A stretch of 52,648 nucleotides of DNA, taken from contig CAZNUV010000001.1 in NCBI GenBank assembly GCA_964576755.1, positions 106,883 through 159,530 on the forward strand, given 5' to 3'. Positions within the stretch are counted from its first letter, which is position 1. Every line of letters begins with the position of its first letter. The notes under the pieces were generated by a model. That model did no database searches and was not told the origin of the DNA. It saw only the letters and a program-made list of their open reading frames with translations. The translations under genes and the position numbers were made by a program. The stretch comes from Candidatus Woesearchaeota archaeon. Lineage in GTDB: Archaea > Nanobdellota > Nanobdellia > Pacearchaeales > GW2011-AR1. Positions 1 through 52,648 of this stretch are shown in pieces.

Positions 1-996
1 TCTACCTATCTTTTTCCTTCTTTTTTCTGAAAATTGGAAGAATTTTTCTATATTTTTTTGAATAGTTTTAACATCTCTAGGAACTTTTATTGCGGGGTTT
101 AATAATCTAAGAGATTCAATATTTGAAACAATTGCAGAAACCTCACAAGACATAGCTTCTCTTGGAACAAATGCATTCCCTTCAGTTCTACTTAAAAACA
201 AAAAAAGATCTGCAGAGTTATAATAATCAACTAATTTTTTTCCAGTAGCACCAGAGACATAAACTATATTCTTAAATCCCTGATCATATGAGGGTTTTTC
301 TGAACCCACTAAAAGAAACTTTATATTGGGATTATTTTCAATGATCTTAAAAAGAGTATCAGCACCTTTTAAGTATGTAAGTCTTCCAACATAGATAATT
401 ATCTTATCCTTTTTCTTTAGTCCTAGTTTTTTCCTACAAACAGATTTATTTTTTTTCTTAAAAAAAGCGGTATCTATAATTGAAGGTAAATAAAAAATCT
501 TTTTTTTACTTATGAAAAAAAATCTTTCTAATTTTTTAGTGATATCTTTAGAAGAAAATAAAAATCGATAAGTGAAAAATTGTGTTAAAAAAAGGATTGA
601 ATGTTCCAGGTTTACTCTAAAACCGAATCTGAAGAATTTTCTTTTAAATAGAATATTCTTAGGCCAAAAAAAATTTCCATGATTATGAGTTATAATATTT
701 GTTTCTTTTAAAAATGTGGATAGGACAATCATCATATCTGTAGTTCCTGATCCAGTAAAATTAACTACTATATCAATATTGTTTTTTCTTAAGAACCTCC
801 TTAATTCAAAAAAAACCAAACTATTCCGGGAAGTATAACCAATAATCTTCGTCTTTTTAAGGTTAAACTTGTCTTTGTCCTTATCCTGACAAAATAAGTA
901 TAATTCTGCACTATCTCCTAAAGTATGTTCATAATTTTCCATTAATCTTTGCCTAGTAAAATGAAAATGGGTTGTAAAAAAACAAATTTTTTTCAT
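1..996 (-). CDS. Glycosyltransferase family 4 (GT-B), 3' end beyond window edge
   Basis: Not in ORF track; manual translation from ATG at 996 (MKKICFFTTH...) stays open to base 1 and has YVGRL..KG and S.TEG....EAMSC GT4 motifs. Confidence 0.85.
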   Translation of the reverse strand, partial: MKKICFFTTHFHFTRQRLMENYEHTLGDSAELYLFCQDKDKDKFNLKKTKIIGYTSRNSLVFFELRRFLRKNNIDIVVNFTGSGTTDMMIVLSTFLKETNIITHNHGNFFWPKNILFKRKFFRFGFRVNLEHSILFLTQFFTYRFLFSSKDITKKLERFFFISKKKIFYLPSIIDTAFFKKKNKSVCRKKLGLKKKDKIIIYVGRLTYLKGADTLFKIIENNPNIKFLLVGSEKPSYDQGFKNIVYVSGATGKKLVDYYNSADLFLFLSRTEGNAFVPREAMSCEVSAIVSNIESLRLLNPAIKVPRDVKTIQKNIEKFFQFSEKRRKKIGR

Positions 997-1091
997 AAAT
1001 TCTATGAATCATATAAACTTATAAAAGTTATGTAAATATGATAATCTTATAGTTTAATAATTCTTAAATAGGGTAAAATTTACCTATTTTT

Positions 1092-3338
1092 ATGGATAAA
1101 CCAAATAAAATCCTAATAGTGGGGGCTGGAGAAGGTGGAAGATTACTTCTTAAAGAGTTAAAAAAAACAGGCCCTACAAAATATACCTTAGTTGGTTTTG
1201 TGGATGATAACAAAATAGGAAAAATAGAGAATATACCTATTTTAGGTAAAATCTACTCAATCCCCCTAATAGTCAAACAATATCAAATAGATGAGATAAT
1301 CATTTCTATACCTTCATTAAAAAAAGAAAAACTTGCCGAAATAATTTCAATATGTAAATCTAGTAATGCAGAGGTAAAAATTCTTCCAAGCACTTATGAG
1401 AGTGTTTATAGTTTAAAGACAGGGAGACCCTGGTATAATCCTATAAGAAAAATAAATCTTGAAGATTTAATAAAGAGAAAACCTTGTGTAATTGATTTTA
1501 AAAAAATTAAAGGACATTTTAAGGGGAAAAGGATACTTATTACTGGCGGAGGGGGTTCAATTGGTAGTGAATTATCTAGACAAATTTCTGAGTTTAACCC
1601 CCGGCTATTAGTGATTGTGGATAACTCAGAATATAATGCATATAAAATTGACATGGAATTAAGAAAGAAATATGGAAAAAAGCTTAATCTGATTACAAAA
1701 ACTTGCGATATAAAAGATTATTTAGCTATTGAAGAAATCTGTAAAAATCAAAAGATAGACATAGTATTTCATGCTGCAGCATATAAACATGTTCCCCTTA
1801 TGGAATTTAATATTAAAGAAGCTGTAAAAAATAACATTTTTGGAACCTATAATGTTGCATTAGCAGCAGAAAAAACAAATGTGAAGGAGTTTATTTTAAT
1901 ATCTACTGATAAAGCTGTAAATCCCACAAGTATTATGGGGGTTACTAAACGAATAACAGAAGAAATAATCCAATTATTTGATAAAACTAAATTTGTTACT
2001 GTAAGGTTTGGGAATGTTCTTGGAAGTAAGGGAAGTGTAATTCCTTTATTTGAGAAACAGATTAAAGAGGGAGGTCCAATAACATTAACTCATCCAAAAA
2101 TGACAAGATATTTTATGACAATTCCAGAAGCAGCACAACTAGTCATCCAGGCAGGGATTGTTGGACAAAATAAAGAGATTTTGATATTAGATATGGGAAA
2201 GCCCTATAAAATAAAAGAGGTTGCAGAAGAACTAATTAGGTTATCTGGATTAATCCCTTATAAAGATATTAAAATTAAATATATTGGATTAAGGCCTGGA
2301 GAAAAATTATGTGAAGAACTATTAACAAATAATGAACTATTAACAAAAACTCAAAATGAGAGGATTTTTGTAAGTAAGGCGGAAGCTATAGATAAAAATA
2401 AACTATCTGAAGATTTAGAAGAACTAAGAAATTTTCTCAAAACAAAGGAAATTGAAACTAAAAGGAAATTGAAAAAAATGCTTCCCTCTTATAAAATTAA
2501 AAAACCTAAAATTTTCATTACAGGGAGTAGGGGTTTTATTGGTTCTAATCTAAAGGGACAATTATTAAATAAAGGATTTGAAATAATTGAAACGCCCTTA
2601 GAAGATAATCTAGAAATAGATCTTTCAAAAAAAGAGAATTTTGCAAATATTCCTCCTGCAGAGATTGTTATTCATTTAGCATCTCATTTACCTCAAAAAG
2701 GTTCTACTAAAGAGGACTATAATAGGGATATAGAAATGACCAGGAATATTATTGAATATTGTGAAAAATATAATTCAAAATTGATTTTTATTTCAAGCTC
2801 TGCAGTATATGGGAATACTAAATTAAATCCAATTAAAGAGAACGAAGTCATAAATCCAATTAATGATTATGGTAAATGTAAGGCAGAATGTGAAAGATTA
2901 ATATTAAGCTCTAAGTTAAAAGGGGTTATCTTAAGATTTTTTAATATTTATGGGCCTGAGCAGCATAAAAAATTCTTGATTTATTCAATTAATGAAGATA
3001 TTAAAACTGGTTGTATAAAGATAATGAAACACATAAAAAGAGATATGCTGTATCTTTCAGACGCTACACAATCAATAATTAACTCTATTTATTTCAAGAA
3101 TAATCATATAAAAATATTTAATATTGGTAGTGGAAAAAGTTTTTTTATAGAAGAAATTGCAGATAAAATTAGTAGTATAAAAAAAGTGAACCCTATTAAA
3201 GAATATTTAGAACCAAATGAAACAACCATTTTAGACATATGTGCAGATATAAGTTTAGCTAAAAAGCATCTCAAATGGAAACCTAAAATTTCTCTAGATA
3301 ATGGACTAAAATTAACTATTGAGAATAATAAGACTTAA
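1092..3338 (+). CDS. PglF/CapD/WbpM-type nucleotide-sugar 4,6-dehydratase fused to a second C-terminal NAD-dependent epimerase/reductase (SDR) domain
   Basis: N-terminal GAGEGG Rossmann; TGGGGSIG, HAAAYKHVP, STDKAVNP, MGVTKR, RFGNVLGS, RPGEKL motifs; then a second TGSRGFIG ... SSSAVYG ... YGKCK SDR. Confidence 0.9.
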   Translation: MDKPNKILIVGAGEGGRLLLKELKKTGPTKYTLVGFVDDNKIGKIENIPILGKIYSIPLIVKQYQIDEIIISIPSLKKEKLAEIISICKSSNAEVKILPSTYESVYSLKTGRPWYNPIRKINLEDLIKRKPCVIDFKKIKGHFKGKRILITGGGGSIGSELSRQISEFNPRLLVIVDNSEYNAYKIDMELRKKYGKKLNLITKTCDIKDYLAIEEICKNQKIDIVFHAAAYKHVPLMEFNIKEAVKNNIFGTYNVALAAEKTNVKEFILISTDKAVNPTSIMGVTKRITEEIIQLFDKTKFVTVRFGNVLGSKGSVIPLFEKQIKEGGPITLTHPKMTRYFMTIPEAAQLVIQAGIVGQNKEILILDMGKPYKIKEVAEELIRLSGLIPYKDIKIKYIGLRPGEKLCEELLTNNELLTKTQNERIFVSKAEAIDKNKLSEDLEELRNFLKTKEIETKRKLKKMLPSYKIKKPKIFITGSRGFIGSNLKGQLLNKGFEIIETPLEDNLEIDLSKKENFANIPPAEIVIHLASHLPQKGSTKEDYNRDIEMTRNIIEYCEKYNSKLIFISSSAVYGNTKLNPIKENEVINPINDYGKCKAECERLILSSKLKGVILRFFNIYGPEQHKKFLIYSINEDIKTGCIKIMKHIKRDMLYLSDATQSIINSIYFKNNHIKIFNIGSGKSFFIEEIADKISSIKKVNPIKEYLEPNETTILDICADISLAKKHLKWKPKISLDNGLKLTIENNKT

Positions 3339-3383
3339 ATAAGGGTATTTATTGTAAGAAATATTTTAAATAAGAGTATAAAA

Positions 3384-5375
3384 ATGAAAAAAGTAAGCGT
3401 TGTAATTGTCTCCCATAATAATAAAGATATTCTTCCTAAATGTTTAAACGCCTTAAAACAACAATCATATAAGAATTTTGAGGTCTATCTGATGGATAAT
3501 GATTCTAGTGATGGTACTCCAGAATTTATTAAGAAAAACTACCCTTTAATAAAATTCTTTAATATCTCTGAAAGTGTTTCTAAAAAAAGGAATATGGCTA
3601 TTAAAAAATCAAACTCTGAGTATATAATAACCTTAGATAGTGATAATGTTTTATCAAAAGAATGGATAAAAACAGCTGTTAAGTACATGGATGAACATAA
3701 AAATGTAGGAATTTGTTGTGGAAAAATGATTGGTCGAGATAAAAAGATAGATTGGGCCGGGGGAATAATGGACCTCTCTGGAGGAATAGCTGATAGGGGC
3801 CATGGTCAAAAAGATTCTGAGGAATATGATTCATTTAAACAGATACCAGTCATGACCACTGCAAATGCAATAATAAGGAGAAAAACCTTAGAAGAAATAG
3901 GAATATTTGATGAGGTTTTTTATTATGATTTTGAAGATGCAGATTTGGGATTAAGAGCAAACTTAGCAAATTGGAGGGTAATTTACAATCCAGAACTTAT
4001 CTCAATACATTCATATCATTCCACAATATCTAAAATGGATAAAAAACAACTAGACAAAATACGTTTTTATTCTATTAGAAATAAAAATTTAATGCTTTTA
4101 AAAAATTTTGAGATGAAAACCCTATTCAGAAATTCTCCTTGGATTGTTTTATCTAACCTTAACAATTTTATAAAAAATCCTCTAATTAGTTTAAAAGCTT
4201 TTTATTGGATTTTCTCAAATATTGGAACAATATATAGTTCTAGAAAAATTACTTTAAAGAAGAAAAAAATTAAAGATAAGGATTTTTTCCAGTTGTATGA
4301 AATTCCTCCTTTAGTAAGATACTCTAATAAAAAAAACAAATTAATATGGTTTTTTAAAAGGATAAATCAAAGAAAAATAAAAAACCTTACTTTTTTCATT
4401 ACCTCAAGGTGCAATTCTCGATGTAAACATTGTTTTTATTGGAAATCTTTAAATCAAAATAAAGACCTTTCATTAGAACAAATAGAAAAAATATTTTCTA
4501 AGTTCTTTGATGTTTATGCAATTTCTTTAGGGGGAGGGGAACCATTTTTAAGAACAGATATAGACAAAATAATTAAGATTGCTAAAAAATATACTGACTG
4601 TAAGATAATTGATATTCCAACAAATGGATTAATAGATATATTTCCAAAGTTAGAACAGATTCTCAAAGAAAATCCCCATATAAGATTTGCTATACATCCC
4701 TCTTTAGATGGGTTTAAAGAAGATCATGATTATATTCGGGGAGTTAATGGAGGTTTTGAAAAAACAATATCCCTAATTAAAAGACTTGCAAAATTAAAAA
4801 AGATTTATCCTAACTTTGTAGAGCTTGCAGTAAATACTGTAGTAATGAATAAAAATTTTAAAAATTTAGAAAGATTTATAGAATTTGTAAAGACTCTTCC
4901 AGTTAGTGGACATGCTTTTGAAATAATAAGGGGGGACCATCAACAAATCTTAGGACCTCCAAATCCTTCTCAATTAAGAAAAATAGCTAAAATAGCCTAT
5001 CAAACACAAAGATATTATAATAAAAAATTTTCCCTAATAAAAAGGATATTTTATAATTTAAGATATAAAGAAGTATGGAGAACTCAACTAAATGCAATGA
5101 AAGGGAGAAAATGGAGATTTAAATGTACTGCGGGATTAACAGATTTTGTAATTGATAGTAATGGAGATGCAAAGATATGTGAACTACAGCCCTTAGTGGG
5201 AAATATGTTAACAGATAATTATCCGGAAGTCTTAAACACAAATCCGGGTAGGAGTATATTTAAAAAAATGAAAAACCATGAATGTGATTGTACTCATAAT
5301 TGCAATATCTCTTCGAGCATGGATTGTTCTTTCAAAAACATATTTTTTGACCGATGGTTTTATAATCTTGTCTAA
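3384..5375 (+). CDS. GT2 glycosyltransferase fused to radical SAM/SPASM-like domain
   Basis: N-half VSVVIV, DNDSSDGT, LDSD, EDADL (GT2); C-half CNSRCKHC, GGEPFLR, SLDG, C-terminal Cys cluster. Confidence 0.85.
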   Translation: MKKVSVVIVSHNNKDILPKCLNALKQQSYKNFEVYLMDNDSSDGTPEFIKKNYPLIKFFNISESVSKKRNMAIKKSNSEYIITLDSDNVLSKEWIKTAVKYMDEHKNVGICCGKMIGRDKKIDWAGGIMDLSGGIADRGHGQKDSEEYDSFKQIPVMTTANAIIRRKTLEEIGIFDEVFYYDFEDADLGLRANLANWRVIYNPELISIHSYHSTISKMDKKQLDKIRFYSIRNKNLMLLKNFEMKTLFRNSPWIVLSNLNNFIKNPLISLKAFYWIFSNIGTIYSSRKITLKKKKIKDKDFFQLYEIPPLVRYSNKKNKLIWFFKRINQRKIKNLTFFITSRCNSRCKHCFYWKSLNQNKDLSLEQIEKIFSKFFDVYAISLGGGEPFLRTDIDKIIKIAKKYTDCKIIDIPTNGLIDIFPKLEQILKENPHIRFAIHPSLDGFKEDHDYIRGVNGGFEKTISLIKRLAKLKKIYPNFVELAVNTVVMNKNFKNLERFIEFVKTLPVSGHAFEIIRGDHQQILGPPNPSQLRKIAKIAYQTQRYYNKKFSLIKRIFYNLRYKEVWRTQLNAMKGRKWRFKCTAGLTDFVIDSNGDAKICELQPLVGNMLTDNYPEVLNTNPGRSIFKKMKNHECDCTHNCNISSSMDCSFKNIFFDRWFYNLV

Positions 5376-5389
5376 ATTATTAATATAAA

Positions 5390-6160
5390 ATGATATACCT
5401 TACTGGCGATGTACATGCACAAATAGAAAATCATTTTGAACAGAAAATTGCAGGTTCAGAAATAATAGCAGCAAGAAAATTTTTAGAAATTTTAAAAAAG
5501 TATAATATTTCTTCTACACTATTCATTAATGGAGTTAGTTTAGATAAGAATCTCAAACAAGTTAAAAAGCTTTTAGATTATGATGTAGAACTAGGAGGCC
5601 ATACTTACAACAATTTTGATAAGGCCGGTTTAATAAAAAATTACATTTATAGAAAATATTTTGGGTGTATTTATGGTCCAAGTTGGTATCAAAAAAAGGA
5701 TATTAAAAAAACTAAAATGGCTTTTGAAAAGGCTGGATTAAAAATGAACTCTTGGAGAACTCATGCTTTTGGTTCAAATAATAAAACTTTTCTTTTACTC
5801 AAAAGATATGGTGTAAAATATGTTTCTGATTTAACTGGAAATATAAACCCCTTTGAAAAAGAAGGGATTGTCCACGTTCCAATAAATATACCTGTAGACC
5901 AAAACACAATTGCATACTCAATTTTAAGTCCAGAAAATAGAGGTCCTTTTGTTGGATGTGTAAAAGGAAGAATAAAACCAGAAGAATGGTTTGAAATCCT
6001 AAAAGAAAGAGTTATAAAAAATGAAAAGGAAAAAAAGGATAGTGTAATATTAATACACCCAATAACCATGGCTGTTTTAGATAATTTTGAATTATTTGAA
6101 AAAATAGCAAAATTTTTATCCAAATATAAATCTGGGAAAATTTCAGAAATAAAAATCTAA
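5390..6160 (+). CDS. Polysaccharide deacetylase family protein
   Basis: LTGDVH, TLFING, ELGGHTY, WRTH, LIHP motifs of the NodB-like fold. Confidence 0.7.
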   Translation: MIYLTGDVHAQIENHFEQKIAGSEIIAARKFLEILKKYNISSTLFINGVSLDKNLKQVKKLLDYDVELGGHTYNNFDKAGLIKNYIYRKYFGCIYGPSWYQKKDIKKTKMAFEKAGLKMNSWRTHAFGSNNKTFLLLKRYGVKYVSDLTGNINPFEKEGIVHVPINIPVDQNTIAYSILSPENRGPFVGCVKGRIKPEEWFEILKERVIKNEKEKKDSVILIHPITMAVLDNFELFEKIAKFLSKYKSGKISEIKI

Positions 6161-6162
6161 AG

Positions 6163-7695
6163 CTAAGATTTTACTATAAATTTTTTATTATTGTTAAAAT
6201 CAAAAGTTTCTTTTATCATTAAAATATCTTGTTTTCCAACACCCCTAATTAGGGCCATTATAGCAAAATAAATTATTACTCCTAAAAGAATCTCAAAAAT
6301 TCCTATGATTAGATTCATATCTGTTATAAACACTTTATTTATTAAAAACAAAACAACAAACATTACTAGTGAAGAAAATAATGGTTTAATAAAGTAAGAG
6401 AATTTAAATCTGATTCCAAAGTCTTTTTTTGCCCGAATCATTAAAGCAAAAAGATAGAAATAAACACTAATAACAGTTGCAATTGCAGCCCCAGATATGG
6501 CCCAGGTAAAAGATATTTTAACTAAAACTGAGATTAATACCAAGTTTAGGATAATATTCATTAAAGAAGCAATTAAAATCATTTTAGTAACATACTTTGG
6601 TTTTTCTTTTGAAGAAAATAAAGAAATTATAACTCCTCCCAAAATAACATAAAATATGTGTCCTGTTAAAAACATAAAAGGGATTGTTGCAAGAAGATAA
6701 TCATATCCAAAAAATAACCTAATAAAATACCTCCCAAATATAAGGGCTCCAAAAGTTAAGGGAATAGATAACAAACAAATGTATCTAAAGACTTTATCAA
6801 AAGAATCTTTCATTTGAGATTCCTTCAATTGAGTGAATACTGGTAAAATAACCCAAGCTACTGAAAAAATAACCCCTAAACTAGTAACTAAAGACAATGC
6901 AGAAGAATAGTAACCAATATAATCAGGAGTTACAAAAATACCTAACATAAGAGTATCAATATATCCAAATAAGACCGAAAAAATTCCTGCTATACTCAAG
7001 TATTTTAAAAAATTTAAAACTCTTTTTTTATCAATTCCGATAGAAGATTTTTTGAGCAAAAATGGGGCTAATTTTCTTAATAAAAATAATAAAATTAAAA
7101 GAGCAATAAAATTTACTAAAATCAATCCAAGTATGATCCATATTGTTCTAAATTTTTCAATGATTATAAAAAAAACTAAACTTGCAACTGAAATTTTTAG
7201 AACTTGCAAGGTTATTTCTTTAAAAAGAAGATATTTTATCTGATTTATAGCATAAAAAAGTCTTTCAAAAAATGTTTCATAAGATAAAATAATCAGATAA
7301 ACAGAAAGGGCTAACAATAATGGAAATATTTCTGGTTTTTTAAATATAAAAAAGGCTAATGGATAAGATAAAATTATTAAGAGTAATGAAAAGATTATTG
7401 TTAAAATTGTTTTTATCTTAAGTAGATATCTTAAATAACCCACTGCCTTGGATTTTTGTTTTTTGCCCAAGGCATCAGAAACATATCTTAGTGTTGTCTG
7501 ATTAATTCCTAATTCTGTAAATGTAATAAAAACCAAGGTAATAACCATAGCCAAATTATAAATTCCAAAACCTTCTGGTTTCAAGAACCTTGCTAAAAGA
7601 ATTACAAATATTAATGCTCCAAACTTACTTATAAAAGTGTATATTGCTTGCCAAATAGACTCTCTAGCAATTTTAACTGAAACCTTTTCTTCCAT
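6163..7695 (-). CDS. Wzx/MOP-family oligosaccharide flippase
   Basis: About 14 hydrophobic segments; LARFLKPEGFGIY, IDTLMLG, IGYYS, GAAIAT motifs; start moved to ATG 7695. Confidence 0.9.
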   Translation of the reverse strand: MEEKVSVKIARESIWQAIYTFISKFGALIFVILLARFLKPEGFGIYNLAMVITLVFITFTELGINQTTLRYVSDALGKKQKSKAVGYLRYLLKIKTILTIIFSLLLIILSYPLAFFIFKKPEIFPLLLALSVYLIILSYETFFERLFYAINQIKYLLFKEITLQVLKISVASLVFFIIIEKFRTIWIILGLILVNFIALLILLFLLRKLAPFLLKKSSIGIDKKRVLNFLKYLSIAGIFSVLFGYIDTLMLGIFVTPDYIGYYSSALSLVTSLGVIFSVAWVILPVFTQLKESQMKDSFDKVFRYICLLSIPLTFGALIFGRYFIRLFFGYDYLLATIPFMFLTGHIFYVILGGVIISLFSSKEKPKYVTKMILIASLMNIILNLVLISVLVKISFTWAISGAAIATVISVYFYLFALMIRAKKDFGIRFKFSYFIKPLFSSLVMFVVLFLINKVFITDMNLIIGIFEILLGVIIYFAIMALIRGVGKQDILMIKETFDFNNNKKFIVKS

Positions 7696-7768
7696 ATAAT
7701 CCAAGAAAGTTCCTATATTTAAATAACTATTTAATAAAATAAATTAAAAGATTCTCTTAGAAATTATT

Positions 7769-8914
7769 TCAAGAAATTCTATCCAAAATATCCCTTAAAG
7801 ATTCCAGAGTTAATTTCCGTGGATTATTTTTTACTCTTTCTAGTTTAAACCCCTCTTTAATTATAATATTTTTTCTTCTTTCATTAATCCCTAATTTTGA
7901 TAATCTTGTTTCTAATCCAATCTTATGCATCAAAGAAGTTATATTCCTTGCTGCTTCTTTTTCATTATGCCCTCCTAATAAAAATGTTAATTCTCTAGTT
8001 GTTTTTTTGACATAATCTGGTCCGCGAAAATCGGCACAATCCTTACCAGAAATAAACGAATTAAAGATTAACATTTGTCCTAAGGTTAAACCTACTGCAT
8101 GGCCATGGAGCACTCTAAAATAAGAAGTCATTGGATAAGCAATTGAATGACATGCAGTCGTCTTGGTGATATTAATTGCCTTACCTGCTAAATTTGCGCC
8201 GGCCATAACATAATATTTTGCTTGTTTTTTTAATTCTGGATCAGTACTGTTTACCGAAATTTCTAGATTATTTATTAAACATTTTATAGCTTGTTTAGAA
8301 AATTCCTTAGATTGTTTATTAGAATTTATGCTCCAATAAGATTCTATTGATTGACCTAAAGCATCTATTCCTGTTGCAGCAGCTATTTTTTTAGGTAAAG
8401 ACATTGTAAATTGGGGATCTACAATTGTATATTCTGGAAGAGTAATCTCTAAGTTTCCAGAAGATTGTTTTTTCTTTCCTTTGTAATAAACTATAAAATA
8501 AGTTGCTTCACTTCCGCTTCCGGCTGTGGTTGGTATTGCAATTAACGGAATTTTTTGTTTTGTTTCTTCATAATAGTCTAATTTAATCTTTTTTGAGACA
8601 TCAATACAAGAACCTCCCCCAACTGCAATAATTAAATCATAATTATTATTGTTTTGATTAAAAATTTTAAAACCCCTCCTTATTTCCTCTTCCTTAGGAT
8701 TAGAAGAAAAATTACAAAATCTTGTAAATCTAATATTATTCTTTTGAAATATTTCTTTTAAAATATCTTCAGATCCAGATAATTTATAAGAATTATGTCC
8801 AGTTACTAAAAAAATTTCTTTATAACTTTCTTTATGTAAAATTGTATCTAGATTTTTGATAGATCCAAATCCAAAATATTCTTCTTGTCCTTGAAATTTT
8901 TTCATTTTAGTCAT
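7769..8914 (-). CDS. Phosphonoacetaldehyde reductase (group III Fe-alcohol dehydrogenase, PhpC/FomC-like)
   Basis: GGGS, PTTAGSGSE, DALGQSIES, HSIAYP, HGH motifs; ATGA-coupled directly behind phosphonopyruvate decarboxylase. Confidence 0.85.
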   Translation of the reverse strand: MTKMKKFQGQEEYFGFGSIKNLDTILHKESYKEIFLVTGHNSYKLSGSEDILKEIFQKNNIRFTRFCNFSSNPKEEEIRRGFKIFNQNNNNYDLIIAVGGGSCIDVSKKIKLDYYEETKQKIPLIAIPTTAGSGSEATYFIVYYKGKKKQSSGNLEITLPEYTIVDPQFTMSLPKKIAAATGIDALGQSIESYWSINSNKQSKEFSKQAIKCLINNLEISVNSTDPELKKQAKYYVMAGANLAGKAINITKTTACHSIAYPMTSYFRVLHGHAVGLTLGQMLIFNSFISGKDCADFRGPDYVKKTTRELTFLLGGHNEKEAARNITSLMHKIGLETRLSKLGINERRKNIIIKEGFKLERVKNNPRKLTLESLRDILDRIS

Positions 8915-10062
8915 TTCCCTAAAAAATCCATTAGGGCTTGTTTATTCTCTATAGGAGTTATTGTTGGCCTTCCAAGATCTTTTCTAGCACCCTTATTGAC
9001 TTTAATTACTAAAATTTTTGGGCCCTCTTGTTTTAAATTTTTAATTTCTTTAAAAAAATCTACTAAATCTTTTTTTGATTCTATCTGTTTTGCATTCATA
9101 TAACCACAAGCAGAAGCTATTTTTTTAAAATCAACACTATCCGAAGAAGTTGGCTGCCCCCCTGTTGAATCATAAGCATTATTATCGAAAATTATATGGG
9201 TTAAATTTTTGGGGTTATTATGCCCGACTGTTGCAAGGGCTCCTAGTTGCATTAATGTAGCTCCGTCACCATCAAAGATAAAAACTTTTTTATTTGGTTT
9301 TTGTAAGGCTATTTCTAATGCAATAGAAGATGAACATCCCATACTTCCCACTGTTAAAAAATCTTTTTCATGGCCTTGTTTTAATGATTCTCTATATTCA
9401 AACAGTTCTCTAGAAGTTTTACCAGTAGTAGAAATAATAATTTCATCTCCACCTAAGTTGTTAATAATAAACTTAATTGCATCTTCTCTAAACATCTCAT
9501 AATTAGTTTTTATTTTTTTAAGTGCATCATATTCTTCAAAAAGTCCGTTTGTCATAATAATTGCAGTAGCATAATTTGTTTGTTTTGCTGTTTGTTTTGC
9601 CCAAAAAATTTTTTCTCTTACAATATTAATATCATCTTTCTCCTCAAGAACCTTATAAGGAATCTCTAAAACATCAAGTAAGGGCAACATTATTTTTCCC
9701 ATCATTTTATGTTGTGGCTCATCCTTTTTTTCATTTTTTGGATTTCCCCTCCATCCTATCATTAATACTGTAGGGATCGAGTAAACTTCTTTAGCAGTTA
9801 AAGAAGTGAGTGGATTAACTGTTTTTCCAAGACCAGAATTTTGCATATAAATAACACCAATATTTCCAGTTGCAAGATGATATCCTGCAGCAAGAGAAAC
9901 AGCTTCACATTCGTTTACAGCAATTCTATTTGTTAAACCATTTTCATGATTATCTGCAAGAAATTTCATCCAATCTTTAAAAGTAGAATCAGGCACCCCA
10001 GTAAAATAATCTAAATTTTGTTCTTTAAATACTTTATAGAGTTCTTCACATTTTATAGTCAT
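8911..10062 (-). CDS. aepY: Phosphonopyruvate decarboxylase
   Basis: FTGVPDS, NECEA, YMQNSGLG, DEPQH, STTGKTSREL, VGSMG, DGDG...NN TPP motif, STGGQ, LGRP. Confidence 0.95.
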   Translation of the reverse strand: MTIKCEELYKVFKEQNLDYFTGVPDSTFKDWMKFLADNHENGLTNRIAVNECEAVSLAAGYHLATGNIGVIYMQNSGLGKTVNPLTSLTAKEVYSIPTVLMIGWRGNPKNEKKDEPQHKMMGKIMLPLLDVLEIPYKVLEEKDDINIVREKIFWAKQTAKQTNYATAIIMTNGLFEEYDALKKIKTNYEMFREDAIKFIINNLGGDEIIISTTGKTSRELFEYRESLKQGHEKDFLTVGSMGCSSSIALEIALQKPNKKVFIFDGDGATLMQLGALATVGHNNPKNLTHIIFDNNAYDSTGGQPTSSDSVDFKKIASACGYMNAKQIESKKDLVDFFKEIKNLKQEGPKILVIKVNKGARKDLGRPTITPIENKQALMDFLGK

Positions 10063-10069
10063 TTTAAGA

Positions 10070-11377
10070 TTATTCTCTTTCGGGAATTAATTTTAATATT
10101 TCCTTTATGGGCATGCAGAATTCCTCAGATTCATATGCTCTTTCATTTTTTAATATAGATTCTGCGGTCTTTTTCATAGCTGGATAAGCACTTCTTAATA
10201 AATGATTGGCATAGATAACCATATTTGCTCCAATTTCTTTTAATTCTTTTTCAGCCATGTGGCTATAAGTGGTAGGAACAACTACTAAGGGAACCTTATT
10301 TTCAAATTTTGAATATTCTCTACAAAATTCAAGAAGTTCTATTGGTTGTTTTTCCTTACTATGGATCATTATTGCATCTGCACCAGCCTTAATATATGAT
10401 TGAGATCTAGTTAAAGCATCATAAACTCCTTTTCCTAAAATTAAACTTTCTATTCTTGCAATAATCATAAAATCATTATTTAATTGCGCTTTTTTTCCTT
10501 GAGATATTTTATGAGAAAATGCCTCTATACTGTCTTGTGTTTGTTCTACTTCTGTCCCAAATAAAGAGTTTCTTTTTAATCCAATTTTGTCTTCTATAAT
10601 CACTGCCGAGATACCTAACCTTTCTAAAGTTCTTACCATAAAAACGAAATGTTCTGTTTGACCGCCATTATCTCCATCAAAAATTATTGGTTTAGTTGTT
10701 GATTCTAATATCTGATCTATTGTAGATAAACGGGAAGTTAAATCAACAACCCCTATATCTGGTTTTCCTTTTGCAATAGAATCAGTTAAACTACTAATCC
10801 ACATTCCATCAAATTCCTTTTTAAAACTATCTCCTTCAACAAAAGCATTTTCAACAATTAATGCGGTTATTCCATTATGGGCCTCTAAAACTCTCACAAT
10901 TTCTTTTGAGTCTAATAATCTTCGCAAGGTTCTGATTCTTATTTCTGGACTGGTCCCTATCTCTTTTAATGACTGATTTAATTGAGTTGAAGAAATTCCT
11001 ATTGTATAAGGGATTTCAACCAACTGCCCCCCCCACTCTTTTAAGGTTTCTATAACTCTTTCCCTAATTTGTTTTTGTACCCCTGTTTTCCAATCATCTC
11101 CATGAACCACATAATCGGGCCTTATTTTTCTTAAATTAGGGATATAATCTAAAGTTTCTTGAGGGATAACCTCTTCAACACCCTTAATATTCTTTACAAT
11201 TATTTTTCTTTGTTCAAAATTCATATGGGGTAATCTTTTATAACTTGCAATTGCTTTATCCGTTAATAAACCAATAACTACTCTGCCTAATTTTCTTGCT
11301 CCGTCAATTATGTTTAAATGTCCCGGGTGTAATAAATCGGCACTCATCCCAACATAAACTATTTTTTCTTGTAACAT
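10070..11377 (-). CDS. aepX: Phosphoenolpyruvate mutase with N-terminal cytidylyltransferase domain
   Basis: N-terminal DLLHPGH (HxGH) and HGDDW; PepM catalytic motif [10 protein letters not shown] (EDKx5NS); ARIES, YANHLLR. Confidence 0.95.
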
Positions 11378-11379
11378 TT

Positions 11380-12786
11380 TTAGTACTTTCCTTTTTCAAA
11401 TCTTTTTTCCCTTGTATCTTTTTTATTATAATCATAATTAAATTTAGCAACAAGCTTCTGAACTTCTTCTGCCTTAAATTCAGGAGTATTAATGTTTCCT
11501 ATTTTATATAGCTGATCATTTGTTGTTATTCCTTTACGCAAATAACCCTCTTCCCTACATATTTTCAATAATTCAGAGCCAACTAGGGGGGTTGCAAGAA
11601 AAAATGAGGCCGTATCAAAACCACAATCCTTAACAAAATTATAGGTTTCATACATCTGTTCAATAGTTTCTCCGGGAATTCCACAGATGTTGAATGCATG
11701 AACTTTTATTCCTAATTGTTTTGCCTTTAGCACAAGCGGTTTAACTCGATTTAAATCTAATGGTTTTTTTATTAAATTACTTAAAACGTACTGATTGCCA
11801 CTTTCAATGGCAAATGTCAGTTGATAACAACCCGATTTTTTCATTTCCTCAAGAAGTTCTTCATCTAATGCCCACACAGCTATTCCTTGAGGAACGCACC
11901 ATTTTATATTCATCTCTTGCAATCCTTTTACAATTTTTATTGCTCTTTCTTTATTTAATGTTAAATTATCATCTGTAAACTGAATTTCGTCAATATTATA
12001 TTTCTCTTTTAACTCTTTTATCTCCCTAAGCACATTTTCGGAGGTTCTACCCCTATAACGATTTCCCCAAAAATTTGTTGTTGTGCAGAAAACACATCTT
12101 GCCGGACAGCCCCTTGATGTAATTATTTGTATTACTCTTTTTCCTTCAGGATAGGGGTTTTGTGGAATATTGATCTCAAAATATTTTTCCATGTTTAGAA
12201 GATGCCTTGCTGGAACTGGGAGAGTATTTACATCCCCCACATATTCAAGAGCATCATTAATGAAATTTTGACTATTTATTCTGTATGCAAGACCACCAAT
12301 TTTTGAAATATCCTCGTCTACATTAAGAGCATTAAGAAGCTTTAATGTAGGTATTTCTCCTTCTCCCATTATTATGTAATCCACATAATCTAATTGAATC
12401 ACATTTTCAATATCATATGTTGGGTGGGAACCCCCTATTAATGTAATTATGTTCTTGTTTAATTCCTTTGTAAGTTTTAAAATAGCTTTTGCATTTTCAT
12501 ATTGCGTTGAAAAAATACATGAGACTCCAACAACATCCGGATTAAATTCTTTAATATTTTTTTTTATTTCTTCATCACTTAAACCATAAGTTACAAATTC
12601 TCCGTGTTCTTTTAGGTTATGATAACCTTCTATTGCAACATCGATTATTTTTACTTCATAACCTTCTTTTTCCAAAAAAGCTGCTATAGAAGCAAGACCC
12701 ATTGGAGTAACTGCTCTTCTGATATCGTTTTTATACAAAGTATATCTCGGAGTCATTAATAAAATTTTATTTATTTTTCTTTTCAT
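11380..12786 (-). CDS. Cobalamin-binding radical SAM protein (class B methyltransferase-like)
   Basis: [20 protein letters not shown]12-binding domain; [11 protein letters not shown] cluster motif; IESG, GIPGET. Confidence 0.9.
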
Positions 12787-13328
12787 GTTTTTTCTTCCTT
12801 TTTTTTATTCTTTAAAATTTTTTCCAAAATTTTTTCGTTGGATAGTCTTTCATAAAAGTCATAATTTATAATTTCAACTCCCAACCTTTTAATCTGGTCC
12901 TGGCCTGGTGCTTTTTTCCAATTTGAACCATAAACAGCAATTAATTTTGCATTTGGAAACTGCTGTTTAATTTTTTTTAAGTTTTCAATCGGCTCAAGGA
13001 TATCCTGAGGCATAACCATATCTACACACCTTAAATTAGAAATTATTGCTTTCCTTTCATTAAAATTAGCAATAGGTTCTCCTTTATAAGATTTTACAGC
13101 TTCATCAGTGATAACTCCACAAATATGAAAATCTCCTAGTTCATTTGCTTTTTCTAAAATTTGTAAATGCCCATAATGAAATAGATCTCCAATAATTGGG
13201 GTGTAAACAACTATTCTTACTTTCTCTTGTTGAATATTCACAATATCTCCATTTTTTATTCCAGAACCTTTAGGAATAGTAACACATAACTGCCCATTAG
13301 ATTTATTCTTCCAAACTATCTTTTTCAT
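12783..13328 (-). CDS. AbrB/MazE-like N-terminal domain fused to HxGH cytidylyltransferase
   Basis: N-terminus ...NGQLCVTIPKGSGIKNGDIVNI resembles a swapped-hairpin domain; then GDLFHYGH and F.ER...I..LRCVD.V (TagD-like). Confidence 0.75.
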   Translation of the reverse strand: MKKIVWKNKSNGQLCVTIPKGSGIKNGDIVNIQQEKVRIVVYTPIIGDLFHYGHLQILEKANELGDFHICGVITDEAVKSYKGEPIANFNERKAIISNLRCVDMVMPQDILEPIENLKKIKQQFPNAKLIAVYGSNWKKAPGQDQIKRLGVEIINYDFYERLSNEKILEKILKNKKKEEKT

Positions 13329-13331
13329 TTA

Positions 13332-13357
13332 TTACTAGTGTTACTAGTGTTTATAAA
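13332..13357 (-). promoter_or_regulatory. TATA box plus tandem TTACTAGTG operator-like repeats for the phosphonate operon
   Basis: TTTATAAA at 13350-13357, 22-29 nt upstream of ATG 13328; TTACTAGTG twice (13332-13340, 13341-13349), each with an ACTAGT palindrome. Confidence 0.55.
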
Positions 13358-13429
13358 TATTTCTAAAATAGAGGATTGTTCCTCAGTAATAACGCATAAT
13401 TTTAAATATCTCGGGGTCTGAATAAAAAT

Positions 13430-14170
13430 ATGGTTTCAATAAAAGAATTAAGAAAAATCTGTGTCCCAAAATATAAAACAAAGCCTCCTTGGAGGATATT
13501 ATTTGCAAGGAAAGTTTCTATCTATTTTACATGGTTATTTATCAAAACCCCCTTAGTTCCAAATCAAATAACCTTTATGATGTTGGTATTGGGCATTATT
13601 GTAGGAATTCTTTTTATGTTTGGAAACTATTTTTATTCTTTGATTGCAATCCTACTATTTCAATTAGCTTTTTTCATAGATTGCTCTGATGGGGAAGTTG
13701 CAAGATGGAAAAAAATGGAGTCTTCTAGAGGTTTTTATCTTGATTTAATGACTCATATCATTGTTAATCCATTGATTATAATTGGAATTTCTATAGGGGC
13801 TTTTATAAATAATCCTACAATTATTCCAAATTATGTTTTTTTAATAGTTGGAGGTATTGCGACATATAGTTTAATGATAAATAATTTTGTAAAATTAAAA
13901 AAGTATGAAGTTTATATTAAATTAAACGAATTTGAAAAATTAAAGAGTCTTGATAAAAGAATTGACGCAGAAGAAGACGATAACAGCAATAAAATTAAAA
14001 ATGAAATAACCGGGTTTTTTAAAATAAGTATATTTGATGCGCTTTTTGTTTTTGGAGTCTTGAACTTATTACCCTATCTAGTTTTATTATACGGAATCCT
14101 TTTCCCATTACAAGCAATAAAAAGGTTTTATTCTGAATTTAAATCTGAAAAGAGTGTGATTCCTTATTAA
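13430..14170 (+). CDS. CDP-alcohol phosphotransferase family membrane protein
   Basis: PNQIT and DCSDGEVAR...G.YLD signature; multiple TM segments. Confidence 0.9.
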   Translation: MVSIKELRKICVPKYKTKPPWRILFARKVSIYFTWLFIKTPLVPNQITFMMLVLGIIVGILFMFGNYFYSLIAILLFQLAFFIDCSDGEVARWKKMESSRGFYLDLMTHIIVNPLIIIGISIGAFINNPTIIPNYVFLIVGGIATYSLMINNFVKLKKYEVYIKLNEFEKLKSLDKRIDAEEDDNSNKIKNEITGFFKISIFDALFVFGVLNLLPYLVLLYGILFPLQAIKRFYSEFKSEKSVIPY

Positions 14171-14622
14171 CTAAACTCTTTTTTCTTTTTATTTCTTACT
14201 AAAATGTATATTTCAGAGAATTTTGAATACCATAAATCATGTTGATAAAAAATATCTATGTAATCTAAAACCATGTGAAGAAAAACCCCTAAAAACATCA
14301 GGAAAAATAACACATTAAAATAAGATAAAATTATCAAGAGTAACATAAACTCAATCCCGTGAAACATAAAAAATGTTATTTTATGTTTCTGTTTTTCTTT
14401 GTAAGGAAGCATTCTCCACCTACGGCCTCGTTGGATGTTCCATAGATAAGCTTTTTTTATACTAAAATCCCTGTTTTTAAAAACATAATTCAAATAATGA
14501 TCTACATCAAATAAAAATGAAGACAAAAAAATAATTGAACAGGCTAAAAAACTAAATTCAAAGAAAAAATAAAAAATACAAGAAAAAATAAATCCATACA
14601 AAATATGCCATTTAGGATACAT
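14167..14622 (-). CDS. Membrane-bound metal-dependent hydrolase-like protein (YdjM/YbcI-like)
   Basis: N-terminal His, DVDH, FH, H..LD pattern in a hydrophobic protein. Confidence 0.5.
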   Translation of the reverse strand: MYPKWHILYGFIFSCIFYFFFEFSFLACSIIFLSSFLFDVDHYLNYVFKNRDFSIKKAYLWNIQRGRRWRMLPYKEKQKHKITFFMFHGIEFMLLLIILSYFNVLFFLMFLGVFLHMVLDYIDIFYQHDLWYSKFSEIYILVRNKKKKEFS

Positions 14623-14626
14623 TTGA

Positions 14627-16144
14627 TTAATTAGAAAGTTTTTTAATTATGTCTGCAAATGCGGGTCTTGTTATTAAAACTCCAGTAGTTATTCCAATTA
14701 AAGTTGTAACTGCAAATCCTTTTAAAAGTCCTGCTCCAGCCCAATAAAGAGGAAGAAGAGCTACTACAGTTGTGAAATATGCAGTCATTACAATAAATAA
14801 TGCTTTCTTAATTCTCTCTTTAATACTCTCAGAAGTATTTCTAGATTCATCTAAAATAACAATTAAATGATCTACTCCTGTTCCTATTGTGGCAATTATT
14901 CCTGCAATACTTGGTAAGTCTAAATTCCAATTAATTAATGAAGCAAATCCTAAAATTATCACCACTTCAGATATAGACGCTACAAGTAATGCTAAAGAAA
15001 TTTTCCAACTTCTATACCTAATTAAAATAACTAAAGAGACTGCAATTAATGCGAATAATCCTGCTAAGAAAATTTTTCTTATGAAACCTTGGCCTAATAC
15101 TGGAGATATCTGATCTGTTTTTACAATTTTTAATTTAAATGGTAAACTTCCTGTAATTAAAACTGTCTGAAGTTTTTTCATATCTTGTTGAGCATTATCA
15201 TATGCTTCTTTTTGAGTTGTACCTGAACCAGAACCTTGAATAGAATGTTGAGTTACATCGCTTCCTTGAAGATCTTTACTTATTAAAAGAGAATCAGTCA
15301 TTATATCATCTAGATAAAAATCAATTGTTTTTTCTAGATAGGCTGGATTTGTTGCATTTATTGGAATATTTTTTGTAACCTGAGCATAATTCTCTGCAGC
15401 ATCTACACTTAAAGAAATCGCAAATCTGAATAAACAAACCCATTGTTCTTCTGAACTTTGCCTACAATCATAAATTCCAGAATCTTGCCCGCTTCTAGCA
15501 ACATAAGTTATATCTTCATCTCCTCCTCGAAAGACAGTGTCATTTCCAATTTTTGCTTCAAATTTTCCTTGTTTAGCAATTAAATCTTGTAAATCTGAAG
15601 GGGTTGAACCTGCAATTTCAACAAGCATATAATTATTTCCAGACAAATCAGAAACTCTTTTAAGTTTTACATCACTTAAACCATAGATATTTAATCTTTC
15701 CTGGGATACTGCAATTAAATCTTCAACTTCAGAATTTGTAAGTTTTTCTTCAGAACCAACCAATGCACGTGCACCTCCACGAATATCTAATCCTGTCTGT
15801 ATCCTTGTAAAAGGTATTTCTTCTAATTGAATCTGGTCTACAATCTCTGCTGAAAATAAATTAATTATCTCAACTTCTTTAGTTTTTATATCTAATTTAT
15901 GTTCTTGTAAATCTGAAAATATAGACATAGAATTTGAATAATCTTCAATGGTTTCTATTGTCTGACCATTAATCTCTTGTATAATCATTCCAGCTCTTAG
16001 ACCTAAATCAAAAACTGATGAATTTTGTTCAACTGATTTTACAATAAGCCCTTTTTCTAAAAACTGGGGAGGAATAGAAAAAATAGAAATTAAAGAGAAA
16101 ATTAAAAATGCAATTAACATCCAAATTCTCCAAGTTAATTTCAT
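14627..16144 (-). CDS. secD: Protein translocase subunit SecD
   Basis: GLDIRGG, GSLP, ISPVLG, IAGIIATIGTGVD, LKGFAVTT; start moved to ATG 16144 (MKLTWR) behind a GGAGGT SD. Confidence 0.92.
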   Translation of the reverse strand: MKLTWRIWMLIAFLIFSLISIFSIPPQFLEKGLIVKSVEQNSSVFDLGLRAGMIIQEINGQTIETIEDYSNSMSIFSDLQEHKLDIKTKEVEIINLFSAEIVDQIQLEEIPFTRIQTGLDIRGGARALVGSEEKLTNSEVEDLIAVSQERLNIYGLSDVKLKRVSDLSGNNYMLVEIAGSTPSDLQDLIAKQGKFEAKIGNDTVFRGGDEDITYVARSGQDSGIYDCRQSSEEQWVCLFRFAISLSVDAAENYAQVTKNIPINATNPAYLEKTIDFYLDDIMTDSLLISKDLQGSDVTQHSIQGSGSGTTQKEAYDNAQQDMKKLQTVLITGSLPFKLKIVKTDQISPVLGQGFIRKIFLAGLFALIAVSLVILIRYRSWKISLALLVASISEVVIILGFASLINWNLDLPSIAGIIATIGTGVDHLIVILDESRNTSESIKERIKKALFIVMTAYFTTVVALLPLYWAGAGLLKGFAVTTLIGITTGVLITRPAFADIIKKLSN

Positions 16145-16206
16145 TCTACAAACCTCCTGCGGGTTTCTAGGAGTTCCGGCAACCAAAGAGGTGTTACAAA
16201 TTTCAT
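16141..16206 (-). other. GC-rich structured insert between secF and secD carrying a 21-codon mini-ORF (MKFVTPLWLPELLETRRRFVE)
   Basis: ATGA overlap with the secF stop and with the secD start; AATGAAATT direct repeat at both ends. Confidence 0.5.
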
Positions 16207-17210
16207 TGTTTTACCTCGACATACCATTTAATCAAAGAAGCATTAGTAATCCAGGTATTGAATAGGTCAAACAATAATCCAATTAATAATATTGTGAATA
16301 TCTGAGTTAAAATGGGAGATACACTATAAACAGTTATTAATGCTGCAACTAGTGCAAAGATAGATGTTAGAGTCATTGTTGTTCCTGTTTTAAATGCTCC
16401 AAAAAGTGCTTGTCTAACAGATTCTTTTCTCCTTAACATCCTTGTTGTTAACAATATGTCTGTATCTACAGAATAACCTATCAACATTAAGAATGCCACA
16501 ATTCCTGCTGTAGAAATTTTTAATCCAATTAAATCTACTAAAGCCAAGGTCATTAGAATATCTGCAAAAGCAGAAACAATAACTGCAAAGCTAGGAACAG
16601 AATATTTAATATAAAGATAGAAAATTAAAAGTAATCCTATGAATGGAATTATTAAGTATATCCCTTTTAATAATACAAATAAAATTAAAACAGAGATAGT
16701 CAAAATAGAAACTAAAAGTTTAATCTTAAAAGACTTACTAAAAATTAAAAATACAACTAAGGCCATTAATAAAAATGCAGTAATAAGAGCTATCTGGAGT
16801 TGTACATAAAAGTCTTGACTTAAACTACTTCCAGTAAACTCAATACTTGAATTTTCTTCTGTTAATTTAATTCCAAGATAATCTTCTAAAATTGGAACAA
16901 TTGCATCTGGTTCTTCAGGAACAGTAATTATTACTCTTGTCTGTTGCCCAGTATTATCTGAAATAGCTCTTACTACTAAATCTTCAAATGTTTTTGACAA
17001 CTCTAATTTTAAATCTTCTACAGAAACTGAAGAATCTATAGTAACTGTTGTTCCCCCTGTTAAAGAAACATCTTTATGAATTATATCTTGATTTTGAGAG
17101 TAAAAATATCCTAAATAAACTAGAGATAAAATTAAAAGCAATGCTGGGAAAATCAGTAATTTTTTATAATTCTTATCATACCAATTTCCTAATTTTTCTG
17201 TTTTTGTCAT
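16203..17210 (-). CDS. secF: Protein translocase subunit SecF
   Basis: DVSLTGGT, LMLIGYSVDTDILLTTR, D.FNTW..NA; adjacent to secD. Confidence 0.92.
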   Translation of the reverse strand: MTKTEKLGNWYDKNYKKLLIFPALLLILSLVYLGYFYSQNQDIIHKDVSLTGGTTVTIDSSVSVEDLKLELSKTFEDLVVRAISDNTGQQTRVIITVPEEPDAIVPILEDYLGIKLTEENSSIEFTGSSLSQDFYVQLQIALITAFLLMALVVFLIFSKSFKIKLLVSILTISVLILFVLLKGIYLIIPFIGLLLIFYLYIKYSVPSFAVIVSAFADILMTLALVDLIGLKISTAGIVAFLMLIGYSVDTDILLTTRMLRRKESVRQALFGAFKTGTTMTLTSIFALVAALITVYSVSPILTQIFTILLIGLLFDLFNTWITNASLIKWYVEVKQ

Positions 17211-17225
17211 TTTATTTTAGTAATA

Positions 17226-17296
17226 TGCGCGGGCCGGGACTTGAACCCGGGTCAACTGGTTGGAAGCCAGTTATTCTGCCACTAAACTACCCACGC
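17226..17296 (-). tRNA. tRNA-Gly(TCC)
   Basis: Cloverleaf; anticodon arm ACTGG-CTTCCAA-CCAGT, GTTCAAGTC T-loop; CCA not encoded. Confidence 0.95.
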
Positions 17297-17338
17297 ATAT
17301 TTATTAGATATGCTAGGGGGTTTTTAAAGTTTAAGACA

Positions 17339-17414
17339 TGCCCGAGGTAGGACTTGAACCTACGACTTCCACCTTAGGAGGGTGGCACTCTAATCCAAAC
17401 TGAGTTACTCGGGC
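17339..17414 (-). tRNA. tRNA-Arg(CCT)
   Basis: Anticodon arm CCACC-CTCCTAA-GGTGG; GTTCAAGTC T-loop. Confidence 0.95.
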
Positions 17415-17461
17415 ACATGTCTGTAACAAAATTTAAAAACCATATATAGGTTAAAAAGATT

Positions 17462-17737
17462 ATGATAGTAAGAATATTAGGAATATTTGATATAATTGCA
17501 GCATCAGTAATGTTCTCAATTGCATTTGGAATAAATATTTATCATTGGTTGATTATTTTCTTAGCTGTTGTTTTAATAATCAAAGGATTATTTGTACTGA
17601 CAAAGAGTATTGCTAGTGGATTTGACTTGCTTGGTGCTGTTCTTCTTTTAATTTCTCTTGTAGCTGTAGTCCCAAAATTATTACTTTTAATTTCTGGATT
17701 TTTAATAATTCAAAAAGGATTTTTAAGTCTTATTTAA
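17462..17737 (+). CDS. Small multi-pass membrane protein
   Basis: Hydrophobic 91-aa ORF with repeated KG motifs. Confidence 0.7.
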   Translation: MIVRILGIFDIIAASVMFSIAFGINIYHWLIIFLAVVLIIKGLFVLTKSIASGFDLLGAVLLLISLVAVVPKLLLLISGFLIIQKGFLSLI

Positions 17738-17760
17738 CCACCTATCTTATTAAATAAAGA

Positions 17761-17844
17761 TGAGGGAGAGAGGATTCGGACCCCTGCAGGCATAAAGCCA
17801 ACTGGTCTTGAGCCAGTCCCGTTTGACCGCTCCGGCACTCCCTC
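17761..17844 (-). tRNA. tRNA-Leu(CAA)
   Basis: Anticodon arm ACTGG-CTCAAGA-CCAGT; long variable arm; T-loop reads TCCGAAT. Confidence 0.9.
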
Positions 17845-17928
17845 ACATAATTGAACATAATTCAAGTGTTTAAAATTCTTTGGATTGTAAAAAGAGAAGC
17901 TTTATAAAGTCAGAATTTGTATGAATTT

Positions 17929-18040
<112 letters not shown>

Positions 18041-18127
18041 CTTTTTTTTATATTTTTATTATATTTATCAAACAAATGATACATTTCTATAAAATAATTA
18101 TTATAAACTACTATAACCTGTTTAAAA

Positions 18128-18325
18128 TTAGAACTTCTTAAACTTATTAACCAATTTTAAAGAATCAGTCTGACCTAAAAATGCTGCTCTGCAACAATAT
18201 CTTTCTACTCCAAGTTCATCAAGTACTTTTGCAGCTTCTTCTCCTGCTTCTACTTTATCTTGGAATTTTTTCCATAAATGGGCAATTGGTTTGCCACATG
18301 AAAAACATCTAATAGGGATTATCAT
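18128..18325 (-). CDS. rpoN: DNA-directed RNA polymerase subunit N (Rpo10)
   Basis: MIIPIRCFSCGK...RYCCR. Confidence 0.97.
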   Translation of the reverse strand: MIIPIRCFSCGKPIAHLWKKFQDKVEAGEEAAKVLDELGVERYCCRAAFLGQTDSLKLVNKFKKF

Positions 18326-18376
18326 ATTAATTTCAGAGACAATGCATTTTTAAAGCTTTTGTTCATATATAAAAAT

Positions 18377-19141
18377 ATGAAAAAGAGTAATAAAACAAAT
18401 TCTCTTTTAAGAGCAAAGAAAAAAGGAAAAGATGTGATTCGACTTAATGAAGTCTTCAAAATCTATAAGATGGGAGAGACTGAAGTAAAAGCTGTTGCAG
18501 GAATAAGTCTAGAAATAAAAGAAGGTGAATTTGTCGCAATCATGGGTCCTTCTGGTTCTGGAAAATCTACTAGTATGAATTTAATAGGAAGTCTTGATAC
18601 TCCTACAAAAGGAGAGATTTATTTAGACCACCATAATATTTCACATTTAGAAGAATCGGATTTAGCCCAGATTCGTGGGAAAAAAATAGGTTTTATTTTT
18701 CAACAGTTTAATTTAATCCCAAATCTAACTGCAAAAGAAAATGTAATGCTTCCTATGATGTTCCAAAATGTTAGTACAGAAGCAAGAGAAAAAGAAGCTG
18801 AACGATTATTAACAATGATAGAACTTGGAGATAGAATGGACCATTATCCTAATCAACTTTCTGGGGGACAGCAACAAAGGGTTGCAATTGCAAGAGCACT
18901 TGCAAATGATCCTGAAGTTGTTTTAGCAGATGAACCTACTGGAAATCTAGATACAAAAAGCGGTGGAAAGGTAATTGAGTTTTTAGAAGCATTACATAAA
19001 AAAGGAAAAACAATAATTATGGTTACACACGACCCAGAATTAGCAAAACTTCATGCAGAAAAAATCTACTGGTTGGTTGACGGATTAATAAATAAAGTCA
19101 CAAAGAAGAAAAACAATAAATGGGTTGAAATAAAAAATTAA
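18377..19141 (+). CDS. MacB/LolD-type ABC transporter ATP-binding protein
   Basis: GPSGSGKS, LSGGQQQRV, LADEPTGNLD, VTHD; first ATG at 18377. Confidence 0.93.
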   Translation: MKKSNKTNSLLRAKKKGKDVIRLNEVFKIYKMGETEVKAVAGISLEIKEGEFVAIMGPSGSGKSTSMNLIGSLDTPTKGEIYLDHHNISHLEESDLAQIRGKKIGFIFQQFNLIPNLTAKENVMLPMMFQNVSTEAREKEAERLLTMIELGDRMDHYPNQLSGGQQQRVAIARALANDPEVVLADEPTGNLDTKSGGKVIEFLEALHKKGKTIIMVTHDPELAKLHAEKIYWLVDGLINKVTKKKNNKWVEIKN

Positions 19142-19152
19142 GATGAAGATTT

Positions 19153-20376
19153 ATGGTAAATTATTTTTTATTTGGATTTAGAAACCTTAGAAGAAGAGGA
19201 ATTAGGAGTTGGTTAACACTTATAGGGATTTTTATTGGGATTGCTGCAGTTATCTCCCTAATTACTCTTGGGAGTGGATTAAAGGCAGCAATTGGTGCGC
19301 AATTTGGAATTTCTGAAACACAAGTTATAACTGTACAAGCAGGAGGATTAAACTCTTATGGGCCTCCGGGAAGTCTAGTAACAAATCCTTTAACAAGACA
19401 AGATTCTGAGGCAATAGGAAAACTCAGTTTTGTAGAGTATGCCATTCCGAGAGTTATAGAAAGTATAAAAATGGAATTTAATGATAAATTAGAAATCTAC
19501 AATGCTGTTTCTGTTGATGAAGATGAACAATCAATGAATAATATTTATGAAGCATTAGATTTAAAAGCTGAACAAGGAAGACTCTTAAAACCTGGAGATA
19601 CAAACAGGGTGGTGATTGGTTATGATTATTCTATAAAAGAAAAAAGTGGATTTGACAAAGCAATAAAAGCAGGAGATAAAATTCTCATTCAAGATAAAAA
19701 ATTTGAAGTTATTGGTATATTAGAAAAACAAGGTTCTCTTTTAATGGATAAAGTAGTTATTATGATGAATGGGGAACTAGAGGATCTTGCAGGATATGGG
19801 GACAATGTAGATATTATTGCAGTTAAGATTAAAGATAGAGATTCTATGGACAGAGCTAAAGAAGAAATAGAAAAATTATTAAGAAAAAGGCGTGGTGTTA
19901 AAGTAGGTGAAGAAGACTTTGAAGTACAAACTCCTGATGCAATTCTTGCTAGTGTGAATACCATCCTCGGAGGGGTGCAGGTTTTTATTGTGATTATTGC
20001 ATCAATTTCAATAATAGTTGGTGCAATTGGGATTATTAATACTATGACTACCTCTGTTTTAGAAAGAAAAAAAGAGATAGGAATCATGAAAGCAATTGGT
20101 GCAAGAAATTCAAATATATTCTATCAATTTTTAATAGAATCAGGGATGATGGGTTTAGCTGGGGGCCTTATAGGAGTTGTTTTTGGAATGTTTATTGGTT
20201 TTGCAGGATTAATAGGGATTAATAGTTTTCTTGGAAGTGAGCTTAGTCTAAATATGAATTATTATTTAATTACATCTACACTTATTGGTAGCTTTATGGT
20301 AGGTGCTATTGCAGGAATTGCTCCTGCAATGCAAGCAGCTAAACAAAATCCTGTAGATGCATTGAGGGGTAACTAA
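19153..20376 (+). CDS. MacB/FtsX-type ABC transporter permease
   Basis: RSWLTLIGIFIG, NTMTTSVLERKKEIGIMKAIGA, NPVDALR. Confidence 0.92.
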   Translation: MVNYFLFGFRNLRRRGIRSWLTLIGIFIGIAAVISLITLGSGLKAAIGAQFGISETQVITVQAGGLNSYGPPGSLVTNPLTRQDSEAIGKLSFVEYAIPRVIESIKMEFNDKLEIYNAVSVDEDEQSMNNIYEALDLKAEQGRLLKPGDTNRVVIGYDYSIKEKSGFDKAIKAGDKILIQDKKFEVIGILEKQGSLLMDKVVIMMNGELEDLAGYGDNVDIIAVKIKDRDSMDRAKEEIEKLLRKRRGVKVGEEDFEVQTPDAILASVNTILGGVQVFIVIIASISIIVGAIGIINTMTTSVLERKKEIGIMKAIGARNSNIFYQFLIESGMMGLAGGLIGVVFGMFIGFAGLIGINSFLGSELSLNMNYYLITSTLIGSFMVGAIAGIAPAMQAAKQNPVDALRGN

Positions 20377-20378
20377 GA

Positions 20379-21593
20379 ATGGTAATTGGAAAAGAAAGTA
20401 TAAAATATTCATTAAAAAATCTTTCACATAGAAAGACAAGGAGTTTACTTACAATTTTATCTATATTTATTGGAATAACAACAATTTTTATATTTATTAG
20501 TTTTGGTTGGGGATTATATGATTATATGGGAGAAATGAGTTCTAGTTCTTCTGCTAATAAAATTATGATTCAAGCTAAAGGAGGTGCTGGAATACCTGGA
20601 CTGGATAATACATTTAAATTAACTGATGCTGATTTAAAGGCAGTTCAACAAGCTTCAGGAGTTTTAGAGGCAAGTGGCGTATATTTTAAAGTTGTAGAAG
20701 TAAAACAAAAAACAGTAAAAAAATATACTTTCTTAATTTCTTATGATCCTAAAGAACCTTTAATTATGGATATTTTTAATATTGATATAGAAAAAGGAAG
20801 AGAATTAAGAGATGGGGATAATGGAAAAATTGTAGTAGGTTATAATTATCTTCTTCCAGATAAAATATTTTCAAATGCTTATGATATAAATGATCCTATA
20901 AAGATTGATGGTAAGGATTTGGAGATAGTGGGCTTTTATGAATCAGTTGGAAGTCCTCAAGATGATGCCCAAGTTTATATCACAAATGATTATTATGAAG
21001 AATTATACAACAATGAAAACTTTTCTTATGGATATATCATTGCAGAGATTGATACCACAGACATAAAAAAAGTAGTGAGTAATATTGAAAAGAGTTTGAG
21101 AAAACAAAGAGGACTTGAAGAAGGAAAAGAGGACTTTTTTGTCCAATCTTTTGAAGATATGTTAGCTAGTTATTCAAGTGCATTAAATATTATTGTTGGT
21201 TTTGTTGTTTTAATTGCTTTAATTTCTGTTTTAGTTTCTGCAGTTAATACTGCAAATACAATGGTAACCTCTGTTTTAGAGAGAGTGAGAGAAATTGGAG
21301 TAATGAAATCAATTGGTGCAAGAAATTCAGAAATATTTAAAATATTTTTGTTTGAATCTGCATTTCTTGGATTTATGGCTGGAGTAATTGGGGTATTAAT
21401 TGGGTGGGGATTAAGTGCTATTGGAGGAAAACTACTAGGAGACTTGGGATGGGGTTTTTTAAGCCCACATTATTCAATTGTCCTCTTTGCAGGGTGTATT
21501 TTATTTGCTACAATAACCGGAGCAATATCTGGTGTTATTCCTGCGATTAATGCATCAAAAACAAATCCTGTAGATGCATTAAGATATGAATAA
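20379..21593 (+). CDS. MacB/FtsX-type ABC transporter permease (paralog)
   Basis: RSLLTILSIFIG, NTMVTSVLERVREIGVMKSIGA, NPVDALRYE. Confidence 0.92.
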   Translation: MVIGKESIKYSLKNLSHRKTRSLLTILSIFIGITTIFIFISFGWGLYDYMGEMSSSSSANKIMIQAKGGAGIPGLDNTFKLTDADLKAVQQASGVLEASGVYFKVVEVKQKTVKKYTFLISYDPKEPLIMDIFNIDIEKGRELRDGDNGKIVVGYNYLLPDKIFSNAYDINDPIKIDGKDLEIVGFYESVGSPQDDAQVYITNDYYEELYNNENFSYGYIIAEIDTTDIKKVVSNIEKSLRKQRGLEEGKEDFFVQSFEDMLASYSSALNIIVGFVVLIALISVLVSAVNTANTMVTSVLERVREIGVMKSIGARNSEIFKIFLFESAFLGFMAGVIGVLIGWGLSAIGGKLLGDLGWGFLSPHYSIVLFAGCILFATITGAISGVIPAINASKTNPVDALRYE

Positions 21594-21637
21594 GTAGAAT
21601 ATAATAATTTTTATAAATCTCGAAACTCTAAATCATT

Positions 21638-22156
21638 ATGGGTTTAATTGGAAAACTTGTAAAAGGGAAAAACTTGGGAGTTGTTATAAGAGATATGAAA
21701 CCCGGAGAGCAAGGATATTGTTCTGCAGAAGAATTAGTTTTTGATTTAAATCAAACTCCCTATCTATGTTTAGATGCTCCTTTATTCCATTCAAAACAGC
21801 AAGCTATAGATTATTATGGGGGAACATTAATTTTTATAAAAAAAGTTGGTCCTTTAGAAGGAGATTATGATGTTTCCATAAGGGGAGTAAAATATGATTG
21901 GAGATTAAATGATATAGATTATATTAATGATATGGGATTATTTATAAAAGTGAATAGTTTTTTTAATCCAGGAGAGAGGAACATACATAGGGCTGCATTA
22001 AAAAATTTGGATGAAATTGGATTTGGTAAACATTCTAGAGAATATGTAGCTCCGAAAACCCAAAAGAAAAAAACATTAGGAAATCAGACATTATCTTTAA
22101 AAAAGAAAAAAATAGGTATTTTTGAAAATATTTTACAGTATTTTACAAAAAAATAA
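21638..22156 (+). CDS. Hypothetical protein
   Basis: 172-aa ORF with its own TATA-like element upstream; no motif recognised. Confidence 0.6.
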   Translation: MGLIGKLVKGKNLGVVIRDMKPGEQGYCSAEELVFDLNQTPYLCLDAPLFHSKQQAIDYYGGTLIFIKKVGPLEGDYDVSIRGVKYDWRLNDIDYINDMGLFIKVNSFFNPGERNIHRAALKNLDEIGFGKHSREYVAPKTQKKKTLGNQTLSLKKKKIGIFENILQYFTKK

Positions 22157-22168
22157 ATATTCAGATAA

Positions 22169-23014
22169 TTATTTTTTCTTGTTTTTTTTCCTCTTAAACC
22201 ACCAATAAACTAAAACAACAAGAACCGCAATTATAATAAAATATGTCCAAGGAGAAACTCCTGCTTTATCTCCATTTCTTTCTTCAAAATATTTTGAATT
22301 AAATGTAACTGTTTTCTCTACTTCTCTTCTGACGTTAATTGAATCAGTATATAAAATCTTTAATGTAATCTCTCCATTAGATGGTGTTGCTTCAAACTCT
22401 GCAGTAGAATAATCATTAGAATCTAAATCTCCAACAATATTTCTTTGAGAACCCTTAACAACAATATTTTCTTGTTGAGGTATATCCACAGTCAAAGCTT
22501 GCACATCAATTTTACCAATATTTAAAATTTCAAAAGTTATTATTTTTGTAATATAATCATAATCTTTTATAAACACTTCAAAGTCTGTTTTAGAATCCTC
22601 AACAGTAAGATTGAATTCTTTTTGTTGATTCTTTAAAGTTAGATTAGATGTTGTGGAAAATCTAACTTTAATTGGATTTTCTCCATCAAGAGAGTTTTCG
22701 TCAACTCTAACCTTATAAGGTACTAGAATACTCGAACTAAAACCTGTAATAAAAGTTCCTCCTTTAATATTAACTTTGGGGTCAGAATCTGGATTAAATA
22801 TAATGGGATACTCTGGAACTAATTCAAAGAATATATTCTTACAATCAGGACTTTCAGTTCCAGTAACTTGAAAAACAAGTTTTACATATTCTCCAGGAAC
22901 TGCTGGATAAGGGTCCTGATTAAGTAATGTTGCATCAAGTGCACATTCAGCACTAATAAAACTTATTGCAAATATCAATGCAAATACAAAACTTATTGTT
23001 AATCCTCTTTTCAT
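22169..23014 (-). CDS. COG1361 S-layer-family protein
   Basis: Signal peptide, QDPYPAVPGEYV motif, Ig-like beta segments, C-terminal TM plus basic tail. Confidence 0.75.
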   Translation of the reverse strand: MKRGLTISFVFALIFAISFISAECALDATLLNQDPYPAVPGEYVKLVFQVTGTESPDCKNIFFELVPEYPIIFNPDSDPKVNIKGGTFITGFSSSILVPYKVRVDENSLDGENPIKVRFSTTSNLTLKNQQKEFNLTVEDSKTDFEVFIKDYDYITKIITFEILNIGKIDVQALTVDIPQQENIVVKGSQRNIVGDLDSNDYSTAEFEATPSNGEITLKILYTDSINVRREVEKTVTFNSKYFEERNGDKAGVSPWTYFIIIAVLVVLVYWWFKRKKNKKK

Positions 23015-23149
23015 ATTAGTAGTATAAAGTCTATCTTTTTAAAGGTTTTGAAAAATAATTTCTAGTTAACAGGGATAAAAATATTTTAAATAGTATAAAT
23101 TAGTTCATAAAAATTTAAAAAGGCTTTAATCTATGGCTTTTCATAAAAA

Positions 23150-23506
23150 ATGGTAAAGAGGTGTGTATATTGTAATTCAGATATTTCTGAAAATAGTGTT
23201 GTAGACATTTGCAAACCCTGTATGCATCAAGTTTGGGGTCCTAGAATGACTGCAGCAATAATTGGAGGAATGGAAAAAGAAAGAGATAAGGGGAATTTAG
23301 AATTAGGAGAAGTAAGTAAATCTGTTGGTCCTTCTACTATGATTGAAGAAGAAAAACCAAATTTTAGGAATGATAATCAAGAGACTAATGAAAATTTAGA
23401 TATTGAGCCAGAATTGAATATAGATGAAAATTTAAATGATGTAGAAGAAATAGAGAGTATTGATAACCTTTTTAGTGAACAAAATACTCAAAATTCTAGT
23501 TTTTAG
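23150..23506 (+). CDS. Hypothetical protein with N-terminal CxxC...CxxC and acidic tail
   Basis: CVYC...CKPC; Glu/Asn-rich C-terminus. Confidence 0.65.
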   Translation: MVKRCVYCNSDISENSVVDICKPCMHQVWGPRMTAAIIGGMEKERDKGNLELGEVSKSVGPSTMIEEEKPNFRNDNQETNENLDIEPELNIDENLNDVEEIESIDNLFSEQNTQNSSF

Positions 23507-23615
23507 GAAAATTCCCAATTTGTGCTAAATATTCATAAAATAGGGGGAATTTTTAAGAATATCTTAATAATCAAGTAGTAAAAAGTTTTTTAAAGGGACT
23601 TTTTCTTGATTTTAA

Positions 23616-23921
23616 ATGATAAGAGAAGAACTTGGGGGAAATATTGTTTTAAGCAATTTCGAACTAGATATCCCTGAAATAATAATAGTCAAAAAATTAG
23701 TAGGAAAATATGCTGAAAAGATAAGAGAGTTTATAGAGTTTCAAGAATTAAAATTAGAACTAAAAGAACATAAAAAACAAGATAAAAAAACCTATGAGAT
23801 AAAGGCCCACATAATGATCGACGGAAAGGGTTACTTTTCAGAAACACAAGGTTTAAATGTCTTTGTTTGCATTGATGAATCATTAAAAAAAATAATAGAA
23901 GAAATAAAAAATAAGGAGTAG
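23616..23921 (+). CDS. Putative HPF/RaiA-like ribosome-associated protein
   Basis: About 100 aa with an HPF-like secondary-structure pattern (YEIKAHI, NVFVCIDESLKKI); heads the rpl21e cluster. Confidence 0.45.
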   Translation: MIREELGGNIVLSNFELDIPEIIIVKKLVGKYAEKIREFIEFQELKLELKEHKKQDKKTYEIKAHIMIDGKGYFSETQGLNVFVCIDESLKKIIEEIKNKE

Positions 23922-23934
23922 GAAAAATATAAAA

Positions 23935-24183
23935 ATGAAGGCAAAAAAAGTAAGGCAAAAGGGGAAGATTAGTCTTAGTAGATACTTTAAGAAATTTAAA
24001 GATGGAGATAGAGTTGCAGTAGTAAGAGAAAAAGGGATTGCTGCTAGCTTTCCAGAAAGGATAATTGGGAAAAGCGGACAAATTATAGGAATACGAGGAA
24101 CTTATAATTTAATTAAACTAAATGATGGAAATAAAATAAAAACCTTTATAATTCATCCTGTCCATCTAAGAAAACTAAAATAA
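23935..24183 (+). CDS. rpl21e: 50S ribosomal protein L21e
   Basis: FKDGDRV, GKSGQIIG, IIHPVHL; precedes rpoF. Confidence 0.92.
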   Translation: MKAKKVRQKGKISLSRYFKKFKDGDRVAVVREKGIAASFPERIIGKSGQIIGIRGTYNLIKLNDGNKIKTFIIHPVHLRKLK

Positions 24184-24201
24184 AGGATAAAATCAAATAA
24201 A

Positions 24202-24498
24202 ATGATAAAAAATTCAACCCCATTGACCTTAGCAGAAGTAATAGACTTAACAAAAGATAATGAAAGTGCTGAAAAAATAAAGAGCTTTGCTAAGCGATTC
24301 ACAAAAAAAACAGGAAATGATGCAAAAAAAATGAAAGAAGATTTAGAAAAATTAGGATTATTAAAATTAAAAGAAAGTCATATAGTAAAAATTGTGGACT
24401 TTTCTCCACAAGATGCTAGCGATTTAAACAAAATTCTTCCAGAAGTATCACTCGACCAAGATGAAATTAAAAAAATACTTGAAGTTATCAAAAAATAA
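24202..24498 (+). CDS. rpoF: RNA polymerase subunit F (Rpo4)
   Basis: PLTLAEV, KIVDFSP..., conserved position between rpl21e and DUF655. Confidence 0.85.
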   Translation: MIKNSTPLTLAEVIDLTKDNESAEKIKSFAKRFTKKTGNDAKKMKEDLEKLGLLKLKESHIVKIVDFSPQDASDLNKILPEVSLDQDEIKKILEVIKK

Positions 24499-24503
24499 AG
24501 AAA

Positions 24504-25040
24504 ATGGAAAAAGAAGAATATGTTATAGTACTAGATTTCCTACCCTATGGGTATCCTCTAGAGAAGAAGATAATGCCTATAGCTCAAGCTATGGGAGAGA
24601 AAAATTTAACATTATTGCAACTAGTTCCTAGAAGGGGACTTTCTTTTGAAATTGGAGAAAAAGTTTATATTGGAGAAGGTGAAAGGGACAAGGTTCTCTA
24701 CATCCTTGGAAGACTACCAAGAGAAAAATTAACTGAGACTGCGAGATTACAATTAATAGAACTTATAGAAAAAATAGTAACAGAACAAGAAAAAAAGTTT
24801 GTTGCTTTTTTTAATGATGCTAGGGCAATAAACACTAGACTTCATCAATTTGAATTGCTACCAGGATTTGGGAAAAAACATACTAAGGCAATTGTTGAAG
24901 AAAGAGAGAAAAGGCCTTTTGAGTCATTTGAAGAAATGAAAAAAAGAGTTTCAAATATTCCAGATCCAAAAAAAGCAATTGAAAGAAGATTAGTAGAAGA
25001 ACTTACTGAAATACAAAGGAATAACCTATTTATTAGATAA
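24504..25040 (+). CDS. DUF655 putative RNA-binding protein
   Basis: EEYVIVLDFLPYG, RLHQFELLPGFGKK, FESFEE. Confidence 0.9.
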   Translation: MEKEEYVIVLDFLPYGYPLEKKIMPIAQAMGEKNLTLLQLVPRRGLSFEIGEKVYIGEGERDKVLYILGRLPREKLTETARLQLIELIEKIVTEQEKKFVAFFNDARAINTRLHQFELLPGFGKKHTKAIVEEREKRPFESFEEMKKRVSNIPDPKKAIERRLVEELTEIQRNNLFIR

Positions 25041-25063
25041 AAACAAAAAACAAACAATTAAAA

Positions 25064-25603
25064 ATGGCAAAAAACCAGAAAGAAGATAAGATGAAGAAAG
25101 AAGATAAAATTGAACCTAAAGAAGAAATAAAGAAAAAGGAAAGAAACCCGGGTAAAGAAGAAGCAAAACTAATTAGAATTCTAGCAAAAGATATTCCTGG
25201 AGACAAAGATATTTATTCTGGATTGCAACTAATCAAAGGCATTTCTTGGGCATTTTCAAATGCTATTTGTAAAAAATTAAATTTAGATAAGAAGAAACAG
25301 ATTCAAGAATTAACACCTCAAGAAATTGAAAAGATTACTCAATTTATTCAAAATCCTGAAATCCCAAATTTTTTATTAAATAGAAGAAAAGATGTTGATA
25401 GTGGAAAAGAAATTCACCTTGTTGGTGCAGATTTAGATTTACAAAAAGAATTTGATATTAAAAAATTAAAGAAAATGAAAAGTTATAGGGGTGTTAGACA
25501 TTCTGCAGGACTACCTGTTCGTGGACAGAAAACAAGATCTAATTTTAGAAGAAATAGAAAAAAAGGGGGAGCTGTTGGCGTTAGAAAGAAAGCTAAGAAG
25601 TAA
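25064..25603 (+). CDS. rps13: 30S ribosomal protein S13
   Basis: IKGISW, NRRKD, SYRGVRH, GLPVRGQKTRSNFR. Confidence 0.95.
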   Translation: MAKNQKEDKMKKEDKIEPKEEIKKKERNPGKEEAKLIRILAKDIPGDKDIYSGLQLIKGISWAFSNAICKKLNLDKKKQIQELTPQEIEKITQFIQNPEIPNFLLNRRKDVDSGKEIHLVGADLDLQKEFDIKKLKKMKSYRGVRHSAGLPVRGQKTRSNFRRNRKKGGAVGVRKKAKK

Positions 25604-25605
25604 AA

Positions 25606-26160
25606 ATGGGAGATATAAAAAGAAAAAGAAAATTGTATAAAAGGCCTAAAAAACCATTTGATAAACCTAGAATTGAAGAGGAAAATACTATAAAAGATAA
25701 ATTTGGTCTAAAGAATAAAAAAGAGATTTGGAAAGCAGAAGCAGAAATTTCTAAAATAAGAAGAAGGGCTAAAAACCTGATTTCTAAATCAGAAGAAGAG
25801 AAACAAAAGTTTTTTATAAAATTAAATAAAATTGGTCTTAATGTAAAAGATATTTCTGATGTTTTAGCCTTAACAAAAGAAGATTATTTAAGCAGAAGAT
25901 TGGAAACATTTGTTTTCAAAAAAGGTCTTGCAAACAGCCCAAGACAAGCAAGACAATTAATTGCACATAAACATGTCTTAGTCAATGGCAAGGTTGTCAA
26001 TTCTCCTTCATTTATAGTTACTAAAGAACTAGAAGATAAATTACAATTAAAAATCAAAAAAGGAAAAGCAAAAAAGAAGGAAGTTGTAAAAGAAAATATT
26101 GAAGAATTAGAAGAAACAGAAGATAAATCTACTGAAGAAACAATGGAGAAAGGAGAATAA
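25606..26160 (+). CDS. rps4: 30S ribosomal protein S4
   Basis: FGLKNKKEIW, RRLET, QARQLIAHKHV. Confidence 0.95.
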   Translation: MGDIKRKRKLYKRPKKPFDKPRIEEENTIKDKFGLKNKKEIWKAEAEISKIRRRAKNLISKSEEEKQKFFIKLNKIGLNVKDISDVLALTKEDYLSRRLETFVFKKGLANSPRQARQLIAHKHVLVNGKVVNSPSFIVTKELEDKLQLKIKKGKAKKKEVVKENIEELEETEDKSTEETMEKGE

Positions 26161-26161
26161 A

Positions 26162-26548
26162 ATGGCAAAAGATCAAGAAAAAGTTGGAATAATCCATGTT
26201 CATACTACATTTAATAATACAATTGCACAACTTACAGATTTAGCAGGAAACACAATTGGAAAAGTTACTGGGGGCCAAGTTACAAAACATTCAAGATTAA
26301 AGGCTAATCCAACAATTGCGATGTTTATTGCAAAAAGAATTGGGGAACTTGCAAGAGATTATGGAATTACTTCTTTATATGTAAAGATTAAAGGTAAAGC
26401 TGGAAGTCCTGGTGCAGGCCCTGGAGCCCATGCAGTTGTAAGAACCCTTACAAAAGAAGGATTTAGAGTAATCTCAATAAGTGACTCAACCCCGTTACCT
26501 AGAGGAGGACCTAAGAAGAAAGGCGGACGAAGAGGTAGAAGAGTATAA
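26162..26548 (+). CDS. rps11: 30S ribosomal protein S11
   Basis: TFNNTI, GPGA, D.TPLP, KGGRRGRRV. Confidence 0.95.
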   Translation: MAKDQEKVGIIHVHTTFNNTIAQLTDLAGNTIGKVTGGQVTKHSRLKANPTIAMFIAKRIGELARDYGITSLYVKIKGKAGSPGAGPGAHAVVRTLTKEGFRVISISDSTPLPRGGPKKKGGRRGRRV

Positions 26549-26608
26549 TAATAAATTAAATAAGTTTAAAAGACATAAATAAATAGGAATAATAAGGATA
26601 AAAAGCAA

Positions 26609-27319
26609 ATGATAAAAAAAATAGAAAAAGCAGAAGATAGAATAACATTTTATACAGATGTGAATATCAGCTTAGCTAATGCTTTAAGAAGAAGTTTAAC
26701 AGAAATACCTATTTTAGCTATTGATGAAGTAGATATATACAAGAATGATTCTGCATTAAATGATCAAATTATTGCCCACCGGGTTGGATTAATTCCATTA
26801 AAAAATCAAAAATTAAAGCAGGGCAAATATATTGAATTAAAATTAAAGGTTAAAGGTATTAACGAAGGAACTGAAGTTTTATCTTCTGAATTTGGGGATG
26901 ATGTTGCTTACAAAGAAATGCCTATAGTTTATTTAAATAAAGGTCAAGAAATAGAAATGGTTGCAAGAGCAAAATTAGGACTTGGTAAGGAACATGCAAA
27001 ATTTTCTCCAGGATTAATCTATTATAAAGAGGCTTGTCAAATAAAAATTTCAAGCCAAGGAGAAAAGTATGAAGAACTGGCAAAACATTATCCTAAAATA
27101 TTTGAATTTAGTGATGGAAAACTAAAGTTGAGACAAGAATGGCAATGTGATTTAGACCAAGAAGATATGAAAAATTATCCAGGTGTAACAATTGACAACA
27201 AAGGAGATTTAATCTTAGTTGTAGAATCATGGGGCCAATTAAAAACCAAGGACATTTTTTTAGAATCAATAAAAGTACTTGAAAATAGTTTAAGTGAATT
27301 GTCTAAAAAAATTAAATAG
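26609..27319 (+). CDS. rpoD: RNA polymerase subunit D (Rpo3)
   Basis: ANALRR, AHRVGLIPL, GKEHAKFSPG. Confidence 0.93.
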   Translation: MIKKIEKAEDRITFYTDVNISLANALRRSLTEIPILAIDEVDIYKNDSALNDQIIAHRVGLIPLKNQKLKQGKYIELKLKVKGINEGTEVLSSEFGDDVAYKEMPIVYLNKGQEIEMVARAKLGLGKEHAKFSPGLIYYKEACQIKISSQGEKYEELAKHYPKIFEFSDGKLKLRQEWQCDLDQEDMKNYPGVTIDNKGDLILVVESWGQLKTKDIFLESIKVLENSLSELSKKIK

Positions 27320-27429
27320 GCGGGGATGCCGGAGCGGTCAAACGGGACGCGCTAAGGTAATCTAACAGTCTAAGGTCATAGACACGCGTTGGCTTTATGC
27401 CTGCGAGGGTTCAAATCCTTCTCCCCGCA
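27320..27429 (+). tRNA. tRNA-Leu, anticodon reads AAG, with 26-nt intron at 37/38 (27358-27383)
   Basis: Body nearly identical to the Leu(CAA) gene; stem ACGCG/CGCGT, loop CT-AAG-G-[intron]-A; relaxed bulge-helix-bulge. Confidence 0.85.
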
Positions 27430-27471
27430 TTAAAAAACCCTTGAGAAGAAAAACACAGGAAACAAAAGAAA

Positions 27472-27861
27472 ATGGAAAAACAAAAGAAAAAAACAAAAAG
27501 TAAAGGGCAAATAGAAAAAAGAATTAGGAGAAAAAGAAATGTATATCTAGTTGAAACTTTAATGAATTTAAAAAAATCAGTCCCAGAGATTGCTAAAGAA
27601 CTGGCAAAACCTAGAAGACAGCAAAAGAATATAAATCTTAGTGAATTAGATAAAAAAATAGAAAAGATAAAATCATCTGAAATATTATTTCTTGGAAAAA
27701 TCCTGTCATCAGGAGATTTAACAAAAAAAGTAAGGATTATTGCTCTTTCTGCTTCTCAAAAAGCAATTGAAAAAATTAAAAAGTCTGGTTCTAGTTTTGC
27801 AGAGATTAAAGAAGAATTAAAAAAGAATCCTAAATTAAATTCACTTGAAATAATAAATTAA
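27472..27861 (+). CDS. rpl18e: 50S ribosomal protein L18e
   Basis: INLSEL, GKILSSG, AIEKI; conserved position. Confidence 0.88.
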   Translation: MEKQKKKTKSKGQIEKRIRRKRNVYLVETLMNLKKSVPEIAKELAKPRRQQKNINLSELDKKIEKIKSSEILFLGKILSSGDLTKKVRIIALSASQKAIEKIKKSGSSFAEIKEELKKNPKLNSLEIIN

Positions 27862-27865
27862 GAAG

Positions 27866-28327
27866 ATGGAAGAAAAAGAAAAAATATTAGGAAAAGAGAA
27901 AACAAATCAAAATAGAATAATCATTGATGCTGAAAAAACTGCAGTTGGAAGATTAGGGTCTTATGTTAGTAAAGAACTATTAAAAGGGAAAAAAGTAATT
28001 ATGATTAATGTAGAAAAGGCAATTATTTCTGGACCAAGGAAAAACCCTGTGGAAAAAATAGGTAAATTAAGAAGAATGGGTGGAAGTTCTCAAAAAGGTC
28101 CTAAAATTTCAAAAGACCCTGAAAAACTAGTTAAAAGAATGATTAGGGGAATGTTACCAAGATATAATGCTAGAGGAAAACAAGCTTATAGAAATTTAAA
28201 ATGTTATTCTAGTACTAACGAAGAAATTAAAAACATAAAAAAAGAAGACCTTGATAAAACTATAAAACTTAATTTAAAACAACCTATGAAATCTATGACA
28301 ATTAAACGTATTTCAGAATTAATTTAA
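27866..28327 (+). CDS. rpl13: 50S ribosomal protein L13
   Basis: IIDAE...GRLGS, KRMIRGMLP. Confidence 0.93.
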   Translation: MEEKEKILGKEKTNQNRIIIDAEKTAVGRLGSYVSKELLKGKKVIMINVEKAIISGPRKNPVEKIGKLRRMGGSSQKGPKISKDPEKLVKRMIRGMLPRYNARGKQAYRNLKCYSSTNEEIKNIKKEDLDKTIKLNLKQPMKSMTIKRISELI

Positions 28328-28340
28328 ACGAAAAGAAAAA

Positions 28341-28781
28341 ATGGCAGAAGAAAAATTGAAAAATAAAAACCTTGTGGTTATAGGTAAAAGAAAAAGTGCA
28401 GTTGCAAAGGCAACAATAAAACAAGGTAAGGGAAAGATAGACATAAAAATAAACGGAAAGCCGATTGAATTCTTTCCAGAATTACAACAATTAGAATTAC
28501 AAGAACCAATAATCATTGCTCAAGATGTTTTTGAATCAAATAAGGATAAACTTAATTTTGAGATTAGAGTGAATGTTGTTGGTGGGGGGCTTTCATCCAG
28601 AGTAGCAGCCTCAAGATTAGCAATTGCTAGGGCAATTGTAGAGTTTACTAAATCTGAAAAATTGAAAAAGGCTTATATTGCCTATGACAGACATCTAATT
28701 ATTGCAGATACTAGAAGAAAAGAGGCTTGTAAACCTGGAGATAGTAAAGCAAGAGCTAGAAGACAGACTTCTTATAGATAA
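28341..28781 (+). CDS. rps9: 30S ribosomal protein S9
   Basis: GKRKSAVA, GGG, D.RRKE, ARARRQTSYR. Confidence 0.95.
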   Translation: MAEEKLKNKNLVVIGKRKSAVAKATIKQGKGKIDIKINGKPIEFFPELQQLELQEPIIIAQDVFESNKDKLNFEIRVNVVGGGLSSRVAASRLAIARAIVEFTKSEKLKKAYIAYDRHLIIADTRRKEACKPGDSKARARRQTSYR

Positions 28782-28866
28782 AATTCATTCAGAGTTCTAT
28801 ATTTGTTATCACTCCACAATTGTGACAAATACAAAGGTTTAAAAGTGATTATTTCTCTATGATTTT

Positions 28867-29187
28867 ATGGGAAATTTTAAATTTAAAACAGAAGGAAGAA
28901 AAGCACGACAAAAGTGGGTTGAAAAAGAAAGAACTGCTATCTCAATTGTAAGAAGAGTTCTACAATCCTGGGAATCATTTAATGAAGTATATGAAAATCA
29001 TGCAAGACACAAGAGATTTAATAATTCTCTAAGGTTACTTCCACCTGCAGAAGATTATGTTGAACTAAGCATTCTAAATTCAAAAAGACCTGAAAGATTA
29101 GTGGTAGACAGAGTAACTGGAGACACATATATAACTGCAGACCATTATGGTAGTTTTGAATATGTCGGAAGAATTGGAGAAAAATAA
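28867..29187 (+). CDS. Barnase/RNase Sa-like microbial ribonuclease domain protein
   Basis: Y.E ... ERLVV ... YITADHYGSF matches the barnase catalytic Glu/Arg/His pattern. Confidence 0.65.
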   Translation: MGNFKFKTEGRKARQKWVEKERTAISIVRRVLQSWESFNEVYENHARHKRFNNSLRLLPPAEDYVELSILNSKRPERLVVDRVTGDTYITADHYGSFEYVGRIGEK

Positions 29188-29736
29188 TTACCTGACCTTA
29201 CAAATCTCTCCTAATTTTCTTTGAACAGCATAAAATATTTCTGGGGAGACAAGAGATTTATGACTACCTTTGATTAATCTTCCTGAGAATTTTATTTCAC
29301 CCAAATAAGTTCTATTAGAAAGAACTTTTTTTAATCCGTTAACCGATAAACCATAATTCTTTGCAAGACTGTTTAAAGAATAATCTTTTTCTAAAAAGGT
29401 TTTAAATAGTGAATGAACTCTAGATGCATCAGAATTTTGTACAAGTGTTCCATCAACAACACCATAGCCAAGTGGTGCACGACTAATTACTTTTCCTTTT
29501 TCAGCAGTTTGAAGCATTCCTGATTTTTGCGAACTTCCCGGAGATTGACTTGGACCATATTTTCTAAAAGTCTCAAGCAATTTCCAATCTATTTTCTCAT
29601 CAACATACTTCTCAAATTGATTTTTATCATTTGGTGCAAATCTAGCACATACAGAACATAAAACTAGCCCAAACTTCTCTTTACATTTTGATTTTGTTTC
29701 AGAATATCCACATTTTTCACAGACTTGTTTCTCCAT
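29188..29736 (-). CDS. Zn-finger plus serine-recombinase DNA-binding ('Recombinase') domain protein
   Basis: CEKC...CSVC; APLGY, LSNRTYLG, H..LVS.E.F..VQ; start moved to ATG 29736. Confidence 0.7.
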   Translation of the reverse strand: MEKQVCEKCGYSETKSKCKEKFGLVLCSVCARFAPNDKNQFEKYVDEKIDWKLLETFRKYGPSQSPGSSQKSGMLQTAEKGKVISRAPLGYGVVDGTLVQNSDASRVHSLFKTFLEKDYSLNSLAKNYGLSVNGLKKVLSNRTYLGEIKFSGRLIKGSHKSLVSPEIFYAVQRKLGEICKVR

Positions 29737-29798
29737 AATAATAAACAAGAAATAGAATTTAAATAATTTTAATTTTAAGATTATTTAAGGGTTTTATC

Positions 29799-30200
29799 TT
29801 ATTTAGTAGATCTAGGATATTCACCATCTATTATTCCAAATTCTTTTTGATAAGTTTCGCATTCTTCAGGATTTTCTAGAAGTATTGTTTGGTTACATTT
29901 TCTACCAGTTAAAGCACAAAGCAGTTCTATGCCTTTTGTTTTACGCACATAACCGCAAGGAGAAAAAAATACTTCTTGATAGGTAAAACATTCTTCAGGA
30001 TTTCCTGAAGGCATTTTTCTATGGCAATTTTGACCAGTTAAAGAACATACTCCTTCAACCTTATCCCGGCGGATATTAATTCGTAATCCAAATTCCTTGT
30101 GTTGAGATAAATATCCACATATTGGTTGTTCAGAGGTTTTTAAACCTGTTTGGTATTTGTGTGTTGCTTCCTTGTAAATTTTTTGTGTTAGCTGTTTCAT
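29799..30200 (-). CDS. Cys-rich hypothetical protein with internal duplication
   Basis: CGY...CSLTGQNC...NPEECFTYQE and CGY...CALTGRKC...NPEECETYQK; start uncertain (30200 or 30236). Confidence 0.6.
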   Translation of the reverse strand: MKQLTQKIYKEATHKYQTGLKTSEQPICGYLSQHKEFGLRINIRRDKVEGVCSLTGQNCHRKMPSGNPEECFTYQEVFFSPCGYVRKTKGIELLCALTGRKCNQTILLENPEECETYQKEFGIIDGEYPRSTK

Positions 30201-30244
30201 GAGTTGTAAGATAAATACTGTATTCCCTTTAAGCATAATCTTAA

Positions 30245-31897
30245 TTAAGTTCTCTTTGAATGGTGTTTTTGTTCTGGAAATGAAATAATTGGAATACCAA
30301 AATTATCAAAACATGTAGAAAAATTAATTTGGTTTACTCCTAAATTTGCTAATAATAGAGATGGAGCCCTTTCTTCACCAGGAATATCTCCTGATTCTGC
30401 ACCACAAAGACCTCTAAAAGAATCATAATCGTTTCCAGTAGCCAAAATATTTGGAAAGGTTTCATCCGGAGTTCCAACAACATAAACTCCTCTTACTCTC
30501 TCTTTTTTCCCATTAGTATACATTCTAAAAATATTCACAGGAAAAGTATTATAAAAACAATCTTCAGGCATAGCTTCTCCCGTACCAACACCTTCAAAAA
30601 TCAAACCATATTTTTTCCCTCTTTTTAAACATTCCTCTCTTAACTGACTTTTTAATTGATCTAAAGTATATTCCCTATTAGAACTTACAATTAGATTACT
30701 CTGTCGTGCACAGGGATCAAGGGTTTCTGAAGAAATCCCATGACCATTTGATTGTGTTTTATAATAACCTGCAGATTGTCTATCATGAATATAATTTTTT
30801 AATTTTCCATTTTCAATTAAACAAACTTTTTGTGCAGGAATTCCTTCATTATCAAATTTATAATATCCATACATATCCTTTCTTCCAGGATCATCAACAA
30901 GGGTTATGAAATCTGGAGTTATTTGTTCACCAATTCTATCTTTAAGTAAGGTTACAACAGGACTATATTCTAAAAAAGAATCTTCATCATCATCTGCTTG
31001 CATACGGTGTGCTTCTGCTGAATGGCCAAAAACTTCATGAAATAAAACTCCGTGATTTTTAGGACACATTATTGTTGGGCAACCATCATTTTTTTCTTTT
31101 GGAGCATGCACTATTTCCTGTAAATTCTTATGGGCCTTTTTAGTCTGTTTTAAGATTTCATTAGGAGTTGGTAAGAGTTCTCCTTGTTTTCTATGAAATA
31201 CAACTAAGTAAGGAATAATGTAATCTTCCTCATCTAATGCATTAAGTTCAATTTTTAATTCAAAATCTGAAGAAGAAGTATATATCTTTGAGGACTCTGA
31301 GTTAAGAAAATATCTTTGTATCTGTTGGGTATTAAATGCTATTTCATGAGATAGTAATCCCTCATATCTTAGGAATTTCTTTGATAAATCTAAAAGTGCC
31401 TGGCCATAACCTTCTAATGGAAATTCAAAATTATTGTCTTTTTCAATATATACTGAAGGTTTTTCTCTAGAAAAATAAATATATTTATCCCTTGAAATAG
31501 ATGCTCTTTTCCCTAATGTGTCTCCCAATCTAGACTCAAAATCTTTTGTACACTCCCAAAAAGCAGCTGTAGCATTTTTTGATAATTCATTCATACATGC
31601 CACCCTTGATAGGTCTAATGGAAGAATATAACTTCCTGCAGCTACAGCTCCTCCTTTTTCATAACCTCCCATTCTAATTTCCATTCGCCCTTTAATTTCT
31701 CTTTGGTTTCTCTTCTGATTAAATATTGCCCCGTTTTTAATATGAAGATAAGAAGATGTAGAACTAAGTACTTCAAGAGAAGTAAAAAATGGTTTGTAAG
31801 GTATTTTAATTCCATCTGTTCTTTGATTAATTGCTTTTGCATTCATCATAACAGGCATAAACTCCTCGAGAATTCTGAAAATCTTATTATTTACCAT
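30245..31897 (-). CDS. tldD: TldD/PmbA-family metalloprotease (TldD type)
   Basis: HEVFGHSAEAH (HExxxH), DDP, FDNEG, R.SN, CGAESG. Confidence 0.85.
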   Translation of the reverse strand: MVNNKIFRILEEFMPVMMNAKAINQRTDGIKIPYKPFFTSLEVLSSTSSYLHIKNGAIFNQKRNQREIKGRMEIRMGGYEKGGAVAAGSYILPLDLSRVACMNELSKNATAAFWECTKDFESRLGDTLGKRASISRDKYIYFSREKPSVYIEKDNNFEFPLEGYGQALLDLSKKFLRYEGLLSHEIAFNTQQIQRYFLNSESSKIYTSSSDFELKIELNALDEEDYIIPYLVVFHRKQGELLPTPNEILKQTKKAHKNLQEIVHAPKEKNDGCPTIMCPKNHGVLFHEVFGHSAEAHRMQADDDEDSFLEYSPVVTLLKDRIGEQITPDFITLVDDPGRKDMYGYYKFDNEGIPAQKVCLIENGKLKNYIHDRQSAGYYKTQSNGHGISSETLDPCARQSNLIVSSNREYTLDQLKSQLREECLKRGKKYGLIFEGVGTGEAMPEDCFYNTFPVNIFRMYTNGKKERVRGVYVVGTPDETFPNILATGNDYDSFRGLCGAESGDIPGEERAPSLLLANLGVNQINFSTCFDNFGIPIISFPEQKHHSKRT

Positions 31898-31992
31898 TTT
31901 TCTAAATTAAAATAACAAAAATGGTTTAAAAAGAATTTAGAAGTTCTAAAACATATGTTCAAATAATATTAAAGAAATGAAAAATCACAAAA

Positions 31993-32838
31993 TTATAATT
32001 TATCAATAGGAGATTTTATTTTCTTTAGTTCTTCTGAAGAAATGTGTGTATAAATCTGTGTTGTTGAAAGATCTGCATGACCTAGTAGCTCTTGAATTTT
32101 TCTTATATCTACACCATCTTCTAAAAGATGGGTTGCAAAACTATGTCTTAAAGTGTGACAATGAACATCTTTATTTATTCCAGCACGAACAGCAGCAGAA
32201 GAAACTATTTTTTGAAGATTTCTAATAGATAATTGTTCACTAGACTTAGAATTAGAATAAGAACTAGAAAAAACATATTCTTTTCCTGCTTTTTTCTGAT
32301 TTTCAATATGTTTTTTTAATTTTTTATATAAAAAATTAGGAATATTAAAAATCCTATCTTTTCTACCTTTTGCTTGACGAATATGACCAATTCTTTCTTC
32401 AAAATTTAAATTTTCAATTTTTAAATTGATTAATTCTGAAACACGAAAACCACAAGCATATAACATTGCAACCATTAAATAAGATTTTTTTGTATCAAGA
32501 ACTTTTAGTAAATCTCTTATTTCTTGTTTTGTTAAAACAGCAGGAATTCTCTTTTCACGCTTAGGTCTTTTTATTCCTGCTGTGATGTCTTTTTTTAGAA
32601 TATTAGAATATGCAAATTTAATTGCAGCTAAAAATAAGATTATTGATGCAGCTGCTTTATCACTAAGTTTTTCAGCCATATACATTTTTACATCATCTTC
32701 TTGCATTTCATCTGGTGTCTTACCAAAAAAATCAATCAATCTTTGATTTGCATTAATATAACTCTGAACTGTATATTGAGAATTTTTAGAAATTTTTAAG
32801 TCGATTTCAATTTTTTTTAAAAATTCTTGTTTTTCCAT
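31993..32838 (-). CDS. xerA: XerA-like tyrosine recombinase
   Basis: GFRVSEL, KGRKDR, HTLRHSFATHLL, LGHADLSTTQIY (R-K-H-R-H-Y set intact). Confidence 0.88.
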   Translation of the reverse strand: MEKQEFLKKIEIDLKISKNSQYTVQSYINANQRLIDFFGKTPDEMQEDDVKMYMAEKLSDKAAASIILFLAAIKFAYSNILKKDITAGIKRPKREKRIPAVLTKQEIRDLLKVLDTKKSYLMVAMLYACGFRVSELINLKIENLNFEERIGHIRQAKGRKDRIFNIPNFLYKKLKKHIENQKKAGKEYVFSSSYSNSKSSEQLSIRNLQKIVSSAAVRAGINKDVHCHTLRHSFATHLLEDGVDIRKIQELLGHADLSTTQIYTHISSEELKKIKSPIDKL

Positions 32839-32858
32839 ATTATATTTATCCTGAAAAC

Positions 32859-33509
32859 TTAAACAGCTATTCCAAGCTTAAACAGCTGTTTAAACAGCTG
32901 TTTATTATCTTTAAACAACACTGTTTTAAATCCTAATTTTTTTGCAGGTTTTAAATTCCAGGTTTGATTATCTATAAAAACACACTCTCTAGCAGGCAAT
33001 TTTAATTTTTTTAAGATTAATTTGTAAATTTTTGGATTAGGTTTTCTTATACCTATATCACACGAAACAACTACAGGATGAAAATATTTAGTAAATTTTT
33101 CATGAACTAAAACCTCTCGAGATAAAGGCCATTGGTCAGATAAAATTGCAATTTTATATCCTGCTTTTTTAAGTTTAAATGCAAATTTATAGAGTTTTTT
33201 ATTATGTTTAAAGTTTTTTTTATAAGATTTAAGAATTATTTTTCTTAATTTTGCTTCTGGAATATTTGTATTTTTTGAAATTATTTTTAATGCTTTTTTT
33301 TCAGATATTTTGCCTTCTATTGCATCTGCATAAGTAGAATCAATTGCATCAAACCACTGATCTAAAGGAATATGTAATTTTTTAGAGATGTATTGATGAA
33401 CTCCATAAGTTCTATGGCCTTGTAAATTAATATCTTTAGATTTTCCTAAAGATAAAACACCTCCAATATCAAAAATAACTGCACTTATAGGATTATTCAC
33501 ACTCTTCAT
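32859..33509 (-). CDS. HAD-family phosphatase (YihX-like)
   Basis: FDIGGV, LSD, KPNPKIY, FIDN; start moved to ATG 33509. Confidence 0.88.
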   Translation of the reverse strand: MKSVNNPISAVIFDIGGVLSLGKSKDINLQGHRTYGVHQYISKKLHIPLDQWFDAIDSTYADAIEGKISEKKALKIISKNTNIPEAKLRKIILKSYKKNFKHNKKLYKFAFKLKKAGYKIAILSDQWPLSREVLVHEKFTKYFHPVVVSCDIGIRKPNPKIYKLILKKLKLPARECVFIDNQTWNLKPAKKLGFKTVLFKDNKQLFKQLFKLGIAV

Positions 33510-33528
33510 ATCAAGGATTATACGAACT
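33501..33528 (+). other. Degenerate dif-like site
   Basis: ACTCTTCATAT-CAAGGA-TTATACGAACT; 21/28 identical to the reverse complement of 52594-52621, including 15 contiguous bases. Confidence 0.5.
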
Positions 33529-33567
33529 TCTTTAAAAACTTTCACAAATCTTAAAATCAAGCCCTAA

Positions 33568-33714
33568 TTAAGCTAAACTTGAGATAATTTCTAAAACTCC
33601 TATAATTAACAGATAAAGCCCAATAGCGATTCTTAAGAATTTTGGAAATGCCAAAACCAATATTCCTACAATAATTGCAAGAAATCCTGAAATTGCTAAA
33701 CTAATTCCTACCAT
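33568..33714 (-). CDS. Small membrane protein (DUF3096-like), 48 aa
   Basis: Not in ORF track; MVGISLAISGFLAIIVGILVLAFPKFLRIAIGLYLLIIG...; GGGAGGT SD upstream. Confidence 0.7.
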   Translation of the reverse strand: MVGISLAISGFLAIIVGILVLAFPKFLRIAIGLYLLIIGVLEIISSLA

Positions 33715-33791
33715 TTTTCATACCTCCCTGTTATATATAATTAAACATAGAAAAGGTATTATTTATGCTTTATTATGCTGGTTTTACAGAA

Positions 33792-33850
33792 TTATGAATA
33801 TATATGCAAAACAAAAGGTTTATAAATGGTTATGAATATATATTCATAAC
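33792..33850 (+). promoter_or_regulatory. Promoter with 22-bp perfect palindrome and an imperfect second copy flanking the TATA box
   Basis: GTTATGAATATATATTCATAAC at 33829-33850; TTATGAATATATATGCAAAA at 33792-33811; TTTATAAA at 33819-33826. Confidence 0.75.
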
Positions 33851-33881
33851 TAAATAAGCTGAAAAAAGCAAAGGAGATAAA

Positions 33882-34172
33882 ATGCCAAGATATGATCAAA
33901 CAGGTCCTGATGGACAAGGACCAAAAACAGGGAAACAACTAGGAAATTGTGAAGGAACAGAACCAAACAGTTCTAACTATACTCTAAAAGGCGCAGGACT
34001 TGGAAGAGGACTCGGCCCTTGTGGAAGAGGACTTGGAAGAGGCTGTGGTAGAGGAATGGGTTTAGGAAGAGGATTCAGAAACCAATCACCACTAACTCAA
34101 GAAGAAGAGAGAAAGTTTCTAGAAACTCAAAGAGATAATGCAGAGAAAAGGTTAAAAGAACTAGACTCTTAA
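33882..34172 (+). CDS. DUF5320-family Gly/Arg-rich protein
   Basis: MPRYDQTGPDGQGPKTG..LG.C, GRG repeats, C-terminal coiled coil. Confidence 0.85.
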   Translation: MPRYDQTGPDGQGPKTGKQLGNCEGTEPNSSNYTLKGAGLGRGLGPCGRGLGRGCGRGMGLGRGFRNQSPLTQEEERKFLETQRDNAEKRLKELDS

Positions 34173-34191
34173 ACCTATTAGGAGATAAACA

Positions 34192-34470
34192 ATGCCAAGA
34201 CCATGTATAAAGAGAAGAATCCAGGGTCGACCAGATTCTTCTTATTTTAAACCAGCTGGAAAGAGAATGATTGAACTAGAGGAAACTATCTTAACAATGC
34301 CAGAGTTTGAAGCAATTCGTCTTGTAGATTTAAATGAAATTCCTCAAGAGAAAGCTGGAAAACAAATGCAAATTTCACAATCAACTCTTTCGCGAGTTTT
34401 AAAAACAAGTAGAAAAAAACTCGCTGATGCTATTGTACATGGAAAAGCAATTAAGATTGTAAAAATATAA
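34192..34470 (+). CDS. DUF134 HTH DNA-binding protein
   Basis: MPRP, YFKPAG, EFEAIRLVD, MQISQSTLSR.L, ADAIVHGKAI. Confidence 0.9.
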   Translation: MPRPCIKRRIQGRPDSSYFKPAGKRMIELEETILTMPEFEAIRLVDLNEIPQEKAGKQMQISQSTLSRVLKTSRKKLADAIVHGKAIKIVKI

Positions 34471-34485
34471 AATTTAATAGATAAT

Positions 34486-34662
34486 ATGGAAAATAAAATT
34501 AAATGTCCTATAACTAGGATAGAATATTGCTTACAAGATTGTTTAATACCCTATAACCTCCCATGTAAGGATAAAACTATAGATAGTGATGCTAATGTAT
34601 TTTGTAATTTACAAGGATTAGTTGAATGTGAAGTTATTCTAAAAGCAAATACTCGGGGATAA
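34486..34662 (+). CDS. Small Cys-rich protein, 58 aa
   Basis: Not in ORF track; MENKIKCPITRIEYCLQDC... with six Cys; fills the intergenic gap. Confidence 0.45.
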   Translation: MENKIKCPITRIEYCLQDCLIPYNLPCKDKTIDSDANVFCNLQGLVECEVILKANTRG

Positions 34663-34692
34663 ATCTAAAAATATAACATTACTTTATAGGAC

Positions 34693-35166
34693 ATGGTTAA
34701 AAGAATTTATCATAAAATAAAGAATAAAATAAAAAAACACTTTGAAGAAGTTTTAAGGATAAAAACTTCTCCGCATTCTATTGCATTGGGTTTTGCAATT
34801 GGAAGTGCTATTGCACTTTTCCCAACTTTTGGATTAGGGGGATTAATTGGACTAGCAATTGTTTTAATTTTTGAGAAAGTTAGTAAACTTTCTTTATTTG
34901 CAGGTTTAGCTTTTTGGAATCCTCTTGTTTTGATTCCGACATATGGTTTATCTTATAAAATTGGTGCATTTTTACTAAAAAATGCTCCATCAAAAACATA
35001 TAATTTATGGATATTTAACCAGCTTTTTAATTATTCTAGAAGATTTTTACTAGGAAATTTAATATTAACAATAACTTTAACATTATTGGGTTATTTCATA
35101 GTCTTGTTTTTAGCTAAAAGGTACTATAGAAATTATAAACCAATTTTAGAAGAGATTTCTGTTTAA
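34693..35166 (+). CDS. DUF2062 membrane protein
   Basis: SPHSIALGFAIG...FPTFG, WNPL, YKIG. Confidence 0.88.
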   Translation: MVKRIYHKIKNKIKKHFEEVLRIKTSPHSIALGFAIGSAIALFPTFGLGGLIGLAIVLIFEKVSKLSLFAGLAFWNPLVLIPTYGLSYKIGAFLLKNAPSKTYNLWIFNQLFNYSRRFLLGNLILTITLTLLGYFIVLFLAKRYYRNYKPILEEISV

Positions 35167-35181
35167 TAATAAAAAACAGAA

Positions 35182-35505
35182 TTATTTTAATTTTACAGCA
35201 GTTCCGTATGCAAGCATTTCTGCTGCACCAGCCATTACAGTAGATGTTGTGAACCTAATATTAACAACTGCGTCTGCTTTTAATTTTACAGCATCATTAA
35301 TCATTCTATTAAAAGCTTCTTCTCTTGCTTGTGTCATCATCTCTGTGTAAGATACAATTTCTCCACCAACAATATTTTTTAATCCTGCAAGAATGTCTCT
35401 ACCAATGTTTCTCGCACGAATAGTGTTTCCTCTTACAACTCCTAGAACACTAGCAATCTTTTTCCCTGGAATTTCTGCTGTTGTGGAGGTTATTATTTGT
35501 TTCAT
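35182..35505 (-). CDS. YbjQ/UPF0145 family protein
   Basis: LGVVRG, LKNIVGGEI..YT, ADAVVNIRF, AYGTAV. Confidence 0.93.
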   Translation of the reverse strand: MKQIITSTTAEIPGKKIASVLGVVRGNTIRARNIGRDILAGLKNIVGGEIVSYTEMMTQAREEAFNRMINDAVKLKADAVVNIRFTTSTVMAGAAEMLAYGTAVKLK

Positions 35506-35506
35506 T

Positions 35507-35698
35507 TTATTTTGTGGGTTTTTTCCTTATTAAATCTTTTCTCTGTTCAATCTTGCTTTCTTCTTTCCAAAAAACAATAAGCGCAATTCCGACTGCAGAT
35601 AAAATTAATGCAGCAACTAATGGGAGATCTTTAAAAAAATACAAGTATGCTGCAAAAAGGATTATTAGACTACCTAAATAAATTGAATCTCTTTTCAT
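35507..35698 (-). CDS. Small membrane protein
   Basis: Two TM segments plus basic tail; coupled to ybjQ. Confidence 0.6.
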   Translation of the reverse strand: MKRDSIYLGSLIILFAAYLYFFKDLPLVAALILSAVGIALIVFWKEESKIEQRKDLIRKKPTK

Positions 35699-35732
35699 AC
35701 CTAACCAAGAATATTTAGATTAATAAGGATTA

Positions 35733-36140
35733 CTACTGTCCTCTTTCTTGTAATCTCTTTTGTCTTTTTCTATTAATATAAGGAATTATAAAATTTAATG
35801 TGGCAGCTAATACACCCCCACCCATTAGAATACTGCTATTTCTTTTTCTCTTGTAAATCCTTTGTTCTTCTTCTTTATACCACTTATTTTCTGGGGCTAA
35901 TTGTCTTGCCCGGGATTTTAAACTGATAATTTCATCTGCAATATCTCTATCTAAAAAGGTTTTTGAAGAAGTCAGACCATCTGCACCTAATTCTTTTGTC
36001 TTAGCAGCTATATTATTTGTAACTTGAGTATATTTTAAAGAAGCATCTCTTAAATCTAAAGAAGGGGTTGGAACAGTAGCATAAAAAATAGCTCCTGTCA
36101 CAATTAAGCCTGCACCAATAACATACCCTTTTAGAGACAT
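35733..36140 (-). CDS. Hypothetical membrane protein
   Basis: N- and C-terminal hydrophobic segments. Confidence 0.6.
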   Translation of the reverse strand: MSLKGYVIGAGLIVTGAIFYATVPTPSLDLRDASLKYTQVTNNIAAKTKELGADGLTSSKTFLDRDIADEIISLKSRARQLAPENKWYKEEEQRIYKRKRNSSILMGGGVLAATLNFIIPYINRKRQKRLQERGQ

Positions 36141-36262
36141 TGTTTAATAAAGAATAATTAAAGATTTATAATTATTTATATACCCAAGACTACTTATGAA
36201 TATTTAGAAATCTCCAAAGAATTAGTTAACTATATAAACAATTTTTTCTTTTAAAAAATAAC

Positions 36263-36538
36263 ATGGAACCAACTGTTGTTGCAGGGCTTCTTGGAGGTAT
36301 TGGTGGTTTAACAAGAGGTTTTATTGGTCTGCTTAAAGCTCTGTCAATTAGAAGAAAAATTCTTTGGGGTTATTATGCTATTACAGTAATTATTGCAGTT
36401 GTCATTGGTATCTTTATTGGAATTATTTTTGACTTTGACTACAGGCTGAGCCTGCTCGCAGGCTATGCTGGTACTGATATTCTTGAGGGTATTTACAAGT
36501 CTTTCAAGGTTCAAAAGGTTTATATTAAAAAGGGGTAA
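36263..36538 (+). CDS. Small three-TM membrane protein
   Basis: GLLGGIGG, LAGYAGTDILEG; holin-like topology, function unknown. Confidence 0.65.
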   Translation: MEPTVVAGLLGGIGGLTRGFIGLLKALSIRRKILWGYYAITVIIAVVIGIFIGIIFDFDYRLSLLAGYAGTDILEGIYKSFKVQKVYIKKG

Positions 36539-36545
36539 AAGGAAA

Positions 36546-37172
36546 ATGGGATGGAGTAATTGGTCGTATTAAAAAAGATATGGGGTAATTGGGTTAATAA
36601 TTGGAATAATCTTAGGAATAATCGATTTTATTACTCAATATTTTTTAATTTCTGGAATCCATCTTAGATTTTCTCCGTTATACTATATTTTGTTTTTTGT
36701 TTTTGGTTATTTTGTAGACTTTTTTATTCATGGAGATGCCTCGTTAGCCGCAGCTATTATCTTAGGTAGTTTAATGTTAATTGTCCATTATTTTTTAATA
36801 GGACTACTTATCGGTTTGATTAGAGAATTAATAATTAAAAAAAGAAAGGGGGAACCTCTGGGAATAAACCGATCTCAGGCATGGGTAGGGGGCGGGTTAA
36901 TTGGCCTGATTATCTGTATTGTTTTTATTTTGATTGCATTTTTACCATTTACTTGGAAAATCTTAGCACCTTTTGATATTTTTTTCTATGGGGTAATTCT
37001 CTTCCCAATTGGAACAAAGATTCTTTATCAGCAATTTTTAAGCTCTTTGTTTAGAGAGTTATTGTATACATTATTAATTTATTTCCTAATCGGAGCACTA
37101 ATCGGCTGGATAATAGGTAAGATTAAAGCAAGGAAACAACAAGTTCCAATCCAAAATAAAAAAACAATCTAA
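36546..37172 (+). pseudogene. Membrane protein gene with in-frame TAA at codon 9
   Basis: ATG 36546 MGWSNWSY*KRYGVIG... is in frame with ORF 36690-37172. Confidence 0.55.
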
Positions 37173-37175
37173 AAA

Positions 37176-37397
37176 ATGACAAAACTAACAATAGACTTAG
37201 ATGACGCAGAAATAAAACTTCTAGAAAAGCGTGCAAAAAAGAACTTATTCACATTAAAAGAACAAGTTGAAGACATTTTAAGGCGAAGTTGTGCAAGTAT
37301 GCAGAATCAGACAGGATATAGACAAGTAAAGGTTGATGACAAACTAGTTGCGATTTTTTCTCGTGAAAGGCGCGGGAGGAAGAAAAAGAAAAAATGA
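37176..37397 (+). CDS. Small RHH/CopG-like protein
   Basis: Beta-strand (KLTIDL) then two helices; basic tail. Confidence 0.55.
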   Translation: MTKLTIDLDDAEIKLLEKRAKKNLFTLKEQVEDILRRSCASMQNQTGYRQVKVDDKLVAIFSRERRGRKKKKK

Positions 37398-37735
37398 GTA
37401 GTATAAAAGAATTTTTAAAACCAAACTTGTGGAAAGTAATATTATTTATAATTTTAATTTTTGGGAGTTATTTAATATTAGTATATGTCAATCCAAGGAT
37501 TTTTCCTTGTAGCACATTAATCAATCCATTAGTAGAGCGATTTAGTCCAAGGGAGAGTTATAAACTCTGTGGTTTTTGTAATTTTAAGGGTTGGTTTTCT
37601 GGGATATGTGGGTATGCAGACCACCACTATAATCATACGCCGGGGTCAATTATAATGTTAATAATTATTCTCTTAATATTACCTTATCTGGTTTCTTGTG
37701 GTATTGTGAGTTTAATCAGGAGAAAGAAAAAATGA
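37394..37735 (+). CDS. Two-TM membrane protein with Cys-containing loop
   Basis: KEFLKPNLWK...PYLVSC; ATGA-coupled. Confidence 0.7.
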   Translation: MSSIKEFLKPNLWKVILFIILIFGSYLILVYVNPRIFPCSTLINPLVERFSPRESYKLCGFCNFKGWFSGICGYADHHYNHTPGSIIMLIIILLILPYLVSCGIVSLIRRKKK

Positions 37736-37965
37736 TATTTAAACTAATTGGGGCACTCGGATTAATACTAATGACTATAGGAGTAGTCTACAAAAAGAGA
37801 AAAATTCAAGATTATTTGTATATTATAGGAGGGATCTGTTTACTAAGTTATAGTATTTATATTCATGCTCTGATTTTTATAATATTGCAAATAGTTTTCA
37901 CTCTTGCTGCATTTTATGATTTAGTTGTAAAAACAAATAAACACGAGAAGAAAAAGAAAAAATGA
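37732..37965 (+). CDS. Small three-TM membrane protein
   Basis: Start moved to ATG 37732 (ATGA overlap); GGICLLSYS, FIILQ. Confidence 0.7.
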   Translation: MIFKLIGALGLILMTIGVVYKKRKIQDYLYIIGGICLLSYSIYIHALIFIILQIVFTLAAFYDLVVKTNKHEKKKKK

Positions 37966-38180
37966 AAAAGAGCAAACAAAAACCTAAATCAAAAGAACAG
38001 AAAAAGTATGAAATGTTTTTTGCAGTTGGAGTGAGTTTTGTAGGAGTAAGTATTGTTTTTATTACTAATGTTAACAAGGCAATAGGCTTAGCTTTTCTTG
38101 CTCTTGGGATTAGCTATATGGCTATTGGAATAAAACACAAGAAAAAGCTGGAAAAACAAGAAGGAAAGAAGAAAAAATGA
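37962..38180 (+). CDS. Small two-TM membrane protein
   Basis: Hydrophobic core with Lys-rich ends; ATGA-coupled. Confidence 0.65.
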   Translation: MKKSKQKPKSKEQKKYEMFFAVGVSFVGVSIVFITNVNKAIGLAFLALGISYMAIGIKHKKKLEKQEGKKKK

Positions 38181-38272
38181 ATTGGAAAAAAATAAATGAA
38201 TTTATGAAAAAATATGGTTTTTGGATTGGCTTAGCATGTATCTTAATTTTAATTGCTGTTATTTTAAACTAA
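38177..38272 (+). CDS. 31-aa single-TM micro-protein
   Basis: Not in ORF track; MNWKKINEFMKKYGFWIGLACILILIAVILN; ATGA-coupled. Confidence 0.5.
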   Translation: MNWKKINEFMKKYGFWIGLACILILIAVILN

Positions 38273-38297
38273 TTATAAAAGAAAAAATAAAATTAAA

Positions 38298-38954
38298 TCA
38301 AGAATATTTATTTCTTACAATATGGTTGTCAAAAGCAATTATAAGATTTTTATAAAAAATAGCACTAAAATCAGTGAGATTGTGGCTAAATGGTAAATTC
38401 GGACAAGAAAAAAAGTTTTTATCATTATATTCCTCTTCAAGTTGAATCTCATATTCTTTCATTAACTCCTTACTAAAAACAACTTTTTTAGGAACAGAAA
38501 AAGTTCTCATTCTTTTTTTAATAGGCTCTACAGAATGGTCTTGGCCTTCCCCATAGGGGTTAATAAAATCTTCTCCAATATAGAGTGAATCTGCCCAAAA
38601 ACAACAAGTAGAAAGATCAAAGAAAATTTCATCTTCGCTTAATTCAGAAAGAATAATATGATTATTTTCTTGAATTTGTTTTTTATGTGTTTCAGACATC
38701 GATCTTACTTCTGATAACCTATCTTTTACAGATTCAAAATCTTTAGCTGTTTCTTCTAAAACTTTGTTAATTAAATTTCTGCTTTCTTTAAATGGAATTC
38801 CATTTTTAAAAATAGATGGGTGAAAGGGGGGTAACACTACTCTTTCTAATCTAAAAGATTCTTCTGGAGAATAGATGTTGCTTGAATACTGTTTAACTAC
38901 AAGGGGGAAATGTTCCCTTGTAAGCATGTATCTTTGCAATTCAGCTTTATTCAT
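38298..38954 (-). CDS. Hypothetical protein
   Basis: 218-aa ORF; no motif recognised. Confidence 0.65.
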   Translation of the reverse strand: MNKAELQRYMLTREHFPLVVKQYSSNIYSPEESFRLERVVLPPFHPSIFKNGIPFKESRNLINKVLEETAKDFESVKDRLSEVRSMSETHKKQIQENNHIILSELSEDEIFFDLSTCCFWADSLYIGEDFINPYGEGQDHSVEPIKKRMRTFSVPKKVVFSKELMKEYEIQLEEEYNDKNFFSCPNLPFSHNLTDFSAIFYKNLIIAFDNHIVRNKYS

Positions 38955-38995
38955 TTTTCAAATTTTATCAGAACTCTTTTTCCTGGTTTTCAGGC
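38955..38995 (-). repeat. 41-bp conserved 5' leader, copy 1
   Basis: 40/41 identical to 50787-50827; abuts the ATG of a minus-strand gene. Confidence 0.85.
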
Positions 38996-39039
38996 AAATC
39001 TAAAATTAATTTATACTTTTTAAAGTTATGTTTAAAGTT

Positions 39040-39195
39040 CTAAGCGTCTTCACAATCTTCTGCCCTAACTAAGTGAATATTTGCATAATCTTTTTTTCTC
39101 TGTGCAGAACACTTATCACAATATTTTCGTGGATAACGAGCTGTTTTTTTCTGCTCAAACTCTTTTCCACAATCTTTGCATGATTTCATAACCAT
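39040..39195 (-). CDS. Small zinc-ribbon protein, 51 aa
   Basis: Not in ORF track; MVMKSCKDCGKEF...KYCDKCS. Confidence 0.7.
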   Translation of the reverse strand: MVMKSCKDCGKEFEQKKTARYPRKYCDKCSAQRKKDYANIHLVRAEDCEDA

Positions 39196-39267
39196 GAAGA
39201 AAAGAAGAATAGATGATTTTTAAAGTTAATCAAATAGTTTTTTATACATCTTTTACTCTTTTAGTAT

Positions 39268-39666
39268 ATGAAAATGAAAAGACTAAGAGTTCTTTGTGTC
39301 TGCAGAATGGGGCAGAATAGAAGTAAATATCTGGCTAAGTATCTTAAGGGGAAAGGATATAACACAAGATATGGGGGGGTAGGTCATGGAAGAATTGATA
39401 AAATAGCCCATACCCCTATAAATCAAAAAGATGTTGATTGGGCAGATATAATCATAGTTGTAAGAAAACAGCTAAACGAATATTTAAAAAAAGAGTATAA
39501 AGTTTTGAAAAAGAAAATTATTGTAATTGATGTTACTGATTCTCGTAGGATTATTGGAGAGAAGTTTCCAGAACTAGCAGGGCTATCTAGAGAAGAGTTG
39601 AATAAAAAATGGGTTTATCCTCAATTGAGAAAAGCAATTAAACCTTATTTGCCTTTAAAATTTTAA
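39268..39666 (+). CDS. Low-molecular-weight phosphotyrosine phosphatase-like protein
   Basis: VLCVCRMGQNRS (Cx5R P-loop), WADIII. Confidence 0.8.
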   Translation: MKMKRLRVLCVCRMGQNRSKYLAKYLKGKGYNTRYGGVGHGRIDKIAHTPINQKDVDWADIIIVVRKQLNEYLKKEYKVLKKKIIVIDVTDSRRIIGEKFPELAGLSREELNKKWVYPQLRKAIKPYLPLKF

Positions 39667-39667
39667 G

Positions 39668-40228
39668 ATGAAAATACAAATAATAAAAGGAAAAGACATT
39701 TCCCAGAAACAGATAGATTTTATTAATAAAAGCAGAATAAAACAGTATGGAAAAGATGTAAATCTATTTTCTAAAAAACAGCAAAAAGGTGCTGTTTTCT
39801 TTTTTGTTGAAGAGGATAATAAGATTGGTTCTTTAGGATTGTTAATGGACATTAAAATGAATTATCTTGGGAAAAATTACTCAATAAGGGGAATTGGGGG
39901 AATTCTTTCTATTGAAAAAGGAAAAGGTTATGGAAAAATTCTAATAAATGCAATGGTGGATTATCTTAAAAATACAGGGAAGACCGGATTAGGATTTTGT
40001 AGCGAGGAAAATTCTAAATTTTATGAAAAGGCTGGATTAAAAACTTCTAAAAATCTAAATTTAAGATTTGAAATGAAAAATCCAAAAACAGGAGAAACAA
40101 CAAAAGACCCTGATGGTGGTTGCACAGGAATTTATTATAATGGTAAGGATAATCTTATTTCTAAAGTATTAAAAACTAAATCTATAGGTTATTATTGGTT
40201 TCCTGGATTAAATGAACCCCACTGGTAA
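39668..40228 (+). CDS. GNAT N-acetyltransferase
   Basis: KGKGYGK motif A; FYEKAG. Confidence 0.85.
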   Translation: MKIQIIKGKDISQKQIDFINKSRIKQYGKDVNLFSKKQQKGAVFFFVEEDNKIGSLGLLMDIKMNYLGKNYSIRGIGGILSIEKGKGYGKILINAMVDYLKNTGKTGLGFCSEENSKFYEKAGLKTSKNLNLRFEMKNPKTGETTKDPDGGCTGIYYNGKDNLISKVLKTKSIGYYWFPGLNEPHW

Positions 40229-40229
40229 G

Positions 40230-40691
40230 ATGAAAATAAGAAAAGCAAAAAAAGAGGATCTTTCTGAGATTTCTAAACTAATCCTAAATACCCTTAATAA
40301 AATAAACGCCAAAGAGTATGAAAAAAAGCAATTTGAAATTGAGAGAAAAAATCACTATGTTAAGGAATTAAAAAAAGAACTTGAAGAAAAAATATTTTTT
40401 GTTTTAATTGATAAAGAGAAAATAATTGGGGTAATACAATTGGACTTAAAAGAAAAGTCAATTGATAGGCTCTTCTTAAATCCTAAATATATTGGGAGAG
40501 GGCTCGGGAAGAAATTAATGATTTATGCAGAAAATTATGCAAAGAAAAAGGGCATAAAAAAAATAATCCTCTACCCAACAGACTTTGCACTTGAATTTTA
40601 TAAAAAAGCAGGATATAAGATTACCAGGGAGTTCATGGGCACAAGAAATGGAGGATATCCTGTTACTGAAATGGAGAAAATTTTAAGATGA
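40230..40691 (+). CDS. GNAT N-acetyltransferase
   Basis: MKIRKA start at 40230; LFLNPKYIGRGLGK; ALEFYKKAGY. Confidence 0.88.
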   Translation: MKIRKAKKEDLSEISKLILNTLNKINAKEYEKKQFEIERKNHYVKELKKELEEKIFFVLIDKEKIIGVIQLDLKEKSIDRLFLNPKYIGRGLGKKLMIYAENYAKKKGIKKIILYPTDFALEFYKKAGYKITREFMGTRNGGYPVTEMEKILR

Positions 40692-41635
40692 AACTCACAT
40701 CAATTGAAGCTAAAAAAATATCCGAAGATTATAATCTGGGGGCGGTTAAATCTCTTAAAATAATCCCGGGAGGATGTGTGAATTATAACTTCTTATTAAA
40801 AACAGAAACAGGGTTTTATATCTTAAGGGGATTAGGAAGAAAAGATAAAAAAACAGAGAAAAGACTAGGGATAGAATTCAAGCTTATTAATCACTTACAA
40901 AAGAAAAACTATCCCTATGGAATTCCTATTCCTATTAAAAATTCTAAAGGAAAATATATCTCCTCGATAAATGGGGAGAGAGTTTGGATTTATAAAAAAC
41001 TTCCAGGAGTACACTCTAATAGATTTACAAATATTCAATTAAAACAAGTAGCAAAAGCTGTAGCAACCTACCACCGATATGTGAAAGACTTCCCAATCAA
41101 AGGGAAATTAATGGGCAAAACATATTCTCAATTAAAAAAAAGATATTCTCAAATGTCTAAAATTAAACCAAAGAACAAAGTAGATAAGATGATGTTAGAA
41201 GCCTTACCTATGTTTCAGGAAATTCTAAAGAAATATTATAAAATAAATTTTAGTAAGAACTCTTTATGGAATCATAGGGATATTCATAGACATAATGTCT
41301 TGTTTAAAAAAGGAGAAATATCTGGAATAATCGATTTTGAATGTATAGACTATGGCCCTAGAATAAATGATTTAGCACATATCACAAAAACATCATTATT
41401 TGAAAATGGACAAAATCTTAGTAAAGAAAGGTTTAACTTATTCCTAAGAGAATATGAAAAAATAAATCCCTTGACAAAACAAGAAAGAAAGTTAATCCTT
41501 CCTTGGTTAATTAAACATAATTGCAATATGTTTGAATACTTTTACACACATTGTTTTGATGGCAAGGTTCCTGATGTTGGATGCCTTAAATGGACAATTG
41601 ACACAACTAAGGGTGCCTTGAAGGAGTTAATATAA
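40688..41635 (+). CDS. APH/homoserine kinase type II-family phosphotransferase
   Basis: G.VNYNF, HRDIHRHNV (Brenner motif), IIDFE. Confidence 0.85.
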   Translation: MKLTSIEAKKISEDYNLGAVKSLKIIPGGCVNYNFLLKTETGFYILRGLGRKDKKTEKRLGIEFKLINHLQKKNYPYGIPIPIKNSKGKYISSINGERVWIYKKLPGVHSNRFTNIQLKQVAKAVATYHRYVKDFPIKGKLMGKTYSQLKKRYSQMSKIKPKNKVDKMMLEALPMFQEILKKYYKINFSKNSLWNHRDIHRHNVLFKKGEISGIIDFECIDYGPRINDLAHITKTSLFENGQNLSKERFNLFLREYEKINPLTKQERKLILPWLIKHNCNMFEYFYTHCFDGKVPDVGCLKWTIDTTKGALKELI

Positions 41636-41636
41636 A

Positions 41637-42413
41637 ATGAAGAAAAAACTAACCATCATATTTGGGGGATCTATTGATCTTTATTTAAAACAAATGAAGA
41701 CCTTTGGAGTAATAGAAAAATTAAACAATTGGAAATTTAAAAGAATTGCTCCTGAAAAACTTGTTGGGATAATTGAGGGTGTGAAGGTTGAAATAAGGTT
41801 TTGTTGGAATCCAGTTAGAGATAAAAATTATGAAAAGTTTAAAAAATGGATACAAAAAGAGTTAAAAGATATTGTGGCGCCTCCGGCAAGCGAACTAGTT
41901 AAGACTATAAAAAAAACCGATGCAGTGCTATTTTTAGGATTATGTGGGGCATTTAAAGGAAAGAGAAATGATGTTTATCTGCCTAATGAATTTAAAGAGA
42001 TTTTATTTACAGATTCTTTAATAAAAAAAGAACATGTCCTAAAAATCCGGCCTAAAAACTTAATAAAAACAATAAACATCTTAATCGGAAAGGTGTCTGG
42101 GAAAGTTTCAAGAGCATTAACCTCTAATCTAACTCTTATTGATGCAAATGCTGAAAATAAGAGCAAAGAAATCATCTCTCGGCTTGGTAAGAACCTAAGA
42201 AAATATGGGGATTTTGTGGAAAAGGAATCTTATCAAATTGCCAAAAAATTCAAGGGCAAATTACCTTTAGGGTTTATGGTAATTACTTCAGATGTAGTTT
42301 CTGTTAAAAAACATCAAATGAATCTAAAAAAGTTTTGTCCAGAAAAAGATGTTAAAATAATAGGGTGGCATTTTGGAGAAGCTATTAAAGCAATGATTAA
42401 TGAATTAAAATGA
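41637..42413 (+). CDS. Divergent nucleoside phosphorylase/MTAN-fold protein
   Basis: FLGLCGA, VEKES, ITSD pattern resembles G.AG / VEME / SD of PNP_UDP_1. Confidence 0.5.
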   Translation: MKKKLTIIFGGSIDLYLKQMKTFGVIEKLNNWKFKRIAPEKLVGIIEGVKVEIRFCWNPVRDKNYEKFKKWIQKELKDIVAPPASELVKTIKKTDAVLFLGLCGAFKGKRNDVYLPNEFKEILFTDSLIKKEHVLKIRPKNLIKTINILIGKVSGKVSRALTSNLTLIDANAENKSKEIISRLGKNLRKYGDFVEKESYQIAKKFKGKLPLGFMVITSDVVSVKKHQMNLKKFCPEKDVKIIGWHFGEAIKAMINELK

Positions 42414-42697
42414 AAAAGAAACCAGAAGAACCAAATTTTGATAATCTAATGAAAGAAATCTCTGCTTTTGAGAAAAAAGCAGGATTTGAAAAAACCTCAA
42501 AAAAACAGCTCGTAACATGGATAAAAGAAGAGGTTAAAAATTATGAAAATGCTAAGACTGATTTAATAAAAAGAAATAAACTTCTAGATATTATAGCATT
42601 AGTTATGCAAATTGCAATAAGAGAAGATTATTCTCTAGACTCTGCCTGGAAAAGATGGTGGAAAAAGAGTGAGAAGTATTTGAATAGAAAAAGTTAG
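42410..42697 (+). CDS. MazG-like all-alpha NTP pyrophosphatase-like protein (divergent)
   Basis: W..EEV ... LLDII...Q.A pattern; one conserved acidic residue appears replaced. Confidence 0.4.
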   Translation: MKKKPEEPNFDNLMKEISAFEKKAGFEKTSKKQLVTWIKEEVKNYENAKTDLIKRNKLLDIIALVMQIAIREDYSLDSAWKRWWKKSEKYLNRKS

Positions 42698-42727
42698 TTT
42701 TTTATATCTCATAAAGGTAATAGTTCT

Positions 42728-43669
42728 ATGAAAGTAAACTTATCAAAAAAAGATTTTAATGAAATCTTGGAAAATTATAATATTGGGAAGTATAAATCTC
42801 ATAGATACATCTTTACAGGGGGGAATACTGTCTATAAATTAACCACAACAAAGGCAAATTTTATCTTAAAGATTTATGCACAAAAAACACCCTTAGAATA
42901 TGTTAAACATCAAATAAAATTAATGGAATTTCTGAATAAAACTAAAGTTTCTACTCCTAAGATAATTAATACAAAAAATGACAAAGGTTTGTTAATTTGG
43001 AACAATAATAAAATAGCAATTCAGGAGTTTGCAAATGGGCAAGGTATTGAATATGTTAATGAGAAACTTGCTAAAGATATGGGTAAACAATATGGGATAT
43101 TAGATAAAACTCTTTCTAAATTTAAAGAAAAAAAGTGTAGTCACAGAGAAAGAGATATGTTTAAATTAATAGAATGGAATATTAACTCATTTATAGGCTT
43201 GGATTTAAAAGAAGAATCTAAAAAGCTCTTTATTGAATCTAAAAAAATTAATAAGAATAAATTAAGAAAAGGTCTTATTCATGGAGATTTGTGTGAAGGG
43301 AATTTTTTAGCTAAAGAGGATAAGGTCTCTGCGATTATTGATTGGGATGATGTTCATGAAGATTATCTTGTGGTTGAACTTGCAGTTCCTATTGCTCATA
43401 ATATGGTTACCAAGGTTAAGGTAATGAAAAAACAAATAAGAATATTTTTAAGAGAGTATCAAAAATATATCAAGTTAAACAGTGAAGAAAAAAAGGCTAT
43501 TTATTATGCAGTAAAAAGAAGAGAGCTTTCAGCAGGATCTTGGTGTTATAATCAAATTAAAAAACATCCATCTAAAAGAAAAGAATTATTAAGATGGACT
43601 AGTGTTTGTCTTAAGAGGTATAAATCTTTCTGTAAGATTTCTTTAGAAGAGTTTTTGGAGTTGTTTTAG
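42728..43669 (+). CDS. APH/homoserine kinase type II-family phosphotransferase (paralog)
   Basis: IHGDLCEGNF, IIDWDD. Confidence 0.85.
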   Translation: MKVNLSKKDFNEILENYNIGKYKSHRYIFTGGNTVYKLTTTKANFILKIYAQKTPLEYVKHQIKLMEFLNKTKVSTPKIINTKNDKGLLIWNNNKIAIQEFANGQGIEYVNEKLAKDMGKQYGILDKTLSKFKEKKCSHRERDMFKLIEWNINSFIGLDLKEESKKLFIESKKINKNKLRKGLIHGDLCEGNFLAKEDKVSAIIDWDDVHEDYLVVELAVPIAHNMVTKVKVMKKQIRIFLREYQKYIKLNSEEKKAIYYAVKRRELSAGSWCYNQIKKHPSKRKELLRWTSVCLKRYKSFCKISLEEFLELF

Positions 43670-43709
43670 GGTTCGAAAAAGTTAAAAACATCTTTTCAAT
43701 ACTAATAAT

Positions 43710-43907
43710 ATGAAAAACAAACAAAAGAAAGAGAAGAAGAAAGAAACAATAACAATTAAGAAGAAAACCCTCTGGGCAATTGCCCCTGCAATTCCAATCA
43801 TAGCTATTCTGCTGTCTAAGCGTCAGCCAGGCCCTTTGCTCTTGTTCTTGATAGGGATTGTGATTGGGATTTTTATTGGTCGGGAGTTTTTTTGTTCTAG
43901 GGGTTAG
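43710..43907 (+). CDS. Small membrane protein
   Basis: Two hydrophobic segments; own TATA-like promoter. Confidence 0.55.
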   Translation: MKNKQKKEKKKETITIKKKTLWAIAPAIPIIAILLSKRQPGPLLLFLIGIVIGIFIGREFFCSRG

Positions 43908-43912
43908 GGTTT

Positions 43913-43935
43913 AGAAAAAGTTAAATATGTGTTTT
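43913..43935 (+). repeat. 23-bp promoter repeat AGAAAAAGTTAAATATGTGTTTT, copy 1
   Basis: Exact copy at 44724-44746; BRE/TATA-like. Confidence 0.75.
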
Positions 43936-43948
43936 AGGTGGTAGTTGT

Positions 43949-44428
43949 ATGGGTAACAATCAAAACTCTATTCTAGATTCTATTGATGAAAAAGATACAG
44001 GAAAAAAGGGATTGTGGAGTTCTCTAAAGGAGAGTTTGAGCAGTACAAAATGTTACTATTGTGGAAAATCAATCAAAGGCGGAGACTTAAACAACCTTCC
44101 AAGGAGTTATGAAGGCAAGGAATTTCATCATAATTGTTATATAGCTTGGTGCAAGAAAAATCCATTTCCAAATAAGATGGAGATTAATATCTTATTGACA
44201 ATAATTGATAAAAATGGAAAGAAGTTAAAACCGTTCAAAATCAAAATAACCAAAATCAAGTCGGAATATATTCCTAATGTCATTCCAAGGGACAAGAAGA
44301 CCTTTGATAAGTACAAGAAAAAATTGATGCCCTTTTTTCATACTGCCCTTCTTACTCTTCAGCCTCCTGAATCGCAATTTCCTAAGAAGATATCATTCAA
44401 ATACACTCTCGACCTACGAAAAGGATAA
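43949..44428 (+). CDS. Hypothetical protein with CxxC...HxxC zinc finger
   Basis: CYYC...FHHNCY. Confidence 0.65.
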   Translation: MGNNQNSILDSIDEKDTGKKGLWSSLKESLSSTKCYYCGKSIKGGDLNNLPRSYEGKEFHHNCYIAWCKKNPFPNKMEINILLTIIDKNGKKLKPFKIKITKIKSEYIPNVIPRDKKTFDKYKKKLMPFFHTALLTLQPPESQFPKKISFKYTLDLRKG

Positions 44429-44517
44429 TCCGCGCTCTTAAAAGATATGAAAACATTAAAATTTTATCCCTTAAATTATTTAGAAAAGTCTAAATATGTT
44501 GGGTTGGTGATAGTTTT

Positions 44518-44721
44518 ATGGAAGAAGTAAATACTGGGGGTGTTAAAAAGTTTGTATATGGTAAAAATTATAATCCTAAAAATACTCCTGAACAAAATGA
44601 AACCATAGATAAAGCTTGGGAAAAACATAGAAAAATGAAAAAGAGAAATAAAATAATTAAAATTATTGGTTTTGTGATTCTTATCCTTGTTGTAATTGGA
44701 GCATATTTTCTGTTTAGGTAA
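44518..44721 (+). CDS. Small C-terminally anchored protein
   Basis: Single C-terminal TM. Confidence 0.6.
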   Translation: MEEVNTGGVKKFVYGKNYNPKNTPEQNETIDKAWEKHRKMKKRNKIIKIIGFVILILVVIGAYFLFR

Positions 44722-44723
44722 AA

Positions 44724-44746
44724 AGAAAAAGTTAAATATGTGTTTT
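44724..44746 (+). repeat. 23-bp promoter repeat, copy 2
   Basis: Identical to 43913-43935. Confidence 0.75.
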
Positions 44747-44773
44747 TAGTGTTAATTCTAGAAGGTTAATCCT

Positions 44774-46078
44774 ATGGTTAACAAAGTAGAACAAGAAATA
44801 CTCAAGGATAAAAAAAGAAAATTCTTAACTGAAGTATCTAGATCTGCAAAATATCTTGGATTTCCAACTCCAGAAGTTAAATTTTGGAAATCTCGTGATA
44901 CTACTCATTTTAAAGATAATGAAAGAGCACATATACATATAGAGTCTAGTAGAATTTGTATTGCAGAATCAGAATTAGATAAAATGACTTATGATGAGAT
45001 TGAAGAAACTGCTTCCCATGAAGTAGCGCATCTTAAAAACGCTAGCCATGATAGAGATTTTTATAATACTCAAATTGATACTCAAGCTAGCTTATGGAGA
45101 CCTCCTTCAGGAACAATGCATATTGTATATAAAAATTCAAAATCTAGTAAAAAAAGTAAGGTCAAGAAAGTAAAAATAAATAAAAAATCTTGTAATGGAG
45201 ATTTTTGTAAAAAGAGGTCTGAACTAAAAAAATGTAAGTATTGTGGGGGTTATTTTTGTGAAGAACATTTAGAACCTAGACAAGTAGGAATGCCGAGATT
45301 TAAAGGAACTCAGGCAGAAGATATAGAGTTTATGGAAGAGTATCATAAAGAAGGGGGACATCCTTGTTTACCATATTCTATAAAATATTTGCCTGAAATG
45401 AGGAAAAAGAAAAAGGAGGAATATTACAAGATATTAGATATATTATGTAAGGGCCCAATAAAATCTTCTAAAAAATCAGCAGAATGGGATCCTGAAGAAA
45501 CAATAATCCCCACACATGAGAAAGAAACAAAAAGAAAGAAATACCAACCCAAGAAAAATTTTCTGCAAAGAATATCTGCCCACTGGTTTCTAATCTTAAT
45601 TTTAATCATTCTTATTGGGTCAATTACAACATTTAAGTTAGGATATTTTGATGATTATCTTGCTGGAAATCCTCAAGTTGGAGGAATATTTAATAATAAA
45701 TTTGAATCAAGAGAAATTTCTAATCACGGATTAAATACTATCAATATATTAAGATCTAGTAAAGGAATCCATAGCTTATCCTCTAGACAAGACTCCTATA
45801 ATCTTGCAGTAGGTCTATCTAAAGAATTTTATGTTAATGAAAAAATTTATATGAACAATGAAGACCTTTCAGAATTTTCAAATAATTATAATCTTCGCAG
45901 TGCAAAATATCTCTCCAAAAGATTAAATGGATTAACAGAAGAAGAAATTGATGGGGCCATAGAGCTATGGTTTCTTAGCCCATTTGTTGCCGAAGTTCTC
46001 CTAGATGAAAGTTATTTTGTGGGTGCAATGGGGTGTTACCAAGATGTTTGTACATTTGTTTTGACTAGAGAAAGATAG
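44774..46078 (+). CDS. Multidomain protein: HExxH minimal zincin, AN1-like zinc finger, TM helix, extracellular CAP-like domain
   Basis: SHEVAH...H...F; CKYCGGYFCEEH; TM near residue 270; IN..R...G...L / W..SP / GAMG C-terminus. Confidence 0.6.
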   Translation: MVNKVEQEILKDKKRKFLTEVSRSAKYLGFPTPEVKFWKSRDTTHFKDNERAHIHIESSRICIAESELDKMTYDEIEETASHEVAHLKNASHDRDFYNTQIDTQASLWRPPSGTMHIVYKNSKSSKKSKVKKVKINKKSCNGDFCKKRSELKKCKYCGGYFCEEHLEPRQVGMPRFKGTQAEDIEFMEEYHKEGGHPCLPYSIKYLPEMRKKKKEEYYKILDILCKGPIKSSKKSAEWDPEETIIPTHEKETKRKKYQPKKNFLQRISAHWFLILILIILIGSITTFKLGYFDDYLAGNPQVGGIFNNKFESREISNHGLNTINILRSSKGIHSLSSRQDSYNLAVGLSKEFYVNEKIYMNNEDLSEFSNNYNLRSAKYLSKRLNGLTEEEIDGAIELWFLSPFVAEVLLDESYFVGAMGCYQDVCTFVLTRER

Positions 46079-46119
46079 AAACAAGTAAAGTATAAAAAGA
46101 AGTAAGTATTAGATAAAAT

Positions 46120-46428
46120 ATGGGAATAAGAAGCGCAAGACATAAGGGAAAGATGCGTATTAAAGGAAGGCCGACAGAAGTTGCTAAAGCAGAAATTATG
46201 GTTATGAAGCAACAAGAAAGATATGAAAGCAGAAAACGAAGAAGAAGGCTATTTACTGTTCTTGATATTGTTATTGTAGTTGCTTTTGTGTTAGCAATAT
46301 ACTCTATCTGGATTGGAGAGTATGCTAAGATGGTCTTATTCTTAATAGTTGGAGCAATTCCATTAATCTATTTTATTGTTAGAAGGGTTTTTAGGAATAA
46401 GTCTCGGAAGAAAAAGAAGAAAAGATAA
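46120..46428 (+). CDS. Basic two-TM membrane protein
   Basis: Hydrophobic pair with Arg/Lys-rich flanks. Confidence 0.65.
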   Translation: MGIRSARHKGKMRIKGRPTEVAKAEIMVMKQQERYESRKRRRRLFTVLDIVIVVAFVLAIYSIWIGEYAKMVLFLIVGAIPLIYFIVRRVFRNKSRKKKKKR

Positions 46429-46458
46429 TTTTTTATATGTGTTTAGGGTGTTAATTCT

Positions 46459-46701
46459 ATGTGGAAAAAGTTAATTCTAACAAAAAAAGAAGGAAAAATA
46501 TATTCCGAAAAGATAAATGCACTTAACTACAGTTTAATGGGGGGCTTAATTTCTGGGATAATTATCTTTAGTTATCAAATCTTCGTATCTCAAAATAAAA
46601 TACTTTGGGGATTAATCACCGCCGTTTGTGCAGGGATATATCTTTATTGGCATACTGCAAGAAGCATTAAAGAAGGCATTATTAGGGGGCGGAAAAAATG
46701 A
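46459..46701 (+). CDS. Small membrane protein
   Basis: Two TM segments. Confidence 0.6.
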   Translation: MWKKLILTKKEGKIYSEKINALNYSLMGGLISGIIIFSYQIFVSQNKILWGLITAVCAGIYLYWHTARSIKEGIIRGRKK

Positions 46702-47138
46702 AAAAGGAAATTTGGAAAAATATTAAAAGATGGTGGACAGAAACTGATGAAGAAAAAGAAGAAAGAAAAGAAAACCAAGATTACGATAAATTTATAAAAA
46801 AAGTTGAAAAAAGAATGGACAAAATTTCATTAGCCAAAAAAGCAAATACTCGTGAAGGGATGGCCCAAATAGCTTTAATGTTTGAAAATGCTTACACCCA
46901 AAAAAAGATAACTGAATCAAATAAAACAATAGGGAGGGCCACAATTGTTTTAGCAATTGCAACAACTGCATTAGTTATAGCCACAGCATACGGTGCTACA
47001 GGATTAGAAAATGCCTTCAGTGAATTTTTGGAGGGGTTAATTGGGGTTATAGTAATAATTGCAATATTATGGATAATTGGGGCTCTTACATGGATGATTA
47101 AATTATTTTACAGGATTTTTAGGGGGGGAAATCAATGA
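46698..47138 (+). CDS. Membrane protein
   Basis: Charged N-half, two C-terminal TMs; ATGA-coupled. Confidence 0.65.
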   Translation: MKKEIWKNIKRWWTETDEEKEERKENQDYDKFIKKVEKRMDKISLAKKANTREGMAQIALMFENAYTQKKITESNKTIGRATIVLAIATTALVIATAYGATGLENAFSEFLEGLIGVIVIIAILWIIGALTWMIKLFYRIFRGGNQ

Positions 47139-47599
47139 CTTTTTTAATGGTTTATAATTTTTGTGTAAATATATTGGGAAAAATAGTTCCTGGATGGTTT
47201 ATTGAAAGTATTGGATTAATTGGGTTAGTTCTCCTTACTCTTGGGGCCATTCATCTGGTCAAACCATTAATTAAATCAAATAAAGAGATTAATGCTATTT
47301 CAAACTATAAAAATAGTGGAGCAATTTTAAGTAGAGGGCATAAGACTGAAGTAAATATTCAACTAAAAAATAATTTAAAAAAAGATAGGGATGCAGGTTT
47401 TAATGGGGCCATGTTTATTTTTGTAGGATTCACATTACAACTTTTAGAAAAATTAATTAATCTTTTTTATCCTAATTCTTCAATGCCTAATGGAATAAAT
47501 TGGTTCTTTCTTATCATTCTTTTAGTCGCTCTTTTTATAATGGATTATAAAATAATAAAACGAATGTTAAAAAAGAAAAAAGAATATGAACAAAACTAA
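47135..47599 (+). CDS. Membrane protein
   Basis: Three TMs, GFTLQL motif; ATGA-coupled. Confidence 0.65.
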   Translation: MTFLMVYNFCVNILGKIVPGWFIESIGLIGLVLLTLGAIHLVKPLIKSNKEINAISNYKNSGAILSRGHKTEVNIQLKNNLKKDRDAGFNGAMFIFVGFTLQLLEKLINLFYPNSSMPNGINWFFLIILLVALFIMDYKIIKRMLKKKKEYEQN

Positions 47600-47745
47600 A
47601 ACCTCCCAACAACCCCCTTCCAACAACCCAAATGAAAACACTCAAACTCAATAATCCTCTGACCGCGCTTAGTAATTAGCATAACCCAGACTGTCTTATC
47701 GTCCTTCTCGTCGATTACCTTGTTGCATTTTAGGCAGGTTTTCAT
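47596..47745 (-). CDS. Small CxxC...HxxC zinc-finger protein, 49 aa
   Basis: Not in ORF track; MKTCLKCNKVI...FHLGCW. Confidence 0.65.
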   Translation of the reverse strand: MKTCLKCNKVIDEKDDKTVWVMLITKRGQRIIEFECFHLGCWKGVVGRF

Positions 47746-47757
47746 GAACTTATTTTA

Positions 47758-47792
47758 GGTCTCTAAATTATATAAATGTTTCGGTCTCTAAA
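47758..47792. promoter_or_regulatory. Direct repeats GGTCTCTAAA in a divergent promoter
   Basis: Copies at 47758-47767 and 47783-47792, interleaved with two TATA-like boxes. Confidence 0.55.
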
Positions 47793-47823
47793 ACTTTAAA
47801 TATATCTAGTCATTAATAGATTT

Positions 47824-48000
47824 ATGAAGATCTTAAAAGAAAAATCAAGAGAGTATAAGGGAAAGCCATACTATAAGTATAAAGTCAATATTCCAGAGGA
47901 TGCCATTAACGAGGCTGGCTTTAAAGAGGGAGATGAGCTGAAGGCTGTTGTTAAGAAGGGCGAGATTGTGCTGCGGAAGGTTTTAAGGCAAAAAGCTTAA
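47824..48000 (+). CDS. AbrB/MazE/SpoVT-family DNA-binding protein, 58 aa
   Basis: Not in ORF track; VNIPEDAINEAGFKEGDEL...GEIVLRK. Confidence 0.8.
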   Translation: MKILKEKSREYKGKPYYKYKVNIPEDAINEAGFKEGDELKAVVKKGEIVLRKVLRQKA

Positions 48001-48036
48001 ATATTAAGGATTATTGATATTATTAATACAATGATG

Positions 48037-48067
48037 GGGAGTAGTATCCTTTAAGGATATTACTCCC
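48037..48067 (+). promoter_or_regulatory. 14-bp stem-loop upstream of NYN gene
   Basis: GGGAGTAGTATCCT-TTA-AGGATATTACTCCC with one G-U pair. Confidence 0.7.
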
Positions 48068-48082
48068 TCCTATTCTCTCAAA

Positions 48083-48889
48083 ATGAAAGTAATAATTTTT
48101 AATGATACTCAAAATTTTAATGGGTCTTTAAATTTTTTAAATGAAAGATTTAGCCGAAAAAATAAACGATTTTGGGATTATAAAAAATATATTCCATTTT
48201 TACTAGAAAAAATAAAATTATTAGATAGTTTTAATGAAGAAAATATTGAATTAAAGAAGGTTTATTTTTATGAGGGGAGATATAGCAACAATCTAATTAA
48301 AAATGCTAAATGGTCCTGTAATCAAAAAATCCAAGAATTAAATAGAATGATTTACAAGGAACAACAACTTTTAAATTTAATTTCCCAAGAAAGAACTTCT
48401 TCAAAGAGACTAAGAAGAAAAGTTAATGATCATGTTAATGGTATAAAAGAAGAGTTTGAGAATAAGAGAAAATACATTTTAAAATATATTGAAAAACAAG
48501 CAAGGCAATTTGAAGGACAAAAAGTTTTATTTAGTGAATTAGATTCAAATCCCCTTATTGATATCAAATCTACGCCATTAAAACAATCAGAAGGAGAAGT
48601 TCGTCAAAAAGGTGTTGATGTTCTTTTGACAACAGATTTAGTTCATTTAGCACATACAGAGGCTTATGATATTGCAATTATCTTGAGTGGAGATACAGAT
48701 ATAATTGAGGCAGTAAGACTAATAAAAAGTATGGGGAAAACACCAATTATTTTTTCATACCATACTCCGGGAAATCCAAAAAAGAGTAATATTTCAGATT
48801 TAATGAACGTTGGAAAATTTATTAATTTAAAAGATTTCACTAATGAAGAAATAGAAAAGATGTCAGAATTGAGAGAAAAAGATGAATAA
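48083..48889 (+). CDS. NYN/LabA-DUF88 (PIN-fold) ribonuclease with helical insertion
   Basis: IFND.QN, QKGVDV..TTD, ILSGDTD. Confidence 0.85.
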   Translation: MKVIIFNDTQNFNGSLNFLNERFSRKNKRFWDYKKYIPFLLEKIKLLDSFNEENIELKKVYFYEGRYSNNLIKNAKWSCNQKIQELNRMIYKEQQLLNLISQERTSSKRLRRKVNDHVNGIKEEFENKRKYILKYIEKQARQFEGQKVLFSELDSNPLIDIKSTPLKQSEGEVRQKGVDVLLTTDLVHLAHTEAYDIAIILSGDTDIIEAVRLIKSMGKTPIIFSYHTPGNPKKSNISDLMNVGKFINLKDFTNEEIEKMSELREKDE

Positions 48890-48977
48890 AAAATAGTTAA
48901 TCTAAATAAAAATAGGGCTAGGAAGGTTGTTTTTTAATACAATCATCCTTAAATATATTTAAAAAAAACCTTATTCC

Positions 48978-49292
48978 ATGGAAGAATATATTTCTCAACT
49001 AGTAGATAATTTTATTATTGCGACTTGGGCTGGAATTATTAGTGGATTAATAGTTTATAAAAAACTTCAAAAAGAAAAAGGATATAAAATTATTGTTTAC
49101 ACAGCAAAAGTGTTATTAATTGGACTTATTATATTATTTTCTTTTTTAATTATTGCTTATCCTCTAATAATGAATATTAATTCTATACTCATACTCTTAA
49201 TACTTGCTATTTTCTTAACCCTTATTAAAATTGTGGGCCTCTCCAAATCCAAAACCACACCCTCAGGCCTACGGCCTTCGGCTGATAGGTGA
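48978..49292 (+). CDS. Small membrane protein
   Basis: Three TMs; C-terminus runs into a repeat element. Confidence 0.6.
   Translation: MEEYISQLVDNFIIATWAGIISGLIVYKKLQKEKGYKIIVYTAKVLLIGLIILFSFLIIAYPLIMNINSILILLILAIFLTLIKIVGLSKSKTTPSGLRPSADR
49259..49288 (+). repeat. 30-bp GC-rich hairpin repeat, copy 1
   Basis: ACCCTCAGGCCTACGGCCTTCGGCTGATAG; 29/30 identical to 50385-50414. Confidence 0.85.
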
Positions 49293-49300
49293 CCACTAAA

Positions 49301-50227
49301 TCACTTTTTCTTGTTTTTTGTGGACACCTCTTTTAGTGTCTTTTTATACTGGTTAATTAGTAATCTGAGTGTAGGCCTTAAATCGTCTTGTTTAGAATAT
49401 CTTTGCAGGGATTGATAATATTCCTGCCTGTCTTCAAGCATAATGTTTATTGGAGGATAGTTATTTTTTAATAAAATGTAGTTTAATAATAACCTCCCAA
49501 CTCGGCCATTCCCGTCTTGAAAAGGATGAATATGTTCAAATTGATTATGTAAGATTGCTGCTAAAATAAGGGGTTTAAATTTTTTCTTATTTTTTTTGTA
49601 CCATTCAATAAATTCATTAAGATAATATTCAAGCTCTTGTTTTGGAACTCCTGCATGAATAATCTGTCCAACAGAATTTCTTATTATAACATTAACATTT
49701 CTAAATTTTCCTGCAAAAGGTTTAGAACCCTTAAAACAGATCCTGTGTAAGTTTAATAATAAATTTAAAGATAAATCTTCTTTTGTTTCTTTTAGGTATT
49801 GTATTGCTTTTGCCACGCCTTTTGTTTCAATTTCTTCAGCATTTTCTGGATTTTTCTTGTGTAGAATTTCAGGAACTTCTTCTTCAGTTACTGTTGAACC
49901 CTCTATAGCATTAGTATTATAAACAAAATCTTCTGTAAATCTCTCCCACTCTTCTTTAGTTAAATGAACAATGTTTATTTTATTGCTGTACCTGTTTAGA
50001 ATTTCTGTTTGTTTTTTTGTTAATGTAAAAAAGAAAACTTTTGTATTTAGTTCTTCTAATAGTTCTAAAATAATTTTTTCAGCTTTTTCTTTCTTTTTTT
50101 CTAGTTCTTGTTTTGAAAGATTCAGTCCAAGATATCTTCTTATTTTTTCTACTTTGTTCTTTTCCCTATAAGAATGAACTAAGTAGTATTTAATGCTCTT
50201 GCCCTGTTTTCTTTTTTCAATATACAT
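49301..50227 (-). CDS. Fic-domain protein (AMP transferase motif intact)
   Basis: HPFQDGNGRVGR; TNAIEGS; basic beta-rich N-terminal domain. Confidence 0.92.
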   Translation of the reverse strand: MYIEKRKQGKSIKYYLVHSYREKNKVEKIRRYLGLNLSKQELEKKKEKAEKIILELLEELNTKVFFFTLTKKQTEILNRYSNKINIVHLTKEEWERFTEDFVYNTNAIEGSTVTEEEVPEILHKKNPENAEEIETKGVAKAIQYLKETKEDLSLNLLLNLHRICFKGSKPFAGKFRNVNVIIRNSVGQIIHAGVPKQELEYYLNEFIEWYKKNKKKFKPLILAAILHNQFEHIHPFQDGNGRVGRLLLNYILLKNNYPPINIMLEDRQEYYQSLQRYSKQDDLRPTLRLLINQYKKTLKEVSTKNKKK

Positions 50228-50238
50228 AATGTATTAAA

Positions 50239-50277
50239 GGTGACCACATTTATAAACATTACTATTTTGTGGTCACC
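50239..50277 (-). promoter_or_regulatory. Inverted repeat GGTGACCACA-N19-TGTGGTCACC enclosing the fic TATA box
   Basis: Arms at 50239-50248 and 50268-50277; TTTATAAA at 50249-50256. Confidence 0.75.
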
Positions 50278-50384
50278 CCTCTCTTAGTCTTTTAATATGG
50301 ATAAATAAAATCTCTTGCCATTACAAAGTATCTAATTTTAGCTATTTTGTGCAAAATGTAATGTAAGAACTCTCCTAATCACAA

Positions 50385-50414
50385 ACCCTCAGGCCTTCGG
50401 CCTTCGGCTGATAG
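50385..50414 (+). repeat. 30-bp GC-rich hairpin repeat, copy 2
   Basis: ACCCTCAGGCCTTCGGCCTTCGGCTGATAG. Confidence 0.85.
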
Positions 50415-50439
50415 TTAGTGTGGATTTGCTGGGGGCGGT

Positions 50440-50787
50440 CTAATCTATTATTTCAGACTCTTGTTTTGTAGTAATAAACTTTTGATAAGCCAGGTCATAA
50501 TCTTTTTTATTTATTATATAATTTTTTCCACAAACAGGACAATGGGCTCGGAGTTTTCCGTCATTGAAAGCTCCTTCAACGAATCTTGTGTTTAAGTATA
50601 TTAAATGTTTCTTAACTCGATCATCACTACCAAAGATAATATTTTCTTTTTGAAGTTCTGTTAGAGATTCATCATCTTTATCTAACCAAACTTCACATCC
50701 ATCATCAACAAGAAGATGAATCCCTTCTGAAACAAGAGGTATATCCTTAATGAATACTGAGCAGTAAAAGTTTATTTCTAGTGTCAT
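50440..50787 (-). CDS. Hypothetical protein with C-terminal CPVCG
   Basis: Start moved to ATG 50787, directly after the shared leader. Confidence 0.6.
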   Translation of the reverse strand: MTLEINFYCSVFIKDIPLVSEGIHLLVDDGCEVWLDKDDESLTELQKENIIFGSDDRVKKHLIYLNTRFVEGAFNDGKLRAHCPVCGKNYIINKKDYDLAYQKFITTKQESEIID

Positions 50788-50827
50788 TTTCAAATTTTAT
50801 CAGAACTCTTTTCCCTGGTTTTCAGGC
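50787..50827 (-). repeat. 41-bp conserved 5' leader, copy 2
   Basis: 40/41 identical to 38955-38995. Confidence 0.85.
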
Positions 50828-50919
50828 TAATTTTATCTAGAATTTGGCCTTTAAAAACCCTCTCCCAAAACACACAAACCAATCACAAAGAATAAAAATC
50901 CCTCTGCCTTTTTACAAAC

Positions 50920-51246
50920 ATGAAAACCAGCACAGCCCTCCTTACAGTCGGGCTAACCTTAGTTGCATTCGCAGTGATCTTAGGAGTAATCTGGCTCTTG
51001 GAATCGCAAAACCAGGTCCCAATTAAAGACAATTATCCAAACTATACTGAAGGTGAAGAAGTCGAGTTAAGAACATGCGAAGATCTCGGGTGTCCTGCTA
51101 ATACAATGTATGTAGGAAGTGTTAATTCTAATAAGTATTATGTTTGTAGCTGTCATTATGCAGACAGGATTTTGCCTGCGAATCTGCAGTGTTTTGAGTC
51201 TGATGAGCAGGCTGTTAGTATGGGTTATGAATGGGTTGAGTGCTAG
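50920..51246 (+). CDS. Membrane-anchored protein with Ada metal-binding-like domain
   Basis: N-terminal TM; YVGS..S.KYY...C...I...N...F....A...GY. Confidence 0.65.
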   Translation: MKTSTALLTVGLTLVAFAVILGVIWLLESQNQVPIKDNYPNYTEGEEVELRTCEDLGCPANTMYVGSVNSNKYYVCSCHYADRILPANLQCFESDEQAVSMGYEWVEC

Positions 51247-51647
51247 AAAGAATTCAATTCTTTTATTAATTTGTTTTGCATTTCCTTTAATTCTTCATGA
51301 GATGCTTTTTGAAATTTTTTAGGGTCAAAAAGTTCATTAGAGCCATGCAAGGGAATAAGATGAAGGTGTGCATGTGGAACATCAAAACCAACAACTGCAA
51401 TACCAATACGTTTAGCACCTACAGCTTGTTTAAGGGGTTTAGATAATTTTTTTGCTATTTTAAAAAGTTTTAAGTATAATTCATCTTCTAAGTCAAAAAA
51501 ATAATCTGTATGCTTTTTTGGAATTATCATACAATGTCCTGGATTAGCTGGATTATGATCAAGAAAAGCGATAAAGTCTTCATCTTCCCAAAATACATAA
51601 TCTTGAACTTTCTTTTGAGCAATCTGACAAAACTTGCATTCATCCAT
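51243..51647 (-). CDS. HIT family hydrolase
   Basis: CKFC, PGH..IIPKKH, VPHAHLHLIP. Confidence 0.93.
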   Translation of the reverse strand: MDECKFCQIAQKKVQDYVFWEDEDFIAFLDHNPANPGHCMIIPKKHTDYFFDLEDELYLKLFKIAKKLSKPLKQAVGAKRIGIAVVGFDVPHAHLHLIPLHGSNELFDPKKFQKASHEELKEMQNKLIKELNSF

Positions 51648-51759
51648 AATAAAAGAATCAGTTAAATGTTTATAATAATATCGTCTTCTATTGATTGAGT
51701 GCTAATAGGTAGTGAATTTTCTGGAAAATGTTTAAATATGTATTTTTGTGTTTAGATGT

Positions 51760-52095
51760 ATGAAATGTGAGAATTCAAAAGGTTGTCTTTTAAGTGTTGT
51801 TATTGGAGGAGCTTCATTTTTTGGGATAATGAGTTGGTATGATGATTATCTCGAACGTCAAGAATATTATGAACGGCAAAATAAAATATACCATGAACAA
51901 CAAGATCTAAAACATAGAAAACAAGAAACCAAAAGAAATTTAGAATTCTCTAGAGAATATATGGCTCGAAAAAAAGCAGTAGCAGATTGGATGGAAGAAA
52001 AGGCTCAAAATCCTGCTGGACATTATAGAGGAGAATTAATGAAAACTAATGGGATTTATTATGTTAAGAATTTAGAAGCAGAGGTGAGTGAGTAA
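51760..52095 (+). CDS. Hypothetical membrane-anchored protein
   Basis: N-terminal TM, charged helical remainder; ATG at 51760. Confidence 0.55.
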   Translation: MKCENSKGCLLSVVIGGASFFGIMSWYDDYLERQEYYERQNKIYHEQQDLKHRKQETKRNLEFSREYMARKKAVADWMEEKAQNPAGHYRGELMKTNGIYYVKNLEAEVSE

Positions 52096-52564
52096 GATGA
52101 GGCTAGAGATAAGAAAAAATTTGAAACGTTTGGGATATATGACCCTAGGGGTTACAGATTTAATTCTTCTAAACTGTATTGATCCTCATGATTCTTTCAT
52201 AACTGGAGAGAAATATCTAGAATCATTAAAAGAAAACATTGTTGAACACCAAATTGTTCAAGAAAAAAGGGAATATGAAAGAATAGAATCCTCATTAAAA
52301 GAAATAGTTGGTGTTAGAGAAAGCCCTAAGTCACTTAATGATTATTTAGAAAATGTTAATTCAAATCTGGTTTCTATTGCTAAAGATCCGAGATATTTAT
52401 GTTTTCAAAAAAGAGTTGCAGATATTGAAAAAGATTGTGAAGACTATACAAAAGAAATGGTAAATGATTCACAACCTGGCCAGACTGCCTCACTTTTGAA
52501 TTTTTGGTTTTCAATTGGGTTAATAGCTATTCCTGTTATAAAGATGGGTAATTACGACCCTTAA
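52088..52564 (+). CDS. Hypothetical protein
   Basis: GTG start preceded by GAGGTG; C-terminal hydrophobic segment. Confidence 0.55.
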   Translation: MSKMRLEIRKNLKRLGYMTLGVTDLILLNCIDPHDSFITGEKYLESLKENIVEHQIVQEKREYERIESSLKEIVGVRESPKSLNDYLENVNSNLVSIAKDPRYLCFQKRVADIEKDCEDYTKEMVNDSQPGQTASLLNFWFSIGLIAIPVIKMGNYDP

Positions 52565-52593
52565 ACTCAAGTCTAAACCTCATAAAAAGAGTT

Positions 52594-52621
52594 TGTTCGT
52601 ATAATCCTTCTTATGCGCACT
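52594..52621 (-). other. dif-like Xer recombination site
   Basis: Minus strand AGTGCGCATAA-GAAGGA-TTATACGAACA: 11-6-11 layout; left arm 10/11 identical to the E. coli XerC arm GGTGCGCATAA; intergenic. Confidence 0.75.
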
Positions 52622-52648
52622 TTTTACACATAAAAGTTGTTTTTGTGT

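Follow-up and report, generated by a model that had tools for sequence, protein, structure and literature searches.

In the window (the whole 52,648-nucleotide stretch of DNA analysed here), positions 6163 to 14170 hold a phosphonate operon, a minus-strand run of translationally coupled genes coding for a stand-alone cytidylyltransferase (CyT2), a B12-radical SAM protein (B12-rSAM), a cytidylyltransferase-PEP mutase fusion (CyTase-PepM), a phosphonopyruvate decarboxylase (Ppd) and an iron alcohol dehydrogenase (Fe-ADH). The reading frames of CyT2 and B12-rSAM overlap by 4 nt, as do those of Ppd and Fe-ADH, while gaps of 2 nt and 7 nt separate B12-rSAM from CyTase-PepM and CyTase-PepM from Ppd. 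A flippase gene follows 64 nt downstream of Fe-ADH on the same strand, and a CDP-alcohol phosphotransferase gene diverges from CyT2 across a 101-nt spacer. Coordinates and family profiles agree with the first-pass annotation, which had described this coupled run, the flippase after it and the divergent transferase. The features of the locus and its surroundings are:

1-996, minus strand: GT1 (Pfam)
1092-3338, plus strand: Polysacc_synt_2 and epimerase fusion (Pfam)
3384-5375, plus strand: GT2-radical SAM fusion (Pfam)
5390-6160, plus strand: polysaccharide deacetylase (Pfam)
6163-7704, minus strand: MOP-family (Wzx-like) flippase, 513 aa; PF01943 (83.3 bits), PF13440, PF03023
7769-8914, minus strand: Fe-ADH, group III iron alcohol dehydrogenase, 381 aa; PF00465 and PF25137
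8911-10062, minus strand: Ppd, phosphonopyruvate decarboxylase (Fom2 counterpart), 383 aa; TIGR03297
10070-11377, minus strand: CyTase-PepM, Fom1-type bifunctional cytidylyltransferase-PEP mutase, 435 aa; TIGR02320 and PF01467
11380-12786, minus strand: B12-radical SAM, class B, cobalamin-binding (Fom3 counterpart), 468 aa; PF02310 and PF04055
12783-13328, minus strand: CyT2, stand-alone cytidylyltransferase, 181 aa; PF01467
13430-14170, plus strand: CDP-alcohol phosphotransferase, 246 aa; PF01066
14627-18041: archaeal SecD/SecF, three tRNAs, 5S rRNA
24202-28781: archaeal gene order RpoF-DUF655-S13-S4-S11-RpoD-L18e-L13-S9

The surface-glycan context claimed earlier is borne out by the glycan genes in the window and by those that flank PepM elsewhere in the phylum: 139 other ORFs within 7 kb of PepM, from 23 further genomes, include 17 GT1, 13 methyltransferase, 6 GT2, 5 DegT and 4 Polysacc_synt matches. 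The claimed archaeal, DPANN-type origin likewise holds, given the archaeal gene order, the 0.71-Mb genome (86.7% complete, 0.22% contaminated) and nearest homologues whose sources name them Nanoarchaeota or Pacearchaeota. A bacterial phosphonate cluster misjoined to archaeal DNA, during assembly or binning, would fit the absence of PepM from all 27 further genomes sampled within its family and the 69-76% identity of the Fom1-type protein to proteins from many phyla, bacteria included. Such an artefact is nevertheless extremely improbable: the locus is internal to a contig of 159.5 kb, at about 113-121 kb, with the archaeal SecDF, tRNA, 5S rRNA and ribosomal/RNA polymerase genes downstream; GC content stays at 0.25-0.31 throughout, without a break; the closest named homologues of the B12-rSAM (60-73% identity) are designated Nanoarchaeota or archaeon; and the phosphonate module is shared with further small genomes of this phylum, where its contigs reach 536 kb. 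In one of these genomes (G153) the five genes are all present in unchanged order, together with the divergent CDP-alcohol phosphotransferase, and another (G222) has all five with the rSAM moved. Since it recurs in these two other genomes, the five-gene module is not a chance arrangement.

The fusion protein scores 402.8 bits against the PEP mutase profile TIGR02320 (cut-off 319.55) and carries the EDKx5NS motif, which confirms the claim of a true PepM, not of the isocitrate lyase/phosphonopyruvate hydrolase type; assignment as a phosphonopyruvate hydrolase (148.8 bits) or methylisocitrate lyase (97.7 bits) was rejected on these scores. Its PF01467 domain spans residues 12-133, residues 2-140 match the solved cytidylyltransferase domain of Fom1 (5x3d_A, E 2.8e-63), and the whole protein aligns end to end with Streptomyces wedmorensis Fom1 (62.8% identity, 433 aa), as expected from the Fom1-type fusion proposed in the annotation. 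Ppd reaches 452.1 bits against TIGR03297 (cut-off 312.5), shares 41% identity with S. wedmorensis Fom2 and has as best PDB matches the putative phosphonopyruvate decarboxylase subunits of 9iz3. Fe-ADH, for which we propose the role of phosphonoacetaldehyde reductase (FomC/PhpC), scores 151 bits against TIGR03405 (Phn_Fe-ADH), below the cut-off of 423.7, and is only 28.5% identical to FomC. Homologues of Ppd and Fe-ADH adjoin the Fom1-type PepM in 16 of the 18 genomes of the sampled phylum that have such a PepM; the part of the operon leading to cytidylylated 2-hydroxyethylphosphonate (HEP-CMP), with its Fom1-, Fom2- and ADH-like members, is common and not peculiar to this window.

The B12-rSAM, whose CxxxCxxC cluster motif reads CPARCVFC, is 42.4% identical to S. 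wedmorensis Fom3 over 488 aa (E 3.9e-122). Both proteins have the same NCBIfam match profile, with NF038361 (Sden_1168 family B12-binding radical SAM P-methyltransferase) as best curated family, at 353 bits for the window protein and 300 bits for Fom3; these scores are well under the cut-off of 575 and neither protein is therefore a member. P-methyl transfer is the annotated activity of that family, while Fom3 methylates carbon. Since the rSAMs of 11 metagenome-sample loci with no PepM in their flanks (long flanks in 5 of the 11) are 38-43% identical to the window protein, that is, at the level of Fom3, identity alone cannot fix the substrate. In a 52-row tree, all six PepM-linked rSAMs (the window protein, those of G153, G222, G285 and the metagenome locus L091, and Fom3) belong to a single clade of 19 rows, which excludes all 13 rSAMs known to have no PepM nearby. 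Support for this clade is only moderate (SH-aLRT 98, UFBoot 67); PepM linkage requires one label change on the tree, a number as low as which was obtained in none of 500 shuffles, and of 200 bootstrap trees 72% keep the single change. The Fom3-containing clade of a 26-row LG+C20 tree comprises nine rows (97/95), is unresolved inside and includes four rSAMs from genomes without PepM, and the PepM-linked proteins form a single group in only 32% of the bootstrap trees. The likeness to Fom3 noticed at first is supported, as the window protein lies within the Fom3 clade with all other PepM-linked members, and we propose that it acts as a C2-methyltransferase on HEP-CMP. Enzyme-family identity, kinship to Fom1, Fom2 and Fom3, and conserved gene order are established by the sequences.

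Close relatives of this rSAM occur in four genomes without PepM at 94-98% completeness (45-46% identity in G082, G356 and G197; 37-40% in G196), where they adjoin PF01467 and/or PF01066 genes, the neighbouring cytidylyltransferase of G082 being fused to a class-V aminotransferase. This would be expected if CyT2, the rSAM and the CDP-alcohol phosphotransferase formed a head-group system of their own that PepM, Ppd and Fe-ADH merely adjoin, with a cytidylylated alcohol or amine, scavenged or other than a phosphonate, as its substrate. We regard such a system, and such a substrate, as quite improbable, since the window rSAM is set between CyT2 and the PepM fusion, overlapping the one and 2 nt from the other, since PepM-linked and PepM-less rSAMs separate in the denser tree, and since Fom3, the characterised HEP-CMP methylase in the available text of PMC8158854, is inside the PepM-linked clade.

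The head group might also be plain HEP, as in HEP-phosphonoglycans, with an rSAM that does not methylate C2 of HEP-CMP and might instead have a sugar or a different position as its methylation target, introduce several methyl groups or act once the head group has been transferred. The HEP-CMP triad does occur most often in this form, with no adjacent Fom3-clade rSAM in 14 of the 18 genomes with Fom1-type PepM, B12-rSAM paralogues are plentiful in these glycan loci (matches at E<=1e-40 in 141 of 401 genomes, with four matches in the source genome) and the Fom3-containing clade is poorly resolved in the 26-row tree. Nevertheless, the translational coupling of the rSAM to cytidylyltransferases on both sides, its grouping with Fom3 and all other PepM-linked members, and its adjacency to the Fom1-type gene, which is kept in G153, G222, G285, L091 and Streptomyces, make plain HEP an unlikely, if the least unlikely, alternative to C2 methylation.

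CyT2 (46.8 bits against PF01467) shows 38% identity across 115 aa with the cytidylyltransferase domain of the adjoining fusion and has 5x3d as second-best PDB match (E 4.7e-17); judging by these matches, it is a paralogue of the Fom1 domain, with an N-terminal extension of roughly 35 aa. It contains the HYGH motif and no clear instance of an RTxGISTT-like second motif. Orthologues are present in the modules of G153 and G222 (61-63% identity) and in G058 (about 55%), none is present in the S. wedmorensis fosfomycin cluster, and this second cytidylyltransferase is surplus to the needs of fosfomycin biosynthesis. PF01066 is represented in the genome by the CDP-alcohol phosphotransferase alone (47.3 bits, cut-off 22), and the assignment of this protein is consistent with matches to CDP-OH_P_transf clusters (Atlas feature score 0.96, structure TM 0.78). 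The signature DxxDGxxAR-x8-G-xxx-D is present with a histidine in place of the fourth aspartate, which is missing also in 8 of 8 aligned relatives, and so the enzyme may not catalyse the canonical reaction. Homologues lie near Fom1-type PepM in seven further genomes. CDP-archaeol synthase (CarS) was not found in the genome (86.7% complete), and the two adjacent cytidylyltransferases are, from its gene content, the only source of CDP-alcohol-like molecules that the genome is seen to make. We propose that the phosphotransferase takes a phosphonyl head group from CMP and passes it to an acceptor bound to the membrane.

The annotation had noted the absence of AEP transaminase, FomD and Fom4/HppE from the window, and this extends to the genome as assembled (86.7% complete), in which we found no FomD (DUF402; as a control, 7 of 14 named genomes gave a match), nothing that matches S. 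wedmorensis Fom4 (HppE) and no AEP transaminase, the sole class-V aminotransferase (Aminotran_5) being a NifS/IscS cysteine desulfurase (491 bits to TIGR03402). Among the window ORFs scanned, there was no match to a FomA-type amino-acid kinase and no MpnS. At this completeness, the unfound late fosfomycin genes could lie in the unassembled part. A free small-molecule phosphonate, be it fosfomycin, another antibiotic or an antimetabolite, would account for the presence of four enzyme types out of the six with which Streptomyces makes fosfomycin. This is, however, very unlikely, considering that FomD and HppE were not found in the genome as assembled, the lack of a kinase match among the window ORFs scanned and the surroundings of the genes, a glycan locus that includes both a flippase and a membrane transferase.

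We suggest, with a probability of roughly 55%, that a C3 phosphonate head group, activated with CMP, is made by the operon and passed on to the cell envelope. The most likely product is CMP-2-hydroxypropylphosphonate, for transfer to a glycan or lipid bound to the membrane. The PepM domain would convert PEP to phosphonopyruvate, Ppd would decarboxylate this to phosphonoacetaldehyde, Fe-ADH would reduce the aldehyde to HEP, the Fom1-type cytidylyltransferase domain would form HEP-CMP and the cobalamin-dependent rSAM (Fom3 orthologue) would methylate C2 to give 2-hydroxypropylphosphonate-CMP (HPP-CMP). With neither a FomD-type hydrolase nor an HppE epoxidase found in the genome as assembled, the nucleotide conjugate would be the end of the soluble pathway. 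HPP-CMP would then serve as a CDP-alcohol-like donor, from which the integral-membrane phosphotransferase would move the phosphonyl group to a membrane-bound acceptor, with release of CMP; the acceptor is most likely a lipid-linked glycan made by the neighbouring glycosyltransferases and less likely a lipid, and the MOP flippase would export the phosphonylated product. Each of the chemical steps is inferred from sequence, as are the position that is methylated, the use of the CMP conjugate as donor, the nature of the acceptor and whatever part CyT2 may play. The earlier suggestion of a CMP-activated, possibly methylated hydroxyalkylphosphonate destined for the surface and not for an antibiotic is supported as far as sequence analysis reaches.

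A PepM-Ppd-ADH route to HEP, encoded among nucleotidyl- and glycosyltransferases, is also part of the Nitrosopumilus maritimus methylphosphonate cluster and of the actinomycete HEP-phosphonoglycans, with the phosphonate probably esterified to a polysaccharide; in Nitrosopumilus, HEP is converted to methylphosphonate by MpnS. To our knowledge, Fom3-type methylation is not part of either system.

In bacterial phosphonyl-tailoring, a nucleotide-activated phosphonate is the donor for surface decoration (Rice et al., 2019, PMC6697681), as we propose here. According to the available part of that report, Ppm-PF01467 fusions are an established class, making up 23.6% of the 1485 non-redundant bacterial Ppm proteins predicted there, and the characterised tailoring enzymes are PF12804 proteins (LicC-like PntC) that activate 2-aminoethylphosphonate; in contrast, no AEP transaminase was found for the archaeal locus, for which we propose the HEP alcohol branch and radical methylation. 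Burkholderiales 'CDP-OH' neighbourhoods, as far as described in the available part of Li and Horsman (2022, PMC8942020), likewise combine Ppm, Ppd and two cytidylyltransferases, one of them fused to Ppm, with phospholipid-type transferase genes, and their predicted products are membrane-linked phosphonates. Unlike the archaeal operon, these bacterial clusters have an AEP transaminase and an oxygenase (for AEP or hydroxy-AEP) and PntC-type cytidylyltransferases, with no B12-radical SAM in that description.

The closest comparison is with the S. wedmorensis fosfomycin cluster, against which the window proteins were compared and whose region codes, on one contig, for B12-rSAM, HTH plus cupin, DUF402, AA_kinase, CyTase-PepM, Ppd and Fe-ADH, a content that agrees with the fosfomycin pathway as given in the available text of PMC8158854. 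The four enzyme types of the early pathway (S. wedmorensis/fradiae Fom1, Fom2, FomC and Fom3) are the same in the archaeal operon, for which no FomD or Fom4/HppE (genome as assembled) and no FomA-type kinase (window ORFs scanned) was found and which adds a stand-alone cytidylyltransferase, a CDP-alcohol phosphotransferase and a flippase. Fosfomycin is the product of an actinomycete antibiotic cluster, whereas the present operon is placed within an archaeal glycan locus. Having counterparts of the four early fosfomycin enzymes without the last two, in a surface-sugar locus, this archaeon probably makes an activated hydroxypropyl-phosphonate that would decorate its surface, and not an antibiotic.

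At positions 6163–14170 the window carries six genes that run together on the minus strand and, diverging from them, a seventh:

13430–14170, plus strand: CDP-alcohol phosphotransferase, 246 aa, divergent from CyT2 across a 101-nt spacer
12783–13328, minus strand: cytidylyltransferase CyT2, 181 aa, 4-nt overlap with the B12-radical SAM gene
11380–12786, minus strand: B12-radical SAM enzyme, 468 aa, 2-nt gap to the cytidylyltransferase-PEP mutase gene
10070–11377, minus strand: cytidylyltransferase-PEP mutase fusion, 435 aa, 7-nt gap to Ppd
8911–10062, minus strand: phosphonopyruvate decarboxylase (Ppd), 383 aa, 4-nt overlap with Fe-ADH
7769–8914, minus strand: iron alcohol dehydrogenase (Fe-ADH), 381 aa, 64-nt gap to the flippase
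6163–7704, minus strand: MOP flippase, 513 aa, last gene of the run

Families were assigned with Pfam and NCBIfam profiles at their curated cut-offs. The fusion protein contains PF01467 (residues 12–133) and PF13714 (residues 151–409) domains, and its residues 2–140 match the structure of the cytidylyltransferase domain of S. wedmorensis Fom1 (5x3d_A, E 2.8e-63). It scores 402.8 bits against the PEP mutase (PepM, also Ppm) profile TIGR02320 (cut-off 319.55), which places it in that family, compared with 148.8 for phosphonopyruvate hydrolase (cut-off 374.4) and 97.7 for PrpB methylisocitrate lyase. Its translation also holds the motif EDKxxxxxNS, put forward in Rice et al. (2019; PMC6697681) as a discriminator of Ppm from other PF13714 proteins. 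Judged from its sequence, the protein is a Fom1-type bifunctional cytidylyltransferase-PepM, predicted to form a C-P bond from PEP and, we infer, to cytidylylate 2-hydroxyethylphosphonate (HEP). Ppd belongs to TIGR03297 (452.1 bits, cut-off 312.5) and has the TPP domains PF02776 and PF02775. The first-pass annotation, which had described an early-fosfomycin-like phosphonate module inside a DPANN archaeal surface-glycan locus, was, by the coordinates, the Pfam and NCBIfam scores and the EDKx5NS and CPARCVFC motifs, right in every particular of what it observed, and its interpretation, a CMP-activated and possibly methylated hydroxyalkylphosphonate attached to surface glycan or lipid, is supported in silico.

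The fosfomycin cluster of S. wedmorensis NRRL 3426, whose contig was found with a degenerate pattern derived from the 5x3d alignment and of which 20 kb were compared, contains on one strand, by Pfam, genes for a B12-radical SAM enzyme, an HTH-cupin protein, a DUF402 protein, an amino-acid kinase, a family-less ORF, a cytidylyltransferase-PepM, a Ppd and an Fe-ADH, which we take to be Fom3, Fom4, FomD, FomA, FomB, Fom1, Fom2 and FomC, in this order. The pathway steps used for this naming are those given in PMC8158854. Identity to the window proteins is 62.8% over 433 aa for Fom1, 41.2% for Fom2, 42.4% over 488 aa for Fom3 (E 3.9e-122) and 28.5% for FomC. The last value denotes no close kinship and, in fact, the window Fe-ADH, a group III iron alcohol dehydrogenase by Pfam, remains below the cut-off of TIGR03405 (151 versus 423.7 bits); a FomC/PhpC role is suggested only by its conserved position beside Ppd and PepM, both of which accompany it in 16 of 18 genomes with a Fom1-type fusion. 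CyT2 matches in the S. wedmorensis cluster only the Fom1 domain itself, so that Streptomyces has no CyT2 counterpart. This protein and the Fom1 domain are paralogues (38% identity over 115 aa to the cytidylyltransferase part of the neighbouring fusion, with 5x3d as second-best PDB match); CyT2 has the HxGH motif, with no clear second signature motif in its sequence. Ahead of its cytidylyltransferase core we noticed an N-terminal extension of approximately 35 residues (window 13224–13328, minus strand), kept in the orthologues of genomes G153 and G222 (alignment spanning 173–177 of 181 aa), for which Pfam gives only a sub-threshold MazE_antitoxin/AbrB-like match (E 0.092).

No DUF402 protein (PF04167) that could be FomD was found in the 86.7%-complete host genome, in a search whose control was positive in 7 of 14 named genomes, nor did this genome yield a match to S. 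wedmorensis Fom4 (HppE); at this completeness, the two results argue against a complete fosfomycin cluster. An AEP (2-aminoethylphosphonate) transaminase was likewise not found, the single PF00266 (class-V aminotransferase) protein of the genome being a NifS/IscS cysteine desulfurase, a result that speaks against AEP-type phosphonyl tailoring at this completeness.

At 86.7% completeness, the genome has no PF01066 protein other than the window CDP-alcohol phosphotransferase, no CDP-archaeol synthase was found, the only CDP-alcohol-like compounds seen to be made are the products of the two adjacent cytidylyltransferases, and nothing was seen that would hydrolyse a CMP conjugate. Since the sole source of CDP-alcohol-like compounds that is seen lies next door and no conjugate hydrolase is seen, the membrane transferase would use the CMP-phosphonate as its donor, whereas in Streptomyces the CMP conjugate is a transient handle. 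The transferase scores 47.3 bits against PF01066 (gathering cut-off 22), in agreement with its atlas features and structure. The signature of these enzymes is DxxDGxxAR...GxxxDxxxD with four aspartates; the window protein keeps D84, D87, G88, A91, R92, G101 and D105 (DxxDGxxAR-x8-G-xxx-D) and has His109 in place of the fourth aspartate. This position is never aspartate in nine aligned transferases from PepM neighbourhoods (the window protein and eight homologues from loci L032, L072, L074, L081, L082 and L090), in which it is H, F, A, L, G or T. The window transferase belongs to a divergent subfamily, whose chemistry may differ from the canonical one.

The radical SAM enzyme has a B12-binding domain (PF02310, residues 25–146) and a PF04055 domain (residues 221–385), with CPARCVFC as its CxxxCxxC motif. 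Its gene adjoins that of the Fom1-type fusion, as it does in G153, G222 and the metagenome locus L091, and the two are near-adjacent in G285 and S. wedmorensis. The best NCBIfam match of both the window enzyme (353 bits) and Fom3 (300 bits) is NF038361, the Sden_1168 family P-methyltransferase profile; both fall under its cut-off of 575, and the PhpK profile is far lower for both. The P-methyltransferase label was rejected, given the sub-cut-off score and the same behaviour of Fom3; we found no literature on Sden_1168, and a PDB search for a structure of Fom3 retrieved nothing closer than AprD4 (E 2e-16). B12-radical SAM paralogues are abundant: at E<=1e-40, 141 of the 401 phylum genomes sampled have matches, with four such matches in the window's genome, and 11 of 80 loci in a metagenome sample, all with flanks free of PepM, encode enzymes that share 38–43% identity with that of the window, for which reason identity was rejected as a test of Fom3 function.

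Two phylogenies were computed. In a 26-row tree (LG+C20, rows of known context, three long-branch paralogues left out), a clade of nine rows (UFBoot 97, SH-aLRT 95) unites Fom3 with four archaeal enzymes linked to PepM and with four whose genomes lack PepM; its interior is not resolved, the PepM-linked rows being one group in only 32% of bootstrap trees. In a denser 52-row tree (LG+G4), in which neither distant paralogues nor short-flank loci bear a context label, a 19-row clade contains all six PepM-linked rows (window, G153, G222, G285, L091 and Fom3) and none of the 13 rows known to lack PepM nearby (SH-aLRT 98, UFBoot 67 for its branch). The context labels require one change on this tree, a value as low being reached in 0 of 500 shuffles, and one change in 72% of 200 bootstrap trees. 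These results give moderate support to the window enzyme as a Fom3 orthologue, predicted to be the C2-methyltransferase of HEP-CMP.

Close relatives are also encoded in four PepM-less genomes (94–98% complete): G082, G356 and G197, at 45–46% identity, and G196, at 37–40%. Their genes adjoin cytidylyl- or nucleotidyltransferases and CDP-alcohol phosphotransferases, which suggests that, as a whole, the wider family works on small head groups in cytidylylated form. This leaves some, lesser probability to a rival reading, namely that the window enzyme uses another substrate; its neighbouring Fom1-type gene and its place in the 19-row clade are as expected for a Fom3 orthologue acting on HEP-CMP, and we retain this assignment. 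In the PepM-less G082 (96% complete), the Fom3-like gene (45% identical) is directly followed, near a CDP-alcohol phosphotransferase, by a gene (L034:11079–12518, plus strand) whose 479-aa product fuses a PF01467 cytidylyltransferase to a class-V aminotransferase of PF00266, the family to which AEP transaminases belong; possible substrates are a scavenged aminophosphonate and a phospho-amine head group. Next to its Fom3-like enzyme, G196 encodes a 648-aa protein in which a nucleotidyltransferase (PF00483/PF12804) is joined to a metalloenzyme/phosphoglycerate-mutase-like domain (L037:10686–12632, minus strand).

PepM is present in 24 of the 401 sampled phylum genomes (about 6%; 21 above cut-off) and absent from all 27 other sampled genomes of the window's own family, which indicates a patchy distribution and, probably, lateral movement; three unpublished genomes (G244, G322 and G360) were counted only in the PepM and B12-radical SAM genome tallies. 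Eighteen of the 24 have the Fom1-type fusion (63–72% identical, 430–457 aa). A Fom3-clade enzyme stands beside it in only four (window, G153, G222 and G285), CyT2 at a minimum of 55% identity is found in four (window, G153, G222 and G058), and a CDP-alcohol phosphotransferase homologue lies within about 10 kb in eight. G153 reproduces the window gene order exactly, divergent transferase included, and G222 has the same five genes with that of the radical SAM enzyme first. Fom1-type proteins are very numerous and occur across domains: every one of the 8000 candidates scored was a match, and among the top 120 (69–100% identical) are names of Nanoarchaeota, Pacearchaeota, Falkowbacteria, Anaerolineae and Salinivirgaceae. 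In bacteria, PF01467-Ppm fusions make up 23.6% of non-redundant Ppm, by the count stated in Rice et al. (2019; PMC6697681). From the neighbourhood counts, the family size and this share, the HEP-CMP part is an ordinary, widespread module and the Fom3-type step a rarer addition.

In the 23 other phylum genomes, 139 further ORFs lie within 7 kb of PepM; the Pfam families most often seen among them are GT1 (17), SAM methyltransferases (13) and GT2 (6), followed by DegT aminotransferases, sulfatase and nucleotidyl transferases (5 each), and four of the ORFs match Polysacc_synt. Six phylum genomes (G109, G287, G121, G261, G230 and G157; loci L085–L090) have a longer PepM, in open frames of 547–588 aa with a different N-terminal part, 36–48% identical to the window's, mostly with Ppd and with Fe-ADH nearby in only two; these probably represent another phosphonate branch. 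One in-frame TAA interrupts the PepM match at G001:C3:73264–74103 (L056), and one in-frame TAG the B12-radical SAM match at G270:C15:14642–15889 (L020), which may reflect pseudogenes, sequencing errors or recoding.

The window is the final 52.6 kb of a 159.5-kb contig of a 0.71-Mb genome (21 contigs, completeness 86.7%, contamination 0.22%). Downstream of the locus are archaeal-type SecD and SecF, three tRNAs and 5S rRNA and, farther on, RpoF, DUF655, S13, S4, S11, RpoD, L18e, L13 and S9 in archaeal order. GC content ranges from 0.25 to 0.31 across the window, with no step at the locus, and the closest homologues of the radical SAM enzyme with a source name (60–73% identity) are from Nanoarchaeota, Nanoarchaeia or an archaeon. 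A chimeric join of the locus to archaeal DNA is unlikely. Sequence words of window 9000–18500 are contained in five lake-water metagenome runs (shares 0.99, 0.99, 0.94, 0.69 and 0.58), a match that reports presence of the sequence and says nothing of contiguity or expression; the two runs at 0.99 are possible sources of this DNA. An ORF at 14167–14622, with no family match, goes by position with SecDF rather than with the module. The tRNAs are tRNA-Gly(tcc), tRNA-Arg(cct) and tRNA-Leu(caa), on the minus strand within 17225–18041, and the 5S rRNA (17929–18041, plus strand) stands alone, with no 16S or 23S nearby.

The window also encodes two large fusion proteins on the plus strand. One, of 748 aa (1092–3338), joins a CapD/Polysacc_synt_2-type dehydratase (residues 148–428) to an NAD-dependent epimerase/dehydratase (474–679) after a PglD_N-like start; the other, of 663 aa (3384–5375), joins a GT2 glycosyltransferase (5–173) to a radical SAM domain (339–501), and has relatives (41–42% identity) near B12-radical SAM or PepM genes in other phylum genomes. 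Just upstream of the window on the same contig, four more B12-radical SAM paralogues (25–34% identical to the window's enzyme) and a GT1 are encoded within 20 kb (G000:C1:82000–101999, L043), and across the phylum such matches often number several per genome. The glycan loci of these small genomes seem to make general use of cobalamin-dependent radical chemistry.

We hypothesize, with a probability of roughly 0.55, that the operon makes a CMP-hydroxypropylphosphonate head group, which would be delivered to an envelope glycan or lipid. Already known are the individual enzyme types, the Fom1-Fom3 chemistry, the activation of surface phosphonates by nucleotides and the synthesis of phosphonates in archaea. 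A full-text literature search, judged mostly by title, returned no paper on phosphonate biosynthesis in DPANN archaea, and a Fom3-type step in surface decoration was not found in the titles and partial texts covered; neighbourhoods of archaeal origin or with PF01467 fusions may be listed in the supplements of PMC8942020 and PMC6697681.

A broader proposal, which we advance tentatively and hold to be somewhat less probable, is that 2-hydroxypropylphosphonate (HPP) is a natural cell-surface head group besides a fosfomycin intermediate, that a portable Fom1-Fom2-ADH-Fom3 module provides envelope glycans or lipids with HPP-CMP, in DPANN archaea and also in uncultivated bacteria such as Omnitrophota, to which the nearest Fom3 relatives point, and that the Streptomyces pathway is this older module with FomD and Fom4 added. 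In these terms, the fosfomycin pathway resembles a head-group module to which a hydrolase and an epoxidase have been added.

Surface phosphonates withstand phosphatases, and a protective role for the cell and a contribution to the organic-phosphorus and methane cycles of waters are ascribed to them. Those described are, to our knowledge, derivatives of AEP, HEP and methylphosphonate. If a radical methylation of the Fom3 type supplies a surface head group, HPP would be a new member of this set, and the chemically hardest step of fosfomycin synthesis would occur outside antibiotic producers too, which provides a scenario for the assembly of that pathway. If HPP is indeed displayed at the surface, an unrecognised methylated phosphonate joins the environmental organic phosphorus pool, and the surface chemistry of a 0.7-Mb symbiont needs borrowed cobalamin. 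A genome of this size would be devoting some 8 kb, along with a need for cobalamin, to a single envelope modification, and the occurrence of PepM in about 6% of sampled phylum genomes, in most of them within the HEP-CMP module, suggests that these symbionts invest in their envelope.

Follow-up and report, generated by a model that had tools for sequence, protein, structure and literature searches.

A predicted Fom3-type methylase in a phosphonate gene cassette of a DPANN archaeon

Gene organization of the locus

The DNA analyzed here (52,648 nucleotides, hereafter the window) carries a cassette of co-directional genes (Table 1) set in a glycan locus together with GT1, GT2, epimerase and deacetylase genes. 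The Fom3-like gene (protein P0001) shares 4 nt (ATGA) with the gene of the stand-alone cytidylyltransferase (CyTase), and the gene of the cytidylyltransferase-PEP mutase fusion starts 2 nt past its stop codon; an overlap with the upstream CyTase gene and a distance of 2 nt to aepX had been reported in an earlier note on this DNA, and both were borne out. The genes for CyTase-PepM, phosphonopyruvate decarboxylase (Ppd) and iron-containing alcohol dehydrogenase (Fe-ADH) are adjacent to and co-directional with the Fom3-like gene, and the operon corresponds to the Fom1-Fom2-FomC-Fom3 gene set.

Table 1. Genes of the phosphonate cassette and its divergent neighbor (positions within the window)
Feature	Position	Strand	Characteristics
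Wzx/MurJ-like polysaccharide flippase	6163..7704	minus	PF01943, PF13440, PF03023; co-directional, closes the gene run
Iron-containing alcohol dehydrogenase, FomC/PhpC position	7769..8914	minus	PF00465 and PF25137; predicted phosphonoacetaldehyde reductase forming 2-hydroxyethylphosphonate (HEP)
Phosphonopyruvate decarboxylase, Fom2-type	8911..10062	minus	TIGR03297, 452.1 bits (cut-off 312.5)
Cytidylyltransferase-PEP mutase fusion, Fom1-type	10070..11377	minus	PF01467 (CTP_transf_like) and PF13714
Fom3-like gene, P0001	11380..12786	minus	ATG start, 468 aa; predicted cobalamin-dependent radical SAM C-methyltransferase on CMP-2-hydroxyethylphosphonate (CMP-HEP)
Stand-alone cytidylyltransferase-like protein	12783..13328	minus	181 aa; PF01467, E 4.3e-12; first gene of the operon
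CDP-alcohol phosphotransferase-family membrane protein, P0121	13430..14170	plus (divergent)	PF01066, 47.3 bits (cut-off 22)

The stand-alone CyTase has an HYGH motif at residue 51, and its nearest NCBIfam models (rfaE domain II and TagD-like) were each under the cut-off; copies with 61–66% identity adjoin the Fom3-like gene in L018, L026, L027, L040, L051, L055, L056, and L074. As reference we used the fosfomycin cluster of Streptomyces wedmorensis NRRL 3426 (L025), recognized as such by its gene order: B12-radical SAM, HTH-cupin, DUF402, AA_kinase, an ORF without Pfam match that was assigned as FomB by position, CyTase-PepM, TPP enzyme, and Fe-ADH. The Fom1-type fusion of the window shows 63% identity to its counterpart in this cluster, scored 402.8 bits on TIGR02320 (PEP_mutase, cut-off 319.55), and has an HPGH motif at residue 17 as well as a PEP mutase motif at residue 262, while Ppd shows 41% identity to the TPP enzyme (Fom2). 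The Fe-ADH has only 28% identity to FomC and scored under the cut-off of TIGR03405 (Phn_Fe-ADH, 151 vs. 423.7 bits); environmental relatives carry a syntenic Fe-ADH with 46–56% identity, and from its position we infer that it acts as phosphonoacetaldehyde reductase. Homologs of the flippase are found near the cassette in L018, L027, L040, L056, and L057. A 151-aa ORF at 14167–14622 had no family match and one weak homolog among the loci (L033), and was left out of the system.

Domain architecture and predicted fold of P0001

Residues 25–146 of P0001 matched the B12-binding domain (PF02310, E 3.7e-26, 91.8 bits vs. cut-off 32.1) and residues 221–385 the Radical_SAM domain (PF04055, E 1.4e-23, 84.3 bits vs. 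cut-off 29.5), with E-values so far past chance that this architecture can be considered real. The sole CxxxCxxC motif of the protein (CPARCVFC) occupies residues 227–234, so that P0001 has the Fom3-type arrangement, in which a B12-binding domain at the N-terminus precedes a radical SAM domain carrying this motif, in agreement with what the earlier note had read from the gene. The AlphaFold2 model, for which an alignment of 35 sequences was supplied, reached a mean pLDDT of 92.6 and a pTM of 0.91, and its top PDB matches in Foldseek were all cobalamin-type radical SAM enzymes (TsrM, AprD4, MgmA, CysS, TokK, and OxsB; query-normalised TM 0.62–0.75). By sequence, the top PDB match was AprD4 (E 2.1e-16), with nothing nearer among the solved structures. 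In a 705-aa homolog with 71% identity (P0008), the N-terminus is extended by a fused NTP_transferase domain, and this natural fusion ties this type of enzyme to a nucleotidylated substrate. Three longer fused homologs (> 820 aa, E ≤ 1e-60), with TPR repeats or a second SPASM radical SAM domain, were dropped as a clue to the substrate, since these partners are uninformative in this respect.

Relationship to Fom3 of Streptomyces wedmorensis

P0001 aligned with Fom3 of S. wedmorensis, whose naming rests on its cluster context, at 42% identity and 61% positives (BLASTP, 384 bits, E 1e-132; residues 3–459 of P0001 vs. 75–562 of Fom3). The two proteins are reciprocal best hits, and when Fom3 was searched against the archaeal genome, the P0001 gene scored 401 bits and the next paralog 149. 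In a careful IQ-TREE phylogeny (47 rows), P0001 and the Streptomyces Fom3 fell into one 22-row clade with a support of 100/99, and the same clade was recovered in a quick tree of 85 rows (26 rows, support 99); IQ-TREE flagged compositional heterogeneity, and the Streptomyces rows sit on a long stem (0.96). The nearest NCBIfam model was also the same for both proteins (NF038361, the Sden_1168 or SD1168 family), P0001 scoring 353 and Fom3 300 bits; as both values are under the cut-off of 575, membership of P0001 in the Sden_1168 family was rejected. Taken together, identity, reciprocity, and clade membership support P0001 as a Fom3 ortholog at the sequence level, and the proposal of the earlier note that the gene is a Fom3-like methylase candidate thus gains in silico support.

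Distribution and association with pepM

A P0001 match (E ≤ 1e-80) was present in 10 of the 401 sampled genomes of the phylum and in none of the 27 genomes of the window's own family, a sporadic distribution. A search of sequencing runs found six lake water metagenomes with the DNA, two of which could be its source, and no RNA data set containing it. In the quick tree, pepM was located near 18 of the 26 rows of the P0001-Fom3 clade, the remaining eight sitting at contig ends, and each of the 13 rows flanked by 5 kb or more on both sides had it. A lack of co-occurrence between close homologs and pepM, which the earlier note had named as evidence that would count against its proposal, was thus not seen among the well-flanked rows, and the proposal survived. 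Its caveat that B12-radical SAM genes also occur without phosphonate genes holds for distant relatives, as the tier with 38–45% identity includes pepM-less loci. CyTase and Fe-ADH genes are present in L055 (clade B), with PepM and Ppd absent within 9.9 kb downstream, and L028 and L080 (clade C), flanked by 8.8 kb or more on either side, lack pepM and carry an adjacent CDP-OH transferase as well as a cytidylyltransferase. The substrate range of the wider family therefore exceeds phosphonates.

The relatives in L028 and L080 are in line with a reading in which P0001 has the same fold and the same radical methyl transfer as Fom3 and a different substrate or outcome: another CMP/CDP head group, another carbon, or multiple methylation. 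Such a head group might be, for instance, a phospho-alcohol activated by the stand-alone CyTase. The two cytidylyltransferases in the operon point in this direction, as does the presence of TokK and CysS among the best fold matches, both being examples of the iterative methylation known among cobalamin radical SAM enzymes. However, P0001 is placed in the Fom3 clade, where pepM accompanies every well-flanked member, and only 2 nt separate its gene from the translationally coupled PepM fusion, so that we consider a different substrate or outcome unlikely.

Absence of late fosfomycin genes and a candidate transferase

Published passages on the fosfomycin pathway (PMC8158854) describe an early route in which Fom1, Fom2, and FomC lead to 2-HEP-CMP and Fom3 methylates C2 to give (2S)-2-HPP-CMP, and a late route in which FomD hydrolyses (2S)-2-HPP-CMP before Fom4 epoxidises the product. 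P0001 shares the domain architecture of Fom3, and its locus has all four genes of the early pathway side by side. In contrast, tblastn searches with the L025 proteins gave no match for Fom4 (the HppE epoxidase), FomD (the CMP-HPP hydrolase), FomA, or FomB in the genome (86.7% complete, E ≤ 1e-3), nor in 57 non-Streptomyces loci (E ≤ 1e-6), and a complete fosfomycin cluster was rejected on these grounds. With neither a FomD-type hydrolase nor a Fom4 epoxidase, the CMP-activated product is probably neither released nor made into fosfomycin. The archaeal system further differs from the fosfomycin cluster in its host (a DPANN-type archaeon with ~29% GC), in its location in a glycan island, and in the addition of the stand-alone CyTase, the CDP-alcohol phosphotransferase-like protein, and the flippase.

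The divergently transcribed P0121 passed the gathering threshold of PF01066, is the only match to this family in the genome, and has AF2299 (4o6m) as its nearest solved structure (E 1.9e-12). CDP-alcohol phosphotransferases are characterized by the signature D-x2-D-G-x2-A-R-x8-G-x3-D-x3-D. P0121 keeps the first three Asp together with the G, A, R, and G, and thus shares PF01066 and D-x2-D-G-x2-A-R-x8-G-x3-D with the archaeal AF2299 and DIPP synthase (PDB 4o6m, 4mnd), but has His in place of the fourth Asp, facing an Asp in the alignment with AF2299, and lacks a fusion to a cytidylyltransferase domain. The same His is found in L037, and the position varies across nine other homologs. Homologs of P0121 adjoin the Fom3-like gene in L018, L026, L037, and L041; they are just 26–47% identical and were detected in only four environmental clade-A loci. 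The cassettes of other clade members have PF01066 (L026), LicD (L060 and L042), or TagF-like Glyphos_transf (L049) genes as neighbors, which are different CDP/CMP-dependent transferases, and their surroundings also include flippases and glycosyltransferases. We regard P0121 as a candidate transferase using a CMP-activated phosphonate.

An alternative fate of the product would be a soluble compound, i.e., free 2-hydroxypropylphosphonate or an antimetabolite derivative set free by an unrecognised hydrolase instead of being bound to the surface. The same early enzymes do yield an antibiotic in Streptomyces, and the cassettes of L057 and L036 carry PF01663 (type I phosphodiesterase/nucleotide pyrophosphatase), which could free the phosphonate from CMP. 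Nevertheless, homologs of PF01663, FomD, and Fom4 are absent from the window, where the operon instead ends with a flippase, faces the sole CDP-alcohol phosphotransferase, and is surrounded by a glycan locus, making a soluble product improbable. A methylated phosphonate group at the surface, and not an antibiotic, is what a cassette devoid of antibiotic-finishing genes would probably produce.

Other cobalamin radical SAM genes in the genome

The genome contains eight B12-radical SAM genes, and five of the seven besides P0001 are located in the adjacent glycan island. Genes for corrinoid uptake or remodelling were not found in the genome in a search with six Pfam families. The seven paralogs may perform non-methylase chemistry such as HpnJ-like ring contraction, rearrangement, or dehydration on a surface glycan sugar, and the same could be proposed for P0001, given that its NCBIfam matches after NF038361 were HpnJ (170.6 bits) and BchE (162.1 bits) and that AprD4, its top PDB sequence match, is a diol dehydratase. 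Yet both scores fell far short of the model cut-offs and of the 384 bits reached with Fom3, and the paralogs, whose best models are HpnJ or BchE, were placed outside the Fom3 clade; we find such a role for P0001 quite implausible. Methylation of phosphorus with formation of a phosphinate, which the name of the nearest model (Sden_1168 family P-methyltransferase) would suggest, P-methylation having been mentioned for PhpK in the earlier note, can practically be set aside, because genuine Fom3, a C-methylase, also has its match on NF038361 under the cut-off, because P0001 reached just 105.2 bits on the PhpK/BcpD-type family TIGR04479 (cut-off 600), which led us to reject this type, and because the operon has no visible gene for the synthesis of an H-phosphinate substrate. 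In passages of a review, either C- or P-methylation is considered possible for SD1168 itself, whose physiological substrate is described as unknown (PMC9204698).

Proposed pathway

The reading that we favor, at a probability of roughly 60%, is a Fom3-type pathway to CMP-2-hydroxypropylphosphonate (CMP-HPP) that serves as donor in the decoration of a surface glycan or lipid; what the analysis shows are domains, orthology, synteny, and a lack of the late fosfomycin genes, and the catalytic steps, substrate, and acceptor are inferred. The PepM domain would convert PEP to phosphonopyruvate, which Ppd would decarboxylate to phosphonoacetaldehyde, and the Fe-ADH would reduce the latter to HEP. Activation to CMP-HEP would be carried out by the PepM-fused cytidylyltransferase domain (cf. 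Fom1), by the stand-alone 181-aa enzyme, or by both. A 5'-deoxyadenosyl radical generated by P0001 would then take the C2 hydrogen of CMP-HEP, and the methyl group of methylcobalamin would be transferred to C2, giving CMP-HPP. This C-methylation of CMP-HEP is quite probably the reaction of P0001. As for the fate of CMP-HPP, P0121 would use it to attach the phosphonate to a lipid or to a lipid-linked glycan, followed by export through the Wzx-like flippase. The absence of the late genes, the position of the sole CDP-alcohol phosphotransferase divergently upstream, and the flippase as the last gene make CMP-HPP the likely product and a surface glycan or lipid its likely destination, while the odds that the decoration proceeds specifically through the CDP-alcohol phosphotransferase are about even. 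The predicted end product in the archaeon is therefore conjugated 2-hydroxypropylphosphonate, as opposed to fosfomycin in Streptomyces.

The same logic (PepM and Ppd, cytidylyl activation, transfer to a glycan or lipid) underlies the Pnt pathways for surface 2-aminoethylphosphonate (AEP) in the sections of Rice et al. 2019 considered here (PMC6697681), in which PntC or LicC-type cytidylyltransferases work with LicD-type transferases. PF01467-PepM fusions belong to the Pnt inventory given there and account for 23.6% of Ppm proteins overall, so that this fusion is not diagnostic of HEP. Unlike in the Pnt pathways, the branch enzyme of the archaeal cassette is an Fe-ADH leading to HEP and not an aminotransferase, activation is followed by a B12 radical SAM methylase, and a member of the CDP-alcohol phosphotransferase family takes the place of LicD as candidate transferase, although the relatives L060 and L042 do carry LicD.

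Implications for surface phosphonates and DPANN archaea

The window shows a tiny symbiotic-type archaeon with a close Fom3 relative in a phosphonate cassette. The literature searched, which left aside some subscription papers, gave no account of this cassette outside fosfomycin producers, and the inventory of Li and Horsman (PMC8942020) includes 12 archaeal neighborhoods only, with Fom3 unmentioned in the passages considered.

We tentatively propose, as a broader possibility that we hold with some doubt, that 2-hydroxypropylphosphonate is a real and so far undetected surface head group which DPANN archaea and other uncultured lineages make from CMP-HPP, that the Streptomyces pathway represents such a decoration cassette with FomD and Fom4 added, and that these tiny archaea, which each have as many as eight or nine B12 radical SAM enzymes, depend on an unknown route for their cobalamin. 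The natural head groups of surface phosphonates are AEP, hydroxy-AEP, methylphosphonate, and HEP. If the proposal is true, a C-methylated head group, formed when radical B12 chemistry acts on a nucleotide-activated intermediate, would join them, and the early part of fosfomycin biosynthesis would turn out to be widespread among uncultured archaea and bacteria as a module for decorating the surface, which would offer a concrete hypothesis for the assembly of an antibiotic pathway. The 468-aa archaeal orthologs would also be alternative Fom3 proteins for structural work. For the archaea themselves, the combination of ultra-small genomes and many cobalamin enzymes with no recognisable corrinoid synthesis, remodelling, or import would imply a testable dependence upon a host or the surrounding community.

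Collection of related loci and phylogeny

Nine loci with Fom3-like genes came from genomes of the same class and were taken with approximately 10 kb of flank; a search of one genome per species added 8 loci, and metagenome contigs, via alignment A1, added 46. In these loci 97 ORFs aligned with P0001, the B12 radical SAM protein of the window, along 330 residues or more. Removal of duplicates (L009–L017, equal to L026–L034, and L035, equal to L018) and of ORFs < 400 aa left 85 rows; among them are additional B12 radical SAM genes from the collected loci as well as six paralogues that the window's own genome carries. Besides a quick tree of these rows, a careful IQ-TREE phylogeny was computed on 47, leaving out 11 near-duplicate or short-context rows and all rows < 35% identity save three outgroup paralogues. 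Pfam annotation covered 90 ORFs in eight long loci of the clade holding P0001 and Fom3.

The gene and its surroundings

The window (GC approximately 29%) belongs to a genome of 709,536 bp in 21 contigs (estimated 86.7% complete) and is archaeal, as it carries an S13/S4/S11/RpoD/L18e/L13/S9 gene block; the nearest P0001 homologues are labelled Nanoarchaeota archaeon, Nanoarchaeia archaeon or similarly. The earlier note had described a B12-binding domain, a CxxxCxxC motif, an overlap with the upstream cytidylyltransferase gene and a 2-nt distance to the PEP mutase (PepM) gene, and this observation was confirmed in full: Pfam places B12-binding at residues 25–146 (E 3.7e−26) and Radical_SAM at 221–385 (E 1.4e−23), the sole CxxxCxxC is CPARCVFC (residues 227–234), the start codon of P0001 overlaps the upstream stop as ATGA, and 2 nt separate its own stop from the start of the PepM fusion. 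The AlphaFold2 model (35-sequence alignment A1; pLDDT 92.6, pTM 0.91) has as its top PDB fold matches cobalamin-type radical SAM enzymes throughout (TsrM, AprD4, MgmA, CysS, TokK, OxsB; TM 0.62–0.75).

The first five genes of the run are spaced by −4, 2, 7, and −4 nt, and the fusion has a PepM motif at residue 262 as well as HPGH (residue 17) in its cytidylyltransferase (CyTase) part. Other genes in the window encode a GT1, a Polysacc_synt_2/epimerase fusion, a polysaccharide deacetylase and, in the same glycan locus, a glycosyltransferase-radical SAM fusion. The second half, where an integrase, a Fic/DOC protein and APH-type phosphotransferases lie amid many ORFs without a family match, may be mobile DNA.

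Features of the window, of its genome (G000, contigs C1, C4, C9; window from C1:106883) and of related loci (L-numbers)
Location	Strand	Feature	Remarks
12783..13328	minus	cytidylyltransferase-like	first in run; 181 aa
11380..12786	minus	B12 radical SAM (P0001)	second; 468 aa
10070..11377	minus	CyTase-PepM fusion	third; TIGR02320 402.8 bits, cut-off 319.55
	minus	phosphonopyruvate decarboxylase (Ppd)	fourth; TIGR03297 452.1 bits, cut-off 312.5
	minus	Fe-alcohol dehydrogenase (Fe-ADH)	fifth
	minus	Wzx/MurJ-like flippase	sixth
13430..14170	plus	CDP-alcohol phosphotransferase family membrane protein (P0121)	divergent; PF01066
3384-5375	plus	family 2 glycosyltransferase (5-173) + radical SAM (339-501)	663 aa
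31993-32838 (-), 49301-50227 (-), 40688-43669 (+)		tyrosine integrase, Fic/DOC, two APH-type phosphotransferases	given as a set
C1:78791-79561		STT3/AglB match	
C1:83476-106501, C4:42556-43722, C9:6664-7863		seven other B12 radical SAM ORFs	outside window
C1:105266-106336		B12 radical SAM paralogue	long-branch sister of second family
L018:11435-12907, L026:4139-5719, L040:15256, L074:8403, L054:5062, L055:1239, L059:8461, L080:7832, L047:125		second B12 radical SAM family	
L018:5860-9361		ATP sulfurylase, APS kinase, PHP-domain protein	
L036:1832-3868, 6403-8271, 9328-10800, 10805-11785		NTP_transferase-CyTase-PepM fusion, Ppd-NTP_transf_3 fusion, second Fom3-like gene, class V aminotransferase	metagenome contig
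L055:2779-8000		Fom3-like gene, cytidylyltransferase (64% identical), Fe-ADH (48%), flippase	
L028:7580-11300, L080:10001-12400, L073, L029		Fom3-family relatives (38-45%) beside CDP-alcohol phosphotransferase-like gene	no pepM

Orthology to Fom3

Six of the eight loci found in the one-genome-per-species search are from Streptomyces, and each of these matches P0001 at 41–42% identity over nearly the whole protein. One is the fosfomycin cluster of S. wedmorensis NRRL 3426 (L025), where the genes after the matched one encode, in turn, an HTH-cupin, a DUF402 protein, an amino-acid kinase, a product without Pfam match (taken to be FomB from its position), a CyTase-PepM fusion, a TPP enzyme and an Fe-ADH; this order is fom3-fom4-fomD-fomA-fomB-fom1-fom2-fomC, and the matched gene is therefore Fom3. 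In BLASTP P0001 shares 42% identity and 61% positives with it (384 bits, E 1e−132; residues 3–459 vs. 75–562), and the reverse search of the window's genome with Fom3 scored 401 bits for the P0001 gene vs. 149 for the best of its seven B12 radical SAM paralogues. P0001 is thus an orthologue of that known enzyme, and further counterparts were found for Fom1 (the PepM fusion, 63% identity), Fom2 (Ppd, 41%), and FomC (Fe-ADH, 28%), whereas Fom4, FomD, FomA, and FomB of L025 had no tblastn match in the window's genome (E ≤ 1e−3). These four were likewise without match in the 57 non-Streptomyces loci (E ≤ 1e−6), while all six Streptomyces loci gave matches.

No Fom3 model was among the NCBIfam matches of P0001; the top one was NF038361 (Sden_1168 family) with 353 bits, under its cut-off of 575, and genuine Fom3 also remains under it with 300 bits. 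For SD1168 a review (PMC9204698) considers C- or P-methylation possible and gives the physiological substrate as unknown. The PhpK family was rejected for P0001 (105 bits vs. 600).

In the quick tree P0001 falls into a 26-row clade with all six Streptomyces Fom3 sequences (SH-aLRT 99), which was recovered in the careful tree (22 rows, 100/99), one half being the Streptomyces group plus the metagenome rows L067 and L047 (95/88), the other 17 low-GC rows including the window (92/81). Since the Streptomyces rows sit on a long stem (0.96) and deviate in composition and the outgroup is not monophyletic, no conclusion is drawn on the direction of transfer.

PepM context of the relatives

The proposal of a Fom3-like methylase in the earlier note, to be checked among other things by co-occurrence of close homologues with pepM, gained in silico support from the orthology and synteny: PepM is present in 18 of the 26 rows, including all 13 whose flanks reach 5 kb or more on each side. 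Among the remaining eight, L045 keeps Ppd and Fe-ADH at a contig edge, the contigs of L044 and L039 end within a cytidylyltransferase-like ORF right after the Fom3-like gene, that of L037 ends 414 bp past it, and L047, L050, L067, and L043 have < 1.6 kb either side. Two more distant clades have PepM in 4 of 11 rows (sister clade, 44–54% identity; L027, L051, L056, L074) and in L036 (second copy), L066, L069, and L071 out of 10 rows (38–45%). In L055, of the sister clade, a stand-alone cytidylyltransferase and Fe-ADH are kept and PepM and Ppd are absent within 9.9 kb downstream, so that either these two genes were lost or the enzyme acts on something other than a phosphonate. The caution that B12 radical SAM genes also occur in glycan loci devoid of phosphonate genes thus holds for the wider family, as L028 and L080, with 8.8 kb or more on each side, have no pepM, and not for the clade of P0001.

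L036 combines two PepM-pathway fusions with a second Fom3-like gene, from a more distant clade, which suggests two differently methylated phosphonates from one locus. In L018, a Nanoarchaeota MAG and the closest named relative, sulfate-activation genes lie immediately upstream of the phosphonate cassette, and sulfation of the same glycan is possible.

Cobalamin

Eight ORFs of the window's genome contain a B12-binding domain, and each is a radical SAM fusion of 454–524 aa. Six are on contig C1 (83–120 kb), five of them within approximately 25 kb directly before the window and near an STT3/AglB match; the best NCBIfam models of the paralogues are HpnJ or BchE, in every case below cut-off. This 86.7%-complete genome gave no match to BtuF-type PF01497, FecCD PF01032 (BtuC), CbiQ/EcfT PF02361, CobS PF02654 or the adenosyltransferases PF01923 and PF02572, six families to which control genomes responded, so that despite its many B12 enzymes no recognizable gene for uptake or remodelling of corrinoids was found. 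All nine same-class genomes (91–98% complete; G153, G222, G082, G356, G197, G196, G285, G350, G062), a biased set picked for a Fom3-like match, have B12-binding ORFs (1–9 each), one has a PF01497 match and none has CobS. In many loci the Fom3-like gene has beside it a member of a second, distinct B12 radical SAM family (21–24% identical to P0001; 9-row clade, SH-aLRT 99), which in L018 lies between that gene and pepM and may further modify the phosphonate.

Proposed pathway and product

In the published fosfomycin route (PMC8158854), Fom1, Fom2, and FomC convert PEP to 2-HEP-CMP (HEP, 2-hydroxyethylphosphonate), Fom3 abstracts a C2 hydrogen with the 5′-dA radical and transfers the methyl of methylcobalamin to yield (2S)-2-HPP-CMP (HPP, 2-hydroxypropylphosphonate), and FomD hydrolyzes it before epoxidation by Fom4. 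The window is predicted to encode the activities of Fom1, Fom2, FomC, and Fom3 and has no counterpart of FomD or Fom4; the proposed end point of the pathway is therefore CMP-HPP. P0121 would use this compound directly as an activated donor to modify a lipid or a lipid-linked glycan, and the flippase would export the product. The analysis shows the orthology, the synteny, and the lack of the late genes; the individual reactions, their stereochemistry, the acceptor, and the assignment of a cytidylyltransferase to HEP are inferred. Judged from sequence, Fom3-type methylation by P0001 is quite probable, the use of its product for surface decoration has about an even chance, and the full statement is given a probability of roughly 0.6.

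P0121 is the sole PF01066 match in the genome. CDP-alcohol phosphotransferases of the AF2299/DIPP synthase branch use soluble CDP-alcohol donors, and P0121 is nearest to AF2299 (PDB 4o6m, E 1.9e−12) and DIPP synthase. It retains D-x2-D-G-x2-A-R-x8-G-x3-D (within residues 84–108) with His at the fourth Asp position, where AF2299 has Asp; this position is variable among 11 homologues from related loci. The cassette sits among glycan genes in all eight annotated loci, and the candidate transferases for CDP/CMP-activated groups vary: PF01066 (L026), LicD (L060, L042), TagF-like Glyphos_transf (L049), or type I phosphodiesterase plus sulfatase-fold proteins (L057, L036), with none recognized in L040, nor in L018 at E ≤ 1e−6. 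Wzx-like flippases occur in L018, L040, and L057, and additional LicC/MobA-type nucleotidyltransferases are common. In P0008 (705 aa, 71% identical to P0001) an NTP_transferase/MobA-like nucleotidyltransferase domain is naturally fused to the N-terminus of a Fom3-like enzyme.

Distribution and wider family

The literature searched, with subscription papers outside its reach, described neither a Fom1-Fom2-FomC-Fom3 cassette beyond fosfomycin producers nor hydroxypropylphosphonate as a conjugated head group; the enzyme is orthologous to a known one, its pathway context and predicted product being without description there. In L028 a cytidylyltransferase also adjoins the Fom3-family gene, and these pepM-less relatives next to CDP-alcohol phosphotransferase-like genes hint at methylation of CDP-activated head groups as a general trait of the wider family. 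Fom3-like matches at E ≤ 1e−80 occurred in 10 of 401 sampled genomes of the phylum, the window's own included (best match 64% identical), and in none of 27 genomes of its own family; the gene is therefore sporadic, a spread that fits a mobile surface-decoration module.
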